A stretch of 64,000 nt of DNA, taken from positions 10,007 to 74,006 of the forward strand of contig CAZIPN010000003.1 in assembly GCA_964541225.1 (NCBI GenBank). Reading direction: 5' to 3'. Positions 1-64,000 of the stretch are shown piece by piece. The translations under genes were made by a program, and so were the position numbers. The notes under the pieces are model-generated. The model was not told where the DNA came from. It saw only the letters and a program-made list of their open reading frames with translations, and did not search any database. Positions within the stretch are counted from its first letter, which is position 1; every line of letters begins with the position of its first letter. The DNA is from an uncultured Eubacteriales bacterium. Lineage in GTDB: Bacteria > Actinomycetota > Coriobacteriia > Anaerosomatales > JAAXUF01.

Positions 1-86
1 AGAACGGTCATCCCCGGACTGAACTCTAGCCACGCCTCTTCGATCAAAGCCAGGTTGCGAACGTGCAGTTCGTCGAGCACGGTCAT
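1..86 (-). CDS. recN: DNA repair protein RecN, 5' end only (continues past window start)
   Basis: The reverse complement of 1..86 reads ATG ACC GTG CTC GAC GAA CTG CAC GTT CGC AAC CTG GCT TTG ATC GAA GAG... = MTVLDELHVRNLALIEEAWLEFSPGMTV, the usual RecN N-terminus ahead of the Walker A. An ATGA start/stop overlap joins it to nadK. nadK-recN adjacency is conserved synteny. Confidence 0.6.
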   Translation of the reverse strand, partial: MTVLDELHVRNLALIEEAWLEFSPGMTV

Positions 87-931
87 CCCCCAAGGAACTC
101 TGATTCGAGCGTCTCGTAGAAGTGGCGTCCTTCCAGCTTCACCAGCAGGACATCCGTGGCACCGCGGGTCACGGTGATCCGCTCAAGCGATCCTCGGCAG
201 GGAATCGAGTCCCCGTCAACGATCAGACACGCATCAGCGCGCGTTGGGTCCGGCAACGTGATTTCGACGCTGTCGCTCGGGTCAGTCACGATCGGCCGTG
301 AACGCAAGGTGTGCGGTGCAACCGGCACGACCACAATCCCGCCGAAGCCGGGAGCAACCAGTGGCCCGCCGGCTGACAGCGCGTAGGCTGTCGACCCGGT
401 CGCGGTGGCCATCACCATCCCGTCCGCTCGCGTGTGCATGACGCGGTGCCCGTTGACCGCGAGATCGAAGGCCACGACGCGACCCGAGGCCCCACGCGAA
501 ACCACGATCTCGTTGAGCGCGATGTGGCTGCCGACGGGACGGCCACCCATGGCCACGTCCGCGCGAAGCGTGGCTCGGCGCTCCACCCTGGCCTCACCCG
601 CGAGCGCAGTCTCGATTGCATCGCGCATGTGCTCGGGACTCGCGCCCGAAAGGAACCCCAGTCGCCCGAATTTCACGCCAAGCACTGGCGTCTCGGCACC
701 GCCGAGTAGGTGCACGGCCTTCAGTATCGTCCCATCTCCGCCCAGCGCGACGGTCAAGACCAAGTCTCCGAAGTCTGAGGGCGGCACGCCGAAATCCGAC
801 AGCCCACTCGCATCCGCATCGTTGTGGGCCAGCACCGGATCGAGCCCCTCGCCGAGAAGCCACGCCGAAAGCTCGGTCGTCGCCGCGACGGCTTCAATGT
901 TGCCTGTGTTGGGCACGAGTAGCACCCGCAT
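83..931 (-). CDS. nadK: NAD kinase
   Basis: ORF 83..1006. GGDGTILKA, NEIVVSRG and ATATGSTAYALSAGGP motifs are present. The start is moved to MRVLLVPN (ATG at 931), which has GGAGG 9 nt upstream and avoids overlap with tlyA (stop at 933). Confidence 0.9.
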   Translation of the reverse strand: MRVLLVPNTGNIEAVAATTELSAWLLGEGLDPVLAHNDADASGLSDFGVPPSDFGDLVLTVALGGDGTILKAVHLLGGAETPVLGVKFGRLGFLSGASPEHMRDAIETALAGEARVERRATLRADVAMGGRPVGSHIALNEIVVSRGASGRVVAFDLAVNGHRVMHTRADGMVMATATGSTAYALSAGGPLVAPGFGGIVVVPVAPHTLRSRPIVTDPSDSVEITLPDPTRADACLIVDGDSIPCRGSLERITVTRGATDVLLVKLEGRHFYETLESEFLGG

Positions 932-932
932 C

Positions 933-1730
933 CTATGAGCCTCCCAGAGTCTCGTGTGCTTCCTCGACCACCTCACGTGCGGTCGCTGCGGTCGGTGTGC
1001 CTCCAAATGCGGCCCACAACCAGAACTCGATGTTACCCTCCGGGCCCTTGATCGGCGAGAAGGTCATTCCGCGCACGACAAGTCCTGCCTCACGTGCGGC
1101 CTCCTCAACAGCCTCCAGCACCCCAATGTGAGCGGCCGACTCCTTCACCACTCCCCGTTTTCCCACGCGGCCCTTACCCACTTCGAACTGTGGCTTTACC
1201 AACGCCACGGTTTGCCCGCGCTCGCCGAGCAGCGCAACAACGTGCGGCAACACCGTGCGCAACGAGATGAACGCCACGTCGACGACCGCAAGGTCGAACG
1301 GAGCACCAAGCTGCTGGGCATCCGCGGACCTGATGTTGGTGCGCTCCACGACCGTCACTCGCTCGTCGCTGCGAAGCGACCACGCTAGCTGTCCGTATCC
1401 GACGTCGAGCGCAACCACACTGGCGGCGCCCCGCTGCAGCAGGCAATCGGTGAAGCCGCCCGTCGATGCGCCCACGTCTATCGCGCGCACTCCTGTGGCG
1501 TCGAGCCCAAAGACATCCAGCGCACCGGCGAGTTTGTCTCCACCGCGCGAAACGTAGCGCCGCCGGGCGGTAACTTCGATTGGGGCGTCTGAGTCGATCA
1601 TCTGCCCGGCCTTCGTGACGACGCGCCCAGCCACGCGTACCTCGCCCGCGAGGAGCGCCGCCTTGGCACGTTCGCGCGAGGCAAACAGACCGCGATCAAC
1701 GAGTGCGGCGTCGATTCGGCGCCGAGGCAC
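933..1730 (-). CDS. tlyA: TlyA-family 16S/23S rRNA (cytidine-2'-O)-methyltransferase
   Basis: ORF 933..1817. S4-like N-terminus RRRIDAALVDRGLFASRERAKAALLAGEVRV, then an FtsJ-type SAM-binding motif DVGASTGGFTD. The likely start is the GTG at 1730 (VPRRRID). The ORF-track start at 1817 would overlap dxs by 122 nt. Confidence 0.8.
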   Translation of the reverse strand: MPRRRIDAALVDRGLFASRERAKAALLAGEVRVAGRVVTKAGQMIDSDAPIEVTARRRYVSRGGDKLAGALDVFGLDATGVRAIDVGASTGGFTDCLLQRGAASVVALDVGYGQLAWSLRSDERVTVVERTNIRSADAQQLGAPFDLAVVDVAFISLRTVLPHVVALLGERGQTVALVKPQFEVGKGRVGKRGVVKESAAHIGVLEAVEEAAREAGLVVRGMTFSPIKGPEGNIEFWLWAAFGGTPTAATAREVVEEAHETLGGS

Positions 1731-3684
1731 GCGCGTCCGCCTTCCTCGCAAGCCGGGAACCCTCGACCTTGCCGGGCAGATCGGCCAACCTGCCGAGAAC
1801 GGCAGCCGTGATGCCATCCGGCGTCAGCCCCACGTCGGCCAGCAGCTTCGCGGTCGCGCCGTGGGTCACGAAACAGTCCGGCACCGCAAGACGCAGAATC
1901 GGCACGTCCAGGCGCAAGTCCGCCAGTGCCTCGCACACGCCACCGCCGAATCCACCCATGCCGGTGTTCTCCTCGACAGTCACCACAAGGCGATGCGAGT
2001 TGGCCGCCCACGACACCATCTCCAGATCGAGCGGCTTAACCCATCGCGCGTCAATCACACTTGCCGAGACGCCCTTCGCCTCAAGTCGCTCAGCGGCGGC
2101 CAAGCACGTGTGCACCATGCGCCCGACTCCGATCAGCGCGACATCGCGCCCCTCCCGGCGAACGCGGGCCTTCGCGGCATCCCACGGCCGGGCCTCGGCG
2201 GGCAACTCCAGTCCCACGCCGGCGCCACGCGGATACCGGATGGCGACTGGACCGTCGGCATCAAGCGCAGTGCGTAGCGCCTCGGCGAGCTCAACCTCAT
2301 CGGAGGGAGCCATCACCATCATGTTCGGAATCGACCGCAGATACGTCAGATCGAACACGCCATGGTGCGTCGGCCCGTCCTCGCCGACAAGCCCCGCGCG
2401 GTCGAGACAAAAGACCACGTGCAGGTTCTGCAGCGCCACATCCATGATGAGCTGGTCGTAGGCTCGCTGCATGAACGTCGAGTAGATGGCAACAACCGGG
2501 ATGCGGCCTCCGATCGCCAGCCCCGCCGCCATCCCAACGGCATGCTCTTCGGCGATACCGACATCGTAGAAGCGATCGGGGAACTCACGCGCGAATCTGT
2601 CCACCCCCGTGCCCGATGGCATGGCCGCAGTGATCGCCACGATCCGATCGTCTCGCGCGGCCTCGGCGACCAGCGCACGCCCAAACGCCTCGGTGTAGCT
2701 CATCGGACCGCCGGAACCGTTTGGCTTGCCCGTCTCGATCGAGAACGGCCCGATGCCATGGAATGCATCCGGCTGGTTCTCGGCGTGTTCGTAGCCGTGC
2801 CCTTTGTGAGTTACCGCATGAATGATCACGGGGCGGTCTGAGGACTTCGCACGCTCGACGGCTTCCTGCACCTGCGAGATGTCGTGACCGTCGATGGGCC
2901 CCACGTACTTCAGGCCAAGCTCCTCGAAGAGCATCCCCGGCACGAGCAGTTGCTTGAACGACTCCTTGACCGCCTCGCCGGCGCCCACCATCGCTCGTCC
3001 GATGGCACTGGTCGCCAACGCGGATTCGACACCGTCGCGCAGCTTGGTGTAGCGCGGATCCAACCTCACTCGAGCCAGGTAGCTCGCCAGCGCGCCCACG
3101 TTCTCAGAGATAGACATCTCGTTGTCGTTCAGAACGATCACCAATCGCGGGCCCAGATGGCCGATATGGTTGAGCGCCTCAAACGCCATGCCGCCCGTCA
3201 TCGAGCCATCGCCAATCATCGCGAGGATCGTCTCCTCGCCACCCCGAGCATCGCGCGCAAGTGCCATGCCCAGCGCAACCGACAGCGAGTCCGACGCGTG
3301 ACCGGTGTCGAACGCGTCATACGGGCCTTCGTTGCGCTTGGGGAAGCCACTCATGCCACCGTACTGGCGCAGCGTCGAGAAGCGCTCGCGTCGTCCCGTG
3401 ATCAGCTTGTGGATGTAGGACTGGTGCCCCACATCGAAGACGATGCGGTCGGTCGGACAATCGAGCGCCCGGTGAATCCCCAGCGTCAACTCAACCGCGC
3501 CAAGGTTCGGCGCGAGATGACCACCGTTCGCCGAGACAACCCGGACGAGTTCCTCTCGGATCTCCTCGGCAAGAGTCGCCAGCTGCGCGTCAGTCAGTCC
3601 TTTGACGTCACACGGTGCGTCTATCGTGTCAAGGATGCGTTCGGGCACGTGGCCCATCATCTCCGTCATGTTTCGGGGCACCAT
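1696..3684 (-). CDS. dxs: 1-deoxy-D-xylulose-5-phosphate synthase
   Basis: 662-aa ORF with full-length Dxs pattern (GHLAPNLGAVELT, GHQSY.HK, GDGSMTGGMAFEALN, transketolase-like C-terminus). The exact start among M1/M6/M9/M10 is uncertain. Confidence 0.95.
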   Translation of the reverse strand: MVPRNMTEMMGHVPERILDTIDAPCDVKGLTDAQLATLAEEIREELVRVVSANGGHLAPNLGAVELTLGIHRALDCPTDRIVFDVGHQSYIHKLITGRRERFSTLRQYGGMSGFPKRNEGPYDAFDTGHASDSLSVALGMALARDARGGEETILAMIGDGSMTGGMAFEALNHIGHLGPRLVIVLNDNEMSISENVGALASYLARVRLDPRYTKLRDGVESALATSAIGRAMVGAGEAVKESFKQLLVPGMLFEELGLKYVGPIDGHDISQVQEAVERAKSSDRPVIIHAVTHKGHGYEHAENQPDAFHGIGPFSIETGKPNGSGGPMSYTEAFGRALVAEAARDDRIVAITAAMPSGTGVDRFAREFPDRFYDVGIAEEHAVGMAAGLAIGGRIPVVAIYSTFMQRAYDQLIMDVALQNLHVVFCLDRAGLVGEDGPTHHGVFDLTYLRSIPNMMVMAPSDEVELAEALRTALDADGPVAIRYPRGAGVGLELPAEARPWDAAKARVRREGRDVALIGVGRMVHTCLAAAERLEAKGVSASVIDARWVKPLDLEMVSWAANSHRLVVTVEENTGMGGFGGGVCEALADLRLDVPILRLAVPDCFVTHGATAKLLADVGLTPDGITAAVLGRLADLPGKVEGSRLARKADARASAPNRRRTR

Positions 3685-3747
3685 TCGCGCGTGGCATCAG
3701 ATGAGCATACCGCCGTCGCCGTCTGCCGTACAACGCGCTGGCAACAT

Positions 3748-4182
3748 CTACCTGCCGTCGTCAGCTGCGTCCGGGACGTTCTCAACGTCGCTCGCAACCG
3801 CCGACAAGTCACTCTCTTTGGCGGCCGCCTCTTCCTCAGACGACGGGTCATCGCCCAATCCTGGTGCGTCCGCCGCCTGAGCCGCACCGACCGTCTCGCT
3901 GGTCTCAGCTACAGCCGTGCCGTCCTGCGCTGCGACATCAATGTGTCCACTGTCGGTTGCCACTTTGGCACTCGCCGCGTTCGGCTCGGCAGGTTCCTGC
4001 GCAGAAGCTACGCTCTCCCAATCCTGCCGGTCGATCAGTTCCGTGCACGCGTTAGCCAGCCGAACGCCTTCCTCGAGCAGATCGAGGCTCTTCTCCAGCG
4101 ACGTGTCCTTCTTGCGCACTTGCGTGACGATGTCTTCTAGCCGCGCGCGGGCTGTGCTGAAGCTGTACGACTCGTCAGTCAT
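3748..4182 (-). CDS. xseB: Exodeoxyribonuclease VII small subunit with long acidic C-terminal extension
   Basis: From MTDESYSFSTARARLEDIVTQVRKKDTSLEKSLDLLEEGVRLANACTELI the sequence matches the XseB helical-hairpin pattern. The start at 4182 sits just after the nusB stop (4187). About 85 extra D/E/A-rich residues follow the XseB core. Confidence 0.8.
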   Translation of the reverse strand: MTDESYSFSTARARLEDIVTQVRKKDTSLEKSLDLLEEGVRLANACTELIDRQDWESVASAQEPAEPNAASAKVATDSGHIDVAAQDGTAVAETSETVGAAQAADAPGLGDDPSSEEEAAAKESDLSAVASDVENVPDAADDGR

Positions 4183-4186
4183 GCCC

Positions 4187-4609
4187 CTACAACTCCTGAC
4201 TCGTTTGCTCGGTCCACTTGATCGCGATCCTGCCGAGCACCCCATTCACGAACTTCGAAGAGTCGTCCCCACCGTAGACCTTGGCAAGTTCAACCGCCTC
4301 GTTGATAGCGACGCTCGCGGGCACCTCGGCATCGTGCAGAATCTCATACGTCGCGATGCGCAGTATGTTGCGGTCGACGAGCGGCATTCTCGACACCGCC
4401 CAATGCTCAGAGACCTGGCCGATCACCTCGTCAAGACCGCTCACGTGCTGCTCGACGCCGACGGCCAACCGCTTGCAGTACTCATCCGGTTCGCCGTCTT
4501 CTACCGAATAACTCCCATGGGCGAGTATATGACTCACGCTTTCGCCGGTGATGTCACGTTGGTAGAGGATCTGCAGCGCCTGTCGGCGCGCTCGCGTTCT
4601 TTCCAGCAT
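4187..4609 (-). CDS. nusB: Transcription antitermination factor NusB
   Basis: 140 aa. Typical NusB sequence ([10 protein letters not shown]..., [38 protein letters not shown]). Confidence 0.9.
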
Positions 4610-4612
4610 CCG

Positions 4613-4963
4613 CTACTCGACGAACACGATGCCATCGACGTACACGTCCACCCCGCCGACGTCCACGCCTACCTGACCCGAAACCGCGTCAGCAACCGAG
4701 TGCTGCACGGCGTTCGCCACATCCTTGATCTTGTGACCGTACTGCACCTGCAAGTGAATAGTCGCTGTGATTGCCCCGTCCTCGCCAACGCACACATCAA
4801 CTGCTCGCGCACCGCCCTTGCGGGCTCCCTTCTGCACGAGTCCCGCGAGCCCGGGCGCACCAACAGCTGCTACGCCCTCGACACCCTCGGCAGCCATCGT
4901 CACGATGGTGTCGAGCACGCCAGGCGCCACACCCAGTCCCTCGAGTCTGATCTCGTCTGACAT
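4613..4963 (-). CDS. Asp23/Gls24-family envelope stress protein
   Basis: 116-aa product MSDEIRLEGLGVAPGVLDTIVTMAAEGVEGVAAV...VDVYVDGIVF fits the Asp23 family. ATG at 4963 is preceded by GGAGGGAG. The longer track ORF (to 5236) overlaps accC and is rejected. Synteny matches Bacillus yqhY-nusB. Confidence 0.85.
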   Translation of the reverse strand: MSDEIRLEGLGVAPGVLDTIVTMAAEGVEGVAAVGAPGLAGLVQKGARKGGARAVDVCVGEDGAITATIHLQVQYGHKIKDVANAVQHSVADAVSGQVGVDVGGVDVYVDGIVFVE

Positions 4964-4982
4964 CGCTCTCCCTCCATCGTGC

Positions 4983-6338
4983 TCAGGCGCCCGAAAGCTC
5001 GGTTTCCACGAAGTCAGTATAGACGTCGCCTCGCTGAAACGCCTCGTTCTCGACGACAGCCTGATGGAACGGAATCGTTGTCGGAATGCCGACGATGATG
5101 AATTCGTCCAGCGCGCGACGAGCGCGCGCAATCGCCTCGTCACGCGTCTCGCCCCACACCACCAATTTGCCGAGCAGGGAGTCATACGTTGGTGGAACGC
5201 GGTATCCCGAGTACACGTGGCTGTCAACGCGCACACCGAATCCGCCCGGTGGGTTGAAGACCTCGATCAGCCCTGGATGCGGCCGAAAGTTGTGCGCCGG
5301 GTCTTCAGCGTTGATCCGGAACTCGATGGCGTGGCCTCGCTTGACGATCTCCTCCTGCGTCTTGTGGCGCATTTCCTCGCCAGCGGCGATTCTCAGCTGC
5401 TCCTTGATGATGTCGACGCTCGTGATCTGCTCCGTGATCGGGTGCTCAACCTGAACGCGTGTGTTCATCTCCATGAAGTAGAACCTGCCGTCGGTGTCGA
5501 GCAGAAACTCAATCGTACCGGCGTTCTCGTAGCCAACCGCGCGCACGGCCTTCATCGCTGCCTCGCCCATCGCCTTGCGCAGCTCGGGCGTCATAGCCGG
5601 GCTCGGGGCCTCTTCAACAAGCTTCTGATGACGGCGCTGAATCGAACAGTCGCGTTCGTACAGATGCACGGCGTTGCCATGGGAATCCGCGAGAACCTGC
5701 ATCTCGACGTGGCGCGGGCGAGTGAGGTACTTCTCGATGTAGACCTCGTCGTTTCCGAACGCCGCGCCGGCCTCAGTCTTTGCTGCAATGAGGTTGGTCT
5801 TGAGCTCCTCGGCGTCCTCGGCCACCCGCATCCCTTTGCCGCCGCCACCGGCGCTCGCCTTGATCAGCACGGGGAATCCGACCTGGTTCGCGAACGAGAG
5901 TGCCTCCTCGTACGTTTCGACGACCCCGTCACTGCCCGGAATTGTGGGAACGCCAGCTGCAGCCATGGTCTCGCGGGCAACCGCCTTGTCCCCCATCCGG
6001 TCGATCGCCTCCGGCGATGGGCCGACAAACACGAGCCCGGAGTCAGCACACGCACGGGCAAATGCGGAGTTCTCGGCAAGGAATCCGTACCCCGGATGGA
6101 TGGCCTGCGCGCCAGTGCCAATCGCCGCCGCGATGATGTTGGACATGTTGAGATAAGACTGCGCCGCAGGTGCCGGACCAATGCACACGGCATGATCAGC
6201 CACAACCACGGGCAAGGAACCTCGGTCCGCCTCCGAAAAGACGGCGACGGTCTCGATGCCCATCTCCTTGGCAGCGCGAATGACGCGAAGCGCGACTTCG
6301 CCGCGGTTCGCAACGACAATGCGATCGAACACCGGCAA
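4983..6338 (-). CDS. accC: Biotin carboxylase (AccC / pyruvate carboxylase subunit A type)
   Basis: 451 aa with a full-length ATP-grasp biotin carboxylase pattern (RGEVALRVIRA, GYGFLAEN, GGGGKGMR, EMNTRVQVEHPITE). Confidence 0.9.
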   Translation of the reverse strand: MPVFDRIVVANRGEVALRVIRAAKEMGIETVAVFSEADRGSLPVVVADHAVCIGPAPAAQSYLNMSNIIAAAIGTGAQAIHPGYGFLAENSAFARACADSGLVFVGPSPEAIDRMGDKAVARETMAAAGVPTIPGSDGVVETYEEALSFANQVGFPVLIKASAGGGGKGMRVAEDAEELKTNLIAAKTEAGAAFGNDEVYIEKYLTRPRHVEMQVLADSHGNAVHLYERDCSIQRRHQKLVEEAPSPAMTPELRKAMGEAAMKAVRAVGYENAGTIEFLLDTDGRFYFMEMNTRVQVEHPITEQITSVDIIKEQLRIAAGEEMRHKTQEEIVKRGHAIEFRINAEDPAHNFRPHPGLIEVFNPPGGFGVRVDSHVYSGYRVPPTYDSLLGKLVVWGETRDEAIARARRALDEFIIVGIPTTIPFHQAVVENEAFQRGDVYTDFVETELSGA

Positions 6339-6350
6339 CCTCCGGGGGCC

Positions 6351-8195
6351 CTAGGCGGGCTCGTAGTAGAACAACACGGCGCCAAAGTCGACGAGTTCAC
6401 CGTTCTTGGCCGCCACCTCGCGGACGACCCCGCCTTCGTCGGCAGAGATCTCGTTCATCAGCTTCATCGCCTCAAGAATGCACAGCGCCTGGCCCTCGGC
6501 AAACGAGTCACCAACGGCAACGAAAGGTGCTGATCCTGGTGAAGGCGCCTCATAAAACGTGCCCACCATGGGCGAGGTGATCGTCTTCCAACTCGCTGGG
6601 CGATCGGTGGTCTGTGCGCCGGATCCCTCACCCTCGGTCACGGTCGATGCGTGCGCCACTGGTGCCGAGGTGGTGACAACTGGTGCGACATCTCCTCGGC
6701 GAACCGTGACCTTGGCATCGCCTTCCTCGATGACGATCTCGGAGATGTCCGAGGCCTCGACAACCTTGATGAGTTCACGGATTTGATTGACGTCCACCGA
6801 ATCGTCCTCTCTGACTGCGTGCAGCTCCTCGCTCATCAAGAAGACCGCCTTCTCGGCGCCTTCCTTGTGCGCACTCAAGTACGCTTTCGCCTCGTTCGGG
6901 AAGAGTGCGTACATGAGCACGTCTTCCTCGCTCCGGGCGAGATCGCCAATCTCAGCTTCGACTTCAGCATACGTCGTCGTAACCAAAGAACCTGGTCGCA
7001 CATCGGGCGAAAGAGGTTCATCTTCTCCGAGCACTCTGTCGACGACTTCCTTGTTCATCGGACCCGGCGCTTTGCCGTAGTATCCCTTGATGTAGTCCCT
7101 CATCTCGGACGGCACCACGTTCCAGCGCTTGCCCGTGAGTACGTTGATTACCGCCTGAGTGCCGACAATCTGCGAGAGCGGCGTGACCAGCGGCGGATAG
7201 CCCACCTCAGCACGCACACGCGGAATCTCAGCCAGGACATCGGGAAGCTGATCGCTGGCCTTCTGAACCTCAAGCTGGCTAACGAGATTGCTCATCATGC
7301 CGCCCGGGACTTGATGGCTGAAGACCTCCATCGAAAGAAGCGTGGTGATGCCGCGCTTCAACCCCTTGCGTTCACGAACAGACTCCCAGTACTCGGCGAT
7401 CTCGAAGAGGAGGTCCAGGTCGAGATTGGTGTCGTAGGGTGATTCCTTGAGCGCCGCAACAATCGTCTCGACAGCCGGCTGACTGTTGCCGAATGCAAGC
7501 GCGACCACAGCCGTGTCGACAATGTCAGCGCCTGCCTCGGCAGCCTTCACGTAGTTCATCGGAGCCATGCCGCCGATGTAGTGGCAGTGCACGTGAACCG
7601 GCAACCCGATCTCGGTCTTGAGCGCTCGGACCATCTTCTCGGTCCGAAATGGTGTGAGCATCCCAGCCATGTCTTTGATGCAGATGGTGTCGGCGCCAAG
7701 ATCCTTGAGCTGTTGGGCGTACTCGAGGTAGGAATCGAGCGTGTGCACAGGGCTCACCGTGTAGGAAAGCGCGCCCTCGAACAGACCTCCGCATTCCTTG
7801 ACCGCGGCCGCGGAGGCTTCAACGTTGCGGATGTCGTTGAGTGCGTCAAACACCCGGAAGACATCGATGCCGTTGCGCTTGGCGGCTGCCACAAACCGCA
7901 TGACGATTTCATCAGAGTAGTGGTGATAGCCGACGAGATTTTGGCCGCGCAGGAGCATCTGCAGCGGCGTGTTCGCGCAGTGCTTCTTGATCGTGCGAAG
8001 CCGCTCCCACGGATTCTCGTCGAGAAAACGCAGACACGAGTCAAACGTCGCGCCGCCCCACACTTCCATCGACCAGTAGCCGACGCTATCCATCTTCGGC
8101 AGGATAGGCAGCATGTCGCCGATCTCCATGCGCGTCGCCCACAACGACTGATGCGCGTCGCGCAGCGTCGTGTCGGTGATGTGCACAGGTCGCAT
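6351..8195 (-). CDS. Carboxyltransferase (5S/PycB/OadA-type) fused to C-terminal biotinyl carrier domain
   Basis: 614 aa. The N-terminus has the TIM-barrel carboxyltransferase pattern (ITDTTLRDAHQSL.ATRM, CIKDMAG, HVHCH). The C-terminus carries the biotinylation motif CILEAMKLMNEI. ATG at 8195 has GAGGAG upstream. Confidence 0.85.
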   Translation of the reverse strand: MRPVHITDTTLRDAHQSLWATRMEIGDMLPILPKMDSVGYWSMEVWGGATFDSCLRFLDENPWERLRTIKKHCANTPLQMLLRGQNLVGYHHYSDEIVMRFVAAAKRNGIDVFRVFDALNDIRNVEASAAAVKECGGLFEGALSYTVSPVHTLDSYLEYAQQLKDLGADTICIKDMAGMLTPFRTEKMVRALKTEIGLPVHVHCHYIGGMAPMNYVKAAEAGADIVDTAVVALAFGNSQPAVETIVAALKESPYDTNLDLDLLFEIAEYWESVRERKGLKRGITTLLSMEVFSHQVPGGMMSNLVSQLEVQKASDQLPDVLAEIPRVRAEVGYPPLVTPLSQIVGTQAVINVLTGKRWNVVPSEMRDYIKGYYGKAPGPMNKEVVDRVLGEDEPLSPDVRPGSLVTTTYAEVEAEIGDLARSEEDVLMYALFPNEAKAYLSAHKEGAEKAVFLMSEELHAVREDDSVDVNQIRELIKVVEASDISEIVIEEGDAKVTVRRGDVAPVVTTSAPVAHASTVTEGEGSGAQTTDRPASWKTITSPMVGTFYEAPSPGSAPFVAVGDSFAEGQALCILEAMKLMNEISADEGGVVREVAAKNGELVDFGAVLFYYEPA

Positions 8196-8336
8196 CGAGT
8201 CTCCTCATCGAGTTGGCGTCAGGGTGGTGGCTTTCGAACCTGAGAACGGCCGGACGTGCAGTCCATGGATTATATACGAGGCCGAGCGTGGCAGATACGC
8301 CCGCGCCCGGCCGCAGTGTGCGAACCGCGTACGGGA

Positions 8337-8897
8337 CTAGACGCGAGTGACGTAGCGCCCATCACGCGTATCGATCCTGAGCGTGTCTCCCGTGTTGATA
8401 AACATCGGCACCTGGATTACCGCACCTGTCTCCAGCGTCGCGGCTTTGGTACCTCCCTGCACGGTATCGCCCTTGAACCCGGGGTCGGTTTCTCTGACTT
8501 CGAGTTCGACGAACATCGGCGGTTCGACACCCATGTACTCGCCGTCGGCGGTCATGACCTCGACCTCATCGTTCTCCTTCAGCCACTTCGCCTGCTCGCC
8601 AACGAAGTCCCGATCAAGCTCAATCTGCTCGTAGCTCGCCGTGTCCATGAAGAAGTACGTCGATCCGTCGTTGTACAGATACTGCATCTTCTTAGTTTCG
8701 ATGCGCACATCATCGAACTTCTCGCCAGAGCGAAACGTGTAGTCCACCACGCGTCCGCTCTGAAGCTCCTTGAGCTTCGTACGGACAAACGCACCGCCCT
8801 TGCCGGGCTTGACGTGCTGGAAGTCCACAATGACCCAGCGCTTGCCATCGTGAACAATGCACATTCCGTTCTTGAACTGGGCGGTCGTGACTGGCAC
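8337..8897 (-). CDS. efp: Elongation factor P
   Basis: 186 aa, canonical EF-P sequence (FKNGM.I..DG....IVDFQHVKPGKGGAFVRTKLK). GTG start at 8897 with GAGGAG upstream. Confidence 0.95.
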   Translation of the reverse strand: MPVTTAQFKNGMCIVHDGKRWVIVDFQHVKPGKGGAFVRTKLKELQSGRVVDYTFRSGEKFDDVRIETKKMQYLYNDGSTYFFMDTASYEQIELDRDFVGEQAKWLKENDEVEVMTADGEYMGVEPPMFVELEVRETDPGFKGDTVQGGTKAATLETGAVIQVPMFINTGDTLRIDTRDGRYVTRV

Positions 8898-8975
8898 GTG
8901 TGCACTCCTCTTCGTGTGTCATCGGCGCGGTGAGGATGCCTCACACCCCTCGGCGATTCGCGCGTCCGAGCATTT

Positions 8976-10070
8976 CTACAGCTCTAGCAGGTCCGTGGTC
9001 GAGCGCGTGAGCACGCGCGCGCCGCCCTGTTGGACGACTGCAAGGCTTTCGATTCTAACACCGCCAAACCCCGGAATGTAGATGCCGGGCTCGACGGTGA
9101 CCACCGCACCCGCGGGTATTGATGACTCAATCCGAGGACCGATCTTGGGCAGCTCATGGATCTCTCTCCCGACCCCGTGCCCCAGGCCGTGCCCGAAATA
9201 CTCAGCGAGGCCAGCTCCCGCAATAACCGACCGCGCGGCTGCATCGACCTCGCGCGCCGTCACACCGGCCCGCAGCGCGGACTCGCCGGCGGCGTTGGCG
9301 GCTCGCACAACGCCGTATATCGTGCGTTGGCGCTCACTCGCCGAGCCGATCACGACTGTCCGAGTCATGTCGGCACAGTACCCGCCGACGCGTGCGCCAA
9401 AATCAAGGACCACGAAATCTCCCGTCTCAAGCCGTCTCGTCCCCGGAATCGCATGGGGAAGCGCCGCGTTCGGGCCACTTGCGACGATCGGCGGAAACGC
9501 AACGCCGTCGCTTCCCTCTCGGCGCATGAAGAACTCAAGTTCAAGTGCGATGTCGCGTTCCGCGACTCCGAGACGAAGCACCTCTTCGGCGAGAAGGTGA
9601 TCGAAGGCTCGGTCCGTCAGTTCCTGCGAACGTGCGATCGCAGCCAGCTCGTTGGCGTCCTTGACCGTCCGAATCTCTTCAACCCAGTCAGTGGCCTCCA
9701 CGACGTCTCCCGCGAACGCCCCAGCGAGCGCCTGAAAGCGCGAGTGTGGCGTACTCGCCTCGATGGCCAGGATCCTTGCTCGCGAGGCCGCAAGACACTC
9801 ACCAACCGCCGTGGCCATCGGCGCTGTCACGAGCTCGATTCGCCACGCTGAGCCAACAGCGGCCTGTCGAATAGTCTCGGCGTAGCGCGAGTCGGTAAGC
9901 AACACGAGTTCGGTATCACTGACGAGCGCGACGTGCGCGGGTTCGTCGTCAAAGACACCTTCAAACCCGGTGCAGTACGCGATGTTGACTACACTCGTCA
10001 GCGCGAGCACATCCGACCTGCTGTCCATCAGGCGACGGCGAAGAGACCGAATGCGATCCTCAGCGTCCAC
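8976..10070 (-). CDS. Xaa-Pro aminopeptidase / M24B family peptidase
   Basis: 364 aa. Creatinase-like N-domain plus M24 metal ligand pattern (DFGA..GGYCADMTRT, HGLGHGVG.EIHE, VTVEPG.Y). GTG start has a GAGGGAGGGG RBS. pepP-efp synteny. Confidence 0.85.
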   Translation of the reverse strand: MDAEDRIRSLRRRLMDSRSDVLALTSVVNIAYCTGFEGVFDDEPAHVALVSDTELVLLTDSRYAETIRQAAVGSAWRIELVTAPMATAVGECLAASRARILAIEASTPHSRFQALAGAFAGDVVEATDWVEEIRTVKDANELAAIARSQELTDRAFDHLLAEEVLRLGVAERDIALELEFFMRREGSDGVAFPPIVASGPNAALPHAIPGTRRLETGDFVVLDFGARVGGYCADMTRTVVIGSASERQRTIYGVVRAANAAGESALRAGVTAREVDAAARSVIAGAGLAEYFGHGLGHGVGREIHELPKIGPRIESSIPAGAVVTVEPGIYIPGFGGVRIESLAVVQQGGARVLTRSTTDLLEL

Positions 10071-10100
10071 GTGCCCCTCCCTCTGACGTCAAACGCAGAT

Positions 10101-10121
10101 CGGGCCGCGCAAGGCGGCCCG
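10101..10121 (-). terminator. GC-rich hairpin downstream of minor-pilin operon (candidate intrinsic terminator)
   Basis: CGGGCCGC-gcaag-GCGGCCCG is a perfect 8-bp stem with a 5-nt loop, 28 nt after the stop at 10149. On the minus strand it is followed by AUCUGCGUUUGACG, only a weak U-tract. Confidence 0.5.
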
Positions 10122-10148
10122 ACGCTTGTTTCATGGTAACGCTATCGA

Positions 10149-11564
10149 CTACTGCTCAACCCAGGACTTGATGTAGAGACTACCGTCTCCGAGGGTCGGG
10201 AAGTTGGGAGGCGTGTTGATGTCGAGGCTCGGGTCATACCAGTAGTCGCGCGTCTCGAAACCACAGATCGTATTGCCCCACCAGTCCACGGTCTTGATGA
10301 ACCCCTGCTCCAACATTGCTTCTGTCCCATAGATCTTGAGATGGTTCTTCACGTGGTAGTCGACCCAGTCGGCGTGAATCGAGCCGTGCGACGAAAGCAT
10401 TGCCGCCTGGATGGTTAGGTTCGTCGGCGTCACCGAGTCCGGATACTCTGACGTGAAGCTGATGTCGCCCGGAGTCACGATTCCGCACACCTGATTGTGG
10501 TTGTTGGGATCTTGGGCCTGCAAGTTCTTCCACAGATACACGGACGAGTTCGCTTGGTTCTGGTCTCCGGTCCTCGACGACGGATTCAGTCCGCTCGCCC
10601 CAGGGTCTCCGCCCGTGTACGGGTTGCGGGTGGTTCCAGGATCCGTGACGCCCTTCCCGACCACAACGGTCACTTTGGCGGAGTACGTACCGCTCAGCCA
10701 CACAGGGTCGTCGAAGTACAGAACGCCGTCGCCCGGTGTCGTGAAGGTTCTCGTCGTAGTCGGATCGATCACCATCGCGCCGGTGCCGGTGTCAATGCTC
10801 TTGACCTTAGACACCGTCCCGCCGTTGCCACTCAGCGTGACACAGTAGCCCCAGTAGTGTCTCCAGCTGGTACCAGAGCCAAACGCGCCCGAGTCAGGGA
10901 AGTAGGTGCCATCTGCTTGAGCCATGGTCATGAGGTCACCGTATGGCACGACTGCAAACGACTGGGTCTTGTACCCGGGATACAGCGACTTGTCGAAGAG
11001 ACCGCTCCCAGAGATGTAGGAGGACGCGTAGACATCTCCAGTGATCTCGCCATCGTTGTTCACGTAGCTATTGCTGCGAACGTTGCCCTTCACCAGGCCA
11101 CCCGCACCGAGGTTGAAGTACTTGTCGAGCAAGAACATGTAGTCCGAGAAGCTCGCAAGTCGAATCGTCGCGACAACCTTTCGGGTTGTGGCGGGGGCAA
11201 GGCCCTGAGCCGGGATCGTTCCTACGGCAGTCAACGTGGCGATACAGCTGCCGGGATCTTGTGGAGGAACAGTCACGGTCCAAGACGAGTCCTCCGTGCT
11301 GCCCGTGAGCGTCGAAGGATGCTCGCCCATCGAGAGTCTGTAGACGTACGCATCAATACCGGCGTCGGCAGCAGCCAAAGCCTTCGTGCGCTGCACCTGA
11401 TCGGATGCCGCCACCTGTCCCTGCGTTGCGAGCATTATCAGCGTACTAGAAAGCAGAAAGAGGATCATTGAAATCGCGGCAACTGTGGCCAGCGCCATGC
11501 CGTCGTCTCGACGAAGCGCAGACACCCATTTGCGAGTTCCCGTGTTCTCAGTCATGCAGCGCAT
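10149..11564 (-). CDS. PilX-N-like pilus-associated protein (large, single N-terminal TM helix)
   Basis: The N-terminus GMALATVAAISMILFLLSSTLIMLA...QRTKALAAADAGIDAYVY resembles the PilX N-terminal domain (hydrophobic helix followed by A..AEAG). It is the last gene of a three-gene set whose first two members have prepilin signals. Confidence 0.55.
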   Translation of the reverse strand: MRCMTENTGTRKWVSALRRDDGMALATVAAISMILFLLSSTLIMLATQGQVAASDQVQRTKALAAADAGIDAYVYRLSMGEHPSTLTGSTEDSSWTVTVPPQDPGSCIATLTAVGTIPAQGLAPATTRKVVATIRLASFSDYMFLLDKYFNLGAGGLVKGNVRSNSYVNNDGEITGDVYASSYISGSGLFDKSLYPGYKTQSFAVVPYGDLMTMAQADGTYFPDSGAFGSGTSWRHYWGYCVTLSGNGGTVSKVKSIDTGTGAMVIDPTTTRTFTTPGDGVLYFDDPVWLSGTYSAKVTVVVGKGVTDPGTTRNPYTGGDPGASGLNPSSRTGDQNQANSSVYLWKNLQAQDPNNHNQVCGIVTPGDISFTSEYPDSVTPTNLTIQAAMLSSHGSIHADWVDYHVKNHLKIYGTEAMLEQGFIKTVDWWGNTICGFETRDYWYDPSLDINTPPNFPTLGDGSLYIKSWVEQ

Positions 11565-11578
11565 CTCGACACCCCTGT

Positions 11579-12211
11579 TCAGTCCCTCAGCCCTTGATCG
11601 TTGGCCCGCATGTGGACTGTGGTCGTGGGAATGGCGACAGCCACCTTCTGCGAACCCGAGGTCGCGGCCGTCGTGAGCGATATCTTGACCGCCATCACGT
11701 CAGATTGCTTGGTAGTCGTGGTCGGCGTGGTGTTGCCGGGACCGTTGTTCCAGTACTGGAAGACGGTCCCCACGCTTGGGTCCACTTCGGCAATCTTGAC
11801 CGGAGTCGAGTCTGGACCGAAATCGGTCGATGCAGGTTCTATGTCACCGGAATACGCAACGGCTCGAGTCAGAGTACTGCCCGAAACCGTGTACGTGACG
11901 CGGTCAAGAAGGCCGTCGTGGTTGATGTCCGCATAGAACATCACCCGCTTCGCCTCCATCACGGGAAAACGTTTGTCATCGCTGGTCGGCTGGACCATGC
12001 GCAGCTCGCGCACCATCTTCTCTACCGCGAGCTGACCCTGATCTTGCGCCTGATTCCGCGCCATGATCCCATCCGACACCACCGTGACCATGTCAATGGC
12101 CATGTACGCAGCGGCCAAGATCACGCTTAGCAACGCCGTCACGACCATGAGTTCTACGAGACTGAAGCCATCCTGCCGCGCAAGTGGTGATGTGTCTGTG
12201 TGTCGCTTCAT
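11579..12211 (-). CDS. Minor pilin (prepilin-type N-terminal cleavage/methylation domain)
   Basis: MKRHTDTSPLARQDG|FSLVELMVVTALLSVILAAAYMAI has Gly-1, Phe+1 and Glu+5. The start is set at the ATG at 12211 (M19 of the track ORF). Confidence 0.75.
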   Translation of the reverse strand: MKRHTDTSPLARQDGFSLVELMVVTALLSVILAAAYMAIDMVTVVSDGIMARNQAQDQGQLAVEKMVRELRMVQPTSDDKRFPVMEAKRVMFYADINHDGLLDRVTYTVSGSTLTRAVAYSGDIEPASTDFGPDSTPVKIAEVDPSVGTVFQYWNNGPGNTTPTTTTKQSDVMAVKISLTTAATSGSQKVAVAIPTTTVHMRANDQGLRD

Positions 12212-12221
12212 TGTTGTCACA

Positions 12222-14072
12222 TCAGCTCGGAGCAGTGAGGTCCGTGAAGTAATAGGTGCCGCCATTCGTCAATCCCGGAGGGGTCATCGGGTAGTTCGTA
12301 TATCGGCGCCTGACGTCGTCTGGTCGGATCCCGTTCCAAGGTGGCGACACGCGGTTTCCACAGACCACGACCGTATACATGCCCGGAGGCTCAGTGAACA
12401 GCAGTGTGGAATCCCAGCGAGTCACCACACCCCGCGCCACCTCGTGGTCACTCGAGTCATAGACAGCCACATCCCGGGACCATGAGCCCCATCCTCCTGG
12501 AACCACCGCAACCGAGATGGTCCCCGGGTTGATATCGATTTGGTATTGAGCCGCTGGGCTCCCGGCGGACAGCGCGACGTTCGGCCCGGTGTAGGTGATC
12601 CCGTTGTAGACCGCCGAAACGGAGTACGTTCCGTCTGCGGGAATGGGGAATTTCACCGTTCCATCGGACCCGGTCACACCCGGGTTCGCCCCGGATATGC
12701 TCGGAATCGACACGTGTGTGCTGGTGTTGGTGACAGTGACCCTTGCCCCCGGCAAGCCGCTGCCGCCGTACCGTACCAGCACTTCGAACACGGGCTGCAT
12801 CGGCACAACGCACGATTGGTTGTGATCCGTCGCATTGGCATAGAACACGAACCCCGTGTTGTCAGCGAAGCCGCTCACACCCGTGACAATCGCGGTGTAG
12901 TTGCCCGCAGTCGTGATCTGAAATGTCTCGGAATCTGCGTCCGACTCGCGAGTGCTGCCCACCGTCGCGCCATGGGGATCCTTCAACGTGACCGTCCAAT
13001 GTACCCCGTTAAGCGGCGCACCAGAGGCAACCTTCTTTGACACGGTGATGCTCGGCGGCTCAGTAATGGTCAACTCAAGACCGTTGAAGTTCTGGCCGCC
13101 TGTGGTCAGCGAGAAGCTGCCCGAGGCAGTGCCTCCATCATTCGTCGCGATCGCCGTGTAGTCCCCTTCCCACAGGCCCGCCAGACCACCCACATTGCCA
13201 GCTGCAGCGCTGAATGTGGCCCAGCCTCTCGAGTCGGTCACGGCGGTGTATGTCAAACCACGTGCAGCGTTCGTTATCTTCACCGTGGCCCCGGATACGC
13301 TGGGCACGGTCGTTGATCTCACGTGTATCGCCGCAGTGCAAGGCCTCTGGCAGTACAGGTAGCCGAGGTTCTGGGGACCGCTCACAATGGTGGGGCTGCC
13401 AAGCCCCGAGACATCCACGAGCCAGAGCTTGTTGGCAGTTCCCGGATCAAGAAACGTGGCCCTCCCAATCGGCGTCTGGCCGAAGAAGAGCAGGCCGTCG
13501 ACATCGCTCGTGGCACGCATGTCACTTCCGGAATAGGGGCTCATCAGGACCGTTGCGCCTGAAACATGCACGGTAGGATTGTCCACGTCCACCGCATGGA
13601 GCTGAACGTCCCCTACGTTGCCGACAGTGGTCTGGCTGAACACTGAAGTCTGAATGGTGACGCTCCCCGCAGTGGGCTCCGTCCATGAGACCGTCACTCG
13701 TACGTTCTTGTAGGTGCTCTCAGTAGCACTCGGCCACCATATTTCGGTGTTGACCGTGTAGGTGCCCCGCTCATTGGTGACCGTGGCCACCGCAGGGACG
13801 GTAGCTCCCTGCATGCTGACCGTTCCATCGGGATACACGACCCCGAGAGTCGAGTAGGGGATGTTGCGGTCTGTCTCGACCTGATCGTTGGCGATGTCGA
13901 TGGCACCTTCGCGCATCGAAGCCATGCGGGTCGATGCGCCCGCGTACTCGACCGCGCCGAGAACCCCCATCAGGACTGTGAAGAGGATTGCCGCAGCCGC
14001 CACGAATTCGGCTACGGTGAAACCCGCGCTGTACACCGTCTGCCGAGCGACGTTCGAATCGATGCGCTTCAT
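12222..14072 (-). CDS. Giant minor pilin / putative pilus tip adhesin (prepilin signal + repeated beta-sandwich modules)
   Basis: MKRIDSNVARQTVYSAG|FTVAEFVAAAAILFTVLMGVL has Gly-1, Phe+1 and Glu+5. About 580 further residues are rich in T/S/G/V, with CarboxypepD_reg-like repeats (e.g. GARVTVTNTST...GSDGTVKFPIPADGTYSVSA). The start could be 14072 or 14102. The track start (GTG at 14192) is less likely. Confidence 0.7.
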   Translation of the reverse strand: MKRIDSNVARQTVYSAGFTVAEFVAAAAILFTVLMGVLGAVEYAGASTRMASMREGAIDIANDQVETDRNIPYSTLGVVYPDGTVSMQGATVPAVATVTNERGTYTVNTEIWWPSATESTYKNVRVTVSWTEPTAGSVTIQTSVFSQTTVGNVGDVQLHAVDVDNPTVHVSGATVLMSPYSGSDMRATSDVDGLLFFGQTPIGRATFLDPGTANKLWLVDVSGLGSPTIVSGPQNLGYLYCQRPCTAAIHVRSTTVPSVSGATVKITNAARGLTYTAVTDSRGWATFSAAAGNVGGLAGLWEGDYTAIATNDGGTASGSFSLTTGGQNFNGLELTITEPPSITVSKKVASGAPLNGVHWTVTLKDPHGATVGSTRESDADSETFQITTAGNYTAIVTGVSGFADNTGFVFYANATDHNQSCVVPMQPVFEVLVRYGGSGLPGARVTVTNTSTHVSIPSISGANPGVTGSDGTVKFPIPADGTYSVSAVYNGITYTGPNVALSAGSPAAQYQIDINPGTISVAVVPGGWGSWSRDVAVYDSSDHEVARGVVTRWDSTLLFTEPPGMYTVVVCGNRVSPPWNGIRPDDVRRRYTNYPMTPPGLTNGGTYYFTDLTAPS

Positions 14073-14158
14073 GTTCTCATCACCGCCTGCGCGCCTTGCC
14101 ATCGCGCGCCTGGTTCTGGAACCCCATTGACAGCCTAGACCCGCTGCCGTGGCTATGC

Positions 14159-14174
14159 CGTGACCGCTGTCACA
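14159..14174. promoter_or_regulatory. CRP/FNR-type inverted repeat upstream of minor-pilin operon
   Basis: cGTGACCGCTGTCACA matches TGTGA-N6-TCACA at 9/10 positions. It lies in the aroQ/minor-pilin gap. A TAGGCT -10-like hexamer at 14132..14137 would put the site centre near -41.5. Confidence 0.4.
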
Positions 14175-14210
14175 CACGTTTGACCCCGTCACCTTGTCTC
14201 AGTTCTCCTT

Positions 14211-14663
14211 CTAGGCACTGCCGCCTCTAGCAGCGACGATGCCGACTGCCGCCCTCAGCCCAAGCAGGTAGCTCTCGGACCCAAATCCGGCGATCTGTCC
14301 CGCACACGCCGGGGCAATCACGCTTTCGTGCCTGAACGCCTCTCGCGCCGAGATATTGGACAAGTGCACCTCCACCACCGGCACCGAAATCGAGGCCACC
14401 GCGTCGCGCAACGCGTACGAGTAGTGCGTGTACGCCCCCGGATTGAACACCACGGCGTCACTTGTCTTGTCGGCGTCGTGCAGCGCGTCTATGAGCTCAC
14501 CTTCGTGATTGCTCTGCACGAATGCCGCCTCGACGCCCATCTCCGCAGCAGACGCAGTCACCTGCGCCTCAATCTCGGCAAGTCCGCTCAACCCATAGAC
14601 GGCGGGCTCCCTTGATCCCAGAAGATCGAGATTCGGTCCGTTGAGCACTAGCACTCGAACCAT
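14211..14663 (-). CDS. aroQ: Type II 3-dehydroquinate dehydratase
   Basis: [21 protein letters not shown] ... H.SN...RE.FRH.S is the canonical AroQ pattern. The start at 14663 abuts the aroB stop (14666). Confidence 0.9.
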
Positions 14664-14665
14664 GG

Positions 14666-15772
14666 TCAGTCCCTTCGTTTCGAGCCAGCCCATGCGTCCA
14701 GATGCTCGCGGATCACTCGATCCTCAACCGCGGAGCACGCCCACGACCCGGGCTTGTCGGCAAGTACGAACCGCACCGACCCCGAACGCGCCTTCTTGTC
14801 CGAGTGCATCGCCGACAGCAATTCATCTGACGACCACGCGCTCGTTAGCACATCAAGTCCCAGAGCATCCAGTAGCGCATCCTGCCGACGAACGAACTCA
14901 CGGGAGGCTCCCGCAACTTCTACAGCAAGACGCACCACGAACCGCATGCCCTCGGCAACAGCCAGGCCGTGTGGAATGACGCCGTACCCCGCCACATTTT
15001 CAATGGCATGCGCGAATGTGTGTCCGTAGTTCAAACACTCGCGCACACCTTCTTCCTTCTCATCGGCAGCCACGACATGCGACTTGAACGCCACGCAACG
15101 CCTGACCGCCTCCTCAACTGCAGCCGGATTGCGCGCGAGCAAGGAGTCCGCGTTTTCCTCGACCCATGCGGTGAAGATCTCGCTGTCAACCACCGCGCTC
15201 TTCGCCACCTCGGCCAGCCCGCTTCGCCACTCGCGCTCCGGCAAGGAAGCCAGCACATCGACATCCGCAAGTACCAGCAACGGTTGTTTGAACGCTCCCG
15301 CGAGGTTCTTGCCTGCGCGCAAATCGACCCCCGTCTTCCCTCCGACGGAACTATCAACCTGTGCGAGCAGGGTGGTCGGCATCTGCACGAAGCGAACCCC
15401 CCGCAGATAGGTGGCAGCGGCAAATCCGGCGATATCCCCGACGACTCCGCCACCAAGCGCGATGACAATGTCCGTCCGGTCGAGTCCGGCGTCAGCGAGC
15501 GCCTCGAGTAGCTCCCCGGCAACCTGCCAGTTCTTCGACGACTCTCCGGCTGGGAACCTGAACGGGAAGACTTCGTACCCAGCCGCGACGAGTTTCGCGC
15601 TCACCTGCACCCCGAAACGCTCAGCGACGGTGGAATCGCTCACCAGTGCGACCTTGCGCCCAGGAACACTGTCGCGAAGGATCTCCCCCGCATCGCCGAG
15701 AAGGCCCCTGCCGATCACCACGTCGTAGGGTGCGCCGGCCACCTCAACACGCACGCGCCGTGGATGGCTCAT
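14666..15772 (-). CDS. aroB: 3-dehydroquinate synthase
   Basis: 368 aa with AroB motifs ([47 protein letters not shown]). Confidence 0.9.
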
Positions 15773-16284
15773 GCGCGACGCTCCTTGATCGACGCGACAG
15801 CGTCTGCGATGACATCGTCGATGTCTCGTCCAACCGTGTCGATGGTGACATCCGCCACGGCCGTGTACAGAGACTCGCGCGCTTCGAGCAAGCGAGTTGC
15901 CGCAAGTACTCCGCCAGGCCCAGAAAGCAGCGGCCGAGTGCCATCCGCACCCACTCGCGCCAGTGTCTCGCCGGGCGATACGCGCAGGTAGACTACCAGG
16001 CCCAGATTCTTGAGCATCGCGCGGTTCTCATCTCGCACCACGATGCCTCCGCCGCAGGCTACGATGCTGGGATCGGCCCCAGATAGCGCGGCTAGCTGAG
16101 CACTCTCGAGTTCACGGAAGGCTTCCTCACCTGCGTCCTCGAAGATCTCCCGCACGCTCTTGCGAGCAGTGGCCTCAATCTCGGCGTCCAGATCGACCCA
16201 CGGACGATCCAGCTGCAGAGCGACCTGCTTGGACACGGTGGTCTTGCCAGCCCCCATGAAGCCTATGAGGAAGACGTGGCTCAC
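15769..16284 (-). CDS. aroK: Shikimate kinase
   Basis: 171 aa. Walker A LIGFMGAGKTTV, then CGGG.V. 4-nt overlaps with aroC and aroB. Confidence 0.9.
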   Translation of the reverse strand: MSHVFLIGFMGAGKTTVSKQVALQLDRPWVDLDAEIEATARKSVREIFEDAGEEAFRELESAQLAALSGADPSIVACGGGIVVRDENRAMLKNLGLVVYLRVSPGETLARVGADGTRPLLSGPGGVLAATRLLEARESLYTAVADVTIDTVGRDIDDVIADAVASIKERRA

Positions 16285-17432
16285 CGCGCAATCCTCCGCA
16301 CATATGCGTCACGCGCGGCACGTATGTCCACCAACGTGTCGGCACCGAACTTCCGCTGGTACGCATCCGCCAGCACCAGTGCAACCTCGGCTTCGGCGAC
16401 AACCGCAGCGGCGGGAACCGCGCACACGTCGCTGCGCTCTTTGCTGGCGTCAATCGGCTCCAGCGTGTCGAGATCCACACTGGCCAGCGGACGCATCAGA
16501 GTGGGAATCGGCTTCATGGCCGCTCGGAGGATCAGCGGCTCTCCATTGGTCATGCCACCCTCGAGCCCCCCCGCATGGTTGCTCGGCCGGTAGTACCCGC
16601 GTTCGCTGTCATGATGGATTGGGTCGTGTGCCGAGCTACCGCGCACCTCGGCAAGACGGAAGCCGTCGCCTATCTCGACGCCCTTGATCGCCGGAACAGA
16701 CATGACCGCCGCAGTCAACGCGGCATCCAGGCGCTCCGAGGCCTCGGCATAGCCTCCCAAGCCGGGCACCATCCCCGTCGCAGTCACATAGAAGGAGCCG
16801 CCGACCGACTCGCCATCGGCTCGCGCCGAGTCAATCTCGCGCATCATCGCTTCGGACGACTCCGCGTCCGGACATCGGACTTCGCTCGCTTCGACGTCCT
16901 CGGGGTTGACCGCTGAAGGATCGGGCGGAAACGCCATGTGCACCGAGCCGATCGAGTGGACGAACGAGTACACGCTCACACCGAGCATTCCGAGGAAAGC
17001 TCGCGCGACTGCTCCCGCTGCCACGCGCGCAGCGGTCTCTCGCGCACTCGCACGCTCAAGCACATCCCTGGCGTCATCAGATCCGATCTTCAGCACACCC
17101 GACAGATCCGCGTGACCTGGCCGAGGATGCGTCTCCCTGATACCAGCGGGCTTGTCGCCCGAGACGGACATCGTCGCCACCCAATTGCCCGAGTCGCGAT
17201 TCGCGATCTCAAGGACTACTGGGCTACCTATCGTCGTTCCGAATCGTACGCCGGAGAGGATAGACACGTGGTCGGTCTCGATGGACTGACGTCCCCCACG
17301 ACCGTAGCCGCGCTGCCTGCGAGCGAGATCCGCATCCACGTCAGCTGCGGACAGGGCAACGCCTGCGGGAACATCCGTCACCAACGCAGTCAGCGCACGA
17401 CCGTGGGATTCGCCGGCAGTGACATAGCGCAT
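16281..17432 (-). CDS. aroC: Chorismate synthase
   Basis: From MRYVTAGESHG.AL the sequence follows the canonical AroC pattern (RPGHAD, SARETAARVAAGA). ATG at 17432 has GGAGG upstream. The 58-codon N-terminal extension in the track ORF is rejected. Confidence 0.9.
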   Translation of the reverse strand: MRYVTAGESHGRALTALVTDVPAGVALSAADVDADLARRQRGYGRGGRQSIETDHVSILSGVRFGTTIGSPVVLEIANRDSGNWVATMSVSGDKPAGIRETHPRPGHADLSGVLKIGSDDARDVLERASARETAARVAAGAVARAFLGMLGVSVYSFVHSIGSVHMAFPPDPSAVNPEDVEASEVRCPDAESSEAMMREIDSARADGESVGGSFYVTATGMVPGLGGYAEASERLDAALTAAVMSVPAIKGVEIGDGFRLAEVRGSSAHDPIHHDSERGYYRPSNHAGGLEGGMTNGEPLILRAAMKPIPTLMRPLASVDLDTLEPIDASKERSDVCAVPAAAVVAEAEVALVLADAYQRKFGADTLVDIRAARDAYVRRIAR

Positions 17433-17488
17433 GAGCAGAGCCTCCAGATGGGTCAAACCGGACTTTGAAGAGCCATTCCGAAGAAGTC

Positions 17489-17515
17489 TAGCGCCTTGCA
17501 ACGAAGCTGGCGCTA
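17489..17515 (-). terminator. Hairpin overlapping stop codon of the PilP-like gene (candidate terminator/attenuator before aroC)
   Basis: TAGCGCC-N13-GGCGCTA forms a 7-bp stem that includes the TAG stop. The minus strand continues GACUUCUUCGG. The stem-loop is modest, so this is tentative. Confidence 0.35.
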
Positions 17516-18136
17516 CTTCGTGAGACCCTGGCCCACGGTCAGTGTCACCTCTGTGTCGCCATACAGCATCTCGACTTCGGCCTCGCCAACAGTGACGACC
17601 TTCCATGGCGTGCCCGAGAGCGTGTCGCCATTCCCAAGCGTATGCTCGCTACCGTTCCAGATGAAAGTCGCTGTCTTCTCGCCGTTCTCGGTCTGGATGC
17701 TCTCAAGGTACAGCGTGTCCGTTGGAACGTCGGAGGGTTTCACCGATGTGGCCGTCGTCGTTGATGGAATGGCGGTCGGCATCTTCATCGTGGGCGCAAA
17801 GATGTTGCGGAAGGTGAACGTGGACTCAAGCGGTTTCTCGGGAGGATTGGTGATTGGCTGACTGTCGGTCCCGGCGGTCGAAGACGTCGTCGCGCTCCCC
17901 CGACCGACGCTACTCGTTGCCGCGGGAACTGCTCCGTTCGATGAGCCGGAGCTTTGGACGAAGAATCCCACCACGAACATGCTCAGCACGCCAAGGAGCA
18001 CGAGCACCACGATGCCTCCTGCGACGCCGACTATCACCTTGCCACGGGTGCTCGCAAGGAAGGAGGAGCGTTCGGGACTCGGCGCCGGAGAGACTGGCTG
18101 CGAATCGCTGCTGTTGGAAAGATCGGTCACAGTCAC
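17513..18136 (-). CDS. PilP-like pilus assembly protein (TM anchor, S/T/P-rich linker, C-terminal beta domain)
   Basis: It lies directly after pilM-pilN-pilO. It has one TM helix (VIVGVAGGIVVLVLLGVLSMFVVGFFV). The C-terminal ~70 aa (LYLESIQTENGEKTATFIWNGSEHTLGNGDTLSGTPWKVVTVGEAEVEMLYGDTEVTL) has the pattern of PilP/GspC HR-type domains. The call rests on position and pattern only. Confidence 0.45.
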   Translation of the reverse strand: MTVTDLSNSSDSQPVSPAPSPERSSFLASTRGKVIVGVAGGIVVLVLLGVLSMFVVGFFVQSSGSSNGAVPAATSSVGRGSATTSSTAGTDSQPITNPPEKPLESTFTFRNIFAPTMKMPTAIPSTTTATSVKPSDVPTDTLYLESIQTENGEKTATFIWNGSEHTLGNGDTLSGTPWKVVTVGEAEVEMLYGDTEVTLTVGQGLTK

Positions 18137-18142
18137 TCCCTC

Positions 18143-18763
18143 CTACTGCCCGGTGCTCGTCGTTGCGGTGCTGCTCGCTGTCGACGAGGCTGGGATCATG
18201 TACGCCTCAAGTTCAATAGACGTCATCTCCGAGTAGTCTGGGACCGCAGCGTTTTCCTGGCTGGCGAGCGCAGTGTTGTTGGTGACATTGGACGTGGAGC
18301 TTACGAGGCGCACCCCGCGGTTGAGCTTGTACACGCGTTGAAGAAAATCGACAGTGTCAGCCCAGGTTCCAGCTATGTCAACCTTTATCGGAATCGCGTA
18401 GTACTTTGCGCCGGACGTCGGCGCTGAAGGAGTCACTCCGAGTACTTGGACGCCCGACGCAAACGCCGTGTCCTGAAGTTCGACAATGAGTGACGGCAGA
18501 TCCGGATTCTCCGGAACGAGATTCTCAAGCCGAAGCCAGTGCGCGTCCGTCTCGGCAGCTCGGCTCTTGCTCTCCTCAAGCGTCGACAGTTGCGCTTTCT
18601 GCTGGTTGGATTCGGTGTTCGCGCTGGAGATCTGCGCATCGAGACTACTGCGCTGCTGGAATTGCGGAAGCAACAGCACTACGACGAGCACGGCGATGAC
18701 GACCGCGATCCCCACTCCGGCAATGATTATCTGTTCACGCGGGCCGATTTTCATCTGCTCCAC
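18143..18763 (-). CDS. pilO: Type IV pilus assembly protein PilO
   Basis: The order is N-terminal TM helix, coiled coil, then a C-terminal ferredoxin-like region (LPSLIVELQDTAFASGVQVLGVTPS...). Position after pilN. Confidence 0.75.
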   Translation of the reverse strand: MEQMKIGPREQIIIAGVGIAVVIAVLVVVLLLPQFQQRSSLDAQISSANTESNQQKAQLSTLEESKSRAAETDAHWLRLENLVPENPDLPSLIVELQDTAFASGVQVLGVTPSAPTSGAKYYAIPIKVDIAGTWADTVDFLQRVYKLNRGVRLVSSTSNVTNNTALASQENAAVPDYSEMTSIELEAYMIPASSTASSTATTSTGQ

Positions 18764-19510
18764 CTACTGCGACACGCTGGTTGTCGCGGAATTCGCCTTC
18801 GTCACTGCGTTCTGCGCGCCCGCGCCGGGCGAACTCCCGCCCGCGCTCCCTGAGGCGCTTGAACCCGAACTCGTCGCGCCGGACGAACTCGCCCCCGGAA
18901 CAACGACTCTGCCACTCGCGATGAACGACACAACGGTGACCGACCCCGGAGCGCCGCTCGTGTCGGTCGACGCCGGCGGGGTCGCCCAGGTATTCCAAAC
19001 GGTGTTGTTGGCGCTCGTCAGCCACACGTCACTGAGTTCTGAGAGTTCACTGAGACGCACAAGCGTCTTGGCTACCGACTTGTACGCCACATTGTCGGAC
19101 TCACCCAGAGTACGCGGCGTATTCGCGGTAACGACTATCCCCGTCTTCTCATTGATAACCAGGGTATCGAGCCACACTTCATCCGGGAGCACTAGCGAGA
19201 TGTCATTGGCCACTTGCCCAATGTTGGCCCGGCCGGCCAGAGCTGACTGTGCGACAGTCTCACGCTGTTGAAGTTGCTCCTCCTTGTTGCGGAAGATGGA
19301 AAGTTGTTGAGCGGTCGTCGAGTACCGCTTCGTCTGCTCCTGGATGGACTGCAGATCGTTTCGTTTCGAATTCACATCGAACATGAGAAGGAAGTAGAGC
19401 CCCGCGACGATGACTAGGAGAACGACTGCCGCAACGAAAATACGTGGGTACCAGTCCTCGTATCTGCGACGTTCCAGCACTTCCTGCGGGAGCAGGTTTA
19501 TCTTGAACAT
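18764..19510 (-). CDS. pilN: Type IV pilus assembly protein PilN
   Basis: MFKINLLPQEVLERRR is the conserved PilN INLLP motif. A TM helix and coiled coil follow. The gene directly abuts pilM and pilO. Confidence 0.8.
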   Translation of the reverse strand: MFKINLLPQEVLERRRYEDWYPRIFVAAVVLLVIVAGLYFLLMFDVNSKRNDLQSIQEQTKRYSTTAQQLSIFRNKEEQLQQRETVAQSALAGRANIGQVANDISLVLPDEVWLDTLVINEKTGIVVTANTPRTLGESDNVAYKSVAKTLVRLSELSELSDVWLTSANNTVWNTWATPPASTDTSGAPGSVTVVSFIASGRVVVPGASSSGATSSGSSASGSAGGSSPGAGAQNAVTKANSATTSVSQ

Positions 19511-20635
19511 CTACGCCAACTCCCCGAGCGCCAACCCGATGGCCGGAGCACAACCCATCCTATCCGCGAGAACAGCCTGCTCCACGTTCCCTGATGCCGA
19601 CACATGCGAGAGCGGATCGCCGACCACAACTTGCGTCTGCAGTCCCTTCTCCAAGTAGCCCGCGAGGTTGTTGAGCTGCGAACCCGTACCCGTAAGGTAG
19701 ATGCGGGTGATAGTCCGAGCCTGAGTGGCCTGCGTCAAGTAGTAGTCGAGAGAGCGCCGAACCTCGGCGATGAACTTGTTTCCCTCTCGCTCGAGCGCCT
19801 CCTGAGCAGATCGCACATTCGCGTCCGAGATCTCAGGGGAGACCCCCCCGGCTGCGTTCACATCGGGCAAGCCAGCCTGCGACTTCAAGACCTCGGCCTC
19901 ATCAAACGTCAGATTCAACACGTTGGCCACAGCCTGCGTGAATTGATTGCCTGCGAAGGACGAAACGCGAGTGAATCGCGGGATTCCTCGCTCGACAACC
20001 GCAATATTGGTCAAACCCGAGCTAACGTGCACGATGCCGACTGCCTCGCTTGGATTCTCTCCACCTTCATTGAACCAGCTGGGGGTCGTTCCAAGCAGAG
20101 CTCGCACGAGTGCAAATGCGGTGACGTCGACTTGCGCCAGTCGCAACCGCGCGCCCTCAACCGCCTGCACCGCACTTGACACGATCTCGCTTGGCGCTGC
20201 TACCAAGAGCACTTCCATCATGTGCTCGTCGGCTGGCGTCATGTACTCACCGATGATCTGGAAGTCCAGAATGGCCTGATCAACCGGGTATGGAATGTAG
20301 TCTTGGGCCTGGTACTGGATCGCCTTGCTCAGCTCGTCCTTCTCCATGAACTGCAAGTCGATCAGACGGACTACGACTTTCTGACTCGATATCCCGATCG
20401 CGACATCAGAGATCTTGAATCCGTGACGGCGCCACAGTTCTCGGAGTGCTCCCGAGACAGCCTCGGGATCAACGATTTCGCCTTCGACAACAGCTCCAAA
20501 AGGCATGGCTACCCAGCCGTAGTTCGTGAGAACAGGACCGTTGCTCGTCGACTTGATCTGAGCAGCACGAATGAAGTCGGTCCCTATGTCGAGACCCACA
20601 GGTGGTTGCGGGGCGCCGAGAAATCCGGGTGCCAA
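19511..20635 (-). CDS. pilM: Type IV pilus assembly ATPase-fold protein PilM
   Basis: 374 aa with an actin-like/FtsA-like fold pattern (GLDIGT..IR.A, VDV.A.AL.R, LTGTGSQL..L). TTG start at 20635 with GGAGGAGGG 8 nt upstream. Confidence 0.85.
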   Translation of the reverse strand: MAPGFLGAPQPPVGLDIGTDFIRAAQIKSTSNGPVLTNYGWVAMPFGAVVEGEIVDPEAVSGALRELWRRHGFKISDVAIGISSQKVVVRLIDLQFMEKDELSKAIQYQAQDYIPYPVDQAILDFQIIGEYMTPADEHMMEVLLVAAPSEIVSSAVQAVEGARLRLAQVDVTAFALVRALLGTTPSWFNEGGENPSEAVGIVHVSSGLTNIAVVERGIPRFTRVSSFAGNQFTQAVANVLNLTFDEAEVLKSQAGLPDVNAAGGVSPEISDANVRSAQEALEREGNKFIAEVRRSLDYYLTQATQARTITRIYLTGTGSQLNNLAGYLEKGLQTQVVVGDPLSHVSASGNVEQAVLADRMGCAPAIGLALGELA

Positions 20636-20704
20636 CGCTTACCCTCCTCCGATTGCTACTACGTCTAGTCTGCGAATACAGCTGTAGCGATGGTCCCGTG
20701 GCAG

Positions 20705-20735
20705 ACTATACCACATACATCAGCACTGCCTGCAA
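20705..20735 (-). promoter_or_regulatory. Candidate sigma-70-type promoter for pilMNO
   Basis: The minus strand reads TTGCAG-N19-TATAGT with an extended TGg upstream of the -10. It is ~70 nt upstream of the pilM TTG start, in a lower-GC stretch. Confidence 0.3.
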
Positions 20736-20900
20736 TCCTTGCAGAAACCGCCCCTGAACTGCTGTTTAGCCCTTTTGCACGCTCTTGATTCGAGCCCTCT
20801 TCGCACGCACTCTATCGCGTACGCCAGTCCATCCGAGCGGTACTACCCTCTTGCTCTGCATGTGTATCGACACCACGACCGATCGACTCAAGCCCTTTCT

Positions 20901-20916
20901 TGTGACGAATGTCACG
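20901..20916. promoter_or_regulatory. CRP/FNR-type inverted repeat in the pilin/pilM intergenic region
   Basis: TGTGACGAATGTCACg matches TGTGA-N6-TCACA at 9/10 positions. A GCATGCTC-c-GAGCATGC palindrome lies 7 nt away (20923..20939). Confidence 0.35.
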
Positions 20917-21037
20917 GAACTTGCATGCTCCGAGCATGCCACTCTCTGTTGAGGAATCCAATGCCATTTAGACAGGAGCACGATTCCGCACGTGCGCGAC
21001 GAACAGAATGCGCCTACGCGCCCAAAGTGCTGAGCCT

Positions 21038-21436
21038 TTAGCGATAGAGCCCGTGTGTTGTCGAGCAGTCCGAACCACCGGTTGGCAGGACGACGTGCCC
21101 GTGGACATCGTAGCCATAGGCGTAGGTCGAAGTCGGCGCCCCATTGGCGAGCGGACATGTCGGCCAAGCCCGGAGGTAGCCAGCGGCAATGAGGGGACAC
21201 GTGTCGCCTGCTGTGGTACCCGCTGCAATAGCGGGAGGAGAGGCATCCGCAGCCATTCGGTACGACTGCAAGGCACCTTCGATCGTGCGCTGATTCGCGA
21301 AACACGCTTTTTGCTTCACGGAGGCGTCTGGCGCACTGAATACCGGAACGGCTATGGCAACCAGAAGCCCAATGATCAGCACAACGACCGTGAGTTCGAC
21401 GAGGCTGAAGCCCGCGTCTCTGCACGATTCCTTCAT
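21038..21436 (-). CDS. Type IV pilin, paralog 2 (short-leader prepilin)
   Basis: MKESCRDAG|FSLVELTVVVLIIGLLVAIAVPVF has a 9-aa leader, Gly-1, Phe+1 and Glu+5. ATG at 21436 has GGGGGAGG upstream. It shares KACFAN.RT.EG...SY and a C-terminal DVHG with the other pilin. Confidence 0.8.
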   Translation of the reverse strand: MKESCRDAGFSLVELTVVVLIIGLLVAIAVPVFSAPDASVKQKACFANQRTIEGALQSYRMAADASPPAIAAGTTAGDTCPLIAAGYLRAWPTCPLANGAPTSTYAYGYDVHGHVVLPTGGSDCSTTHGLYR

Positions 21437-21534
21437 CCGATACGCCTCCCCCATGAGCAGAACACGCTGCTGGTATGTATCGACGTCGCGCCGAGCACAC
21501 TGAAGGCTACATTCCGCGCCCCAACATCCCAACG

Positions 21535-22380
21535 CTAGCCCGCAAGGTGGACCAGACCCGAATACCAGGACCACAGTTCCGGTCCATACAGCGTGGCAAC
21601 AACGGCCCCCGCGGCAATGAATGGCCCGAAGGGGAATTTGTGTTGCCCACCCTGACCGCTGCGTACTGCGGACGCGATTCCGTATGCGGATCCCAGCAGG
21701 ACTGCGGCGAACAATGCCACGAGCGAATACAAGCCCAGGTAGAGGCCAATCGCGGCCAGCAGCTTGACGTCCCCAAACCCGTACCCTTGGGCCTTCCGAA
21801 TCCGGGAGTACACGAACCCGAGCGCGAAGATCGGTACAGCCGCGACGAGCGCACCTGCCGCAGACGCCACAAGTGGTTGACCCAGCAATCCAGATGCACC
21901 GGTGGCAAACGGAACGATCTTGACGTGGGTGAACTGAGAGACCGCTGATCCCGCCACGCCGACGGCGGCAAGTGATCCCACCAGCGAATTGAGCAACCGC
22001 ATGGTATCCACATCAATGAACGCAAGAAGTAGAAGCAGGTAAAACATGGCAATGGCGGCAACCGCAGTCGGCGTCATCCCAAACCTGAGTCCCGCGAGGA
22101 ACCACAGGACCCCGGAGAGAAGCTCCACAAGCGGGTACCGCAACGGTATGGGCTGTTTGCAGCCTCTGCACTTCCCTCCCAGCACCATCCACGAGATCAA
22201 GGGCACGTTGTCATACCATGCGATGGGAGAACCGCAGTTGGGACAGTGAGACCCGGGGTGCGCAAGCGATTCACCCCTCGGGAGACGCCAGATGACGACG
22301 TTTCCAAACGAGCCAAACACAAGGCCGAACAGGAAGAGAGCTGCCTCATAGAGGGCCGCATTCGCGCTGATGCCAATCAC
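21535..22380 (-). CDS. pilD: Prepilin peptidase / N-methyltransferase (A24 family)
   Basis: 281 aa. Cys-rich N-terminal domain (HCPNCGSPI...CRGC), polytopic membrane region, catalytic Asp contexts IDVDT and GFGDVKLL. GTG start at 22380. Confidence 0.85.
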   Translation of the reverse strand: MIGISANAALYEAALFLFGLVFGSFGNVVIWRLPRGESLAHPGSHCPNCGSPIAWYDNVPLISWMVLGGKCRGCKQPIPLRYPLVELLSGVLWFLAGLRFGMTPTAVAAIAMFYLLLLLAFIDVDTMRLLNSLVGSLAAVGVAGSAVSQFTHVKIVPFATGASGLLGQPLVASAAGALVAAVPIFALGFVYSRIRKAQGYGFGDVKLLAAIGLYLGLYSLVALFAAVLLGSAYGIASAVRSGQGGQHKFPFGPFIAAGAVVATLYGPELWSWYSGLVHLAG

Positions 22381-22474
22381 CCAACACTTCCATCATTCTC
22401 AGGGCTCGTGCCAGGGCACAGCCAACCGCTATCTGCTTCAGGCGCGCGTGACTCGTCACCCGCAGAATACGCAA

Positions 22475-22500
22475 CAGAGGCTGGCGATCGCCAGCCTCTG
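22475..22500 (-). terminator. 26-nt perfect palindrome after pilin gene (candidate terminator/attenuator)
   Basis: CAGAGGCTGGCGA|TCGCCAGCCTCTG gives up to a 13-bp GC-rich stem, 45 nt downstream of the pilin stop (22545). It is followed on the minus strand by UUGCGUAUUCUG. This arrangement is typical for major-pilin genes, allowing read-through into pilD. Confidence 0.5.
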
Positions 22501-22544
22501 CTAGGTTCTTCTTCGAGAACCAACACGCTCATGTACTGCTGCAG

Positions 22545-22931
22545 CTAGTCAGTGTAGTTCCCGTGGACATCGCAATCCATCGTTACGGAGTTGCCGCCGG
22601 TGCCAACGGTGAACGTATAGACGCCATTAGCCGGACACGATGCGGTCGTCTTGACGTACGTGGGCACAAATGTGCCGCCGTCGGGGTCAGCGATGGCCTC
22701 GAACGCGGCCTGAGTCATGTCCCCAGCTGTCTGGGGCGTGCCGCCGGAACCCAGGTAGGACTGGTAGCCGCCCTCATACGTACGCTCATTCGCGAAACAG
22801 GCCTTCGTCTGCGCACTCTTCTTCGCGGCATTGAAGATCGGAACGGCGATCGCAACAAGGATACCGATAATAAGCACGACGACCATGAGTTCCACGAGAG
22901 TGAAGCCCTCGTCCTTGCGGAATGTATTCAT
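22545..22931 (-). CDS. pilA: Type IV pilin, paralog 1 (probable major pilin)
   Basis: MNTFRKDEG|FTLVELMVVVLIIGILVAIAVPIF has a 9-aa leader, Gly-1, Phe+1 and Glu+5. ATG at 22931 follows a consensus AAGGAGGTG RBS. It has its own upstream 257-nt intergenic region and a downstream hairpin. Confidence 0.85.
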   Translation of the reverse strand: MNTFRKDEGFTLVELMVVVLIIGILVAIAVPIFNAAKKSAQTKACFANERTYEGGYQSYLGSGGTPQTAGDMTQAAFEAIADPDGGTFVPTYVKTTASCPANGVYTFTVGTGGNSVTMDCDVHGNYTD

Positions 22932-23066
22932 GACCTCGCACCTCCTTCCCCTTTGTAGGGATAGCGTGGGCAACCTGATGCTGTCCACTTGTGACAACGT
23001 GTGTATCGGTCGACCTCTCGGCGACTTGAGCATTCTCGGCACATTTCACCAAAGAACGCGCTCGCA

Positions 23067-23082
23067 CGTGACGCGGGTCACA
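23067..23082. promoter_or_regulatory. CRP/FNR-type inverted repeat upstream of the probable major pilin gene
   Basis: cGTGACGCGGGTCACA matches TGTGA-N6-TCACA at 9/10 positions. Its centre is ~143 nt upstream of the pilin ATG. Confidence 0.35.
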
Positions 23083-23188
23083 CTCTCCGAGGTTGTCGCG
23101 GCAACATGTCTCGTCCGACCAGCCATCGAACGTAGGTCCGCAGGAACCCTCCGGTAGTCCCGCCGTAAGCGACGGTTCAGAGGCGACG

Positions 23189-24409
23189 TCACTTGACGAG
23201 TGTGACGACCTGGAACATGGGAAGGTACAGCGCGATGATCATCCCACCGACGATGACGCCGAGAGTGGCCATCATGAGGGGCTCAATCAGAGATGTCAGA
23301 CCATCGGTTGCGGTAGCGACTTCCTCATCGTAGAAGTCGGCAACCTTGTTGAGCATGGTATCGAGCGCACCCGTTTCTTCGCCAACACCAATCATCTGGA
23401 CAACCATAGAGGGAAAGACCTTCGACTCCGCCAGTGGCTTGGCCAGGGTCTCCCCTTCTTTGATCGCCGAGCGTGCGTGCCGAACCGCACCCGCAACGAT
23501 GTTGTTGCCTGAAGTGTCCGCGACAATGTCAAGCGCAGTCAGGATGGGTACGCCAGCGGAAACCAGTGTGCCGAACGTCCGGCAGAATCGGGCGAGGGCG
23601 ATCTTTCGGACCATCGAGCCGAACACAGGCATGTTGAGCTTGGCTGCGTCCCAGATTGTCTTGCCCGGACCACGTGACCACCACCGGAAGCCGAAGACGA
23701 TGCCCGCCAATGCGACAAGTACCACCAGTCCACCCCACCCCGCAACGAAGTGCGATGCGACTACCAGTGCTTGGGTTACGGCGGGCAGCTCCCCTCCCAT
23801 ATCGTGGAACATCTTCTCAAACGTCGGCACGACGAAGATCATCATTGCCGCCATGACTATGAGGACGAGAGATCCCATGGCGATTGGATAGGTCATCGCG
23901 GACTTCACTTTGGCCCGCAGCGCAAGTTCAGACTCCAGGTGATCCGCCACACGCTGCAGAACCTCGTCAAGCACACCGCCGGTCTCACCAGCGCGAACCA
24001 TGTTCACGAAGATCGGAGGGAACGTCTTCGGGTGCTTGGCAAGTGAATCTGACAGCGATTGCCCGGCCTCCACGTCCTTGCCCAGCTGAGCGATGATCTC
24101 GCGAAGCCCCGCGCTCTCGGTCTGCTGGGAGAGGATCGTCAGGCACTTGGTGAGAGAGAGTCCCGCATTGATCATCGTTGCGAACTGACGCGCGAATATG
24201 GAGACGTCCTTCGACTTAACCCCACTGCCGATCTTGAGCTCGCCAAGTTGCGACAAGGCGCTCTGCTGATCAAGCTCGAGAATGATGTAACCCATCTGAG
24301 CCAGACGGGCCTGCACAGCATCCTTGTTGTCGCCATCAAGCCGACCTTTGACCACCTTGCCGGCCTTGTCGCGAACTGAGTATATGAATGTCGCCATGAT
24401 CTCTCCCAA
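23189..24409 (-). CDS. pilC: Type IV pilus inner-membrane platform protein PilC (GspF family)
   Basis: 406 aa with two GspF-type repeats (FARQFATMINAGLSL...; FCRTFGTLVSAGVPIL...GEETG.LD..L). Confidence 0.9.
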   Translation of the reverse strand: MGEIMATFIYSVRDKAGKVVKGRLDGDNKDAVQARLAQMGYIILELDQQSALSQLGELKIGSGVKSKDVSIFARQFATMINAGLSLTKCLTILSQQTESAGLREIIAQLGKDVEAGQSLSDSLAKHPKTFPPIFVNMVRAGETGGVLDEVLQRVADHLESELALRAKVKSAMTYPIAMGSLVLIVMAAMMIFVVPTFEKMFHDMGGELPAVTQALVVASHFVAGWGGLVVLVALAGIVFGFRWWSRGPGKTIWDAAKLNMPVFGSMVRKIALARFCRTFGTLVSAGVPILTALDIVADTSGNNIVAGAVRHARSAIKEGETLAKPLAESKVFPSMVVQMIGVGEETGALDTMLNKVADFYDEEVATATDGLTSLIEPLMMATLGVIVGGMIIALYLPMFQVVTLVK

Positions 24410-24428
24410 TGCCTCTTGTCAGTCGTCA

Positions 24429-26180
24429 TCAGACGATGACGCGCATGACCTCTTCTATCGAAGTCATGCCTTGCCTGGCCTTCTCAAGCCCATCTTGTCG
24501 CAGGGTCAGCATGCCTTGATCGATCGCGACTTGCTTGATCTCTTCAGCTGTTGCGTTCTCCACACACAGCCTGCTGATTTCCTCACTCATCATCAGCACT
24601 TCGTGGACCCCGACTCGCCCTCGATACCCCGTGTTTCCGCACTTCTTGCAACCCACAGCGCGATACACGACCTCAGGTAGATTGTCGGCAGGGTAGCCCG
24701 CATCTATGAGGACTTCGGGCTTCGGCCGCCACTCCTCTTTGCAGTCAGGACACAGCCTGCGCGCCAGCCGTTGGGCCAGAACGCAGTCAACTGCCGAGGA
24801 CACAAGGAACGGCTCGACCCCCATCTCCGTTAGACGGGTTACTGCGCCCGCCGAGTCGTTGGTGTGCAAAGTGGACAACACCAAGTGCCCGGTCAACGCG
24901 GACTCAACAGCAATCTGCGCGGTCTCCTCGTCACGAATCTCGCCCACCAGAATCACGTCTGGCGAACAACGCAGGAAGGAGCGAAGTGCTCGCGAGAAGG
25001 TCAATCCGGAACGAGCACTTACCTGACATTGGTTGATACCGGGGAGCCGGTACTCGACCGGGTCCTCGGCAGTCAGTATGTGCCGCGATGGGTTGTTCAG
25101 GACGTTGATCGCGGCATACAGGGTGGTCGACTTGCCAGACCCCGTTGGTCCCGTAACCAAGATCGCTCCGTACGGTTTGGTGAAGGACGCCTCGAACCGC
25201 TCAAGCGCCTGCGGCAGGAAGCCAAGATCGGTGAGCTGCAGCAGAATCGAGTCGGTTCTTAGAATACGCAGCACGATGCGTTCGCCGTAGACCGTCGGCA
25301 GAGTCGATACACGGAAGTCCAACTTGTGCCCGCCAACCGTGATCGCGCAGTGGCCGTCTTGCGGCTTGCGTGACTCGGCAATGTCCATTTCTGCCATGAT
25401 CTTGAAGCGGCTGATGATCGAGGTTTGAATGGCCTTTGGTGCTGGCGGCATGGCCTCGTGGAGCACGCCGTCGATGCGAAATCTCACGCGCAAGTCGTTC
25501 TCTTGTGGCTCTATGTGAATGTCAGACGCGCGGTCGGCAACGGCCTTCTGGATGATGTAGTTGACCAGTTTCACCGCCGGCGCCTCTTCGACGACGTCGG
25601 TGAGCTTGTCGAGATCCTGATCGCCGCCAAACTCGTCGACACCGGTCAGCAGTTCCGAGTCTTCTTGTTCTGCGACTTTGTAGTACTCATCGATGGCCGC
25701 GACTATGTCGTCCTTGGTGGAGATGGCCGGTTTGATGTCGTGGCCGGTGATGATGCGCAAGTCGTCGAGCGCGAGAACGTTCTGTGGATCGGCCATCGCG
25801 ACGACAAGAACGTCATCCACGAGTTCAATGGGCATCAGGATGTAACGCGCGGCAAGGTCTCTGCTTACCAGTGCGACGGCCGCAGGCTGTGGACGTCGCT
25901 CGGAGAAGTCGATGTACTCGATACCGATCTGACGCGCCATGACGGAGAGAATGGCACCCTGACTTGCGTAGCCAAGATCTACGAGCACGCGTCCGATCGG
26001 GCTTCCCGTCGCGCGGTACACTTCCAGCGCGTCGTTGAGCTGCTTCTCGGTGATAATCCCGGCCCGCATCAACAACTGACCGAGTCTCTGCCCAGTTTCC
26101 GCCACCAGCGACCTCTTTAGAGATTGCGCTCCCCAACAAGGCGACGCGCTCACGACATTGGAGGCCGGTGCTTCGCGCAT
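24429..26180 (-). CDS. pilB: Type IV pilus assembly ATPase PilB (GspE family), copy 1
   Basis: N-terminal T2SE_N/MshEN-like domain (RLGQLLMRAGIITEKQLNDALEVY-RATGS-PIGRVLVDLGYASQGAILSVMARQ), Walker A GPTGSGKST, VGEIRD, TGHLVLSTLHTN, tetra-Cys CPDC...CKKC. The start is set at the ATG at 26180, 16 nt after the upstream stop. The 250-codon Pro-rich extension of the track ORF is an out-of-frame shadow of 26197..27480. Confidence 0.85.
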   Translation of the reverse strand: MREAPASNVVSASPCWGAQSLKRSLVAETGQRLGQLLMRAGIITEKQLNDALEVYRATGSPIGRVLVDLGYASQGAILSVMARQIGIEYIDFSERRPQPAAVALVSRDLAARYILMPIELVDDVLVVAMADPQNVLALDDLRIITGHDIKPAISTKDDIVAAIDEYYKVAEQEDSELLTGVDEFGGDQDLDKLTDVVEEAPAVKLVNYIIQKAVADRASDIHIEPQENDLRVRFRIDGVLHEAMPPAPKAIQTSIISRFKIMAEMDIAESRKPQDGHCAITVGGHKLDFRVSTLPTVYGERIVLRILRTDSILLQLTDLGFLPQALERFEASFTKPYGAILVTGPTGSGKSTTLYAAINVLNNPSRHILTAEDPVEYRLPGINQCQVSARSGLTFSRALRSFLRCSPDVILVGEIRDEETAQIAVESALTGHLVLSTLHTNDSAGAVTRLTEMGVEPFLVSSAVDCVLAQRLARRLCPDCKEEWRPKPEVLIDAGYPADNLPEVVYRAVGCKKCGNTGYRGRVGVHEVLMMSEEISRLCVENATAEEIKQVAIDQGMLTLRQDGLEKARQGMTSIEEVMRVIV

Positions 26181-26196
26181 CGACCATCGTTCCGAA

Positions 26197-27480
26197 TTAT
26201 CGGAACCGAGCGTTCTCCCCTTTAAGGTCGCCGAGAAGAACGTCGGCGTACTTGCGGAACTTCTCGTAGGTCTTTGTCCCGGCCTTGACGCCAACCCGAG
26301 ACTCCCCAAACCACATCTCGACCGGTGCAACCATCGTGAACTCGGCGTACTCGGCGCGCAGACCAAGCGGGAGTGCCTCCGGCGGGCGCTGGCTCGCGAG
26401 AGACGAACCCGCGGGCGTCTCCAGGTCGACCCGCACGTGCGCGCGCGGACGCACGTGTCGCGGCTCGGGCGAGACAGACGATGTCTGTGCGACGGGCGGC
26501 GCTGCCGCAGGCTCCGCAGCGCGAACGACTGTGGCAGGCCGGGTCTTGGGCACCTCAGGTGCGGGAGCCGGCTCGGGAACTGCAGGGGACACCCGCTCGG
26601 GCGCGACCGAGGGAACGGGCGCTGGGATGGACAAGGGAGGGGCCGCAGGGACGGCCGCAGGCGCAGGTGAGGGTATCGGACGCGGGGCTGGCGCTGGCAT
26701 CGGCTCGGGCTCGGGCTCGGGGGCCGGTATCGGCTCGGGTGCGGGCGCTGAGGGCGGCTCGGGTGCGGGGGCCGAGGGCGGCTCGGGTGCGGGGCCGGGG
26801 GTGGGCTCGGGTGCGGGGGCCGGTATCGGCTCGCGCGACACGGCTGGAGTCGGAGCGGGTTCTGGAATCCACTCAAAGGTGGGAGCAGGCACAACCGCAA
26901 CCGGCTGCGGCGCTTCCAGGCCCGTGTCATGAACTACTTGCGGGACAATGGATTCCAACTCCAAGGTCGCGGGTGCCGGCGGCCTGAGCGACGGCGTGGG
27001 CGAAGGTGGCACTTCCCCGCCGCCCGCTGGCGCGACAACGGGCGGTTGAGCCGGAGGCTCCAGCGGTGCTGGCGGCGTGACCGGAGACGCAGGCGCAGGC
27101 TGTGAGCGCGCCGCAGCCGATCCACCGGTCGTGGACGCAGGTTCGGGGGGCTTGAACGAACCAATGCGCTCGGCAAGCGAGACTTCCCCAAGGCGGCTCG
27201 CCGGAGCAGGTTCGGCGGCGGGTTCCCAATTGCCGACCTTGAGTGGAGCGCGTAGCGACGCGCTGAGGCTATCGGGGTTCATCGGCAAGTCGAGCCCTTC
27301 GAGACTCGCGTCGATGACGCGGTCGGGAGCTGGCGGGAGAGCTGGCCACTCGCCAGGCTGCTGGACCGGCTCGAACTCCTCGTGCTTGCGTGCCGAGCGA
27401 ACAACTGCTGAGAGAAACGCTACCAGCGCGACGAACACGAAGAGGAGCGCCGCTGCGAGGATAGCAAGACGCACCTCCAC
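26197..27480 (-). CDS. Proline-rich single-pass membrane protein (function unknown; part of GTPase cassette)
   Basis: 427 aa. N-terminal TM helix LAILAAALLFVFVALVAFLSAVV, about 300 aa of P/A/E-rich sequence with PAPEPPSA repeats, and a non-repetitive C-terminal block MVAPVEMWFGESRVGVKAGTKTYEKFRKYADVLLGDLKGE. A 2-nt gap from the GTPase stop suggests translational coupling. Confidence 0.6.
   Translation of the reverse strand: MEVRLAILAAALLFVFVALVAFLSAVVRSARKHEEFEPVQQPGEWPALPPAPDRVIDASLEGLDLPMNPDSLSASLRAPLKVGNWEPAAEPAPASRLGEVSLAERIGSFKPPEPASTTGGSAAARSQPAPASPVTPPAPLEPPAQPPVVAPAGGGEVPPSPTPSLRPPAPATLELESIVPQVVHDTGLEAPQPVAVVPAPTFEWIPEPAPTPAVSREPIPAPAPEPTPGPAPEPPSAPAPEPPSAPAPEPIPAPEPEPEPMPAPAPRPIPSPAPAAVPAAPPLSIPAPVPSVAPERVSPAVPEPAPAPEVPKTRPATVVRAAEPAAAPPVAQTSSVSPEPRHVRPRAHVRVDLETPAGSSLASQRPPEALPLGLRAEYAEFTMVAPVEMWFGESRVGVKAGTKTYEKFRKYADVLLGDLKGENARFR
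26722..26835. repeat. 24-nt tandem repeat (~4.6 copies) encoding PAPEPxxA octapeptides
   Basis: The core cggctcgggtgcggg recurs at 26731, 26755, 26779 and (gggctcgggtgcggg) 26803 with exact 24-nt phase. It lies inside the proline-rich CDS. Confidence 0.8.
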
Positions 27481-27482
27481 GG

Positions 27483-28010
27483 CTACTCCATGCTCTTGAG
27501 GATCTCGTACAGCAGCCCAAGCAGTGCTGCCTTCACCGAATCGCGACTGCGAGCATCTACGGGCAAGAGAGGGGTGTCGTCGGTGAGCTCCAGGTCCGAA
27601 CGCACTCTGCGCAGTGTCTCCTGATCGTCGGCCGAAACCTTGTTCGCGGCAACGATGAATGGCACGTCGGACATCTCTGTGAAGAACCGGATCATGCCTC
27701 GGGTGTCTTCGAACGTGCCGGGTTCATCGGCATCAACCAGCACCACGAAACCGAGCATGCCTTCGGAAAGTGTCTCCCACATGAAGCTGAATCGCTCCTG
27801 CCCGGGAGTCCCAAAGAGGTAGAGCACGACGTCGTCAGAGACCGTGATGCGTCCGAAGTCCATGGCGACAGTCGTCTCACCGTCGCCCTCCCCCGCTGCG
27901 GCACTGATCTGCCGCTCGGTCGAGAGTACGGTGATCTCGCTCACCGACTTGATGAACGTCGTCTTCCCCGCATTGAATGGACCTGTGACAACTACTTTGA
28001 CGGACTGCAT
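27483..28010 (-). CDS. Small P-loop GTPase, CvnD/MglA-like (COG2229-type)
   Basis: 175 aa. G1 is GPFNAGKT. TTVAMDFGRI and LYLFGTPGQERFSFMW follow the Streptomyces CvnD pattern closely. The switch II box lacks Asp, as in MglA. G4 is degenerate (NKVS). Confidence 0.8.
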   Translation of the reverse strand: MQSVKVVVTGPFNAGKTTFIKSVSEITVLSTERQISAAAGEGDGETTVAMDFGRITVSDDVVLYLFGTPGQERFSFMWETLSEGMLGFVVLVDADEPGTFEDTRGMIRFFTEMSDVPFIVAANKVSADDQETLRRVRSDLELTDDTPLLPVDARSRDSVKAALLGLLYEILKSME

Positions 28011-28027
28011 GCGGTCAGGCTCTTCCT

Positions 28028-30469
28028 CTACAGGCTCTTGATACCATCAATGATCTTCATCAGCGTGTCACGATCGACACGCGCGTCTCGGCGAAGCAGC
28101 GCTTCACCTTCGGCCGGCAGCTTCCGGACACTCGCCGATGGCCTCACTGGACGATCGGCACCGGTCAGTGCCGACAGCTCGTCGGTGAGTTCACCGGAGA
28201 AACTGAAATCCTTCTCCAGCGTCAGGTCGTCGAGATACGCATCCGTGGAGATCACACCCGCAGTGGGCTCTGATGGCTCCTCAAGCAGCGGATTCAACTC
28301 GGCCTCGGGCGCTGGAGCGGCCTCAGCGGCGCCAGCATTCTGCGCATCATCGGCGCTGATATCCAGCGATTCCAGCAAGGCCGAAAAGTCCGCCTCTCCG
28401 CCGACTTCTTGGCCAGCCACGCTGGCAGCCGCCTGCGATGCGGCGACTTCCTCGGACGGCCCCGCGATGCCCATCGGTTCGACAACCGGCTCAAACCCGG
28501 GCGCCTCGGCCTGGGTCTCAGGCACGACCTGCAATTCCTCAGCAGGCGCCTCAGACGCCGGTGCGGTTGGCTCTTCGGATTCGGCGAGTTCTGCTGGCAT
28601 CTCGCCCAGCCCGAGCGCCATCAGGTCATGCTCGAAATCGCCCGGTTGCCCCGCCTCAGCGGTTGGAGCGACCGGGCTGGCCTCGGCGGTCGGCTCAGGT
28701 ACTGCCTCGGTCTCGGGGAATGCGGCCTCGGCCTCAGCAGCGGACACCGCCTCGGGTGAGACAGCCTCCGGCTCACCGGCAGCTACGACCTCAGGAACGA
28801 CGCTGGAGAGAGGCTCAACCTCGGTGACCGCCTCCTCTTCCCCCGGCACCCCCTCGGATTCTGCAGCAGCGGGAACGATGACGAACGTGCCCGGCTCAAG
28901 CGGCGGTGCTGGCTCCGGCGTGACACTTGGTTCTTCGAGGGCCTCGGCAACCGACTGCAACTCGGGCGCGAGTTCGTGCACCGTCACCGGCTCAGGCTCT
29001 GCGGTCTCTTCCGGTGCGGCTTCAGGTGCAGCAGCTTCGAGGACGGTCTCCTCGGCCGACACTTCGGGTGGTGCCTCAGCAGGGACCTCGGGGGCGGCAG
29101 CTTCAGGTGGTGCCTCGGCAGGGACCTCGGGAGCGACCTCAGCAGAGGCCTCGGGCGCGGCGGCCTCAGGTGGTGCCTGGCGAGCGGCCTCGGGTTGCTC
29201 CTCGGGGGCAACCTCCGCTTCCAGCTCGATCGGGGCTTCCTCGGCAGGCGGCGCGAGTTCGGTGAGATCGCCGAGCAACTCCTCGACCGACGGCACCGAG
29301 AGATCTGGACCGGCCTGCGCTTCCTGCGACGCGGCGATGAACGCCGGTTCCTCGCCGGGCGTGTACGGAGCTGCCGGCTTCTTCTCGGCGGGAGCGGCGG
29401 GCTCATGGGGCGCATGCTCCAGCACGGCGCCCATCGCGGCCTCGAGTGCCGCGATATCCTCGGCGGTCGCGGGTTGTGGCTCCGCCCCCAGAAACGTCGG
29501 TACCTCGGCCGCAGCGGCAGGACCGCTCGTGGCTTCGCGCGCGGCTTCCGCCGACTCCTCAGCACCTTGCTCCTCGGCGACTTGGGCCTCGGCGACTTGG
29601 GCTTGCGCGGGGGCAGTCACCTCGGGTTCCTCGGCGACGTGCGGAGCGGCAGCCTGTTCGGCCTCAAGCTCGGCCGCCCTCTGCTTGTCCAACTCCGCTT
29701 GCTTCGCCTCTCGCTCAAGGCGCTCGGCGCGCAAGGCGACGGCTTCTTCGTCGGAGGCAAACTCAAGAAGACCTGCCGAGAACAGACCGTAGACGACGCG
29801 CGCCACCTCAAAATCGGTGGTGTTGATGGCGACCGCAAGCTCAGCAACGGATCGGCTGCCGTCCACGAGCAACAGCAGGTTCCACTCAATCGGCTTCAGG
29901 GATATCTCGAACGTGCCTTCCCCTGGTGCCGTGGCCATCTTGAAAACGATGTCGGTGGACGGGATCTTCTTCTTGATCCGATTCCACTCTTCGAGACGTC
30001 GGCTTCCCTCCATGATCACGTTCTCGATGGAGACGGTCAGGCCGATGTCTTCTTCCAGGGCTTCGGGCATGGCTTCGAACTCGAAATCGCCGTCGTCCCA
30101 GCGCATGAGGTCGAAGATGGTGTCCTGAATCTGCTCCTGTACAAAGACCTCGAGCACCTCATCCGTGATGTAGCCTTCTTCGACAAGAATCTCGCCGAGG
30201 CGCTTTCCACCTTCCGGTTCCGCAGCCCTAAGCTCCAGTGCCCTCTCAAGCGCCATCGGCGTGATGCGCTGCGCGCGCACGAGACGCTCGCCGAGCGGTT
30301 CCGTGCGCCAATTTGACTGGGCGAAGAACACATCCCCCTCGCGGAACCACACGCTGCCCTGTGCGCCGTCTTCTCGGCGAATGCGCAGCACACCGGTCTT
30401 CCCGCTGAAAGTGACCAGCTGGAAGATATCCGGGAGACTCAGTTCCTTGAGATTGCCACGCAATGCCAC
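28028..30469 (-). CDS. DUF4388/PATAN-domain protein with T2SE_N/MshEN-like segment and ~500-aa acidic low-complexity region
   Basis: The N-terminus GNLKELSLPDIFQLVTFSGKTGVLRIRREDGAQGSVWFREGDVFFA fits DUF4388. Next comes LGERLVRAQRITPMALERALELR...KRLGEILVEEGYITDEVLEVFVQEQ (GspE-N-like). A long A/E/P-rich region follows, then a short conserved-looking C-terminus. GTG start at 30469. Confidence 0.75.
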   Translation of the reverse strand: MALRGNLKELSLPDIFQLVTFSGKTGVLRIRREDGAQGSVWFREGDVFFAQSNWRTEPLGERLVRAQRITPMALERALELRAAEPEGGKRLGEILVEEGYITDEVLEVFVQEQIQDTIFDLMRWDDGDFEFEAMPEALEEDIGLTVSIENVIMEGSRRLEEWNRIKKKIPSTDIVFKMATAPGEGTFEISLKPIEWNLLLLVDGSRSVAELAVAINTTDFEVARVVYGLFSAGLLEFASDEEAVALRAERLEREAKQAELDKQRAAELEAEQAAAPHVAEEPEVTAPAQAQVAEAQVAEEQGAEESAEAAREATSGPAAAAEVPTFLGAEPQPATAEDIAALEAAMGAVLEHAPHEPAAPAEKKPAAPYTPGEEPAFIAASQEAQAGPDLSVPSVEELLGDLTELAPPAEEAPIELEAEVAPEEQPEAARQAPPEAAAPEASAEVAPEVPAEAPPEAAAPEVPAEAPPEVSAEETVLEAAAPEAAPEETAEPEPVTVHELAPELQSVAEALEEPSVTPEPAPPLEPGTFVIVPAAAESEGVPGEEEAVTEVEPLSSVVPEVVAAGEPEAVSPEAVSAAEAEAAFPETEAVPEPTAEASPVAPTAEAGQPGDFEHDLMALGLGEMPAELAESEEPTAPASEAPAEELQVVPETQAEAPGFEPVVEPMGIAGPSEEVAASQAAASVAGQEVGGEADFSALLESLDISADDAQNAGAAEAAPAPEAELNPLLEEPSEPTAGVISTDAYLDDLTLEKDFSFSGELTDELSALTGADRPVRPSASVRKLPAEGEALLRRDARVDRDTLMKIIDGIKSL
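29062..29180. repeat. Imperfect 39-nt tandem repeat inside the acidic region (PEVPAEAPPEAAA units)
   Basis: 29062..29100 and 29101..29139 match at 33/39 positions. A third partial copy starts near 29164. Confidence 0.6.
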
Positions 30470-30510
30470 TTAGGTATCCGCCCCATGGTGTGATGGAGAA
30501 TTCAAGGCCG

Positions 30511-31131
30511 TCAGCCGAGAATCTCGGCGATCGTGTCGGCCGTATCTCGCATGTCGTACAGTACGAGCCCGAGCTTCGCCTCAACATCGGCGATGCACGT
30601 CAGCACCGCCTTGTCACCTGCGGCGATGAGCATCACGTAGCCGGTCTCCCCTTCGATGAAGACCTGCGTGAGAGCGCCCCGCCCGAGCTCAGCCGCCGCT
30701 CGCTCGCCGAGCCCAAGGATGGCCGCTGACATCGCACCAACGCGGTCGTCTTGCATGCTGTCTGGCAAAGCCGCAGCCATCGTGAATCCATCCAGCGAAA
30801 CAAGGGCCGCAGCCAACACCTCCTGGTTGTTCTCCATGAGCGCGTCAAGCGCTGCCGCCAGGCGTTCCTCACGACTCGGGCGGTGAGCCACTGCGGCAGC
30901 GCGCGGTTCAGGCGCAGGCGCTTGGACTGGGGCAGGCTCAACAGGAGCGGGAACCTCTGCCGGGGGAGCCGCCGCGGTCGAAACGGGCGGTTCGGCAGGC
31001 GGAGCCGCTTGGGCAGGAGCTTGGGCGGGAGAGCCCGGCACTACAACGGGCGCCGGGAGCAACTCGTCGTCTTCGGCGAAAGCGTCGTCTCCGTCGCTTA
31101 GGAAGAAATCGCCAAATGCATTGTCCGCCAC
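30511..31131 (-). CDS. Roadblock/LC7 (MglB/CvnB-like) domain protein with P/A-rich N-terminal region
   Basis: The C-terminal ~115 aa (LDALMENNQEVLAAALVSLDGFTMAAALPDS...GAMSAAILGLGERAA...VFIEGETGYVMLIAAGDKAVLTCIADVEAKLGLVLYDM) fits Robl/LC7. GTG start at 31131 with GGAGGTG 8 nt upstream. Confidence 0.75.
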   Translation of the reverse strand: MADNAFGDFFLSDGDDAFAEDDELLPAPVVVPGSPAQAPAQAAPPAEPPVSTAAAPPAEVPAPVEPAPVQAPAPEPRAAAVAHRPSREERLAAALDALMENNQEVLAAALVSLDGFTMAAALPDSMQDDRVGAMSAAILGLGERAAAELGRGALTQVFIEGETGYVMLIAAGDKAVLTCIADVEAKLGLVLYDMRDTADTIAEILG

Positions 31132-31282
31132 CAGAACGCACCTCCGAAAACCACTGTCAACAGCCTCGCCGAGCAGCGGCTACGCCGCCTCAAGACCACC
31201 GTCGGCAAGTCACCTCATACTGTCAGAAAGGCACGGGCGAAACAACCGAATCGGCCCCGCCAAGAAGCATTCCGATCTCACG

Positions 31283-32956
31283 CTAGACCACCACGCGAAG
31301 TATCTCTTCGATTGAGGTCAGGCCCATCTTCACCTTGGCGAATCCGTCGTCTCGCAGCGTGAGCATCCCTTCGTCAATCGCGGAGCGCGCCAACACGTCC
31401 GATGAAGCGTTCTCAACCGTAAGTCGCTCGAGGTTCTCCGACATCCGCATGACCTCGTGAATACCCATCCGGCCCTTGTAGCCGATGTCGTTGCACTTCT
31501 TGCATCCGCGAGCTCGATAGAGCTTCGGTGGATTCCCTGGCTCGAAGGGGAAGCCTATGCGAGTCAGCACCGCCTCCTCGGGCGTGTACTGTTCCTTGCA
31601 ATCGGGGCACAGGCGCCGAGCCAGTCTCTGAGCCATGACAAGCGTGATCGCGGACGCCGAAAGGAACGGCTCGATGCCCATCTCGGTGAGCCTCGTGATC
31701 GCCGAGGGCGCATCGTTGGTATGCAGCGTCGACAGCACGAGATGTCCGGTGAGCGCCGCCTCGATGGCGATCGTGCCAGTCTCCTTGTCGCGGATCTCGC
31801 CGATCATCACCTTGTCCGGGTCCTGCCTCAGGATGGAACGCAGGGCAGACGCGAACGTGAGTCCGGCCTTCTCGTGAACTTGCACCTGAGACAGGCCCGC
31901 AAGCCTGTACTCAACCGGATCCTCGACAGTGATGAGGTTCGTCTTGGGATCGTTCGTTTCGTTGATCGCCGCATAGAGCGTGGTCGACTTACCCGAACCG
32001 GTTGGACCGGTGACCAAGATGGCGCCGTACGGAAGCGCGAGCGCTTCCAGCAGCATCCGCAGGTTGTACTCCAAGAAGCCCAGGTCTTTCAGCGACATCA
32101 TGATCGCGTCCCGGCGCAAGAGACGAAGCACAGCCATCTCGCCGTTCACTACGGGCAAGACCGCCACCCGGAAATCAACTGCTTTGCCGTCCAGTACCAC
32201 GCCGAAACGACCGTCCTGCGGTATGCGCCGCTCGGCGATATCCATGCCGCAGCTGATCTTCAGGCGGCTCACCAGCTGTCGATGCAGCTTCTTCGGCAGT
32301 GTGTTGACTACCTGGCACACACCGTCAATCCGAAAGCGAATGCGCAAGTCACGCTCACCCGGCTCGATGTAGATGTCGCCCGCACCGCTGCGGATCGCCT
32401 CGGTCACAATCTGGTTCATGAGCCGAACGACCACCGACTCGGCGCTTGCCTCCTCGGCTTCCTCCTCGGCCGCAACGCCAACCTGCTGTTCGAGGTCACC
32501 GACCATGTCGCCAACGTTTGTCTGCGAGGCGCTGAATCTCTCGATCGCCGAGAGTAGCTCGCTCTCCGCAGCAACGACCGGTCGAATCTCCCTGCCGGTG
32601 ACGATGCGCACGTCATCGATCGCGAAGATATTGGCCGGGTCGGCCATGGCAATGATGAGTTCGTCGTCTTGCACCTTGATCGGCAGGACAGCGTAGCGGC
32701 GCATCAGATCCAACTTGAGCAGAAGCGCTGCGTTTGGATCGATCTCGTAGGCTCCGATGTCGACGTAGGGCAAGCCCATGGATTCAGCCACGGCCTTGGC
32801 GACGGTGACTTCGTCGGCGAAGCCGAGTTCGTCAAGAACGTGCGGAAGCGGACGACCGTCAGCGACTGCCACTGCCTCGGCAAGTTGCTTGTCATCAATC
32901 AAGCCGGTGCCCACAAGGAGCCGGCCCAATCGCATGCTGTTGGCCGCTGCCGCCAT
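31283..32956 (-). CDS. Type IV pilus/T2SS-type assembly ATPase (GspE family), copy 2
   Basis: 557 aa. N-terminal T2SE_N-like domain (RLGRLLVGTGLIDDKQLAEAVAVA), Walker A GPTGSGKST, IGEIRD, TGHLVLSTLHTN, CPDC...CKKC. The full-length PilB architecture distinguishes it from the shorter PilT. Confidence 0.85.
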   Translation of the reverse strand: MAAAANSMRLGRLLVGTGLIDDKQLAEAVAVADGRPLPHVLDELGFADEVTVAKAVAESMGLPYVDIGAYEIDPNAALLLKLDLMRRYAVLPIKVQDDELIIAMADPANIFAIDDVRIVTGREIRPVVAAESELLSAIERFSASQTNVGDMVGDLEQQVGVAAEEEAEEASAESVVVRLMNQIVTEAIRSGAGDIYIEPGERDLRIRFRIDGVCQVVNTLPKKLHRQLVSRLKISCGMDIAERRIPQDGRFGVVLDGKAVDFRVAVLPVVNGEMAVLRLLRRDAIMMSLKDLGFLEYNLRMLLEALALPYGAILVTGPTGSGKSTTLYAAINETNDPKTNLITVEDPVEYRLAGLSQVQVHEKAGLTFASALRSILRQDPDKVMIGEIRDKETGTIAIEAALTGHLVLSTLHTNDAPSAITRLTEMGIEPFLSASAITLVMAQRLARRLCPDCKEQYTPEEAVLTRIGFPFEPGNPPKLYRARGCKKCNDIGYKGRMGIHEVMRMSENLERLTVENASSDVLARSAIDEGMLTLRDDGFAKVKMGLTSIEEILRVVV

Positions 32957-32959
32957 GGG

Positions 32960-33859
32960 CTAGCCACTCACCTCCGAGCCATTGCGGACCGCGAGTTCGC
33001 GTTGGGCTGCGGCGCGCATGGTCTCTCGCGGGGTTCGCACTTGCGCATCGGCATTCCAAATGTCTACGGCGGTCGCGCCCTGTGCGACAAGCATGCCGAG
33101 ACCATCAAGAACGTGCGCGCCAGCTTCGCGACCGCCAGTGACGAGCCGCGTGGGAACGGCGGTGCCATATACCATGTCCAGCACTACCTGACCTTCCGTC
33201 AGCCATTCCACCGGCACGGGACTCTCTGCCTCGGGATTCATTCCGACCGGGGTGGCGTTGATGACGAGGTCGGCAGCGCCAACCACGTCTTCGGCTTCCT
33301 CCTGAGTGACGGCATCCAAGTCGATGCCTCCCGCCCGAGGAGCCATTCTGTCGAGAAGTTCTTCGGCACGTTCGAGGCTGCGGTTAACCACTGTGATCCT
33401 GGCGCATTTCGCCAGAATCAGCGCGACGAATGCGCCAGCTGCCGCCCCGCCTGCTCCTAGGAGCACCACCGACTTGCCGGAAGGATCGAAACTGGCATCA
33501 GTCGAGAGTGACTCGAGCAAACCTCGGCCATCCGTGTTGTAGCCGATCAGCCGCCCATCTGAGGTGCAGTGCACAGTGTTCACCGCCCCGGCCATGCTTG
33601 CCGCCATGGCTACCTCATCACACAGTTCGAGGATCTCTTCCTTGTAGGGCATCGTGATGTTGAACCCCACGAATGGCAGCGAGCGTATCGCGGTGACAAG
33701 ACTTCTCAGCCCGCCCTCGTCCTGCACGGCGAGGGGAACGTAGACCCAGTCCAGTCCCAGCTCCTGATAGACCGCGTTGTGCATCGCCGGTGAGAGTGAG
33801 TGATCGAGTGGCCACCCGATCACTCCCGCCAGTCTGGTCGTCCCCTGGATGCGAGTCAT
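32960..33859 (-). CDS. aroE: Shikimate dehydrogenase
   Basis: GVIGWP..HSLSPAMHN, NITMPYK and GAGGAA motifs. The start is set at MTRIQG (ATG at 33859) behind GGGAGGAAGG. Confidence 0.9.
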   Translation of the reverse strand: MTRIQGTTRLAGVIGWPLDHSLSPAMHNAVYQELGLDWVYVPLAVQDEGGLRSLVTAIRSLPFVGFNITMPYKEEILELCDEVAMAASMAGAVNTVHCTSDGRLIGYNTDGRGLLESLSTDASFDPSGKSVVLLGAGGAAAGAFVALILAKCARITVVNRSLERAEELLDRMAPRAGGIDLDAVTQEEAEDVVGAADLVINATPVGMNPEAESPVPVEWLTEGQVVLDMVYGTAVPTRLVTGGREAGAHVLDGLGMLVAQGATAVDIWNADAQVRTPRETMRAAAQRELAVRNGSEVSG

Positions 33860-33897
33860 GGAACCTTCCTCCCGTTCGCACAAGACGGCGGCGCCGC

Positions 33898-34419
33898 CTA
33901 CGACTGAGGCTGCCTCCCCGCCAGAAGCATCCTTTCGATCCGCCGAAGCAGCAGAGTGTGCGGCAGATCGCTGTGGGACAGCGGCAGCACCATGATCGTC
34001 ATGATGCCTAGAAGCTTGCCACCGAGCACATCAGTAAACATCTGGTCGCCGACAATCGCCGAGCGACTGCGCGTGGATCCCACCAGCTTGATGGCCCGCA
34101 GGAACGCAACCGGCAATGGCTTCACGGCTCTAGACACAAGCGAGAATCCCAACTCATCGGCAATCCTCTTGACGCGCTCGTGCCAGTTGTTGGACACGAG
34201 ACATACGGTCATGCCCTTGTCGGCAAGCTGCGCGCACCACTGCGCGATCTCCTCGGGTACGACATTCGTATCACGAGGCACGAGCGTATTGTCGAGATCA
34301 ACCAGGAGCGTGTCGATTCCACGTGCTCTCAGTTTGTCGACGCTGATTTCCCGAACGCTGCGCAGGTAGATATCAGGGCCGAATCCGTGGGTCTTGTTCG
34401 GTGATGGTTGCCTGGACAT
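33898..34419 (-). CDS. YqeG-family HAD-IIIA phosphatase
   Basis: LLVDLDNTLVPRD, VCLVSNN and VGDQMFTD motifs. yqeG-aroE synteny as in Bacillus. Confidence 0.75.
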   Translation of the reverse strand: MSRQPSPNKTHGFGPDIYLRSVREISVDKLRARGIDTLLVDLDNTLVPRDTNVVPEEIAQWCAQLADKGMTVCLVSNNWHERVKRIADELGFSLVSRAVKPLPVAFLRAIKLVGSTRSRSAIVGDQMFTDVLGGKLLGIMTIMVLPLSHSDLPHTLLLRRIERMLLAGRQPQS

Positions 34420-34425
34420 CCGCAG

Positions 34426-35151
34426 CTACTCGTTGTCGTTGCTGGTCGCGGATTGTTCCCACGCGTTGAGCAGGCCGAAGACGCCGCTCTTGCCGGACTG
34501 TGCCTCTGCCGAAACCCCGCCTCGGGCTTCCAGGTCCCTCTGCGCGGCGTTCAACGCTTGGGCCATCTGTTTGTCGCCAGCTATGATGAAAGCCGTGCGA
34601 AAGATGCCGTAGGACTCGTACTCGTCATCGACACTGGAGTACGTCATTCCTTTGCCGAGACCGATCTTCGTCTGCTTCAGCATCTCTGGCAGGTTGGCCT
34701 TCTTGTTCTGCATCATCAGTAGCTGTACGTAGTTTGCCCTCAGAAGCCCCGAAGTCGGGTTGTTGGCAATACCCTCCCGCGCCACCGCAAGTGCCGCGCT
34801 CTGTCTGCCTTTGAGCATCAGGACAAATGCAACGTAGTAGTACGGCTGCTCGAGCTGAGGGTTGAGCGCCTGGATCAACCGGAGCGAGTCAATTAGGTCG
34901 ATCCGGTTCAGGATTTGGCTGGTCCCATATTGATGAAACTGGGGATCAAGCCGCTGGTAGATCAGACCCGCGAGCATCACCCGCACCCCACCGAGATACG
35001 CAAACCCTGCTTGACCGATCACCTTGCTCTGAGACGTCTGCGCCACCGGCGGTGCGGACGCGTTCGCAAGTGTCTGGGCACCGACAATGACCGCTAGCGC
35101 GAGAAGAGCCGCCAGCACAAGCGCAACATAGGGATGGCGCCCCGCAGTCAT
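34426..35151 (-). CDS. Hypothetical signal-anchored alpha-helical protein coupled to the ABC-2 permease
   Basis: MTAGRHPYVALVLAALLALAVIVGAQTLA forms the signal/anchor. The start ATG at 35151 overlaps the permease stop by 1 nt (TGATG). I recognise no family. Confidence 0.5.
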   Translation of the reverse strand: MTAGRHPYVALVLAALLALAVIVGAQTLANASAPPVAQTSQSKVIGQAGFAYLGGVRVMLAGLIYQRLDPQFHQYGTSQILNRIDLIDSLRLIQALNPQLEQPYYYVAFVLMLKGRQSAALAVAREGIANNPTSGLLRANYVQLLMMQNKKANLPEMLKQTKIGLGKGMTYSSVDDEYESYGIFRTAFIIAGDKQMAQALNAAQRDLEARGGVSAEAQSGKSGVFGLLNAWEQSATSNDNE

Positions 35152-35885
35152 CACAGATCCCTCCCGGCAAACATGAGGGAACCGCCGAACATGAAGAGCG
35201 AAACCCACCCGCAGAAGGCGATCACCATTGCCACGAGGTAGACCCACGACACGCCGCCGCCAAGCGCAACCGGGTTTATGACGTTGAACACATCAAGTGA
35301 CGGGAACCACGCCGGCGCGCGCTCCAACTCTGAGAGGTGTAGAAACGAGACGACCCCGTGCCCAACGAAGGCCAGAACCAGCCCACCCACGACCGATGTC
35401 ACCGGCCCAAACAGAGTGCTCAGCATCACCGTAAACGCCATGATGATGCCGATCTCTAGCCAGACGGCAAACGTCGCCTCGAACAGCAAGAACATCGGAC
35501 GTGAGTAGGACACCCAACCAACTGCAATAGCGGCGACGGTGAACGCAACAAGGACCAGGCCGAGAACGACGAACATTCCCAGCCACGTCCCAACCACGTA
35601 CTGCCAGCGACGAACGTCACGGGCGACAACGTTGAACACCGTGCGTCGTTCGATCTCGACCGGAAGTCGTGTGGCAGCAAGCGCGAGCGCGACGATCAAG
35701 GCCGCCACCCACATCAGAGCGATCGCGACCTGCCGGAAGACGCCGTCAACGATGCCCACCCCGTAGCTCGGCAAAGCCGGAATCGCAATCGACATCAACG
35801 CCGCAAACACCACAACCGCCCACACGACCTTGCGCCTGATCGCATCCGTGATAACAGCTTGGGATATCGCGAACAACTTGTTCAC
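35151..35885 (-). CDS. ABC-2 type transporter permease
   Basis: 244 aa with about six hydrophobic segments. 4-nt overlap with the upstream ATPase gene. Confidence 0.7.
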   Translation of the reverse strand: MNKLFAISQAVITDAIRRKVVWAVVVFAALMSIAIPALPSYGVGIVDGVFRQVAIALMWVAALIVALALAATRLPVEIERRTVFNVVARDVRRWQYVVGTWLGMFVVLGLVLVAFTVAAIAVGWVSYSRPMFLLFEATFAVWLEIGIIMAFTVMLSTLFGPVTSVVGGLVLAFVGHGVVSFLHLSELERAPAWFPSLDVFNVINPVALGGGVSWVYLVAMVIAFCGWVSLFMFGGSLMFAGRDL

Positions 35886-36886
35886 TGAACTCCCTCCTCA
35901 CCCTGCGAGTTGGATCCAGCATCGGCCCTGTGCGACTCAAGCAGAGCCGCGAAGTAGTCTTCTAGAGATGCGCGTTTCGGCTGAAGCTGCACGATCTTCC
36001 ATCCGCCGTTGTAGAGCGCTTCTACGGCGGTCCGGGCGTCCGCGTCCTGCACAGAGAAGACAACTGTGCTGCCAGTAGCCGCGAGATCAGACATGACCGC
36101 AGAAACCGCCTGCGGCAGCTCGCCGTCACCAACGGCACGGATAGATGTCTGGCCTGAGACGTTGAGTAGGTCGTCAATGTGCCCTCGAGCCGCGACGCGA
36201 CCCAGATGAAGGATCGTGACCTCGTCAGAGACCGTCTCGACCTCCGACAGTTGGTGGGACGAAAGCAAGACCGTCTTGCCCTCGTCCTTCAGACTCAGCA
36301 TGAGGTTTCGCACATCGCGCTGGCCGACTGGATCCAATCCGGACGCAGGCTCATCGAGAACGAGAACTTCCGGAGAGCCGAGCAACGCCTGCGCGAGTCC
36401 GAGACGCTGAAGCATGCCCCGAGAGAACTTCGACAGCAGAGCCTTCTCGGATCCCTCGAGACCGACGCGAGAAAGCAATGAAGCAGCCTGCTCGGCAATG
36501 TCTGACGCCGAGAGACCCGTCAACTTGCCATACAGAGTCATCGCTTCCAGAGCCGTCAGCTGCTGCGGAAAATAGGGCTGCTCGGGAAGGAACCCCACTC
36601 GGGCGCGAGCTCCTGGCTTGCGGGCATCCATCCCTAGAAGTTCGAAACGCCCACCCGTGGGTCTCACGAGTCCAAGCAGCATCTTGAGAGTAGTCGTCTT
36701 GCCGGCGCCGTTCGGACCGAGGAGCCCATGAATTGCGCCACGGGAGACCGAGACGGATACGTCAGCTACGGCATCTCGTCGATTGCCGCTTGCTCGTCCG
36801 TAGATCTTGCGCGCGTGCTCGATCAGGATGGCGGGTGCGCCATCAGTCGGTGCGTCGTGCTTCTCTAGAGTCACCGCAACGTTCAT
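35882..36886 (-). CDS. ABC transporter ATP-binding protein
   Basis: Walker A GPNGAGKTT, signature LSKFSRGMLQRL, Walker B VLVLDEP. The start is set at MNVAVT (36886) behind GAGGAGAAGGAAGGA. The longer track ORF would overlap fur. Confidence 0.85.
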   Translation of the reverse strand: MNVAVTLEKHDAPTDGAPAILIEHARKIYGRASGNRRDAVADVSVSVSRGAIHGLLGPNGAGKTTTLKMLLGLVRPTGGRFELLGMDARKPGARARVGFLPEQPYFPQQLTALEAMTLYGKLTGLSASDIAEQAASLLSRVGLEGSEKALLSKFSRGMLQRLGLAQALLGSPEVLVLDEPASGLDPVGQRDVRNLMLSLKDEGKTVLLSSHQLSEVETVSDEVTILHLGRVAARGHIDDLLNVSGQTSIRAVGDGELPQAVSAVMSDLAATGSTVVFSVQDADARTAVEALYNGGWKIVQLQPKRASLEDYFAALLESHRADAGSNSQGEEGVQ

Positions 36887-36960
36887 GGGTCCTTCCTTCT
36901 CCTCTTCGACAATCGAGCCGGCCTGCCCCTCGTGAAGCGGCCACGCTGAGTGCTTTGGCA

Positions 36961-37452
36961 CTAGTCCTCGCCTCTTGAGGCACTGCATTTGGCGCACAGT
37001 CCGAAGATCTCGACGGAATGGGCTATGGCCGAGTAGCCCCGAGCGGCGGCTTCGCGTTCCACCAATCGATCAAGCTCACCGTCAGCAATCTCCAGGGCGG
37101 CTCCACATTGAGTGCACACCAGGTGGTGGTGGGCTGTCTGGCTGCACAGACGGTAGGCCGTCTGCCGGTCCATGGTCTGGACCGAGTGAATCGTGCCCTC
37201 GTCGGCAAGCCTTTGGAGGCTGCGATACACCGTCGTCAGCCCAATGCGAACGCCGCTGCCCATAAGTTCCGAGTGGATCTGTTGAGCGGTGCGGAATCGC
37301 CTCGTCGATCTCAGCACCGCCAAGACCGCACTCTGTTGTGCCGTTCGGCGACCAGAACTGCTTCCATTCCGGCCGCCGACAAGTGACTTCGCCACGTTGC
37401 CGCCTCTTGTCGATTCCAGCCCCACTGCTACGCGGCTGGGCAAATCATTCAA
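36961..37452 (-). CDS. Fur-family transcriptional regulator
   Basis: Winged-helix segment RFRTAQQIHSEL...GLTTVYRSLQRLADEG, then HHHLVCTQCG and GLCAKC (two CxxC pairs). The track start is a TTG with no convincing RBS, so the true start is uncertain. Confidence 0.8.
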   Translation of the reverse strand: MNDLPSRVAVGLESTRGGNVAKSLVGGRNGSSSGRRTAQQSAVLAVLRSTRRFRTAQQIHSELMGSGVRIGLTTVYRSLQRLADEGTIHSVQTMDRQTAYRLCSQTAHHHLVCTQCGAALEIADGELDRLVEREAAARGYSAIAHSVEIFGLCAKCSASRGED

Positions 37453-37484
37453 CTTCAGGAGGAGATATCGGCACGTATCGAAGA

Positions 37485-37503
37485 AATGATAACCGTTTTC
37501 GTT
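37485..37503. promoter_or_regulatory. Fur-box-like 19-bp imperfect palindrome upstream of the fur-family gene
   Basis: AATGATAAC-C-GTTTTCGTT pairs at 7 of 9 positions. It is AT-rich within a GC-rich genome and lies 33-51 nt upstream of the annotated start. It resembles GATAAT-type Fur/Zur half sites. Confidence 0.35.
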
Positions 37504-37571
37504 GTCCCGAAAGGGAAGGTATGCACTCTTCCCCCCGACCAGCCTCAGACGAGCCTCGTCGGAGAAGTCAA

Positions 37572-38648
37572 CTACTGACCAAACACCTGGTGGTATTTCT
37601 TGACCGCCGCGAGAAAGTCCTTGTACGTGGTCGTGAACGTCTGCGAACCGTCCTTGCCGGTCAACACGTAGTAGAGATAGGCCGTCTGTGCTGGCGCGGC
37701 GGCACCTCGGATCGCCTCGATTCCCGGGCTGCAGATGGGTCCGGGCGGCAGTCCCGCTTGACGATACGTGTTGTATGGGCTCTCGATAGAGAGGTCCGCA
37801 TTCGTGAGTTTGGTGGTTCCCTCCGGCGCGACGTAGAAGACGGTGGAGTCGAGCTGCAGACGCATTCGATCGTGCAAGCGATTGTAGATCACGGACGCCA
37901 CCAGCGGATACTCGCGCGAGAGTTTCGTCTCCCGCTGAAGGATCGAACCGATCGTCACGACGTCATTGAGCGTCAGGTTTTTCGACTTCGCGTACGAGAG
38001 ATCCAGGCCAGCGGTGGCAGAGTCGAATTTGTCCAGCATCATTTCGACGATAGCTGCGGGCTTCGTGCCCTTCTTCACCCGATATGTCGCCGGATACAGA
38101 TAGCCCTCAAGCGACCCACCTGCGGCACCGGCAAGATACGGATGCTTGGCAACGAACTGCGATGCACCCGACATCACAAGCGAGGTCATCTCGTCCTCGG
38201 AGACTCCCGCCCGCTTGGCGAAACGCGTCGCGATCTGCTGAGCGGTGAATCCCTCCGGAATTGGGACATCGTAGAACGTGACCTGGGGCCCGGCGGCGAG
38301 GCGCTTGAGCACCAGGTCATCCGGCATGCCCGTGGCCAGGAGATACGTCCCTGAACGCAGAGCAGTCTTCGCCATCTTCGCCCTGATCTCAAACATCAAG
38401 GAATTCTTGATGACACCATAGCTTGAGAGCATTCGGCCAATCTGCTCCGTGCCGGCCCCCTGCGGTATCCGGACTTCCACCTGGCGACCCTCGGCGACAG
38501 GATGTTCCGTGCGCGTCAGAAGCCACCACGCAACCGCCGAGCCCACCACAAGCACGGCGGCGACCACCATGACCGCCACGATGCCACCCCTGCTAGCGCC
38601 CCGCGCCTTCTTCTGTGGGGGGCTCGTCATCGTCGGCTGTTCGGACAT
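37572..38648 (-). CDS. mltG: Endolytic murein transglycosylase MltG (YceG family)
   Basis: 358 aa with an N-terminal TM helix and YceG pattern (IPEG.T..QI, LASI...E, SPYNTY...GLPPGPI..PG). Confidence 0.9.
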   Translation of the reverse strand: MSEQPTMTSPPQKKARGASRGGIVAVMVVAAVLVVGSAVAWWLLTRTEHPVAEGRQVEVRIPQGAGTEQIGRMLSSYGVIKNSLMFEIRAKMAKTALRSGTYLLATGMPDDLVLKRLAAGPQVTFYDVPIPEGFTAQQIATRFAKRAGVSEDEMTSLVMSGASQFVAKHPYLAGAAGGSLEGYLYPATYRVKKGTKPAAIVEMMLDKFDSATAGLDLSYAKSKNLTLNDVVTIGSILQRETKLSREYPLVASVIYNRLHDRMRLQLDSTVFYVAPEGTTKLTNADLSIESPYNTYRQAGLPPGPICSPGIEAIRGAAAPAQTAYLYYVLTGKDGSQTFTTTYKDFLAAVKKYHQVFGQ

Positions 38649-39083
38649 CTAGCGTTCTCCGCTCTGCTCGCCCTCTCGGTGAGCGTCGAGGTAACTCTGA
38701 AGGAAGATCGACGCGGCCATCTTGTCTAGGCGCCCGCGCGCGTGGCGAGAAGTCACGCCGGCAGCTTCCATTGTCCTGTGAGCTTCCGCCGACGAGAGAC
38801 GCTCGTCCACGAACTCAAACGGAACGCGCAAGAACCCTGCCAGCCGCGCTGCCACCGAACGCACTCTTGTCGCTTGCGGACCTTCGCTTCCGTCCATGGA
38901 CAACGGTAGACCCACAACCACTCTGTCAGCCTGGTACTCCTCGGCAAGTCCGACCAAATCAGCCCCGTCCTTCAAGACGCGACTAGCATCGAGAACCGTG
39001 AGTGGAGATGCCACTGTACCGGAGGGGTCTGACACCGCCACTCCGATACGCTTCTCTCCGATATCGAGCGCTAGCACGCGCAC
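38649..39083 (-). CDS. ruvX: Holliday junction resolvase-like nuclease RuvX (YqgF)
   Basis: MRVLALDIGEKRIGVAVSD is the canonical YqgF N-terminus. The gene abuts mltG and follows alaS. Confidence 0.9.
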   Translation of the reverse strand: MRVLALDIGEKRIGVAVSDPSGTVASPLTVLDASRVLKDGADLVGLAEEYQADRVVVGLPLSMDGSEGPQATRVRSVAARLAGFLRVPFEFVDERLSSAEAHRTMEAAGVTSRHARGRLDKMAASIFLQSYLDAHREGEQSGER

Positions 39084-39088
39084 CGCGC

Positions 39089-41704
39089 TTATCCGACGCC
39101 GAGAGTCCGCCGGGCGGCATCGAGTGCGGTGTCTATCTGTGAAGCATCCTCGCCGCCGCCTTGGGCCATGGCCGGCTTGCCGCCGCCTCTGCCGCCGAGA
39201 AGCGGGGCGATCGTGCGCACGACAGCGCCAGCATCGAAGCCCGCTTTGACGGCCGTATCCGAGCCGGCGGCAACGAAGATAGGCTTGCCGGACTCGGAGT
39301 CTGATGTCACGAGTACCGCTGCGTCGATGCCGCGCGCACGCAACACGTCCCAGAGACCGCGAAGTCCCTGAGGCCGCGCCTGTGGTGAGCGCGCAACCGC
39401 GAGACGGTAGCCATTGTCTATCGCCTCGCCCAGGATTCGCTCCACCTCATCTTCGTCGACAGAATCCTGTGCCCGGCCCGCGCCTGCCTCAAGTTGCTTG
39501 AGGCGTTGTGCGGTGTGCACGGCTCGCTCCGACACATCGAATCGCGGCACCCGCAGGGCGTCGGCAGCCCCAAGCAACTCGGCTTCTTCGCGAAGCGTGT
39601 AGTCATAGGCATCGAAACTGGTGACGGCCTCGATGCGTCGCAGATTCGCACCAACCGAACTCTCGGCAGTTATCTTGAGCAGGCCGATCTCGCTCGTGCG
39701 CCCAACGTGCGTGCCACCGCACAGCTCCTTGGAGAAATTGCCGATTTCTAGCACTCGTACGAACTCGCCGTACTTCTCGCCGAAGAGTGCGGTGACGCCA
39801 GACTCTTTCGCGGTGGCGATCGAGGTCTCGTACGCGCGAACGGGGTGGTTCTGGAAGATCTTCGCGTTCACAAGCCGCTCCACCTTGCCGAGCTGCTCGT
39901 GAGTCATGGCCTCGAAGTGCGTGAAGTCGAAGCGCAGACGATCGGGGCCGACGAAGGAACCGGCCTGCTTCGCGTGCCCGCCGACGATGATGCGCAGCGC
40001 CCAGTGCAGAAGGTGCGTGGCGGTGTGGTTGCGGCGAATGCGCTCGCGCCGCTCCACATCGATGACGGCACGCACGGTCTCGCCCGTCGCAATCGAGCCA
40101 GTCTCAAGACGTCCGACATGCGTGACGATGCCCTCTGCGATCTTGCTGCTCTCGACGATGAAGCGGCCGTTGGGTGCGTCGATCACACCCGTGTCACCGA
40201 TCTGTCCGCCATGCTCGCCGTAAAACGGCGTCACATCCAACACGATCTCAGCGGTATCGCCCACGGCGAGCTCTTCTGCGGCCAAGCCTTCCCGCAGAAT
40301 CGCAAGCACCGTTGCGTCGGCCTCATCGTGATCGTAGCCGACGAAGCGCGTGGAGCCGTGCTCTTTGGCGAGCTGCGATATCACGCCGCCGTACGTGCTC
40401 CACGACTCGTCCTTGACCGCAGCTCGGGCGCGCTCGCGTTGCGCCTCCATCTCGGCAGTGAACGTGTCGACGTCGACCGACACACCCTGCTCGGCGGCAA
40501 TCTCGGCGGTGAGTTCGAACGGGAAGCCATACGTGTCATGCAACGTGAAAGCCGTGCTGCCGTTGAGCATTCCGCCTGCCGAGAGTTCGGCGAGTTCGGC
40601 CTCGAGGAAGCCGATGCCCTGACGCAACGTGGCACCGAAGCGCTCTTCCTCGCTGCTCACGATGGACTCGATGAGCTGCTGGTGCTCCACGATCTCGGGA
40701 TACGCGCTACCCATGAGCTCGATCACACGCGACACCAGCGTCACGAGGAATGGGTCTTCCACGCCGAGAAGTCGTCCGTGGCGCACAGCTCGGCGCAGGA
40801 GGCGGCGCAACACGTAGCCGCGGCCTTCGTTGCTCGGCAGCACGCCGTCGGCGATCAGGAACGTCACGGCCCGCGCATGGTCCGCAAGGATGCGCAGCGA
40901 CGTCGAGCTCTTCTCATCGGCACCGTACTCGGTGTTGGTGATGCGACCGGCCAGCCTCATCAAGTCGCTCAAGATGTCGGTCTCGAAGTTCGAGTGCACA
41001 CCCTGCAGGATCGCAGCGATGCGCTCCAGGCCCATGCCGGTGTCGATGTTTTGCTTGGGCAGCGGTGTGAGCGTGCCGTCGTCGGCGCGGTCGTACTGCA
41101 TGAAAACGAGGTTCCAGTACTCAAGGTACCGATCGCAGTCGCAACCGGGCGCGCAGTCGGGAGAACCGCAGCCAACTTCCGGTCCCTGATCGTAGTAGAG
41201 CTCGGAGCACGGTCCACACGGACCGGTGGGTCCCGCCGACCAGAAGTTGTCTTTCGCGCCCATGCGCACGATTCGCTCGGCGGGAACACCGACCTCATTG
41301 GCCCAGATAGCCTCGGCCTCGTCGTCGTCCTCATAGATCGTGATCCAGATGCGCTCGGGATCAAGCTTGAGCACCTGGGTCGAGTACTCCCACGCCCATG
41401 CGGCCGCCTCGGACTTGAAGTAGTCCCCGAAGCTGAAGTTGCCGAGCATCTCGAAGAAGCTGTGGTGACGCCCGGTGGTCCCGATGATGTCGATGTCGGT
41501 CGTGCGCACGCACTTCTGCACGCTGGTCGCGCGCGTAAACCCGAGATTCTTCACGCCGAGGAAGACTGGCTTGAACTGCACCATGCCAGCGGTTGTGAGC
41601 AGCAGCGAAGGGTCGTCGGGAATCAGCGACGACGACGGCAGACGCCGAGAGCCCTTACTCTCGAAGAAGGCTAGGAAGCTCTCACGAATCTCGGCGGAGT
41701 TCAC
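39089..41704 (-). CDS. alaS: Alanine--tRNA ligase
   Basis: 871 aa, full-length AlaRS pattern (FF..KGH, FEMLGNFSFGDYFK, editing-domain HTATHLLH, C-terminal DHHA1-like GGGG). Confidence 0.97.
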   Translation of the reverse strand: MNSAEIRESFLAFFESKGSRRLPSSSLIPDDPSLLLTTAGMVQFKPVFLGVKNLGFTRATSVQKCVRTTDIDIIGTTGRHHSFFEMLGNFSFGDYFKSEAAAWAWEYSTQVLKLDPERIWITIYEDDDEAEAIWANEVGVPAERIVRMGAKDNFWSAGPTGPCGPCSELYYDQGPEVGCGSPDCAPGCDCDRYLEYWNLVFMQYDRADDGTLTPLPKQNIDTGMGLERIAAILQGVHSNFETDILSDLMRLAGRITNTEYGADEKSSTSLRILADHARAVTFLIADGVLPSNEGRGYVLRRLLRRAVRHGRLLGVEDPFLVTLVSRVIELMGSAYPEIVEHQQLIESIVSSEEERFGATLRQGIGFLEAELAELSAGGMLNGSTAFTLHDTYGFPFELTAEIAAEQGVSVDVDTFTAEMEAQRERARAAVKDESWSTYGGVISQLAKEHGSTRFVGYDHDEADATVLAILREGLAAEELAVGDTAEIVLDVTPFYGEHGGQIGDTGVIDAPNGRFIVESSKIAEGIVTHVGRLETGSIATGETVRAVIDVERRERIRRNHTATHLLHWALRIIVGGHAKQAGSFVGPDRLRFDFTHFEAMTHEQLGKVERLVNAKIFQNHPVRAYETSIATAKESGVTALFGEKYGEFVRVLEIGNFSKELCGGTHVGRTSEIGLLKITAESSVGANLRRIEAVTSFDAYDYTLREEAELLGAADALRVPRFDVSERAVHTAQRLKQLEAGAGRAQDSVDEDEVERILGEAIDNGYRLAVARSPQARPQGLRGLWDVLRARGIDAAVLVTSDSESGKPIFVAAGSDTAVKAGFDAGAVVRTIAPLLGGRGGGKPAMAQGGGEDASQIDTALDAARRTLGVG

Positions 41705-41713
41705 GTTGTGCTC

Positions 41714-42904
41714 CTATTCGGCAGTCGTATTCGACTCGGACGAGATCGCCTCGCTGTCTGCGCCGACCGCCCCCGAGACACGATGCTTCCCATGGCGGAA
41801 CAGCGCACCGTCCGTGCTGCCAAGCTGACGGTCTGTTCGTCGCTCATAGTAATAGACGAACAGTCCCTTGCCGGTGGCAGCAACCGGAATCGCGAACAGA
41901 AGGCCCGGTATGCCGAACAGCGTGCCCCCGACGAGCAGGGAGAATATCACGAGCGTCGGATGCAGGTCGACCTGGGACGACATCACTCTCGGCACAACAA
42001 CGAAGTCAGTGATGTTCTGCGCCACCACGACGCACAGAATCGCTGCCACAGCGGTCCACGGTCCAACGAACATTCCGAGAAGTGCAGCGATGAGTCCCGT
42101 CGTGACCGGACCGACATAGGGTGCGAAGTTGAAGAAGAACGCGATGAGCCAAAACACGAGCGCGTATCGCACGTGCAAGACCGCGAGTCCGGTGGTGGAG
42201 ATCGTTGCGGTCGTCAGTGACGCGATCGTCTGCCCGCGCAGGTACCCGCCGACAACGTGCGTGACCGTCTTTAAGAGATGCTCAGTGTCCGCCTCATGAA
42301 CGGGACCCGCGAGAACGACAAGTTCGTTTCGCATCTTCGGCATGTCTTTGAGCACCCAGAAAGCGATGACAACTGAGAGGAAGAGGTCCAGAAGCCCCGT
42401 CGCGATACGTCCCCCGGTGTTGATCGCCAGGTGCGCCAGTCCGTCACCCAACGTGACCACGAACTGCCCGAGCTGAAGCGAGGCGTTCTTGACCGCGGTA
42501 GCAAGCCATGCGGGCAGCACCATGGCCGAATAGCTGGTCTCGAGCGCCGTCTCGGCCTGCTGGACCCGCAGAAGGTAGTCTGGCGCGGCGCGCACAAGCG
42601 ATGCCACTTGCCTGCCAATTGCAGGCCCAAGCAATGTAAGCACGCCTCCGATGACGGCAAGCGCGACGACGATACACAACGACGCTGCTGTCCCGCGCTT
42701 CATGCCGCGCTTCTCAAGCGATGCCACCGGCGCGTTGAGGAGGAACACGATGATGAAGGCCATGATGAAGGGCACGAGCGCCGGGGCTATCCGCCCGAGC
42801 CCCCACAGCGCGGTGGCAACCAGAATCAGTGTCCCGACACTCGCCCACACGATCACGGCGGTAGTCCGCCACCGAACGAAACGCTCTTCGGGCGTCATCG
42901 CCAT
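41714..42904 (-). CDS. AI-2E family transporter (PerM/YrrI-like permease)
   Basis: 396 aa, polytopic, with the AI-2E pattern near the C-terminus (LHP..V.FSLL.GG.LFG..G...A.P). Confidence 0.85.
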   Translation of the reverse strand: MAMTPEERFVRWRTTAVIVWASVGTLILVATALWGLGRIAPALVPFIMAFIIVFLLNAPVASLEKRGMKRGTAASLCIVVALAVIGGVLTLLGPAIGRQVASLVRAAPDYLLRVQQAETALETSYSAMVLPAWLATAVKNASLQLGQFVVTLGDGLAHLAINTGGRIATGLLDLFLSVVIAFWVLKDMPKMRNELVVLAGPVHEADTEHLLKTVTHVVGGYLRGQTIASLTTATISTTGLAVLHVRYALVFWLIAFFFNFAPYVGPVTTGLIAALLGMFVGPWTAVAAILCVVVAQNITDFVVVPRVMSSQVDLHPTLVIFSLLVGGTLFGIPGLLFAIPVAATGKGLFVYYYERRTDRQLGSTDGALFRHGKHRVSGAVGADSEAISSESNTTAE

Positions 42905-42911
42905 CAGAGCT

Positions 42912-43697
42912 CTACTCCCTCACGATGTTCTCGCGCAACACCCGCAATGTCCGACGCAGCAGCCTCGACACCTGCATCTGCGAGATGTCGAGCTGGTTGG
43001 CGATCTCGGTCTGCGTCAGCCCCTCGAAGAACCGAAGGTAGAGCACTCGCTGCTCTTGCGGCGACAGTTTCGAGACGGCGGCCGACAGCGTGGCCCGATC
43101 CTCGACAACAGCCATGAGCGCATCGTCCTTGCCGACATACTCAAGAATCGAAAACGAGTCGCTGCCGTCACTGCTCCGATCGGTCTCAAGCGACACGAAG
43201 TTGTACGCCTCGCTTGTCTCCATCGCTTCGAGAACCTCTTCTGAGGTTACGCCGAGGTACTCGCCGATCTCAGCGATGGTCGGCGATCGCTGGAGTCTCT
43301 GCGTGAGAGCATCGACCGCCTGGTTGACCTTGAATGACAGCTCTTGCAGTCGCCTGGGCACCTTGATGGCCCAGCCTTTGTCGCGGAAGTACCGCTTGAG
43401 CTCGCCAACGATCGTGGGAGTGGCGTATGTCGTGAACTCCACTTGGCGATCAATGTCGAAGCGATCGATGGCCTTGATGAGGCCAATCGTGCCCACTTGC
43501 ACGAGGTCGTCCACGGGTTCGCCTCGGTTACGAAAACGACTCGCAAGGTACTTCACGAGATTCAGATACATTGTGACGAGCTCATCGCGAGCGCTCTCGT
43601 CGCCCTCGAGGCGATAGCGCCTGAACAGCTCTCTCGTGTAAGCCTTGTCCCAGGTCAGCTTGCGCGTCTGTTTATGGGCACTATTCCTGATTGCCAT
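42912..43697 (-). CDS. RNA polymerase sigma factor, SigB/F/G (group 3) type
   Basis: Region 2 is DLVQVGTIGLIKAIDRFD. Region 3 and region 4 (LSPQEQRVLYLRFFEGLTQTEIANQLDISQMQVSRLLRR) are present. The start is set at MAIRNS (43697) and is uncertain. Confidence 0.85.
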   Translation of the reverse strand: MAIRNSAHKQTRKLTWDKAYTRELFRRYRLEGDESARDELVTMYLNLVKYLASRFRNRGEPVDDLVQVGTIGLIKAIDRFDIDRQVEFTTYATPTIVGELKRYFRDKGWAIKVPRRLQELSFKVNQAVDALTQRLQRSPTIAEIGEYLGVTSEEVLEAMETSEAYNFVSLETDRSSDGSDSFSILEYVGKDDALMAVVEDRATLSAAVSKLSPQEQRVLYLRFFEGLTQTEIANQLDISQMQVSRLLRRTLRVLRENIVRE

Positions 43698-44082
43698 CGC
43701 CAGCCCCGACGCGCTTGATAAGGCGCAGGTGCGCGCCCGACTCATCATTCGCGAACTCGTAAAAATCACACACGGACTCAAGGATGAAGGTCGCGTACGC
43801 CGCGCGGCGCTCCGCCTCCTCATCCGAACTGAGATCCTGCTCGCCCACAGGAACGACGATCACGACCTCCTTGTCAGTGAGCGTGAAATCGAAGCAGACC
43901 TGAGCATCGTCGGAAAGCGTGTCCACGGCATAGACAAACGCCTCTTCAGCAGCCATGCGGATGTCATCGACTTCGTCATACGTCATGCCCATGCGACTCA
44001 CCAACGCGGCCGCTGTCATGCGAACCGTCTTCGCAAACTCTCCTCGTGCGGGAACGCAGAGTGTGATTCGGTCTGATGCCAT
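43681..44082 (-). CDS. RsbW/SpoIIAB-like anti-sigma factor with degenerate kinase motifs
   Basis: ITLCVPARGEFAKTVRMTAAALVSRMGMTYDEVDDIRMAAEEAFVYAV parallels B. subtilis RsbW [48 protein letters not shown]. The N-box Asn is Tyr here, and the Gly-rich G1/G2 boxes are absent. It lies immediately upstream of the sigma gene, overlapping it by 17 nt. Confidence 0.55.
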   Translation of the reverse strand: MASDRITLCVPARGEFAKTVRMTAAALVSRMGMTYDEVDDIRMAAEEAFVYAVDTLSDDAQVCFDFTLTDKEVVIVVPVGEQDLSSDEEAERRAAYATFILESVCDFYEFANDESGAHLRLIKRVGAGDGNQE

Positions 44083-44101
44083 GGCCTTGTCGAGCTCCTC
44101 C

Positions 44102-44557
44102 TTAGGTCGACGACGTCTCGTCGGCGTCGTCTTGAGCGGGTGCAGTATCCGTCGGCACCACTGACGGCGATTCCGATTCCTCGGCATCAGGAGCGGTCGA
44201 CTCGGCCTGCCGACGCTTCCACGCGCGTCGAACCCGATCGGCAATATCGGTCACAATCTCGGCTGGCGCGTTGGCCACCCCTTGCACGGTGCGTGTCGTG
44301 CTCTCAACCCGGTCTGTGATCTCCTCGATCCTGGAGACGATCGCATCTGCTCTCAGCAGCTCGGCGTTCACGGCATCAATGGTGACGTCGGCCTTCTCCA
44401 GCAAGGGCACGACTTGAGCGTCCAGATGCTGCGCAAGCGTCTTGAGCGAGCGTGACGCTCTGGCAGCTTCCACGGCAGCCCACACGCCTGCGATGCATAG
44501 AACACTTGCCACAATGAGAAGCACGGTGAGCAGGATGCCGCTCGTATCCACGCACAC
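44102..44557 (-). CDS. DUF948-like membrane-anchored coiled-coil protein
   Basis: An N-terminal TM helix is followed by a long helical region (AVEAARASRSLKTLAQHLDAQVVPLLEKADVTIDAVNAEL...), matching the DUF948 pattern. Confidence 0.55.
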   Translation of the reverse strand: MCVDTSGILLTVLLIVASVLCIAGVWAAVEAARASRSLKTLAQHLDAQVVPLLEKADVTIDAVNAELLRADAIVSRIEEITDRVESTTRTVQGVANAPAEIVTDIADRVRRAWKRRQAESTAPDAEESESPSVVPTDTAPAQDDADETSST

Positions 44558-44627
44558 CTCCAGCGCCAGTCGGGGACCAGGTCAGTGTAGCAGAGCAGAG
44601 CCGTCCCAAAGCCCCAAATGGCGCAGC

Positions 44628-45992
44628 CTACGAGGCTGATGGCTCACCACTCGAGGCTTCGTCCGAATCGCTCTCATCACTCCCCGACCGCCGACGGCGC
44701 AACGCGTCCAATATCCCCTGGCGATCGGCCTCCCAGCCCCTCGGCGACGAGCGGAAGAACGCTCCAGCCTCAAGACCCTGCGGCAAGTAGCGCTGTTCCA
44801 CGAACGCGTCGTCATCGCTGTGAGGATAGTGGTATGGGCCGTAGGCGTCACTACCCGGCCGATGGCGATCCCTGAGATGGCTCGGCACCACGCCTGCCGG
44901 ACCATCGCGCACCTCAGCAAGCGCCGCGTCGATTGCCGACACGGCCGCATTGCTCTTCGGGGCAAGCGCCATGTAGATCGCGGCCTGCGCGAGGTTGATT
45001 CGGCATTCCGGCCAGCCGATCGACTCGGCGGCTTTGAATGCGGCGTGTGCCACGAGCAGCGCCTGCGGATCGGCGTTGCCAATGTCCTCGGACGCCAGAA
45101 TGAGAATGCGTCTCGCAATGAACTTGGGATCCTCGCCGCCGTGAACCATGCGGGCGAGCCAGTAGACCGCGGCATCGGGGTCGCTACCTCGCATCGACTT
45201 GATGAACGCCGAGACGACATCGTAGTGGACGTCACCCCGCTTGTCGTACGGCAGCATGCGATCAGGTGTGGCGCGCTGAACCGCATCGTGCGTGATGAGA
45301 CCCGGCTCCCCTTCCGCCTGCACGAAAGCAGCCGCGAGTTCAAGCGTGGTCAGCGCAACTCGCGCATCCCCACCGGCCGAAACCACGATCGCTTCCTCGG
45401 CATCCGGCGCGACTTTTATGGCCCCACCGAAGCCGCGCTCATCGATGAGAGCTCTCTGCACGATGATGCGAACGTCCTCGTCGCTCAGGGGCTGCAGCTC
45501 AACGACGCGGGAGCGGCTGATCAGAGGCGAGTTCACTTCGAAATAGGGGTTCTCAGTGGTCGCGCCGACAAGCACGACCGTGCGATCTTCCACAGCGTGC
45601 AGAAGGGCATCTTGCTGCGACTTGCTGAACCGATGTATCTCATCCACGAACAGGATCGTTCGTTGACCCGAGTACCCGAGTCTCTCACCGGCAGCATCGA
45701 TCACCTTGCGCAAGTCAGCGACCCCGCTGCTCACAGCCGAGACCTCTTCGAAGTACGCCTTCGTTGCGGCGGCAACGATTCGCGCAAGAGACGTCTTGCC
45801 CGTGCCCGCCGGCCCGTACAGGATCACCGAAGAAAGGGCGTCAGCTTCAATCGCCGAGCGCAGCCAGGTTCCTTGGCCAACCGCCGCACCCTGGCCGACA
45901 AACTCGTCGAGCGATCTGGGACGCATGCGAACAGCGAGCGGCGCGAATCGATCCCGAGCCTGCTTGGCGCTATCGTCAAAGAGTGATGGCAC
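44628..45992 (-). CDS. rarA: Replication-associated recombination protein A (AAA+ ATPase)
   Basis: PLAVRMRP.SLDEFVGQ, Walker A GPAGTGKT, Walker B FVDEIHRF, and a MgsA C-terminal domain (HYD..SAFIKS.RGSDPDAA.YWLARM). Confidence 0.9.
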   Translation of the reverse strand: MPSLFDDSAKQARDRFAPLAVRMRPRSLDEFVGQGAAVGQGTWLRSAIEADALSSVILYGPAGTGKTSLARIVAAATKAYFEEVSAVSSGVADLRKVIDAAGERLGYSGQRTILFVDEIHRFSKSQQDALLHAVEDRTVVLVGATTENPYFEVNSPLISRSRVVELQPLSDEDVRIIVQRALIDERGFGGAIKVAPDAEEAIVVSAGGDARVALTTLELAAAFVQAEGEPGLITHDAVQRATPDRMLPYDKRGDVHYDVVSAFIKSMRGSDPDAAVYWLARMVHGGEDPKFIARRILILASEDIGNADPQALLVAHAAFKAAESIGWPECRINLAQAAIYMALAPKSNAAVSAIDAALAEVRDGPAGVVPSHLRDRHRPGSDAYGPYHYPHSDDDAFVEQRYLPQGLEAGAFFRSSPRGWEADRQGILDALRRRRSGSDESDSDEASSGEPSAS

Positions 45993-46007
45993 CGGCCCTC
46001 GCGCCGA

Positions 46008-46601
46008 CTAGCGCGCAGCCCTTTGAACCTCGCGCTCAAGAAACGCGTAGTCAATCAGGCCGTGGTGCTTGTAGATGATGTATCCCTGGCCATCAGTGAG
46101 CACGATGAACGGAGTGAACGTGACCCGTATCGCCGGGTCGCGGGCAAGCTCCACTGCGGCAACCGCCGAGGCGTTCTTCGCGAACTCGGGACTGATCGAC
46201 ACGCTACCGTCTGCGTTCACTGTTGCGTACTTGCCGATGTCGTAGGACGCCAGATCCACCAGTCCGCGATTCTCGGCGCGAACCGCGTCAATGACGATGC
46301 GCACTTCTTTGCTCGTCTGCTGTGTGGAGTCGTAGAAGTAGATCAGCGTCGGCTGCTTGTCGACAGTTACCTTCTGCTTCAGGTCAGCAGGAATGGCGCT
46401 CCCTGTTGGAAATGGCGTGAAGGTCGAGCTCTCGTTCACCGAGCGATCATCGATGGCAGGCAGCGACGTAGAACCCGATCCGCTGGACGGAGCTGCCGAG
46501 GTGCTGCCGGTGGTCGTGCTGGTCGTTGCGGATCCGCCCCCGCACCCACCCAACGACAGCGCGAAAACGAGTGCGATTCCTGCTACGACGAGTCTGCGCA
46601 T
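46008..46601 (-). CDS. Hypothetical lipoprotein
   Basis: MRRLVVAGIALVFALSLGGC contains a lipobox (LSLGG|C). ATG at 46601 has GGAGGAAG upstream. I recognise no family. A thioredoxin-like fold is possible but no CxxC is present. Confidence 0.55.
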   Translation of the reverse strand: MRRLVVAGIALVFALSLGGCGGGSATTSTTTGSTSAAPSSGSGSTSLPAIDDRSVNESSTFTPFPTGSAIPADLKQKVTVDKQPTLIYFYDSTQQTSKEVRIVIDAVRAENRGLVDLASYDIGKYATVNADGSVSISPEFAKNASAVAAVELARDPAIRVTFTPFIVLTDGQGYIIYKHHGLIDYAFLEREVQRAAR

Positions 46602-46854
46602 GCTGCTTCCTCCACTGCTACGATGTGCGCTCCGCCTTGTCGTCACTCGGCATGGTGAACCCGCCTCAGCAGGTGGGTGCCCTCACGTCGGCTTCGAGCT
46701 TCCCTTTGACAGGGATACCTTTCCGCCTGGCAGATCTGGAGCTCCCGTTTAAGAAGTGTTGGTTCGACCGTTAGCGCCGAGTAACGACAAGGCGAAGCAT
46801 GTCTAGAGTGTAACTCCGCTCACGAGCAGCGCCAATACACTTTCGCCATGCCAC

Positions 46855-48624
46855 TCAATCGACGCGAACGTGCGCGTCCTTTAGTTGTCGCCCAGATACC
46901 GAGTCCGGGGCACCCGTCATTGGGTCGCCGCCTGACGACGTCTTGGGAAACGCAATCACGTCGCGAATGGAGCCAGCGCCCGCCAGCAGCATGACGAGAC
47001 GATCGAGACCCAAAGCGATCCCGCCATGCGGAGGAGCTCCAAACGACAGCGCCTCGAGCAGGAAGCCGAACTTCTCGCGCGCCTCCTCCTCACCCATGCC
47101 CATCAGGCGAAACACCCGCATCTGAAGCTCCGGCGTCGGGATACGCAGCGTTCCTCCACCGATCTCATAGCCGTTCATCACGAGGTCGTAGCTGTAGCCA
47201 CGTGCACTACCCGGCGCGGACTCGAGCGCGTCGACGTCCTCGGCGTAGGGCAGCATGAAGGGGTTGTGACTGGCGTCCCAGCGCTCGCTCTCCTCGTCCC
47301 ACTTGAAGAGCGGGAAGCCGAGTACCCACAGGGTATCGAAGCCCGTGCGCTCGATGCCGAGTTCGTCGGCAAGTGTGAGCCGCAGCACACCAAGCACTTC
47401 GTTGGCGACCTCGCGTTTGTCGGCGACCATGCAGACGAGGTCACCCGGTTCGACGCTCGCTGCCTCGCGCAGCGCGGTCATCTCGGCGTCGGTGAAGAAC
47501 TTCGCGACGGGGCTCTTGATCTCGCCGTCGCCCGTGAACGCCACCCACGCCAGGCCTTTGGCGCCAGCATCGATTGCTGCCTGATTGAGCGCATCAATCC
47601 GCCCGCGACTCCAGTCGCCCGCTCCCTTGGCGTTGATCGCCTTGACGGCGCCTCCGCTGGACAAGGCCCCGGCGAACACCTTGAACTCGCTTGCCGAGAA
47701 CACCGCCGAGACATCCACGAGCTCAAGACCAAAGCGCGTGTCTGGCCGATCGCTGCCAAAGCGCTCCATGGCCTCGTGATAGCTGATTCGCGGAAGCGGA
47801 ACCTGCAGATCGTGACCCGCCTGCGCCATGACCTCGCGCATGACGTCTTCCATCATCGCGAGCACATCGTCCTGGTCGACGAAGGACATCTCGATGTCGA
47901 CCTGCGTGAACTCGGGCTGGCGGTCGGCACGCAGATCCTCGTCGCGAAAGCAGCGCGCGATCTGGTAGTAGCGCTCAACACCGGCGACCATCAGCAACTG
48001 CTTGAAGAGCTGCGGCGACTGAGGCAGCGCGTAGAACTTCCCGGCGTTGAGGCGGCTCGGCACGATGAAGTCACGCGCGCCTTCCGGTGTGGACTTCGTG
48101 AGGATGGGCGTCTCAACTTCGAGAAAGCCCCGGTGCTCGAGCGACTTGCGAAACCGCTGTGTGACGCTGTCGCGCAGCACCAGCGCCGAGAGGACCTCGG
48201 GGCGCCGGATGTCGAGATAGCGCCAGCGAAGGCGCGTGAGCTCGTCGGTGTCGATCCCGGCTTCGATCTCAAACGGCGGCGTCTCGGCTCGGTTCAGTAC
48301 TTCGGCGGCGCTCACCACGATCTCAACCTCGCCGGTGGCCATGTTCGGATTGGCCGTGCCCTCGGGACGACGCCGCACGATCCCGACGAACTTGACCACC
48401 CACTCGGGGCGAATCGTCTCGGCAATCGCGAACGCTGCCTGCGCGGACTCCGGATCGAACGTGGATTGCACCACGCCAGTCCGATCGCGCACGTCAACGA
48501 AGATGAGTCCTCCGTGATCGCGACGCTTCGACACCCAGCCCGCGATCGTGACCTCCTGGCCGATGTCGTCGGCAGTCAGAGAACCGCACGTGTGAGATCG
48601 CATCGAGTAGCGGGCGTCGAGCAT
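46855..48624 (-). CDS. aspS: Aspartate--tRNA ligase
   Basis: 589 aa, canonical bacterial AspRS (MRSHTCG.L, class II motifs FRDEDLRADRQPEFTQ and GGIALGLDRL). The start is M1 (48624, GAGGA upstream) or M8 (48603). Confidence 0.97.
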   Translation of the reverse strand: MLDARYSMRSHTCGSLTADDIGQEVTIAGWVSKRRDHGGLIFVDVRDRTGVVQSTFDPESAQAAFAIAETIRPEWVVKFVGIVRRRPEGTANPNMATGEVEIVVSAAEVLNRAETPPFEIEAGIDTDELTRLRWRYLDIRRPEVLSALVLRDSVTQRFRKSLEHRGFLEVETPILTKSTPEGARDFIVPSRLNAGKFYALPQSPQLFKQLLMVAGVERYYQIARCFRDEDLRADRQPEFTQVDIEMSFVDQDDVLAMMEDVMREVMAQAGHDLQVPLPRISYHEAMERFGSDRPDTRFGLELVDVSAVFSASEFKVFAGALSSGGAVKAINAKGAGDWSRGRIDALNQAAIDAGAKGLAWVAFTGDGEIKSPVAKFFTDAEMTALREAASVEPGDLVCMVADKREVANEVLGVLRLTLADELGIERTGFDTLWVLGFPLFKWDEESERWDASHNPFMLPYAEDVDALESAPGSARGYSYDLVMNGYEIGGGTLRIPTPELQMRVFRLMGMGEEEAREKFGFLLEALSFGAPPHGGIALGLDRLVMLLAGAGSIRDVIAFPKTSSGGDPMTGAPDSVSGRQLKDAHVRVD

Positions 48625-48803
48625 CAGAAGTCCTCGTCGATCGAAGGCGGATTGGCTTCGCAGAGTATACGCGAACAGCCCGACTGCGGCTGGCCACTCT
48701 CCTCAGCGCAGACGCCTGGTCTCGCGAGACGTCATCCCCGACCTGCCGAACGTCCCCGGCCTGGCTGCAGCCGCACAAGCAAGCGCGCGCGAAGAGCAGC
48801 GCT

Positions 48804-50114
48804 CTACCTGCCGAGAACCTGCCGGATCTTGGCAACCGCCTCGCCAAGCGACACGCGCGCTTCGGCCTTGGTGACCATGTCGCGCAGCGTCGCCTCCCCT
48901 GCCGCATACTCGTCGGGCCCGATCACAAGCACCAGTCGGGCGCCCAACTTGTCGGCCTGCTTGAACTGCGACTTCAGCGTTCGTCCCTGATGATCGATCT
49001 CGGCGGCGATACCGGCATCTCGCAACTCGGCAGTGAGCTTGAAGGCGGCTGCCGCAAGCTGGATCGCCGCACTCGGATCGCCCACCGCCCGATCATCTAC
49101 GCGCGCAACGTAGACGTCCGCTCGCGAGGGCAGCTCCGGCTCGGCCCCGGCAGCTTCCATCGCCAGAAGCGTACGCTCGAACCCGAGCGCGAATCCGAGC
49201 CCCGGTGTGGCCGGTCCGCCGTACTCCTGCATCAAGCGGTCGTAGCGCCCACCGCCGCCGATGGCGTTCTGACTGCCGAGTCCCGCGTCGACCTGCACCT
49301 CAAAGACGGTGCGCGTGTAGTAGTCGAGTCCGCGCACAAGCGAAGGGTCCTCCACGTAGGGCAGCCCAAGATCGTCCAAGTGGACCTTGACCGCCGAGTA
49401 GTGCTCGGCGCATTCGTCGCACAGCTCATCGCGAAGAAGCGGTGCGCCCGCCATCACCTCTCGGCAACCCGGCCTCTTGCAGTCGAACGCACGCAGAGGG
49501 TTGGTATCGGCTCGACGATTGCACTCGTCGCATAGCGATTCGGAGTGCGCGTGGATGTAGGCTGCGACCTTGTCGCGATACGCAGGACGACACCTCTCGT
49601 CGCCCATCGAGTTCAGGAGCAGCCGCATGGAATCGGCCGGGATTCCGCACGCCTCGAAGAAGCGCCATAGAAGCGCGATCATCTCGGCATCCGCGCTTGG
49701 CTCGGCCGCGCCGAGAAGCTCAGCGCCGATCTGCCAGAACTGGCGCATCCGACCCTTCTGGGGCCGTTCGTAGCGAAACATCGGACCCGCGTAGTAGAGC
49801 TTGGCGACTGCACCATTGGCGGCCAGGCTGTGCTCGAGCGCAGCGCGAACGACGCTTGCGGTCCCTTCGGGTCGCAGCGTGAGCGAGCGCCCGGCTTTGT
49901 CCTCGAAGGTGTACATCTCCTTGGAAACGATGTCGGTCGCCTCGCCGATGCCGCGCGTGAATACCTCGGTGTGCTCGAAGAGCGGCGTGTAGATGGGCTG
50001 GTATCCGTATCGCCCGAAGAGCTCCGCAGCTGTGCGCAACAGGTGCTCCCACACCAACGCTGTTGCGGGAAGCATGTCTGCGGTGCCTTTGGGAGCGCGG
50101 GCATCGAAACTCAC
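48804..50114 (-). CDS. hisS: Histidine--tRNA ligase
   Basis: APKGTADMLP, the YAGPMFRYERPQKGR motif and GGGRYD are present. The start is set at the GTG at 50114 (VSFDARAPKGT). The track start at 50243 would overlap the cytochrome gene. Confidence 0.9.
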   Translation of the reverse strand: MSFDARAPKGTADMLPATALVWEHLLRTAAELFGRYGYQPIYTPLFEHTEVFTRGIGEATDIVSKEMYTFEDKAGRSLTLRPEGTASVVRAALEHSLAANGAVAKLYYAGPMFRYERPQKGRMRQFWQIGAELLGAAEPSADAEMIALLWRFFEACGIPADSMRLLLNSMGDERCRPAYRDKVAAYIHAHSESLCDECNRRADTNPLRAFDCKRPGCREVMAGAPLLRDELCDECAEHYSAVKVHLDDLGLPYVEDPSLVRGLDYYTRTVFEVQVDAGLGSQNAIGGGGRYDRLMQEYGGPATPGLGFALGFERTLLAMEAAGAEPELPSRADVYVARVDDRAVGDPSAAIQLAAAAFKLTAELRDAGIAAEIDHQGRTLKSQFKQADKLGARLVLVIGPDEYAAGEATLRDMVTKAEARVSLGEAVAKIRQVLGR

Positions 50115-50194
50115 GGAGTGTGGCCTTTCGGGAGTTGTTCTGGCAGGGCGCCAGTGTACCGCGAGGCAGGCGGGCACGGCGAGCAGACCGCGAG

Positions 50195-52879
50195 TCAGTA
50201 CCACCAGGTGTACGTCTGCCCAGCGACGCTTGGTGTGATCCACATGCCGTAGGCACTGGCCTTCTCAACCACGTTGCCACCCGCGTCGTCAAGTTCACGT
50301 GAGTCGCACCACACCTGATACTGCTGCCCTATCGGAACGCGCACGTTCCAGTCGACAGCTCCCGGCGTGTCGCCGGCAAGGCTCGTGCTCGCGATCGACG
50401 CGCCGCTGGAGTCCAGGACGCTGAGTTGAGCCTTGGCTAGGCCCGTGGGCTCCCAGCGAAACGCGAGCGTGGCTTCAGTGTCCGCAGCCACTGTGAAGGT
50501 CGCGGTTTCGATCTGCTCGATGTTGCCCGCATTGTCTACCGACCAATACTCAAGCGTGTGCGTTGTCGCAGAGCTCACCGGCGGGGGCACCACCACGCTC
50601 GTGCTTTCGAGCGCCGCAGCGCCATCAAGCCGATAGTACGTCGCATTCACACCCGATCCGCCCGGGTTGTCCACTGCGACAAACGCGATGGTCGCCGTGC
50701 CAACATACGAGCTGAGCGCGTCGGTGACGGTGCTCGGCGCGGTCGCGTCCACTCCGGTGAGCATGCTCGCGGGCTGCACGACGGCACTGCCTGCGGTCGC
50801 GATCTGAGCATGGGGATCCCCGCCGCCATGGCAGTCCGTGCAGTCCTTCGTGGTGGGAACGCCGTCCGCATGGCACACGGCGCAGCTTGTGCGGACCGTG
50901 CTGGTGCTCTCGCTCGCGAGGACCACCTGTGCGGTTGATGTCGCGTCCACGTGCATGGACGCCAGGTCGCCCGAATGGCAGCCCGAGCCGCTCGTGCAAC
51001 TTGAGTTGTCGCCGAGGGGCGTGTGTGCCACGTCGATGTTGGCGTGCATCGGCGAAGTCGACGTCAGCGTGTGGCATCCAGCCTGCGCGCATGTGGTCGG
51101 ATCAAGTGCCGTCACTGTGTCGGCTGGCGACGGGTGGCACTCCGCACACCCGGCATCCGCTCCGGCTGAGCTGGACTTCGCATGCTCCGTAGCAAGATCC
51201 ACTGCGTGGCAGTCTGCACACGAATACGGACCATAGGTGGTCCCGTCGATGGATAGGGTGCTCGACAAGGGACTGAGTGTGTGGTCCGGTCCGGAGTATG
51301 AGTCGGCAGGATTGTGGACGTTGTGTCCGCCCGCGTCGTAGCTGTCACCATGACACGCGTAGCATGAGGTCGCGTCGCCCTTCTCGTGGCCAATCGTCGC
51401 CGATAGCTTCAGCGCACCTCCGCTTCTCGAAATCCCTTCGACCGTCGCGGTCGCCGACACGGGAGTGTAGGTCGTGTCTGTGCTGCTCCACCCCTCGCCG
51501 GTGTCAGCCGTCGTATGGCATGTCAGACAGAACTCGCGAACTCCCGCATCCGTGCTGGTTTCCAAGCTCGCACCGAGCTCATCTGAAAGCATCGAGCTGT
51601 TTGCGCGAGTCGAACCATGTGGGTTGTGGCAGTCGTAGCACGGCAGCGGAGAGCCGACCGGCAGAGTCCCCCCCGCAGTGACGATCCGGTGGCCTGCCGA
51701 GCTATCGGCTCCCGTGGCGAAGCGCTTGATATCGACGGTGGGGGTCGCGAACCCACTCGGCGTGACACCGCCGTGACACGCGAAACAGGAAGCAGCGTAC
51801 GTACCGTCGGCCTGATCGGACGCGAGTGTCGATGGGGTTGGCGGACGGTAGGCCGCCTTCAAGCCGTCGTACTTGTTGGGCCCGCGGTGCGCCGCATGAC
51901 AGTACAAGCAGTCACCCTCGGCACGCTTGACCGAAGCACCTGTCTCAACCGTCTGAGTCGATTCCGGGATCAGGCGATGTGCATTCGATGTGCTGGCATA
52001 GGCGTCTGGTCCGAGCCACGTCCCAGACACCGGATATCCGCTCGCATCACGCGACGGAGCGTCAGCGGAGGGGTAGTCGCTGCCGAACGCAGTGTTGGTG
52101 GCATCGTGGCAGGTTTCGCACCAGGCGGGGCCTGCCGCCGAGACAGTTGCGCTGCTGACATAGGCGGCCGACAGCATCGGGTTGTCGGCAGCTGAACCGT
52201 GCACCTGATGGCAGCTCGCGCAATCTTGGATAGATGACCCGGTGGTGCGCGACTCATCCATCGAGTGCCCGCTCGACAACCCGAAGGAGTCCACTGTGCC
52301 GGTCATGACATTTGCGGCGCCCCAAACCTTGCCGTCGTGGCAACCACGACACAGCGCGGTCGGATCGGGACTGCTTGATGAAAGCTCCGGCCTTCCAAGC
52401 ATCACCGTCGAACCATCGTGGGAAGTGTGGCACTCGACGCACACCGTCGAGTCCTTGCTCTCGTCAACGTGTGGCGTCGCTCCCCAGCTTGAGGTCACGG
52501 GACCACACTGCGCATAGGCGGTTTGATGCCCGTCCGCCAAGACGGCGGTCACGCGGAAGTGGTAGGCCATGCCGGCCAGGCCATCTACGAAATCGTAGTG
52601 GGTCACATTGGAAAGGCCAACGTAGCGATACGGTCCCTCGACGCTTGTCGCCTCGAAGATGAAGTAGCCCTTCGGCGAGACACCGCTCGGCTTGGTCCAG
52701 GACAGCGAGGCGATGATCGGTTGTGTTCCCTGGGTGGCAACCAAGTCGGACGGAGCATCCCCGTTCGCGGCAAAGACGAGTTTCGGTACGGCAAGAGCGG
52801 CGAGTGCGACAACGCATGCGGCCGCTGCCACAAGAGTTCTACGTGCGCCGATTCTCACGTTTGCGATCCGTCGGACCAA
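50195..52879 (-). CDS. Secreted multihaem c-type cytochrome with FN3-like N-terminal and Ig-like C-terminal modules
   Basis: 894 aa. Signal/anchor is RRTLVAAAACVVALAALAVPKLVFA. An FN3-like block follows (LSWTKPSGVSPKGYFIFEATSVEGPYRYVG...YHFRVTAV). There are 13 CxxCH motifs (CVECH, CRGCH, CASCH, CETCH, CLYCH, CFACH, CYDCH, CLTCH, CYACH, CADCH, CAECH, CAVCH, CTDCH), plus CAQAGCH and CTSGSGCH. The C-terminal module contains GSGVNATYYRLDG...HTLEYWSVDNAGNIE. TTG start has a GGGAGAGGG RBS. Confidence 0.85.
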   Translation of the reverse strand: MVRRIANVRIGARRTLVAAAACVVALAALAVPKLVFAANGDAPSDLVATQGTQPIIASLSWTKPSGVSPKGYFIFEATSVEGPYRYVGLSNVTHYDFVDGLAGMAYHFRVTAVLADGHQTAYAQCGPVTSSWGATPHVDESKDSTVCVECHTSHDGSTVMLGRPELSSSSPDPTALCRGCHDGKVWGAANVMTGTVDSFGLSSGHSMDESRTTGSSIQDCASCHQVHGSAADNPMLSAAYVSSATVSAAGPAWCETCHDATNTAFGSDYPSADAPSRDASGYPVSGTWLGPDAYASTSNAHRLIPESTQTVETGASVKRAEGDCLYCHAAHRGPNKYDGLKAAYRPPTPSTLASDQADGTYAASCFACHGGVTPSGFATPTVDIKRFATGADSSAGHRIVTAGGTLPVGSPLPCYDCHNPHGSTRANSSMLSDELGASLETSTDAGVREFCLTCHTTADTGEGWSSTDTTYTPVSATATVEGISRSGGALKLSATIGHEKGDATSCYACHGDSYDAGGHNVHNPADSYSGPDHTLSPLSSTLSIDGTTYGPYSCADCHAVDLATEHAKSSSAGADAGCAECHPSPADTVTALDPTTCAQAGCHTLTSTSPMHANIDVAHTPLGDNSSCTSGSGCHSGDLASMHVDATSTAQVVLASESTSTVRTSCAVCHADGVPTTKDCTDCHGGGDPHAQIATAGSAVVQPASMLTGVDATAPSTVTDALSSYVGTATIAFVAVDNPGGSGVNATYYRLDGAAALESTSVVVPPPVSSATTHTLEYWSVDNAGNIEQIETATFTVAADTEATLAFRWEPTGLAKAQLSVLDSSGASIASTSLAGDTPGAVDWNVRVPIGQQYQVWCDSRELDDAGGNVVEKASAYGMWITPSVAGQTYTWWY

Positions 52880-52957
52880 GCGTTGCCCTCTCCCATGTGC
52901 TCCCGACGCGACGTCTGCCAGAAGTTCTTGTGCGATGCCGGCCAGGGAAAAGACCCT

Positions 52958-52987
52958 CTCTCTAGAGAGGATGACGCGATTATATCA
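52958..52987 (-). promoter_or_regulatory. Candidate extended -10 promoter plus 12-bp perfect palindrome (operator?) upstream of the cytochrome gene
   Basis: The minus strand reads TGaTATAAT (52979..52987). Nine nt further downstream is CTCTCTAGAGAG (52958..52969), which would cover roughly +3 to +15. The surrounding intergenic region is AT-richer than the rest of the window. Confidence 0.4.
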
Positions 52988-53042
52988 CCGAAATAGTCTC
53001 AATATGTCGCGCATTCATGGAGAACTAGAGTGTTTCAGTCGC

Positions 53043-53081
53043 AAAAAGCTTGCCCATACGCGAACGTGCCTGAGGGCAAGC
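53043..53081 (-). terminator. Rho-independent terminator after relA/MBL-hydrolase genes
   Basis: GCTTGCCC-N18-GGGCAAGC forms an 8-bp stem. It is followed directly on the minus strand by UUUUUG, and starts 19 nt after the stop at 53100. Confidence 0.6.
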
Positions 53082-53099
53082 CTTCGTGCGAACGCGACC

Positions 53100-53738
53100 C
53101 TACGCGCGAGGAAAGAACGGATTCAGCTGCCGCTCTCGACCGATCGTCGTGTCAGGGCCATGGCCCGGATGCACGATCGTGTCGGCAGGCAGCCCGACCA
53201 GCTTGCTCGAGATCGACGTCGACAGCGCCCTTCCGTCGCCTCCGGGCAGATCGGTGCGCCCTACGCTGCCCGCGAACAGCGTGTCGCCCGAGAACAGTCG
53301 CGGCGGTGCCCCCGTGGGTTCCTCGGCGAACAGACAGATGCTGCCAGGAGTATGGCCGGGCGTGTGCAAGACCGTGAGTCGGAGCTGACCCGCCTCAAGG
53401 TGGTCGCCATCGTGCAGGAGGTGATCCGGTTGAGGTGCCGTCTCGTCAAACCCGAACATCGCCCCGCCTGTTGCAACTGGATCGCCGAGATCGGCAGAGT
53501 CATCGGCATGCGCGTACAGGGGAGCATCGGTAGCAGCCTTCAACTCCCGCACCGCACCGATATGATCGAAGTGCTTGTGCGTCAGAACGATGGCCGCGAG
53601 GCGTCGCTCCCCTACTGCGTCGAGAATGGCCGAGGCGTCGGCGGCCGGGTCCAGCACCACGGCAGGCCCTCCCACATCGTCCCTGACGATCCAGCAGTTG
53701 GCCTCAAGCGGACCCAACACGAGGCGTTGTACGAACAT
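53100..53738 (-). CDS. MBL-fold metallo-hydrolase (GloB-like)
   Basis: LTHKHFDHIG (HxHxDH motif), HTPGHTPGS and DTLFAGSVGRTD. 1-nt overlap with the relA stop. Confidence 0.85.
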   Translation of the reverse strand: MFVQRLVLGPLEANCWIVRDDVGGPAVVLDPAADASAILDAVGERRLAAIVLTHKHFDHIGAVRELKAATDAPLYAHADDSADLGDPVATGGAMFGFDETAPQPDHLLHDGDHLEAGQLRLTVLHTPGHTPGSICLFAEEPTGAPPRLFSGDTLFAGSVGRTDLPGGDGRALSTSISSKLVGLPADTIVHPGHGPDTTIGRERQLNPFFPRA

Positions 53739-55954
53739 CAGGTTTCACTCCCGCGTTTCTGACCCGCCTCGCCGGGCATCATTCGGCGAGCCTCGAACAC
53801 ACCTTCAACCCCACGCATTTCGCGCAGTATGCCGTCGAGCCTCGACAGGTCCCCTAGCTCGAACAAGAAGCGCATGTCCACAAGACCGTCCCTGTGAGTT
53901 GTGGTGGAGGACGCCAGGATGTTCACTCCCTGTTCGGCAAGTGCAGATGTCACATCCTGCAGAAGACGCAGCCTGTCCATGGCTTCAACGAAGATCTCGA
54001 CCTGGAACGTGGTGTCCTTGCCGAGATCCCACTCCACGTCGATTATTCGCTCCGGTGAGGACAGCAGCTCACGCGCGTTTGGACAGTCCTTCCGGTGCAC
54101 CGAGACCCCGCGTCCGCGGGTCACAAACCCGATGATATGGTCACCCGGAACCGGATGGCAGCAGTTCGCCAACCTGATCAGCGCGTCGTCGAGTCCCTTG
54201 ACCTTGACACCCCCGGCGGCCCGCCGGCGTTTGCTGCGTGGGGCAAGCATGGGTTTGTCGAGCGTGAACTCCTCGTGAGCTGGCTCTGGCTCGACCCCCT
54301 CGCCCTCCTTGGCCATAAGCTTGAGCAGCTTCGTGCCAACATGTTTCGCCGAGACCTTGCCAGCACCTATCGCCGCGATTATGTCGTCGGCATGCGCGTA
54401 GTTCATCTCATGCGACACCGTGCCGATTGCCTTCTCGGCGGTCTTCGACCCAATGCCGAGACCGTGCTTGCGCATCACCTTCGACAGCTCATCACGACCG
54501 CGGACGAGGTCATCCTCACGAGTGACCTTGCTGAAGTAGCTGCGGATCTTGCTCTTCGCCGATGACGTTCGGACGATGTTGAGCCAGTCGCGCGAGGGAC
54601 TCGCGTTCTTGTTGGTGAGGATCTCTACGCGATCGCCCATCTGCAGTTCATAGCCGAGCGGGACGATGGCACCGTTGACCTTTGCGCCCACGCAGTGATT
54701 CCCGACCTCAGTGTGGATCGCGTAGGCAAAATCGATGGGCGTCGAGCCTCGCTTCAAGCTGATAACGTCGCCCTTCGGGGAGAAGACGAACACCTCCTCC
54801 TCGAACAGGTCGATCTTGAGCGCTTCCATGAACTCACGTGGATCCTTGAGTTCTGTCTGCCACTCCAGCATCTGGCGCAGCCATGCTAGGCGCTCATCGA
54901 AGCTGTCTTCGCCGCGAACGCCCTCTTTGTAGCGCCAGTGTGCCGCAACGCCGTACTCTGCCGTCCTGTGCATCTCCTCGCTGCGAATCTGGATCTCAAG
55001 CGGCGCGCCCGTTGGCCCTATGACCGTCGTGTGCAGTGACTGGTACATGTTGAACTTGGGCATCGCAACGTAGTCTTTAAACCGCCCGGGCACCGGCTTC
55101 CAGATTGAGTGCACAGTGCCCAACGCGCCGTAGCAATCCTTGACCGAATCCACCAGCACTCGCAGCGCAATGAGATCGTAGATCTCGTTGAAGTCTTTGC
55201 CTTTGCGCGTCATCTTCTGATAGACGCTGTACAAATGCTTGGGTCGGCCGGAGATTCGCGCCTGAATACCGACGGCAGCAAGCTCATCGGTGAGCTCGTC
55301 GATCACACGCTGCATGTATTCTTCGCGCGCCTGTCGGCTCTCGGCGACCATGCGCGACACCTGATGGAACTTGTGCGGCTCGAGGTAGTAGAAAGACAGA
55401 TCCTCGAGTTCCCACTTGATGCTGGAGATGCCGAGCCGATGCGCCAACGGCGCGTAGATCTCCATCGTCTCGCGAGCCTTGTCGATCCGTCGGTCCTCAG
55501 GCAGCGCCGCGAGCGTGCGCATGTTGTGCAGCCGGTCGGCGAGCTTGATGAGGATGACGCGGATGTCTTTCGCCATGGCGATGAGCATCTTGCGCAAGTT
55601 GTTGGATTGCGCCTCGGACAGCGATTCGAACTCGATCTGCCCGAGCTTGGTGACCCCATCGACAAGTTCGGTGACCTCATCACCAAAACGCTTGCGCACC
55701 TCGTCAAGCGTCACTCCGGAATCCTCAACAACGTCATGAAGCAGCGCAGCCTTGAGCGTCGGCGTGTCCATGTGGAGTTCAGCGAGAATGAGCGCGACCT
55801 CGATGGGATGATTGACGAACGCCTCGCCGCTCTTGCGAGTTTGCCCTGCGTGGGATTGGACCGCGAAATCGTACGCGTCATCCAGACCGGTCAGATCGGC
55901 GTCAGGGTTGTACGCGAGGACCTGCGCCTCGATCTGCTCAAGAGTCGCGGACAT
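53738..55954 (-). CDS. relA: Bifunctional (p)ppGpp synthetase/hydrolase (RelA/SpoT homolog)
   Basis: 738 aa with an HD domain (HPIEVALILAEL, LLHDVVEDS), synthetase domain (YRSLHTTV-type: MYQSLHTTVIGP), TGS and ACT domains. Confidence 0.95.
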   Translation of the reverse strand: MSATLEQIEAQVLAYNPDADLTGLDDAYDFAVQSHAGQTRKSGEAFVNHPIEVALILAELHMDTPTLKAALLHDVVEDSGVTLDEVRKRFGDEVTELVDGVTKLGQIEFESLSEAQSNNLRKMLIAMAKDIRVILIKLADRLHNMRTLAALPEDRRIDKARETMEIYAPLAHRLGISSIKWELEDLSFYYLEPHKFHQVSRMVAESRQAREEYMQRVIDELTDELAAVGIQARISGRPKHLYSVYQKMTRKGKDFNEIYDLIALRVLVDSVKDCYGALGTVHSIWKPVPGRFKDYVAMPKFNMYQSLHTTVIGPTGAPLEIQIRSEEMHRTAEYGVAAHWRYKEGVRGEDSFDERLAWLRQMLEWQTELKDPREFMEALKIDLFEEEVFVFSPKGDVISLKRGSTPIDFAYAIHTEVGNHCVGAKVNGAIVPLGYELQMGDRVEILTNKNASPSRDWLNIVRTSSAKSKIRSYFSKVTREDDLVRGRDELSKVMRKHGLGIGSKTAEKAIGTVSHEMNYAHADDIIAAIGAGKVSAKHVGTKLLKLMAKEGEGVEPEPAHEEFTLDKPMLAPRSKRRRAAGGVKVKGLDDALIRLANCCHPVPGDHIIGFVTRGRGVSVHRKDCPNARELLSSPERIIDVEWDLGKDTTFQVEIFVEAMDRLRLLQDVTSALAEQGVNILASSTTTHRDGLVDMRFLFELGDLSRLDGILREMRGVEGVFEARRMMPGEAGQKRGSET

Positions 55955-56008
55955 TGGTACCCTTCGGATGCAAGGTGGAGCTAGGGGCTAGGACAGCACA
56001 GGAAACCG

Positions 56009-58861
56009 TCATTCACACACAACAGTGTACGTGACGGTCGTGGCATACGTCCCAGGATCGAAGGCCCACGGCGGTGTCAACACGAAATCGAATCGATAGT
56101 CGTGCTCCCACACATGGCCATCGCCTGCCGAGGTGTCTAGCTTGTACGGCGCGACCGTGAACGGCTGTTCCGACTGCACTATCCACCCGCTTGTGCTGTA
56201 CGTGAGCGTGTCGACTGGCATCGTCGGGGTGACCGAGCCGGAATCGGTGTTCGTGAAGTCCTCGGCACTGCACCACAGGTCATAGGTCAAGTCGCCAACA
56301 CCGCCGACCAGAACCGTCGTCGCGCTCGCCACCGTCGACGACTCGCCAGGATTGATTGCCCCCATGTAGACGGTATCCGCGGACAAGGACATCCATAGCG
56401 CGGCGTCTGGCGTCGTACCAACAACGGTGACACTGTGTGCCGAGGTAAGACCCGCGTGGTTGTAGGCCACGATGTAGTACGAGTAGCTGGTTCCTGGCGT
56501 CAGGCTTGTGTCCGTGTATGCAAGCGCTGTGGTGGTTGTCACCAACGATCCATCGCGATACACCGCATAGTAGGAGACGCCAGACTGAGCATCAGTCGAT
56601 GGCGCCCACGAGACCTCTATGCTCGTGGTGCTCACTGCGCTCGCGCCAACCGACGTGGGAATCGACGGCGGTGTCGTGTCGAGCTGCAGGATGGCCGTTT
56701 GCGCTGTCTCGATGTGCCCGACATTGTCGACCGAGTAGAAATTGAGCGTGTGAGTGCCATCGACCCCTGGGGGGAACGGCGCAGTGTAGTTGGCCCACGG
56801 GCTGCCGTCGTATCGGTACCTCGTGTAGGCGACACCTGAGCCGGCATCCGTCGCGGTGATGCTTATGCTCGGCAGCGAACTCGTCCATCCGACCGGGATG
56901 TTGCATGTGCTGATGGGCGGGAAGCTCTCAATGAGGAACGGTCCTATGCTCGTAGCAGTTGGGTTCCAGTTGTCGCGCCCGTCGACCGCTCGGACGTTGA
57001 AGTACCAATGGCCATCGCCTGGCGCGGCGGACGTGCTGTTGGGTGTAGGGACGACACCAACGATCGAGATCTCGTCCCAGTCGACGTACTCCGTCCACCC
57101 CCGCACATTCGCTCCGAAGCGAACCATGTAGGCGCTGCTCAAGTTCGGCAGGGCGACGCTGTGCTGCGTCCAGTTCTGCGCAGGGGGTCTTCCCGATACG
57201 TAATACAGGTCGGTCCACGTTGCTCCACCGTCAGTCGAATAGCTCACCGACTCGAAGTTGGCGTTGCGATTGAATGCACTGTGACTGTCCCACCACGTCA
57301 GCGTCGCGGACTGGAAGGCGGACAGGTCATACGTCTTGTAGAAGTAGTCCTCTCGGTACGTGTTGCTGTTGGCCCACACCTCGGCGGCGTTTGGAGCAAG
57401 GTGATAGCGTCCTGCGGCGCCGGTGATGCGCAGGAAGCCGTCGTTCGAAGCCGGCTCCGTCCAGTCCGCCGGGAACGAGGCGCCGTCAAACGCCTGGTTC
57501 TCCTCGGTCACCGAAGCGGTGACGCCCGGTGTGTAGGTGACCGTGTCGGTGGCGGTGTCTGGCAGCCCCGGCGCGTCTCTCGTCCAGCTGAAGCTGTACC
57601 CGGCGAGGCCACTCCCGGCATCAGTGGAGACACTCCATGCCGCTGTCATGGTTGCAACGCCAGACCATACATTCGGTACATGAGTTGGCGACCACGCCCA
57701 TGGCTGAGTGGGAGGCGTCGTGTCAACGACCGTGATCGTCTGCGTTGCCACCGTTGTCGCACCGTCGTCGTCAGTCGCCGTCCAAGTGACCTCAGTGCTG
57801 CCAAACGGCAGCAGACTCCCGGCGACGGGGTTCCGCGTGAACGAGACGACCGTGCCGTCGCCGTCGGTGGCCTGCGCGTCCGTGGCGCCGCTGTAGCCTG
57901 TGTAGCCGGTGGTCGAGTTGGCTTCGAGAGTCTTCGTCGTGAAGTCCAAACTGATAGTGGGTGGCACGTTCACAACCGTGCCGTTGCGCACTTGCCATAT
58001 GTAGCGCCCGAGGACGCCACCCGAGTCCAAGGAGTTCTGAATGAGCGATGTCGAAGAACTAGAAGAATCGAGAAGGGCACTCGGGCCACCCATCGGTGCG
58101 AGGGAGCCGGCCAGTTCGTAGGACCCGTCGGCGCCCTGCGCAGTCGACCAGCCGACAACGGCACGACCAGGCTGCCCACCGGTCGCAGTCCCCGTGTCCC
58201 AATTGATGGTGTTGTAGTTGAACATGATGTCGAAGTTGCCGGCCCCCGTGTCCGAGCGGTCAACAAGCACCATCTGAAACGAGTTCGTGTTCGCTGACGC
58301 CCACCCGTTGTTGTACGACATCACGTCAATCCAGTTGACGATGAAGCAGTTGTGTCCCTCGAACGTTGGTGGAGTCGCCGTCCCGCTGTAGGTGAGCTGG
58401 CCAGAACCACCGTTGCTCGTATCCACATCGGCGAAGAAGGGCGCGATGATTGGCAGATACGGCCGCGGCCACGCGTAGTACCGCGTGGTGGTCAGGTCGT
58501 GCGACTGGTAGGTTTCCGGATAGTTCGAGTCGCAATATGGATCCACGAACGTACAGTTGCCGTTCATGTTGATGTAGATCTGGCTGTAGGGCGTCCCCAG
58601 CCAGTTCATTGCGAACGGCAGATTGACGACTAGGTTGTTCGAGTCATCTCCACGGGCGACCGTGTTGTCTGCGTAGTGTGTCGGCGTGATGATCGCATCC
58701 GCATCCGCGAACGCCGAAACCGGCGAGACAGCGCACCAGGTCAGAAGAACCAGGAACGCCAACAAGCCCACGAGTACCCGTCCTCGCGGGCTGGCGGCAG
58801 GCCTAGACGCTTGCACGCCCAGAACCGGCCCTTCTCTAATGCTGGCTCTGCGCTCCTTCAT
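56009..58861 (-). CDS. Secreted multidomain surface protein: NIDO-like + HYR-like + jelly-roll + Ig-like + FN3
   Basis: Signal peptide is LVGLLAFLVLLTWCAVSPVSAFA|DA. NIDO hallmarks are IYINMNGNCTF, LPIIAPFFADVDT, TNSFQMVL, NYNTINWDTG and GRYIWQVRNG. The HYR-like block is PPTISLDF...FGSTEVTWTATDDDGATTVATQTITVVD. FN3 is IEVSWAPSTDAQSGVSYYAVYRDG...YSYYIVAYN. The start is set at MKERRAS (58861, GGAGAA upstream). Confidence 0.7.
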   Translation of the reverse strand: MKERRASIREGPVLGVQASRPAASPRGRVLVGLLAFLVLLTWCAVSPVSAFADADAIITPTHYADNTVARGDDSNNLVVNLPFAMNWLGTPYSQIYINMNGNCTFVDPYCDSNYPETYQSHDLTTTRYYAWPRPYLPIIAPFFADVDTSNGGSGQLTYSGTATPPTFEGHNCFIVNWIDVMSYNNGWASANTNSFQMVLVDRSDTGAGNFDIMFNYNTINWDTGTATGGQPGRAVVGWSTAQGADGSYELAGSLAPMGGPSALLDSSSSSTSLIQNSLDSGGVLGRYIWQVRNGTVVNVPPTISLDFTTKTLEANSTTGYTGYSGATDAQATDGDGTVVSFTRNPVAGSLLPFGSTEVTWTATDDDGATTVATQTITVVDTTPPTQPWAWSPTHVPNVWSGVATMTAAWSVSTDAGSGLAGYSFSWTRDAPGLPDTATDTVTYTPGVTASVTEENQAFDGASFPADWTEPASNDGFLRITGAAGRYHLAPNAAEVWANSNTYREDYFYKTYDLSAFQSATLTWWDSHSAFNRNANFESVSYSTDGGATWTDLYYVSGRPPAQNWTQHSVALPNLSSAYMVRFGANVRGWTEYVDWDEISIVGVVPTPNSTSAAPGDGHWYFNVRAVDGRDNWNPTATSIGPFLIESFPPISTCNIPVGWTSSLPSISITATDAGSGVAYTRYRYDGSPWANYTAPFPPGVDGTHTLNFYSVDNVGHIETAQTAILQLDTTPPSIPTSVGASAVSTTSIEVSWAPSTDAQSGVSYYAVYRDGSLVTTTTALAYTDTSLTPGTSYSYYIVAYNHAGLTSAHSVTVVGTTPDAALWMSLSADTVYMGAINPGESSTVASATTVLVGGVGDLTYDLWCSAEDFTNTDSGSVTPTMPVDTLTYSTSGWIVQSEQPFTVAPYKLDTSAGDGHVWEHDYRFDFVLTPPWAFDPGTYATTVTYTVVCE

Positions 58862-59007
58862 GTGCGTTTCTCCGTCCGGCACAACGGCGTCACGTCGCGT
58901 GTTCGTGTCACCAAGCACCGGGGTCCGGCGGATAACGCTTGTCCACCTAAGAATCGGCCGAAATCGATACCTCCTGAAGGTCGGGGCGCTTCCCGTGCAC
59001 TTCAACA

Positions 59008-62000
59008 TCAGACGGCTGGGAGGATCGGGCGGTTGAATCGGGCAAGCAGCTCATCGGCCTCGGCTGACAGAACCCAAGCCTTGAACCCCCGGAACTCCGC
59101 TATCTCATCCTTGCCTTCAGCGTATCGAAGGCTCTCGTCGAGGTTCACTTTCTGTTCGCTGGGCGTAAACGAGAGTCTCCGGTAGGAGCCGTGCCCTTCT
59201 CCAGCGACGAATCCCAGGTCACGCAGTATGCCGAGTGCCGAAGAGACCCCTCTCTCGTCGAGTTGGCAACTCCGCCGAACTCGCTTGCAGCGCTCGGCGA
59301 GTTCGGCGTTTGTGATCTCGAACAGGCGCCCCTCAGCTGCTGCGACATCGCGCAGCACGACGTAGAGCGCCGCCATGTCGTCGCGCTCGGGCGCCAGCGA
59401 GGACAAGATCGACTCGTTGATGCGCGCGTCCTTCCCACCGAAAAGCAAATGAATTCGCGCGACCGCACCGTCTCGGCCAGCTCGGCCGGACATCTGATTG
59501 AACTCGACACTGCTAAACGGCATGTGAAAGAGCACGACGTTGCGAATGTCGGGGACATTGACGCCCTCGCCAAACGCGCTCGTCGCGATGATTACGCTGA
59601 TCTCGCCCGCACGAAAAGCCCTCTCCACCGCATGGCGCATCGACCGACCCATACCGCCGTTGTAAAACGCTGTACGCATCGCAAGGTGCGGAACATGCTT
59701 GCGAAGTCGCCGTGCGAGTCGAACGGTCTGTTCGCGGGAGTTCACATAGACAACCGTCTTCTCTCCACGCGAGACGATCTCCTCGACGTACGCTTCTCGG
59801 TTCGCGACATCTCTGCGATCCTCGACCACCAGATTCTCTCGCACGGTCGGATCGAGAACGACCGCCGATATCTTCAATGAGGATCGGATCGCCTGCGCCG
59901 CAGCATCGTCCGCAGTCGCCGTGACGGCGAGAACCGTCGGGTTGCCCAGGGGCTCGAGTGTCTCGCCCAGTCGAGCGTACGCGGGCCGGTTGCCTGCGCG
60001 CGACAATCCTACGTGATGCGCCTCATCGATCACGAGGAAACCGACTCTCCCAGACTCGGCAAAACGCCCCGCGTAGAGGTGCAAGAACTCTGGCGTCGTG
60101 AGCGCGACGTCTAGAGTACCGTCACGCAAGTCGGCAAATGCTTGATCGCGTTCCGCTTGGCTGGATTCGCCGGTAATCGTCCGAACGGTGAGGCCGACCT
60201 CGGCGAAATCCTCCTCAAGGTGGTGCGCCTGGTCCGACACGAGTGCTCGCAACGGGTACACGAAGACACTTGCCCGCGCATGACGCAGCGCGATGCGAGC
60301 CGCGTGAAGATGGAAGATCAGTGACTTGCCGCGCCCCGTAGCCATGACGGTCAGCGTGGACTCGCCAGCTGCAAGATGGGAAAGCGCTTGCGTCTGCGCG
60401 ACGTGGAGGCTCCGCTCACCAAGGAAGCAGCGCACGAGTTCGGCATCAAGCGCCGCAGCGTCTAGCGCTGCAAGTTCCGCCCGCCGTCTCGCCCGCACGG
60501 CAGCACGCTCATCTTGAGTGTCGGCGGTGTCTCGACGGGTGAGAAGAACGTTGACCCCCAAAGACTGCCCGTCCGCTCCTCCTGTGACCTCCGTGACCTC
60601 AACGTCGTAGCCAACACCAGCGTCGATGGTCGGAGCGAGTGCCGCCGCCAGACGACGGTTCAGAAAGCCAACTTGATCCCCTTGGGGATCAAAGAGGGCA
60701 CACGCGTTGGTGTCGAATTGGTTCTCTGGTTGCCGTTCGAGTCGAAGTGGCGTTCCTGCCGAGACACGCACAAGCACCTCTTGACGGCCTTCGAACGTCA
60801 CACCAGCGAGCTTGGTGTGAAATGATGGCGCGTCGCCGATACCTGCGTACTCTTCGCGCGCCAGGATTTCATCGGCACGCGAGAACAGATCTTCGATCAG
60901 GTCGTGAGCTGGCGCGTCTTCTGAGGGCTCGTGCGCCACCGCATCCTCAATCCGCATCTGCACACGCCTGCGTCCACGCCACTCATCGACCGAGACGGAA
61001 AATGCCAAGTCCACCGCCGCCTCGTGTCCAGCCATCCGATCAATCTCGGGACACCGAAACGCAATGGCTTGCACGCTGACCGCCCCATCAAAGGCGGTGA
61101 ACCTCAGGTGGTTCGCCAGCTTGCCGACGCGCTGTCGACCGTTCATGAAGACTCCGCCGACGGCAAGAACTGGTCGGCGATTGCCATGCCCGAACGGCTC
61201 CAGTTGGGAGAGTTCTGTCGCCATCTCCACGCCGATGTCCGAGAGATCAACAAGCGCATCGACGCTGCGCTCGACGCGGAACTGCTCGGCAGGTAGCGCA
61301 TCGAGATGCTTGAGAAGATGTTCGGTGAACCGGTCGAGGTTCTCGGCAGGTAGCGCACAACCGACGGCTGCGGCATGCCCGCCAAAACGCGTAAGTACAT
61401 CCGAGCAGGACTCAAGCGCCCGGAAGAGATCAACGCTGCCCACAGACCTCCCGCTGCCTGAGGCGACCCCGTCATCGATGGCAAAGAGCAGCACCGGAAC
61501 CTTGAACCGCGCTGCCAGCCGAGATGCCACAATGCCCTTCACACCCTCGTGCCAGCCTTCTCCGGCCAGAACCAGCGCGCGCTGGCCGGAGTAGATACGG
61601 TCAGCCATGGCAGAAGCCGCCTCGCTCAGGTCAGCTTCCGTGGCCTGTCGTGTGCGATTGAGTTCATCGAGCGACCTGGAGAGCGACTCGGCGAGGACCG
61701 GATCATCCGTGAGCAGCAAGTCCAACGCGACCTGAGGATCAGCCATGCGACCAGCGGCGTTCATCCGGGGCGCGAGCGCGAAAGCCACTGAGTCCGTGGT
61801 GAATGAGTCCAGAGCGGTACCGGCCACTGCCGCCAATGCGGCGATCGCCACTCTTGGTTGCATGCGCATGCGCGCCACCCCGTCGGCAACCAATGCGCGA
61901 TTCTCAGATGTCAGCGGGACTATGTCAGCGACGGTACCGAGCGTCGCCAGATCCGTTAGATCTCGCCACACCTCGGGAAAACCAAGCCGCTCGCCTACAG

Positions 62001-62634
62001 CCTGTACGAGTTTGAGCGCGACACCAGCGCCTGCCAAGTCAGCAGACCCGCACGACGAGTCATCGAGTTTGGGATCGGCCACGGGTACGCCCGTTGGCAG
62101 CCGATCACCAGGTTCGTGATGGTCGGTTACCACAGTACGGACGCCCTTATCGGCTAAGAGCGCAATTTCGTCGGCCGCTGAGATACCGCAGTCGACGGTG
62201 ACGAGCAGATTCGGTCGCAGGGGCATGATCCGCTCTATCGCCGCAGCTGAAAGACCGTAGCCCTCGGTGAACCGGTGTGGAACCACCGCGGTTACCCGCG
62301 CGCCCATGGCTTGAAGGCCACGGGTGGCAACGGCCGCCGAGGATATGCCGTCGAGGTCAAAATCGCCAAACACGACGATATGTTCGCCGGCACGAACAGC
62401 CTCGGCAACAACTTCAGTAGCAGCGGCCATGCCAGGAATGCGCGTCGGATCGAGCCAATCGCGCTCCAGGCTCGGCGAGAAGAAGCGCTCAACCGCGTCC
62501 GGAGTGGCAATACCGCGTCCAACCAAGATGCGCGACGTTATGGCAGAGACGCCGGTCTGAGCACGTATTCTCTCAACAAGCGCTTCATCCGCAGCGACGA
62601 GTGACCATGGGTTCTCTGGCAGCAGTCTTGTCAT
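59008..62634 (-). CDS. recJ: RecJ (DHH/DHHA1 ssDNA exonuclease) - HIRAN - RecQ-like SF2 helicase fusion protein
   Basis: The N-terminal ~570 aa is RecJ (GDFDLDGISS, TVDCG, VVTDHHEPG, GGHAAAVG, OB-fold region). The HIRAN block is FHTKLAGVTFEGRQEVL...LERQPENQFDTNACALFDPQGDQVGFLNRRLAAAL. The helicase has ATGRGKS, DEAH, TATA and QMSGRAGRDG. The start is set at MTRLLPEN (ATG at 62634) to avoid overlap with secF. Confidence 0.85.
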   Translation of the reverse strand: MTRLLPENPWSLVAADEALVERIRAQTGVSAITSRILVGRGIATPDAVERFFSPSLERDWLDPTRIPGMAAATEVVAEAVRAGEHIVVFGDFDLDGISSAAVATRGLQAMGARVTAVVPHRFTEGYGLSAAAIERIMPLRPNLLVTVDCGISAADEIALLADKGVRTVVTDHHEPGDRLPTGVPVADPKLDDSSCGSADLAGAGVALKLVQAVGERLGFPEVWRDLTDLATLGTVADIVPLTSENRALVADGVARMRMQPRVAIAALAAVAGTALDSFTTDSVAFALAPRMNAAGRMADPQVALDLLLTDDPVLAESLSRSLDELNRTRQATEADLSEAASAMADRIYSGQRALVLAGEGWHEGVKGIVASRLAARFKVPVLLFAIDDGVASGSGRSVGSVDLFRALESCSDVLTRFGGHAAAVGCALPAENLDRFTEHLLKHLDALPAEQFRVERSVDALVDLSDIGVEMATELSQLEPFGHGNRRPVLAVGGVFMNGRQRVGKLANHLRFTAFDGAVSVQAIAFRCPEIDRMAGHEAAVDLAFSVSVDEWRGRRRVQMRIEDAVAHEPSEDAPAHDLIEDLFSRADEILAREEYAGIGDAPSFHTKLAGVTFEGRQEVLVRVSAGTPLRLERQPENQFDTNACALFDPQGDQVGFLNRRLAAALAPTIDAGVGYDVEVTEVTGGADGQSLGVNVLLTRRDTADTQDERAAVRARRRAELAALDAAALDAELVRCFLGERSLHVAQTQALSHLAAGESTLTVMATGRGKSLIFHLHAARIALRHARASVFVYPLRALVSDQAHHLEEDFAEVGLTVRTITGESSQAERDQAFADLRDGTLDVALTTPEFLHLYAGRFAESGRVGFLVIDEAHHVGLSRAGNRPAYARLGETLEPLGNPTVLAVTATADDAAAQAIRSSLKISAVVLDPTVRENLVVEDRRDVANREAYVEEIVSRGEKTVVYVNSREQTVRLARRLRKHVPHLAMRTAFYNGGMGRSMRHAVERAFRAGEISVIIATSAFGEGVNVPDIRNVVLFHMPFSSVEFNQMSGRAGRDGAVARIHLLFGGKDARINESILSSLAPERDDMAALYVVLRDVAAAEGRLFEITNAELAERCKRVRRSCQLDERGVSSALGILRDLGFVAGEGHGSYRRLSFTPSEQKVNLDESLRYAEGKDEIAEFRGFKAWVLSAEADELLARFNRPILPAV

Positions 62635-62707
62635 GGATGCATAGTAGCCGAGGGGGCTGACACAAGAGTGCCAGCCCCGCAGGACGCTTCCGCTGCGGGC
62701 ACGTCGC

Positions 62708-63619
62708 CTACGACGCGTTCGCGTACTTCTTGGCGAGCGCCTTGTACTTTGGCTCGGTTTCTTTCCAGATGGCAAAGATGGGCGCGGCAACCCCGATGGA
62801 CGAATAGGCTCCGGACGCCAGACCAATCACAAGCGCCAGCGCGTAGTCCTTGAGCGTCACTCCGCCGAAGATCAGCAGTACGACGACGGGAATCAGCGAC
62901 GTCAGCGACGTGTTTATGGATCGCATGAGCACCTGGTTGACCGACTCGTTCGCCATGCTCATGAAGGACTGCTTCACCAGCCCTGCCGAGTTCTCCTTCA
63001 TGCGATGGAACACGACGATCGTGTCGTAGAGCGAGTATCCGAGAATCGCCAGGAGCGCAGCCACGACGTTCGGCGAGACTTCCCATCCAACCAGAGCGTA
63101 GAGTCCGAGCGTGATCAAGATGTCGTGGACGAGCGCGACGATCGCGGTCACGGACATCTTGTATTCGAATCGGATCGACACGTACAGCAGAATCGCCAGG
63201 ATCGAAACCGCGAGCGCCACCAGCGAGCTGCTGGTGATGTTCTTGCCCCACTCCGGACCAATGGTCGTGACCTGGAAGCCGTCCGAAGGAAGCCCCACCT
63301 CGCTAGAGGCCTTCGCGGCCGCGGTGTTGGCGATCGCCGCACTCGTCTCACTACTTCGGACGATGTAGCCGCGCACGCCTCTGACAGTCGACTGCTGAAC
63401 CTGCACATTGGCAAGCCCCGCCTTCTTGAAGGCCTGACTCATCTGCGCCTGTGTGACACTGCCGGACTTGGAGACATTGACGACCGTTCCGCCTTCGAAT
63501 TCAACTCCGAACTTCAACCCACGAACAGCGAGGGCACCGATGGCCACGACAATGAGAACAGCGGAGACAATGAACATGATGTTGCGATTGCCCATGAAGT
63601 TGACGTTGAACTTATGCAT
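62708..63619 (-). CDS. secF: Protein translocase subunit SecF
   Basis: MHKFNVNFMGNRNIMFIVSAVLIVVAIGAL, GGT domain and C-terminal TM bundle fit the SecF pattern. 8-nt overlap with the secD end. Confidence 0.9.
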   Translation of the reverse strand: MHKFNVNFMGNRNIMFIVSAVLIVVAIGALAVRGLKFGVEFEGGTVVNVSKSGSVTQAQMSQAFKKAGLANVQVQQSTVRGVRGYIVRSSETSAAIANTAAAKASSEVGLPSDGFQVTTIGPEWGKNITSSSLVALAVSILAILLYVSIRFEYKMSVTAIVALVHDILITLGLYALVGWEVSPNVVAALLAILGYSLYDTIVVFHRMKENSAGLVKQSFMSMANESVNQVLMRSINTSLTSLIPVVVLLIFGGVTLKDYALALVIGLASGAYSSIGVAAPIFAIWKETEPKYKALAKKYANAS

Positions 63620-64000
63620 GCGAGGCACCGCCCTTCTTGCCAGTCGTCGCTCGCGCGGCGATCGCCTCTGGAGGTATCCCCCACAGCGCCGGAGACTTGG
63701 CAATCAGCGTCTCGCCCAGAAGCATGATGAGTGGTCGGCTGAACAGCAGCATCATGACCAGGTCGCACGCAATGCCGAGCATGAGCGTGAGCGCGAAGCC
63801 CTTCACGGGACCAACGGCGATCGCGAAAAGCGCCAGCGCCGACACGAAGGTCACGATGTCTGCGTCTGCGCTGGTGATGATCGCATGCCGCGTTCCGGAC
63901 GCGGCAGCAGAACGCACCGTCTTCCCAAAGCCGATCTCCTCACGAAAGCGTTCGTTGATGAGAATGGATGAGTCGGCCGCCAGACCAATCGTCAGCACGA
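63612..64000 (-). CDS. secD: Protein translocase subunit SecD, 3' end only (gene starts beyond window end)
   Basis: The open frame runs to the window edge. The C-terminal TM region is LTIGLAADSSILINERFREE...GFALTLMLGIACDLVMMLLFSRP, and secF follows. Confidence 0.85.
   Translation of the reverse strand, partial: VLTIGLAADSSILINERFREEIGFGKTVRSAAASGTRHAIITSADADIVTFVSALALFAIAVGPVKGFALTLMLGIACDLVMMLLFSRPLIMLLGETLIAKSPALWGIPPEAIAARATTGKKGGASHA

Follow-up and report, generated by a model that had tools for sequence, protein, structure and literature searches.

The locus lies within a 64,000-nucleotide stretch of DNA (the window) and comprises a gene for a long modular protein with a nidogen-like (NIDO) domain, preceded by a gene for a RecJ-helicase fusion and followed by one for a bifunctional RelA/SpoT homologue, all three on the same strand (Table 1).

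Table 1. Features of the locus, in the direction of transcription. Coordinates are those of the window and residue numbers those of the 950-aa product.
Feature	Residues	Coordinates	Strand	Basis or remarks
RecJ (DHH-DHHA1-RecJ_OB)-HIRAN-SF2 helicase fusion, upstream neighbour		59008..62826	-	Pfam; gap 146 bp
GGAG ribosome-binding site		58870..58873	-	8 nt 5' of ATG 58861; direct sequence reading
Protein-coding ORF	1-950	56009..58861	-	ATG at 58861, stop codon 56009-56011, 950-aa product
Sec-type signal peptide	1-52	58706..58861	-	Basic n-region, hydrophobic core LVGLLAFLVLLTWCAV, AFA|DA cleavage site
NIDO (nidogen-like) domain, N-terminal 'head'	53-297	57971..58705	-	Pfam PF06119 and AF2
HYR-type Ig-like domain	300-383	57713..57964	-	PF02494 and AF2
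Split Ig/FN3-like domain, N-terminal half	384-445	57527..57712	-	AF2 strands 405-409, 419-428
Jelly-roll inserted in Ig-like domain loop	about 446-605	57047..57526	-	AF2 beta-sandwich, pLDDT 88-96
Split Ig/FN3-like domain, C-terminal half	606-648	56918..57046	-	Motif GHWYFNVRAVDGRDNW; AF2 strands 608-612, 617-627, 637-644; aligns to short paralogue
OmpL47-type Ig-like beta domain	649-727	56681..56917	-	NCBIfam NF047446
Fibronectin type III domain	728-818	56408..56680	-	PF00041
Unannotated C-terminal beta-sandwich, 132 aa	819-950	56012..56407	-	AF2 pLDDT about 89-96
Bifunctional RelA/SpoT homologue, downstream neighbour		53738..55954	-	Pfam HD, RelA_SpoT, TGS, ACT; gap 54 bp

Gene callers of two sources (NCBI and Logan) chose the same start codon, and the product is identical to the independent calls in the NCBI (P0001) and Logan (L001) assemblies. 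Every motif string quoted in a first-pass annotation of this DNA is present in the translation. The pseudogene that it had allowed for is contradicted by an intact ORF and by ~95 clusters of full-length homologues (42-60% identity), all with the entire architecture, a conservation far beyond chance. The mature product (~96 kDa, pI about 4.1) is Thr/Ser-rich, has only 3 Lys and is all-beta, and its AlphaFold (AF2) model is modular and of high confidence (mean pLDDT 83.7). Profile scans with Pfam and NCBIfam detected no catalytic family anywhere in the protein at any threshold. The gene is thus intact and predicted to encode an exported protein of several domains, tipped by a genuine NIDO domain, and its present annotation as a 'nidogen-like domain-containing protein' is correct.

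The position between recJ and relA had been recognised correctly, but the gene is not inserted there as had been supposed: the order secF-recJ/helicase-NIDO gene-relA-MBL is kept in eight other distinct MAG loci, and the GC content (0.60-0.63) equals that of the flanks. The conserved slot and the flank-like GC therefore argue for vertical inheritance and not for recent acquisition, and the wide spread of NIDO domains in prokaryotes likewise speaks against a recent horizontal origin. These data point to a vertically inherited, lineage-specific core gene of uncultured Coriobacteriia, which are monoderm. At the eight syntenic loci RelA is 72-87% identical and the flanking genes overall 56-87%, but the NIDO protein only 43-45%, a gap typical of a fast-evolving exposed protein whose architecture is under purifying selection. 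Six full-length copies sit outside the recJ-relA slot, and hence the family is not strictly single-locus. A scan for consensus terminators and hairpins found no terminator-like site in either the 146-bp or the 54-bp gap; judged by this absence alone, the gene probably shares a transcript with recJ and relA, in which case it would be expressed constitutively.

Export by way of a signal peptide, as first proposed, agrees with all that we could read from the N-terminus. The protein has a single hydrophobic segment (aa 22-54 in a 19-residue window scan), modelled by AF2 as a helix at 25-43, and then the site A50-F51-A52|D53, in which A50 and A52 are at least 90% conserved among 60 homologues. The signal peptide as read has no twin-arginine motif, and a lipoprotein reading fails because C43 is preceded by L-T-W, and Trp at position -1 is unfit for the lipobox [LVI][ASTVI][GAS]C. 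The earlier remark that no anchor is visible at the C-terminus can be extended to the classical anchors in general. LPXTG is absent (the sole LPxTG-like string is LPDTA at aa 433), neither SLH (PF00395) nor CW_binding_2 (PF04122) appears at E<=1 in a Pfam scan of the protein, and a PEP-CTERM tail (PEP motif, TM helix, Arg-rich end) is lacking; the protein ends in ...TYTVVCE, with no C-terminal TM segment or hydrophobic window in a hydrophobicity scan. Since several other secreted proteins encoded by a related MAG carry CW_binding_2, which is absent here, the present protein may simply be released instead of staying at the surface.

The NIDO assignment is secure: PF06119 scores 65.7 bits against a cutoff of 25, aa 94-292 spanning HMM positions 2-185 of 186, and precomputed matches to this family exist in most homologues. 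Modelled on its own by AF2, the domain forms a two-sheet beta-sandwich (pLDDT 85, pTM 0.87). Thirty-six columns, including DD, NxNGN, APxxxDxD, NSFQ, GxFD and GRY, are invariant between the Coriobacteriia and distant bacterial NIDO domains. The view of NIDO and HYR as mostly metazoan modules is wrong or misleading, given the at least 262 prokaryotic loci with NIDO relatives found in one scan of species-representative prokaryotic genomes (among the matches listed are Acidobacteriota, Cyanobacteria, Planctomycetota, Proteobacteria, Gemmatimonadota, Verrucomicrobiota and Nitrososphaera) and the archaeal and bacterial HYR proteins that were also among the homologue-search matches. Small proteins made up of a signal peptide, NIDO and PEP-CTERM account for 26 of the 47 diderm NIDO proteins inspected, their NIDO domains being 36-45% identical to the present one; PEP-CTERM proteins reportedly form an exosortase-sorted class tied to exopolysaccharide production. 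That bacterial occurrences are essentially uncharacterised was a fair description, a full-text literature search having turned up no publication about a NIDO protein from bacteria. We found no solved NIDO structure, bacterial or animal, by sequence or by Foldseek, and the domain had no Foldseek match at E<=0.001 (all E>=1.9, probability <=0.04); its binding role is therefore argued from context and analogy, and its many invariant Asp, Asn and Arg residues might just as well belong to an active site or bind a metal.

Next come four modules that would form an Ig-like stalk: HYR-type, split Ig/FN3-like, OmpL47-type and fn3. The HYR call lies at the border of significance, with 18.6 bits for aa 309-378 in the whole protein, below the PF02494 cutoff of 21.7, but 25.6 and 25.0 bits, above it, for the segment alone. 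No other family recurs in this segment, 11 of 30 homologous segments match at E<=0.01 and AF2 models aa 300-383 as a seven-strand Ig-like beta-sandwich (pLDDT 84-94); HYR identity is hence borderline but probable. The module described earlier simply as Ig-like is an OmpL47-type domain (NF047446, aa 665-723, 59.8 bits against a cutoff of 40), and the single FN3 is confirmed by PF00041 (aa 734-806, 34 bits against 25), with PDB FnIII matches to the family profile, including chitinase A1 FnIII and 8pn5, down to E 5e-23. The OmpL47-type module also occurs in a neighbouring multihaem cytochrome (window 50489-50659) and in an S8 peptidase and a cytochrome of locus L004, and large multihaem cytochromes bearing it lie a few kb from the gene in three loci.

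The jelly-roll interrupts the split Ig/FN3-like domain, whose two halves run contiguously in a 750-aa paralogue; the short paralogue L004/L019 has ~10 residues in place of the segment (aa ~441-615). The fold itself, as first proposed, is supported by the AF2 model and by an exact Asp-box, STDGGATW (aa 542-549, found by regular expression), but the MAM-like affinity suggested with it is sub-threshold, with matches to Reelin_subrepeat-B at E 0.03 and to an InhA-like MAM domain at E 0.05 and with 13.5 and 14.5 bits for PF20773 and PF21471 against cutoffs of about 27. Precomputed PF21471 matches are found in two longer homologues (P0002 and P0007). The jelly-roll is the least conserved of the domains (34-42% identity).

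The C-terminal beta domain perceived in the first reading is real in the AF2 model, and it matches nothing in Pfam, NCBIfam or the PDB. It is among the better conserved parts of the protein (38-52% identity), measures 131-132 aa in 57 of 59 homologues and stands at the extreme C-terminus in all. Searched as a profile against 1.84 billion proteins, it yielded 116 matches, among them stand-alone secreted proteins of 150-190 aa in Actinomycetota and Bacillota (E down to 1e-25) and N-terminal copies in large DUF11/SdrD_B-type proteins. From relatives that stand alone or at the N-terminus we infer that it is no dedicated C-terminal sorting module.

With moderate confidence we read this product as a putative extracellular binding protein, constitutively expressed, which would be an adhesin or matrix organiser by context and analogy. 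The large adhesin or matrix-binding protein first proposed is a reasonable suggestion, and no result of the analysis speaks against it. It would be exported by the Sec pathway and processed by signal peptidase I to the mature form, in which the NIDO beta-sandwich would serve as a distal ligand-binding head on the Ig-like stalk. The most likely ligand would be a glycan or exopolysaccharide, which we favour because the NIDO-PEP-CTERM proteins are reportedly tied to exopolysaccharide and because the jelly-roll combines an Asp-box with weak MAM and Reelin-subrepeat similarity. The jelly-roll would then be a second, more variable, putative carbohydrate-binding module, dispensable in paralogues, and the terminal 132-aa beta-sandwich may keep the product surface-bound by associating non-covalently with the wall, a partner protein or itself.

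A self-assembling S-layer or other envelope lattice, with the C-terminal domain making lattice contacts or attaching to the wall, is unlikely, even though it would suit a mature protein so large, acidic, Thr/Ser-rich and all-beta with hardly any Lys, encoded by a core gene at a housekeeping locus throughout the clade and outpacing the flanking genes in divergence, as coat proteins at the surface do. The S-layer genes known so far are as a rule transcribed singly and at very high levels, but this one lies within a same-strand housekeeping run, and no strong promoter or terminator belonging to it could be recognised; moreover, SLH and CW_binding_2 are missing, although relatives place the latter on other secreted proteins, and paralogues exist both with and without the jelly-roll.

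A further reading would make the product a secreted enzyme active on polysaccharide or the cell wall, with NIDO as its catalytic module, so far unrecognised, and with the Ig, FN3 and jelly-roll parts as accessories that target it to the substrate. The many invariant acidic or polar NIDO residues (DD, NxNGN, DxD, DR, GxFD) would fit this, as would the FN3 and CBM-like jelly-roll, which are common in secreted glycanases (the FN3 matches include chitinases and a DUF3472 protein), and the NIDO Foldseek neighbours PL26 lyase, GH101, OpgD/MdoD and mutarotase-type super-sandwiches. These neighbours, however, are weak and non-significant, as given above, and a catalytic family is found at no threshold; bare NIDO with a PEP-CTERM tail is the commonest prokaryotic setting among the proteins inspected, and the animal proteins that define the NIDO family are non-enzymatic matrix proteins. 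We consequently consider an enzyme quite improbable.

The stand-alone relatives of the C-terminal domain raise the idea of a tip or accessory adhesin on an undescribed monoderm surface fibre, whose 132-aa Ig-like end would be a pilin-type module and dock on polymerised small homologues, much as in two-domain tip adhesins that join a lectin to a pilin. A layout of head, stalk and terminal module would suit this, and 3 of 9 small relatives resemble the C-terminal domain of Pam pilins of CPR bacteria (NF058581, E 0.001-0.02), which are small secreted Ig-like subunits joined by donor-strand exchange (bioRxiv 10.64898/2026.03.03.709456). Yet all three matches are sub-threshold (15-19 bits against a cutoff of 55), aa 819-950 of the present protein have none at E<=1, and the AF2 sandwich is complete and confident, last strand included. 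Each of the small homologues, moreover, stands as a solo gene, following pstSCAB, adjacent to ychF or near unknowns, with no chaperone, usher, sortase or signal-peptidase partners in the inspected loci, and none occurs in the window or the fetched loci. A fibre tip is thus very doubtful. A recent horizontal acquisition of an animal-like adhesion gene, or a decaying or unexpressed ORF, is effectively refuted: the names NIDO, HYR and Reelin subrepeat do derive from animal proteins and the gene does interrupt an otherwise universal recJ-relA neighbourhood, but against this stand the synteny in eight other MAGs at 43-45% protein identity, a GC content equal to the flanks, the wide prokaryotic spread of NIDO, an intact reading frame of 950 codons and the ~95 full-length clusters.

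The reading as an extracellular binding protein can be taken further, although what follows is a long shot. Because the C-terminal domain has no family, is always terminal and has stand-alone secreted relatives, it might represent a system for surface attachment or polymer docking, as yet undescribed, in monoderm anaerobes, in which the present protein would be a clade-wide constitutive holdfast whose NIDO and jelly-roll bind exopolysaccharide or mineral, maybe together with multihaem cytochromes; NIDO would, as a corollary, be an ancient prokaryotic exopolysaccharide-matrix domain, taken over later by animals for proteins of the basement membrane and for mucins. Should the head bind exopolysaccharide, this would hint at the role of NIDO before the animal extracellular matrix. 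Nidogen, mucin-4 and alpha-tectorin all contain the domain, yet no solved structure was found for it; this family supplies a well-behaved prokaryotic NIDO for structural and ligand work, with a confident model and 36 positions invariant across phyla, and adds a second, unannotated domain at the C-terminus. It is unusual, too, that a whole uncultured clade keeps the gene for such a large exposed protein in a slot among housekeeping genes.

Among known systems, the whole-chain Foldseek neighbours (E 1e-9 to 1e-13) share the plan of one or more jelly-roll ligand-binding modules on an Ig/FN3 chain: the MAM-Ig-FN regions of RPTPmu (2v5y) and PTPRK (8a1f), Eph ectodomains (EphA4, 4bk5) and the bacterial grappling-hook adhesin GhpA (9flp), with contactins also among the neighbours. 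This likeness is generic to tandem beta-sandwiches (TM-scores 0.10-0.17, identity 9-13%), and the jelly-roll is here inserted within an Ig-like domain, in contrast to its N-terminal place in MAM and Eph receptors, and matches no MAM profile at threshold. With Leptospira OmpL47, a surface protein according to its NCBIfam description, and with OmpL47-type domain proteins (NF047441 and NF047446), one module is held in common (aa 649-727); orthology to OmpL47 was rejected, since the full-length NF047441 score is 33.5 bits against a cutoff of 250. The metazoan NIDO proteins (nidogen-1/2 in the G1 region, mucin-4, alpha-tectorin, SNED1) carry a NIDO homologous to the present one, which matches PF06119 over almost its full length; they are extracellular, as the present protein is predicted to be, and likewise have NIDO near the N-terminus of a long modular chain, but EGF, AMOP, vWD, G2 and LDL-receptor modules are absent here, where NIDO is joined instead to Ig-like modules of bacterial type and to a C-terminal domain of a new kind. 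Also related are the prokaryotic NIDO-PEP-CTERM proteins (about 270-310 aa) of Acidobacteriota, Cyanobacteria, Planctomycetota, Proteobacteria and Gemmatimonadota, which have NIDO directly after the signal peptide and share its invariant motifs; they consist of the bare domain and an exosortase sorting tail in diderm hosts, whereas the protein of these monoderm Coriobacteriia is three times longer, with a five-module extension and, instead of PEP-CTERM, a folded end of 132 residues.

The 950-aa NIDO protein belongs to a real, conserved and uncharacterised family. Its best-supported reading, which we hold with slightly better than even confidence, is that of an exported, non-enzymatic binding protein, because no catalytic family was detected anywhere in it by profile searches, whole-chain Foldseek comparison groups it with ectodomains of adhesion proteins and receptors and with the GhpA grappling hook, and NIDO occurs elsewhere in PEP-CTERM proteins. 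We infer its binding function, ligand class and the role of its tail: the NIDO domain would form the head; four Ig-like modules would make up a rigid stalk, on which the jelly-roll, of carbohydrate-binding type, would be a second module, variable and dispensable; and the family-specific tail would serve in retention or association.

The protein is identical to a database protein in the NCBI (P0001) and Logan (L001) assemblies. A longer reading of the ORF, to 59008, is possible; the start at 58861 was chosen by two independent gene callers, and every motif string quoted in the first-pass annotation is found in the translation. The signal peptide proposed there is borne out by a single hydrophobic segment followed by A50-F51-A52/D53, with A50 and A52 at least 90% conserved in 60 homologues. 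The predicted mature protein has 898 aa (~96 kDa, pI ~4.1), and the residue counts include 121 Thr, 91 Ser, 63 Asp and only 3 Lys. A sequence scan revealed no lipobox, LPXTG motif or hydrophobic segment at the C-terminus and, in membership tests on its sequence, the protein was not an SLH, CW_binding_2 or PEP-CTERM protein, nor a lipoprotein. That it builds an S-layer-type coat is unlikely.

The NIDO and fn3 domains called in the first pass both scored above cutoff, and its 'Ig-like module' could be identified as an OmpL47-type domain. Judged by these profiles, the protein is a member of all three domain families, and probably of HYR; an orthologue of OmpL47 was rejected as its identity, since the membership is that of a domain family only. 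The HYR call was borderline: the segment scored above cutoff when excised but below it in the whole-protein scan. HYR was the sole recurrent family in alignments of the equivalent homologue segments (matching 11 of 30), and this is probably a divergent HYR-type Ig domain. An AlphaFold2 model built from 60 homologues (mean pLDDT 83.7) is wholly beta except for the signal-peptide helix. From the model and comparison with the 750-aa paralogue (L004/L019), two separate stretches make up one Ig/FN3-like domain with the jelly-roll in its loop; in the paralogue these halves are contiguous, with ~10 residues in place of the jelly-roll. The jelly-roll block noted earlier is upheld as a beta fold with an exact Asp-box, STDGGATW, but its matches to Reelin subrepeat-B and the InhA-like MAM domain are all sub-threshold. 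The C-terminal beta domain, also noted then, is a confident beta-sandwich (pLDDT about 89-96).

Features of the NIDO protein (aa), its gene and neighbours (window nucleotides), and related loci
Feature	Position or handle	Strand	Details
NIDO gene	56009-58861	minus	ATG 58861; stop codon 56009-56011; ribosome-binding site GGAG 8 nt 5' of ATG
Hydrophobic segment	aa 22-54
NIDO domain	aa 53-297		profile match aa 94-292, 65.7 bits (cutoff 25), nearly entire model covered
HYR-type segment (probable)	aa 309-378		18.6 bits whole-protein; 25.6 and 25.0 bits excised (cutoff 21.7)
Ig/FN3-like domain	aa 384-445 + 606-648
Jelly-roll insert	about aa 446-605		~160 residues
OmpL47-type beta domain	aa 665-723		59.8 bits (cutoff 40)
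fn3	aa 734-806		34 bits (cutoff 25)
C-terminal domain	aa 819-950		132 residues
recJ fusion	59008-62826	minus	about 1208-1272 aa; RecJ (DHH, DHHA1, RecJ_OB) + HIRAN + SF2 helicase (DEAD/ResIII, Helicase_C)
relA	53738-55954	minus
MBL	53100-53738	minus	MBL-fold hydrolase
Multihaem cytochrome	50195-52879	minus	894 aa, secreted; 13 CxxCH + one CxxxxCH; Pfam Paired_CXXCH_1, Cytochrome_C7; FN3-like N-terminus
OmpL47-type module of cytochrome	50489-50659
Two PilB-like ATPases flanking 813-aa DUF4388 protein	24429-26930, 28028-30469, 31283-32956	minus	ATPases: T2SSE with MshEN domains
BNR_4 protein and S8 peptidase	L004 2103-9803		peptidase 1344 aa; both proteins with CW_binding_2 repeats and OmpL47-type modules
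Syntenic loci	L002/L015, L003/L007, L006, L008, L009, L011, L012, L018		order secF-recJ/helicase-NIDO-relA-MBL
Small proteins, C-terminal domain alone	P0140, P0144, P0150, P0153, P0154/P0231, P0160		loci L084-L088

Whole-chain Foldseek searches of the PDB gave generic tandem Ig/FN3 chains only and are uninformative for single domains. Modelled alone, the NIDO domain is a two-sheet sandwich (pLDDT 85, pTM 0.87) with no Foldseek match in the PDB at E ≤ 0.001; its best matches, to legume lectins and to the 'super-sandwich' modules found in glycan-active enzymes (E 2-9, probability ≤ 0.04), were dropped as too weak. Among PDB sequences, no NIDO-containing chain was matched by a whole-family profile or a NIDO-only one; with a profile of just the C-terminal domain included, the FN3 module was the only part with solved relatives. 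Since neither approach gave a NIDO match, we found no solved NIDO structure. The Coriobacteriia proteins share 36 invariant positions with distant bacterial NIDO domains, including DD, NxNGN, APxxxDxD, NSFQ, DR, GxFD and GRY, which would be compatible with a metal or ligand site and equally with an active site. That the protein is an unrecognised enzyme could accommodate these residues, and is quite improbable with no catalytic family detected.

Full-length homologues fall into ~95 clusters (42-60% identity, 94-100% coverage), the named ones all from uncultured Coriobacteriia or Actinomycetota MAGs and some already labelled 'nidogen-like domain-containing protein' by NCBI; other size groups are shorter (~750 aa) or longer (1270-1440 aa). 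In species-representative prokaryotic genomes, the full architecture occurs at 15 loci among the matches listed, and NIDO relatives at no fewer than 262, at least. Those at 36-45% identity, among the matches listed, lie in Acidobacteriota (many Bryobacteraceae), Cyanobacteria, Planctomycetota, Proteobacteria, Gemmatimonadota, Verrucomicrobiota and one Nitrososphaera archaeon. We reconstructed 47 ORFs from prokaryotic NIDO loci (L020-L083), 26 of which, from diderms, have a minimal signal peptide, NIDO and PEP-CTERM tail arrangement (about 270-310 aa); Bryobacteraceae have versions of ~1000 aa with a conserved ...SNS.G.....C tail. Going by these predicted ORFs, NIDO in prokaryotes mostly sits in cell-surface proteins that belong to the exosortase/PEP-CTERM class. 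Calling NIDO mostly metazoan, as the earlier description did, is thus an artefact of naming. No publication on a bacterial NIDO protein came up in a full-text literature search, and the NIDO-rich preprint that it did find concerns vertebrate nidogen only.

The C-terminal domain has no relatives in Pfam, NCBIfam or PDB sequences. Its length is 131-132 residues in 57 of the 59 homologues, and its place is always the protein's end. Searching 1.84 billion representative proteins with a profile of the domain yielded 116 relatives, of which those outside the NIDO family and its fragments are of two kinds. One comprises secreted proteins of 150-190 aa in which the domain stands alone; they come from Actinomycetota MAGs and from Bacillota (Gelria sp. 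Kuro-4, for example), are all 'hypothetical' where named and belong to no Pfam or NCBIfam family. In the other, the domain is an N-terminal copy within DUF11/SdrD_B-type proteins of 1350-1420 aa. Three small relatives weakly match the C-terminal domain of the Pam pilins of CPR, recently described (bioRxiv 10.64898/2026.03.03.709456), which would favour a tip adhesin of a new kind of fibre; however, these matches are all sub-threshold and no assembly genes adjoin the four small homologues whose neighbourhoods were inspected, making this very unlikely. The NIDO protein's own domain has no such match, and Pam pilin identity was rejected. Given its two groups of relatives, the sub-threshold Pam matches and neighbourhoods without assembly machinery, the domain is therefore a new, mobile beta-sandwich module. 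On two Actinomycetota contigs, a small gene of this type lies immediately downstream of pstS-pstC-pstA-pstB and the genes for a two-component system.

The NIDO gene is flanked by genes for the RecJ-HIRAN-SF2 helicase fusion, across a gap of 146 bp, and for a RelA/SpoT homologue, across one of 54 bp; the three genes share a strand. Neither gap has terminator-like hairpins, promoter/terminator and Rfam scans of the window found nothing, and the gene would be co-transcribed with its neighbours. Gene order is kept in eight other distinct MAG loci, across which identity is 72-87% for RelA, 59-72% for RecJ and only 43-45% for the NIDO protein, and GC is 0.60-0.63 across gene and flanks. The position first reported between recJ and relA is correct, but not the insertion: recent transfer or a pseudogene is effectively refuted, being ruled out by synteny, flank-like GC and the intact conserved ORF. 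The gene is vertically inherited, fast-evolving and architecture-conserving, in a housekeeping slot. The first-pass observation and domain calls hold, then, and its 'animal-like' and 'inserted' framings fail, NIDO being widespread in prokaryotes and the locus syntenic. Six further full-length copies (L005, L010, L013, L014, L016, L017) lie outside this slot, adjoining, for example, riboflavin genes or a DUF711 gene. The RecJ-HIRAN-helicase fusion is itself kept in every syntenic locus examined, and the relA-MBL pair is common to all; MBL begins on the final base of relA's stop codon, so that the two genes overlap by 1 nt, an arrangement suggestive of coupled translation.

The window also encodes a secreted multihaem cytochrome with the OmpL47-type module that the NIDO protein has too; in this monoderm it may take part in extracellular electron transfer. 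Its counterparts are a 16-haem cytochrome after MBL in the syntenic locus L012 and a 12-haem one beside the short paralogue (L004/L019); none was found near the gene at the other 11 distinct loci, and extracellular electron transfer was rejected as a general NIDO association. In a related MAG (L004), BNR_4 and S8 peptidase genes also adjoin this paralogue; its CW_binding_2-bearing secreted neighbours indicate that the lineage therefore has a wall-anchoring system, unused by the NIDO family. About 25 kb from the NIDO gene, the T2SSE and DUF4388 genes look like a type IV pilus-like cluster.

Compared with known bacterial modular 'nidogen-like' surface proteins, the putative binding protein described here differs in belonging to a monoderm lineage, in its domain-in-domain jelly-roll, in ending in an unannotated domain and in occupying a conserved housekeeping locus.

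What the first reader, a model, noticed from the sequence alone, without database searches (positions are those of the whole stretch)
59008..62634. Single polypeptide fusing RecJ exonuclease, a HIRAN domain and a RecQ-like helicase
Seen: one uninterrupted 1208-codon frame contains three parts. The first is a complete RecJ core with DHH motifs (GDFDLDG, TVDCG, DHHEPG), DHHA1 (GGHAAAVG) and an OB-fold region. The second is a HIRAN-type block (FHTKLAGVTFEGRQEVLVRVSAGTPLRLERQPENQFDTNACALFDPQGDQVGFLNRRLAAALAPTID). The third is an SF2 helicase with motifs I (ATGRGKS), II (DEAH), III (TATA) and VI (QMSGRAGRDG, the RecQ-family signature), plus a ~150-aa C-terminal tail. The gene sits in the canonical secDF-recJ position. 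Established: RecQ helicase and RecJ 5'-3' exonuclease act together in RecFOR-dependent gap and end processing. HIRAN domains (HLTF, Rad5) bind 3'-OH DNA ends at stalled forks. Inference: this is a Rosetta-stone fusion that hard-wires unwinding, 3'-end recognition and 5' resection into one enzyme. I am not aware of a characterised example of this tri-domain enzyme.
Basis: partly seen in the sequence, partly recalled or inferred. Interest (0 to 1): 0.7.

Follow-up and report, generated by a model that had tools for sequence, protein, structure and literature searches.

The report
Natural RecJ–HIRAN–RecQ-like helicase fusion enzyme
The organism's RecJ DNA-repair nuclease really is fused in one protein to a DNA 3'-end-binding HIRAN domain and a RecQ-like helicase; this looks like a self-contained DNA-end resection machine, is widespread in Gram-positive anaerobes, and I found no study of it.

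Summary
The gene lies on the minus strand (ATG 62634, TGA 59010-59008) and encodes 1208 aa in one frame. It contains a complete RecJ core (TIGR00644 above cutoff), a HIRAN domain (Pfam above cutoff; profile hits HLTF HIRAN at 6e-12), an SF2 helicase and a ~140-aa winged-helix tail. RecQ-family proteins are the helicase's nearest relatives in sequence and predicted fold.

It is not a frameshift artefact. More than 120 protein clusters match full length, and relatives occur in at least 566 species genomes. These include cultured Olsenella, Parafannyhessea and Thermincola with HIRAN, and Collinsella without it. RecJ catalytic residues are 100% conserved; helicase motifs are 92-96% conserved.

The helicase is RecQ-like but not a strict RecQ. 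It scores below the TIGR00614 cutoff and has no Zn-binding cysteines, no HRDC and no aromatic-rich loop.

One unexpected extra emerged. The "RecJ C-terminal domain" PF10141 of shorter RecJs aligns collinearly with this helicase's second RecA lobe plus tail (hhalign E 2.5e-54). It is probably a vestige of the fusion.

The most likely function is an ATP-driven, 3'-end-guided 5' resection enzyme that takes the place of RecJ. This is inferred, not shown. No literature on the architecture was found. It is a new variant of a known kind.

The parts
59008..62634 (-). Whole gene: 1208 codons plus TGA (59010-59008). RecJ core, leader, HIRAN, RecQ-like helicase and winged-helix tail in one frame.
   Evidence: Identical protein P0001 and 120 full-length homologue clusters.
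60937..62634 (-). RecJ 5'-3' ssDNA exonuclease core, aa 1-566 (DHH 85-234, DHHA1 352-440, RecJ_OB 458-564).
   Evidence: TIGR00644 468 bits against cutoff 397. Pfam. D91, D93, D95, D148, D171, H172, H173, D237 and GGH418-420 are 100% conserved in the query plus 63 diverse representatives.
60826..60936 (-). Conserved helical leader, aa 567-603 (…DLIEDLFSRADEILAREEYAGIGDAPSF). It belongs to the HIRAN-helicase module, not to RecJ.
   Evidence: Column identity 0.84. Also present at the N-terminus of standalone HIRAN-helicase proteins. Predicted helices.
60535..60825 (-). HIRAN domain, aa 604-700. Predicted six strands plus two helices. N638, D641 (= HLTF D94), A644 and G656 are retained.
   Evidence: Pfam HIRAN 35.2 bits against 24.7. 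Family profile against PDB: HLTF HIRAN 6e-12, Lp_0118 (3k2y) 2e-8. Conservation. Model.
59440..60423 (-). RecQ-like SF2 helicase core, aa 738-1065, two RecA lobes. Motifs 0, I (ATGRGKS), Ia, Ib, II (DEAH), III (TATA), IV, V and VI (QMSGRAGRDG) are all intact.
   Evidence: Pfam DEAD and Helicase_C. Best PDB sequence hit is E. coli RecQ 1oyw at 1.3e-30. Best fold hits are RecQ, RECQL5, WRN, RECQ1 and BLM at about 1e-22. Motif conservation 92-96%.
59011..59439 (-). C-terminal tail, aa 1066-1208: helical hairpin, winged helix and two helices, ending in a conserved N-x-P-I-x-P motif. Homologous to the C-terminal half of Pfam PF10141.
   Evidence: AF2 pLDDT 86. Only generic winged-helix fold hits. 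14 of 33 diverse tails hit PF10141, best E 7.9e-9. No conserved Cys.
62708..63703 (-). secF, immediately upstream in the same orientation (context).
   Evidence: SecD_SecF_C 2.6e-55. Same synteny in Olsenella porci.
53738..55954 (-). relA/spoT, downstream synteny partner (context). Here it is separated from recJ by one extra gene.

Best explanation
This is the organism's housekeeping RecJ, in a form that carries its own motor. One 1208-aa polypeptide joins an intact RecJ 5'-3' ssDNA exonuclease to a self-contained module: helical leader, HIRAN, RecQ-like SF2 helicase and winged-helix tail.

Proposed mechanism (inferred):
1. HIRAN captures a free 3'-OH end, at a double-strand end or at the primer terminus of a gap or stalled fork.
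2. The helicase loads on that strand and translocates 3'->5' into the duplex using ATP.
3. The displaced 5'-ended strand is fed in cis to the RecJ active site and degraded.
4. The product is the 3' ssDNA tail or enlarged gap needed for RecFOR/RecA loading.

In effect the E. coli RecQ + RecJ partnership is built into one protein, with a 3'-end sensor added.

Shown here: the architecture, its conservation, intact catalytic motifs in both enzymes, a conserved HIRAN 3'-OH-contact aspartate, and the orthologous recJ locus.

Inferred: helicase polarity, coupling of the two activities, and the role of HIRAN.
For: - Domains and thresholds.
- Full-length conservation without junction gaps in 120 clusters.
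- Among the 150 best 50%-identity representatives, about 50 are RecJ-HIRAN-helicase-tail and about 30 are RecJ-helicase-tail.
These include isolate genomes of Olsenella porci, O. intestinalis, Parafannyhessea umbonata and Collinsella aerofaciens. Thermincola ferriacetica, Dendrosporobacter and Peptococcaceae also carry it.
- RecJ catalytic residues are 100% conserved. Helicase K770, D870, E871, R1051 and R1054 are 92-96% conserved in the query plus 63 diverse full-length representatives.
- HIRAN N638, D641, A644 and G656 are retained in essentially all HIRAN-bearing members, and the HIRAN profile hits HLTF HIRAN at 6e-12.
- Nearest sequence and fold relatives of the helicase are RecQ-family helicases.
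- The synteny secD-secF-recJ*-relA is conserved in Olsenella, and recJ*-relA in Collinsella.
- The module also exists as a standalone protein, so the fusion joined two working units.
- Established knowledge, not tested here: E. coli RecQ and RecJ cooperate in RecF-pathway resection, and HLTF HIRAN binds 3'-OH ssDNA ends.
Against: - No biochemical or genetic data exist for any member.
- The helicase fails the RecQ-family cutoff and lacks the Zn-binding tetrad, HRDC and aromatic-rich loop. RecQ-like polarity and substrate preference are therefore extrapolations.
- HIRAN is dispensable in whole genera such as Collinsella.
- The aromatic equivalent to HLTF Y93 is variable.
- In five of 63 representative lineages the helicase motifs have decayed while RecJ stays intact. 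Shorter RecJs keep only a vestige. The motor is therefore not indispensable for RecJ function.
- I could not test whether these genomes also carry a separate recQ, or addAB, recBCD or adnAB.
Confidence: 0.7

Rival explanations
1. Fork-remodelling enzyme rather than end resection. As in HLTF, HIRAN grips the nascent leading-strand 3' end at a stalled fork and the SF2 motor drives fork regression or unwinds the nascent lagging strand. RecJ only trims the nascent lagging strand (the RecQ/RecJ stalled-fork processing model).
For: The HIRAN is homologous to HLTF HIRAN with the 3'-OH-contact Asp conserved. HIRAN sits directly before an SF2 motor, as it does in HLTF/Rad5. Processing of nascent lagging strands by RecQ and RecJ at blocked forks is established in E. 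coli (knowledge, not tested here).
Against: The motor is RecQ-like, not a SNF2-type dsDNA translocase. HIRAN is absent in many active members, so the core function does not depend on it. Sequence alone cannot distinguish this from end resection, and the two roles are not mutually exclusive.
Confidence: 0.2
2. In this protein the helicase part is a non-catalytic DNA-binding or regulatory appendage of RecJ, like the vestigial PF10141 domain of shorter RecJs, and it hydrolyses no ATP.
For: Degenerate helicase motifs occur in 5 of 63 representatives. Reduced RecJs keep only an inactive second RecA lobe plus tail. The appendage can therefore persist without catalysis.
Against: In the window protein, and in 92-96% of representatives, Walker A Lys, DEAH and both motif VI arginines are intact. 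Motifs Ia, Ib, III, IV and V are also conserved.
Confidence: 0.06
3. Anti-phage or mobile-element function. The helicase resembles the DpdF and PsyrT defence or toxin helicases, and the nuclease degrades foreign DNA.
For: The best PADLOC hits are DpdF models (196 bits) and PsyrT (180 bits). One standalone HIRAN-helicase (P0147, L081) lies next to small ORFs and an HTH gene.
Against: The window gene and its orthologues occupy the housekeeping secDF-recJ-relA-hisS-aspS locus, vertically conserved across a bacterial class. The RecJ part passes the recJ equivalog model. No partner defence genes are adjacent. The PADLOC hits cover only the generic RecQ-like core.
Confidence: 0.03
4. Sequencing or assembly artefact: a frameshift or missed stop merges separate recJ and helicase genes.
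For: None found.
Against: The same continuous ORF occurs in hundreds of independent assemblies, including isolate genomes. Homologues show no gaps across either junction.
Confidence: 0.01

Closest known systems
E. coli RecQ helicase + RecJ exonuclease (RecF-pathway resection, two separate proteins)
   Same: The same two enzymatic activities are predicted: a RecJ equivalog core and a RecQ-like two-lobe SF2 motor. The predicted outcome, 5' strand removal, is the same.
   Different: Here the two are covalently linked, with a HIRAN domain between them. The helicase lacks the RecQ Zn-binding tetrad, HRDC and aromatic-rich loop, and scores below TIGR00614.
HLTF / Rad5 (HIRAN + SF2 motor)
   Same: A HIRAN domain lies immediately N-terminal to an SF2 ATPase. 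The HIRAN core motif NPxDxNA with the 3'-OH-contact Asp is conserved.
   Different: The motor is RecQ-like, not SNF2. There is no RING domain. A nuclease is attached. The aromatic at the HLTF Y93 position is variable.
WRN (RecQ helicase fused to an exonuclease) and Dna2, AddAB, RecB, AdnAB helicase-nucleases
   Same: A helicase and a nuclease in one polypeptide for DNA-end or flap processing. WRN helicase is among the top fold hits.
   Different: The nuclease here is a DHH-family 5'-3' RecJ, not a DnaQ-like 3'-5' exonuclease or a RecB/PD-(D/E)xK nuclease. The domain order is nuclease, HIRAN, helicase.
Long-form Firmicute RecJ with C-terminal domain PF10141 (ssDNA-exonuc_C), e.g. the ~787-aa Bacillus RecJ discussed in bioRxiv 10.1101/2020.02.19.956169
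   Same: Same RecJ core. The PF10141 region is homologous and collinear with the second RecA lobe plus tail of this protein (hhalign probability 100%, E 2.5e-54; Pfam overlaps).
   Different: Those proteins lack HIRAN and the first RecA lobe, and their helicase motifs IV-VI are degenerate. The window protein has the full, intact motor.
Mycobacterium smegmatis RqlH and PsyrT / DpdF RecQ-like helicases
   Same: Divergent RecQ-like SF2 cores outside canonical RecQ. PADLOC PsyrT and DpdF models score 180-196 bits.
   Different: None of these is fused to RecJ or HIRAN. According to its paper's abstract, RqlH is a separate clade (PMC3378886, listed). I recall that it has a Zn-binding tetracysteine, which is absent here; that is memory, not tested.

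Membership tests
Bacterial RecJ (TIGR00644 equivalog) | Score above the curated equivalog cutoff over the whole core | tested here: met
   468.4 bits against cutoff 396.9, aa 30-564 matching model positions 2-545 of 546.
Bacterial RecJ (TIGR00644 equivalog) | DHH motifs I-IV, DHHA1 GGH and the OB domain present with catalytic Asp/His intact | tested here: met
   Pfam DHH, DHHA1 and RecJ_OB above cutoffs. D91, D93, D95, D148, D171, H172, H173, D237 and GGH418-420 are 100% conserved.
Bacterial RecJ (TIGR00644 equivalog) | 5'-3' ssDNA exonuclease activity | not testable with these tools
   Needs biochemistry.
HIRAN domain (PF08797) | Pfam score above the gathering threshold | tested here: met
   35.2 bits against 24.7. 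Homologues score 47-61 bits.
HIRAN domain (PF08797) | Homology to the structurally defined HLTF HIRAN, with the conserved 3'-OH-contact Asp in NPxD | tested here: met
   Profile A4 against PDB: HLTF HIRAN 6e-12. D641 and N638 are retained in essentially all HIRAN-bearing members. The predicted domain has six strands and two helices.
HIRAN domain (PF08797) | Binding of free 3'-OH ssDNA ends | not testable with these tools
   Needs EMSA with 3'-OH against 3'-phosphate ends. The Y93-equivalent aromatic is variable (F640 here).
RecQ family helicase (TIGR00614 / TIGR01389) | Score above the curated family cutoff | tested here: not met
   TIGR00614 168.4 bits against 219.8. TIGR01389 171.5 bits against 640.2. 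Only the two RecA lobes align.
RecQ family helicase (TIGR00614 / TIGR01389) | SF2 motifs 0, I, Ia, II (DEAH), III, IV, V and VI | tested here: met
   All are present and 90-96% conserved. The best PDB sequence and fold matches are RecQ-family.
RecQ family helicase (TIGR00614 / TIGR01389) | RecQ-Ct with a four-Cys Zn-binding subdomain | tested here: not met
   No invariant or near-invariant Cys in the tail of 47 close or 33 diverse members. No RQC Pfam hit.
RecQ family helicase (TIGR00614 / TIGR01389) | Winged-helix domain after the motor | tested here: inconclusive
   A winged helix is predicted at the equivalent position. It matches only generic wHTH folds at E >= 0.04. The whole C-half aligns over about 500 columns with RecQ catalytic cores, but at high rmsd.
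RecQ family helicase (TIGR00614 / TIGR01389) | HRDC domain | tested here: not met
   No HRDC hit at E <= 0.1. The protein ends 140 aa after motif VI.
RecQ family helicase (TIGR00614 / TIGR01389) | Aromatic-rich loop between motifs II and III (E. coli W154, F158, R159) | tested here: not met
   The aligned segment is HHVGLSRAGNRPAY: W->S, F->N, with only R883 and Y886 conserved.
PF10141 ssDNA-exonuc_C (RecJ C-terminal domain) | Pfam score above the gathering threshold (26.4 bits) | tested here: not met
   The window protein scores 15.7-16.5 bits. Family members P0322 (33.7), P0314 (29.9) and P0315 (36.2) pass. 14 of 33 tails hit, and hhalign gives E 2.5e-54. The domains are homologous, but this instance is sub-threshold.

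The most novel reading that the evidence does not exclude
The RecJ-(HIRAN)-RecQ-like helicase fusion is an autonomous, ATP-driven bacterial end or gap resection machine with a built-in 3'-OH sensor, functionally parallel to RecBCD, AddAB and AdnAB. It is also the ancestral state of RecJ in Gram-positive lineages. On this reading, the enigmatic PF10141 'RecJ C-terminal domain' of Firmicute RecJ, including Bacillus-type enzymes, is the decayed remnant of that helicase (second RecA lobe plus winged-helix tail). This would explain why those organisms recruit separate RecQ or RecS helicases.
Probability: 0.35. Interest if true: 0.75.

Novelty: new variant of a known kind. Interest (0 to 1): 0.58.

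Why it matters
RecQ-RecJ cooperation is a textbook two-protein pathway. A natural covalent fusion, conserved across hundreds of species, is strong independent (Rosetta-stone) evidence that the two act as one physical unit. It also offers a compact single-chain system for structural and single-molecule study of coupled unwinding and 5' degradation.

It places a HIRAN domain in a defined bacterial repair enzyme. Bacterial HIRAN biology is essentially unexplored, and this makes the '3'-end sensor' idea testable outside eukaryotic HLTF/Rad5.

The carriers include abundant human gut Coriobacteriia (Collinsella, Olsenella). Their recombination machinery is unstudied, and databases label the protein simply 'RecJ'.

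The link between PF10141 and a vestigial helicase lobe gives an evolutionary explanation for a Pfam domain of unknown function found in many Firmicute RecJs.

Tried and rejected
- **Plus-strand reading of the stated coordinates:** full of stops. The gene is on the minus strand.
- **Longer ORF start (TTG 62826):** rejected. It overlaps secF, and homologues and P0001 start at the ATG at 62634.
- **Frameshift artefact:** rejected.
- **Tail as a RecQ RQC, Zn or HRDC region:** sequence profile against PDB found only weak MarR/ArsR-type wHTH hits. Foldseek of the tail alone found only generic wHTH at E >= 0.04. No conserved Cys is present.
- **Literature:** six searches found nothing on a fusion. 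'hiran' mostly matched author names, and 'RecJ-RecQ' hits refer to the two-protein pathway.
- **Defence-system reading:** PADLOC hits are to the generic RecQ-like core of DpdF and PsyrT, and the context is housekeeping.
- **Search with the C-half of the degenerate P0251:** only 2 hits because of the word index. One of them, P0300, turned out to be the key intermediate.
- **Separate recQ in the same genome:** none in the 64-kb window among the ORFs scanned.


Full report
**1. The observation**

The + strand of 59008-62634 is full of stops. On the minus strand the mechanical ORF runs from TTG 62826 to the stop at 59008.

The N-terminal 64 codons of that ORF overlap the end of secF (stop TAG 62710-62708). 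The biologically sensible start is ATG 62634 (MTRLLPENPW…), 73 nt after secF.

**2. Domain content**

Pfam finds the following, all above gathering thresholds:
- DHH (aa 85-234)
- DHHA1 (352-440)
- RecJ_OB (458-564)
- HIRAN (607-675; 35.2 bits against 24.7)
- DEAD (746-911)
- Helicase_C (950-1056)

NCBIfam's recJ equivalog TIGR00644 scores 468 bits against a cutoff of 397 over aa 30-564. The best helicase models are recQ (TIGR01389, 171 bits) and recQ_fam (TIGR00614, 168 bits), both below their cutoffs.

Against PDB sequences the C-terminal half is closest to E. coli RecQ (1oyw, 1.3e-30), then RecQ4, WRN, RECQ1, RECQ5 and BLM. Only the two RecA lobes align.

An AlphaFold2 model of aa 567-1208 (pLDDT 83.9) gives RecQ catalytic cores, RECQL5, WRN, RECQ1 and BLM as its top Foldseek hits, at E about 1e-22.

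A profile of the HIRAN region from 30 family members hits the solved HLTF HIRAN domains at 6e-12 and the bacterial HIRAN protein Lp_0118 at 2e-8. The model shows the expected six strands and two helices.

**3. It is not an artefact**

An identical 1208-aa protein is on record. 120 clusters at 62-100% identity cover the full length with the same Pfam set, and most are labelled only 'RecJ' from Coriobacteriia or Anaerosomatales MAGs. Their alignment has no gaps across either junction. The linker at aa 576-600 is among the best-conserved segments.

**4. Distribution**

An exhaustive HMMER search of 1.84 billion 50%-identity representatives with aa 581-1208 gave 654 representatives at E <= 1e-30. 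I classified the best 150 with domain HMMs built from the family:
- about 50 are RecJ-HIRAN-helicase-tail
- about 30 are RecJ-helicase-tail without HIRAN
- 7 are standalone HIRAN-helicase-tail proteins
- the rest are helicase-tail proteins or fragments

- With HIRAN: isolate genomes of Olsenella porci, O. intestinalis, Parafannyhessea umbonata and Coriobacteriaceae EMTCatB1.
- Without HIRAN: Collinsella aerofaciens, C. tanakaei, C. massiliensis and C. bouchesdurhonensis.
- These architectures were verified by ORF and Pfam analysis.

Outside Actinomycetota, the tri-domain form is abundant in Clostridia (Peptococcaceae, Thermincola ferriacetica), in Dendrosporobacter, and in Armatimonadota.

The genomic position is orthologous:
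- secF-recJ*-(one extra gene)-relA-…-hisS-aspS in the window
- secD-secF-recJ*-relA in O. porci
- recJ*-relA in C. aerofaciens

The rest of the window is housekeeping: alaS, dxs, aroC and type IV pilus ATPases.

**5. Are the enzymes alive?**

I examined the query plus 63 diverse full-length representatives.
- RecJ metal-binding and catalytic residues (D91, D93, D95, D148, D171, H172, H173, D237, GGH418-420) are 100% conserved.
- Helicase Walker A K770, DEAH D870/E871 and motif VI R1051/R1054 are 92-96% conserved.
- The HIRAN residues N638, D641 (equivalent to HLTF D94, the 3'-OH contact by my recollection of the HLTF structures), A644 and G656 are retained in essentially all HIRAN-bearing members.
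- The residue equivalent to HLTF Y93 (F640 here) varies.

The window protein has every motif intact.

Five representatives have degenerate helicase motifs with an intact RecJ: P0242, P0251 (Bacillota), P0252 (Armatimonadota), P0256 and P0261.

**6. What the helicase is and is not**

It is RecQ-like by nearest-neighbour criteria, but it fails the tests for strict RecQ membership:
- It is below the TIGR00614 cutoff.
- It has no conserved cysteines for the Zn-binding subdomain.
- It has no HRDC.
- The aromatic-rich loop is replaced by a variable segment; only R883 and Y886 are conserved.

PADLOC DpdF and PsyrT models score as high as RecQ. This places it in the broad RecQ-like clade rather than in canonical RecQ.

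**7. The tail and an unexpected link**

The last ~140 aa fold into a helical hairpin, a winged helix and two helices (pLDDT 86). The tail ends in a conserved N-x-P-I-x-P motif. Fold and sequence searches identify only generic winged-helix proteins.

However, the tail repeatedly gives hits to Pfam PF10141 (ssDNA-exonuc_C), the function-unknown C-terminal domain of long Firmicute RecJs:
- 14 of 33 diverse tails hit it, best E 7.9e-9.
- It is above threshold in the active tri-domain protein P0322.

Following this lead produced a reductive series:
- P0251 (1077 aa) has both RecA lobes, but with degenerate motifs.
- P0300 (Peptococcales RecJ, 884 aa) is 62% identical to P0251 in the RecJ core. It then jumps straight to P0251's second RecA lobe plus tail at 42% identity; the first lobe is deleted.
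- In P0314, Helicase_C (815-909) and PF10141 (876-1060) overlap.
- P0315 (854 aa) is a plain 'RecJ + PF10141' protein above threshold.
- Desulfonispora thiosulfatigenes RecJ (P0316) is of the same type.

A profile-profile comparison of 12 such reduced RecJs with the helicase family gives probability 100% and E 2.5e-54 over 270 collinear columns. These span the second RecA lobe and the tail, with motifs IV, V and VI unrecognisable in the reduced forms.

PF10141 is therefore homologous to the second RecA lobe plus winged-helix tail of this helicase. Decay from a full helicase is the natural direction, but that direction is an inference.

**8. Origin of the module**

The unit of leader helix, HIRAN, helicase and tail exists on its own. 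P0147 is 642 aa, on a 35.8% GC contig, with non-coding sequence upstream and small ORFs and an HTH gene downstream. The fusion therefore joined two complete units. HIRAN-less and HIRAN-bearing fusions both retain active motifs.

**9. Mechanism (inferred)**

A 3'->5' RecQ-like motor loading on the 3'-ended strand moves into the duplex and displaces the 5'-ended strand. RecJ degrades 5'->3' and so travels the same way. Covalent linkage guarantees hand-off. HIRAN would supply recognition of the free 3'-OH at a DNA end, gap or stalled fork.

This reproduces in cis the RecQ + RecJ resection reaction known from E. coli (established knowledge, not tested here).

I rate this at 0.7. The HLTF-like fork-processing variant is rated 0.2 and is not mutually exclusive. 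A catalytically silent appendage, a defence role and an artefact are all unlikely (0.06, 0.03 and 0.01).

**10. Novelty**

Six full-text searches found no paper describing a RecJ-helicase or RecJ-HIRAN fusion. Databases call it simply 'RecJ'.

The closest treated relatives are:
- two-protein RecQ/RecJ
- HLTF/Rad5 (HIRAN + SF2)
- WRN and other helicase-nucleases
- the long Bacillus-type RecJ, whose C-terminal domain a preprint interprets differently, as 'PIWI-like' (10.1101/2020.02.19.956169)

It is a new variant of known kinds of machinery, not a new category. The window's copy is one ordinary member of a large, unstudied family.

Interest is 0.58. A recombination specialist would find the natural fusion and the PF10141 link worth an experiment, but the underlying partnership is already textbook.

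Noticed in passing
Related proteins P0300, P0314, P0315, P0316 (Desulfonispora thiosulfatigenes RecJ); alignment A6 vs A2: Pfam PF10141 ('RecJ C-terminal domain', function unknown) is collinear and homologous with the second RecA lobe plus winged-helix tail of this helicase (hhalign E 2.5e-54). Intermediates with a deleted first lobe and degenerate motifs exist. It is probably a vestigial helicase.
   Followed up: yes
Related proteins P0242, P0251, P0252, P0256, P0261: Five of 63 full-length representatives (Armatimonadota, a Bacillota MAG and others) have lost Walker A, DEAH and motif VI residues. They keep RecJ catalytic residues, and three keep the HIRAN NPxDPxA motif. These look like pseudo-helicase forms.
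   Followed up: partly
window 56009-59008 (-): A 999-aa ORF with a NIDO (nidogen-like) domain and a fibronectin type III domain is inserted between recJ and relA. Its first ATG overlaps the recJ stop (tgATG), and the real start is uncertain. By my recollection NIDO is mainly an animal extracellular domain, so a bacterial copy is unusual.
   Followed up: no
window 50195-52879 (-): An 894-aa multihaem cytochrome c (paired CXXCH, cytochrome c7/c3 motifs) lies in what appears to be a Coriobacteriia genome. This hints at extracellular or respiratory electron transfer.
   Followed up: no
L081 (JGI 3300014197 contig, 5854 bp), gene 265-2193: A standalone HIRAN-helicase-tail protein (P0147, 642 aa) sits on a 35.8% GC contig, with non-coding DNA upstream and small ORFs plus an HTH repressor-like gene downstream. 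It may be on a mobile element.
   Followed up: partly
window 59011-59034 (-), aa 1200-1208; family-wide: A conserved C-terminal N-x-P-I-x-P motif (P1203 89%, P1206 90% across diverse members) lies at the very end of the protein. It may be a partner-binding peptide, but nothing is known about it.
   Followed up: no
window 24429-32956 (-): Two PilB/GspE-type secretion ATPases (833 and 557 aa, MshEN + T2SSE) flank an 813-aa DUF4388 protein. This looks like a type IV pilus or secretion cluster.
   Followed up: no
L075 (Collinsella aerofaciens) 4174-7506; L062-L080: All Collinsella genomes retrieved carry the HIRAN-less RecJ-helicase form (~1110 aa) directly upstream of relA, whereas Olsenella and Parafannyhessea keep HIRAN. 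This points to lineage-specific loss or gain of HIRAN within Coriobacteriales.
   Followed up: partly
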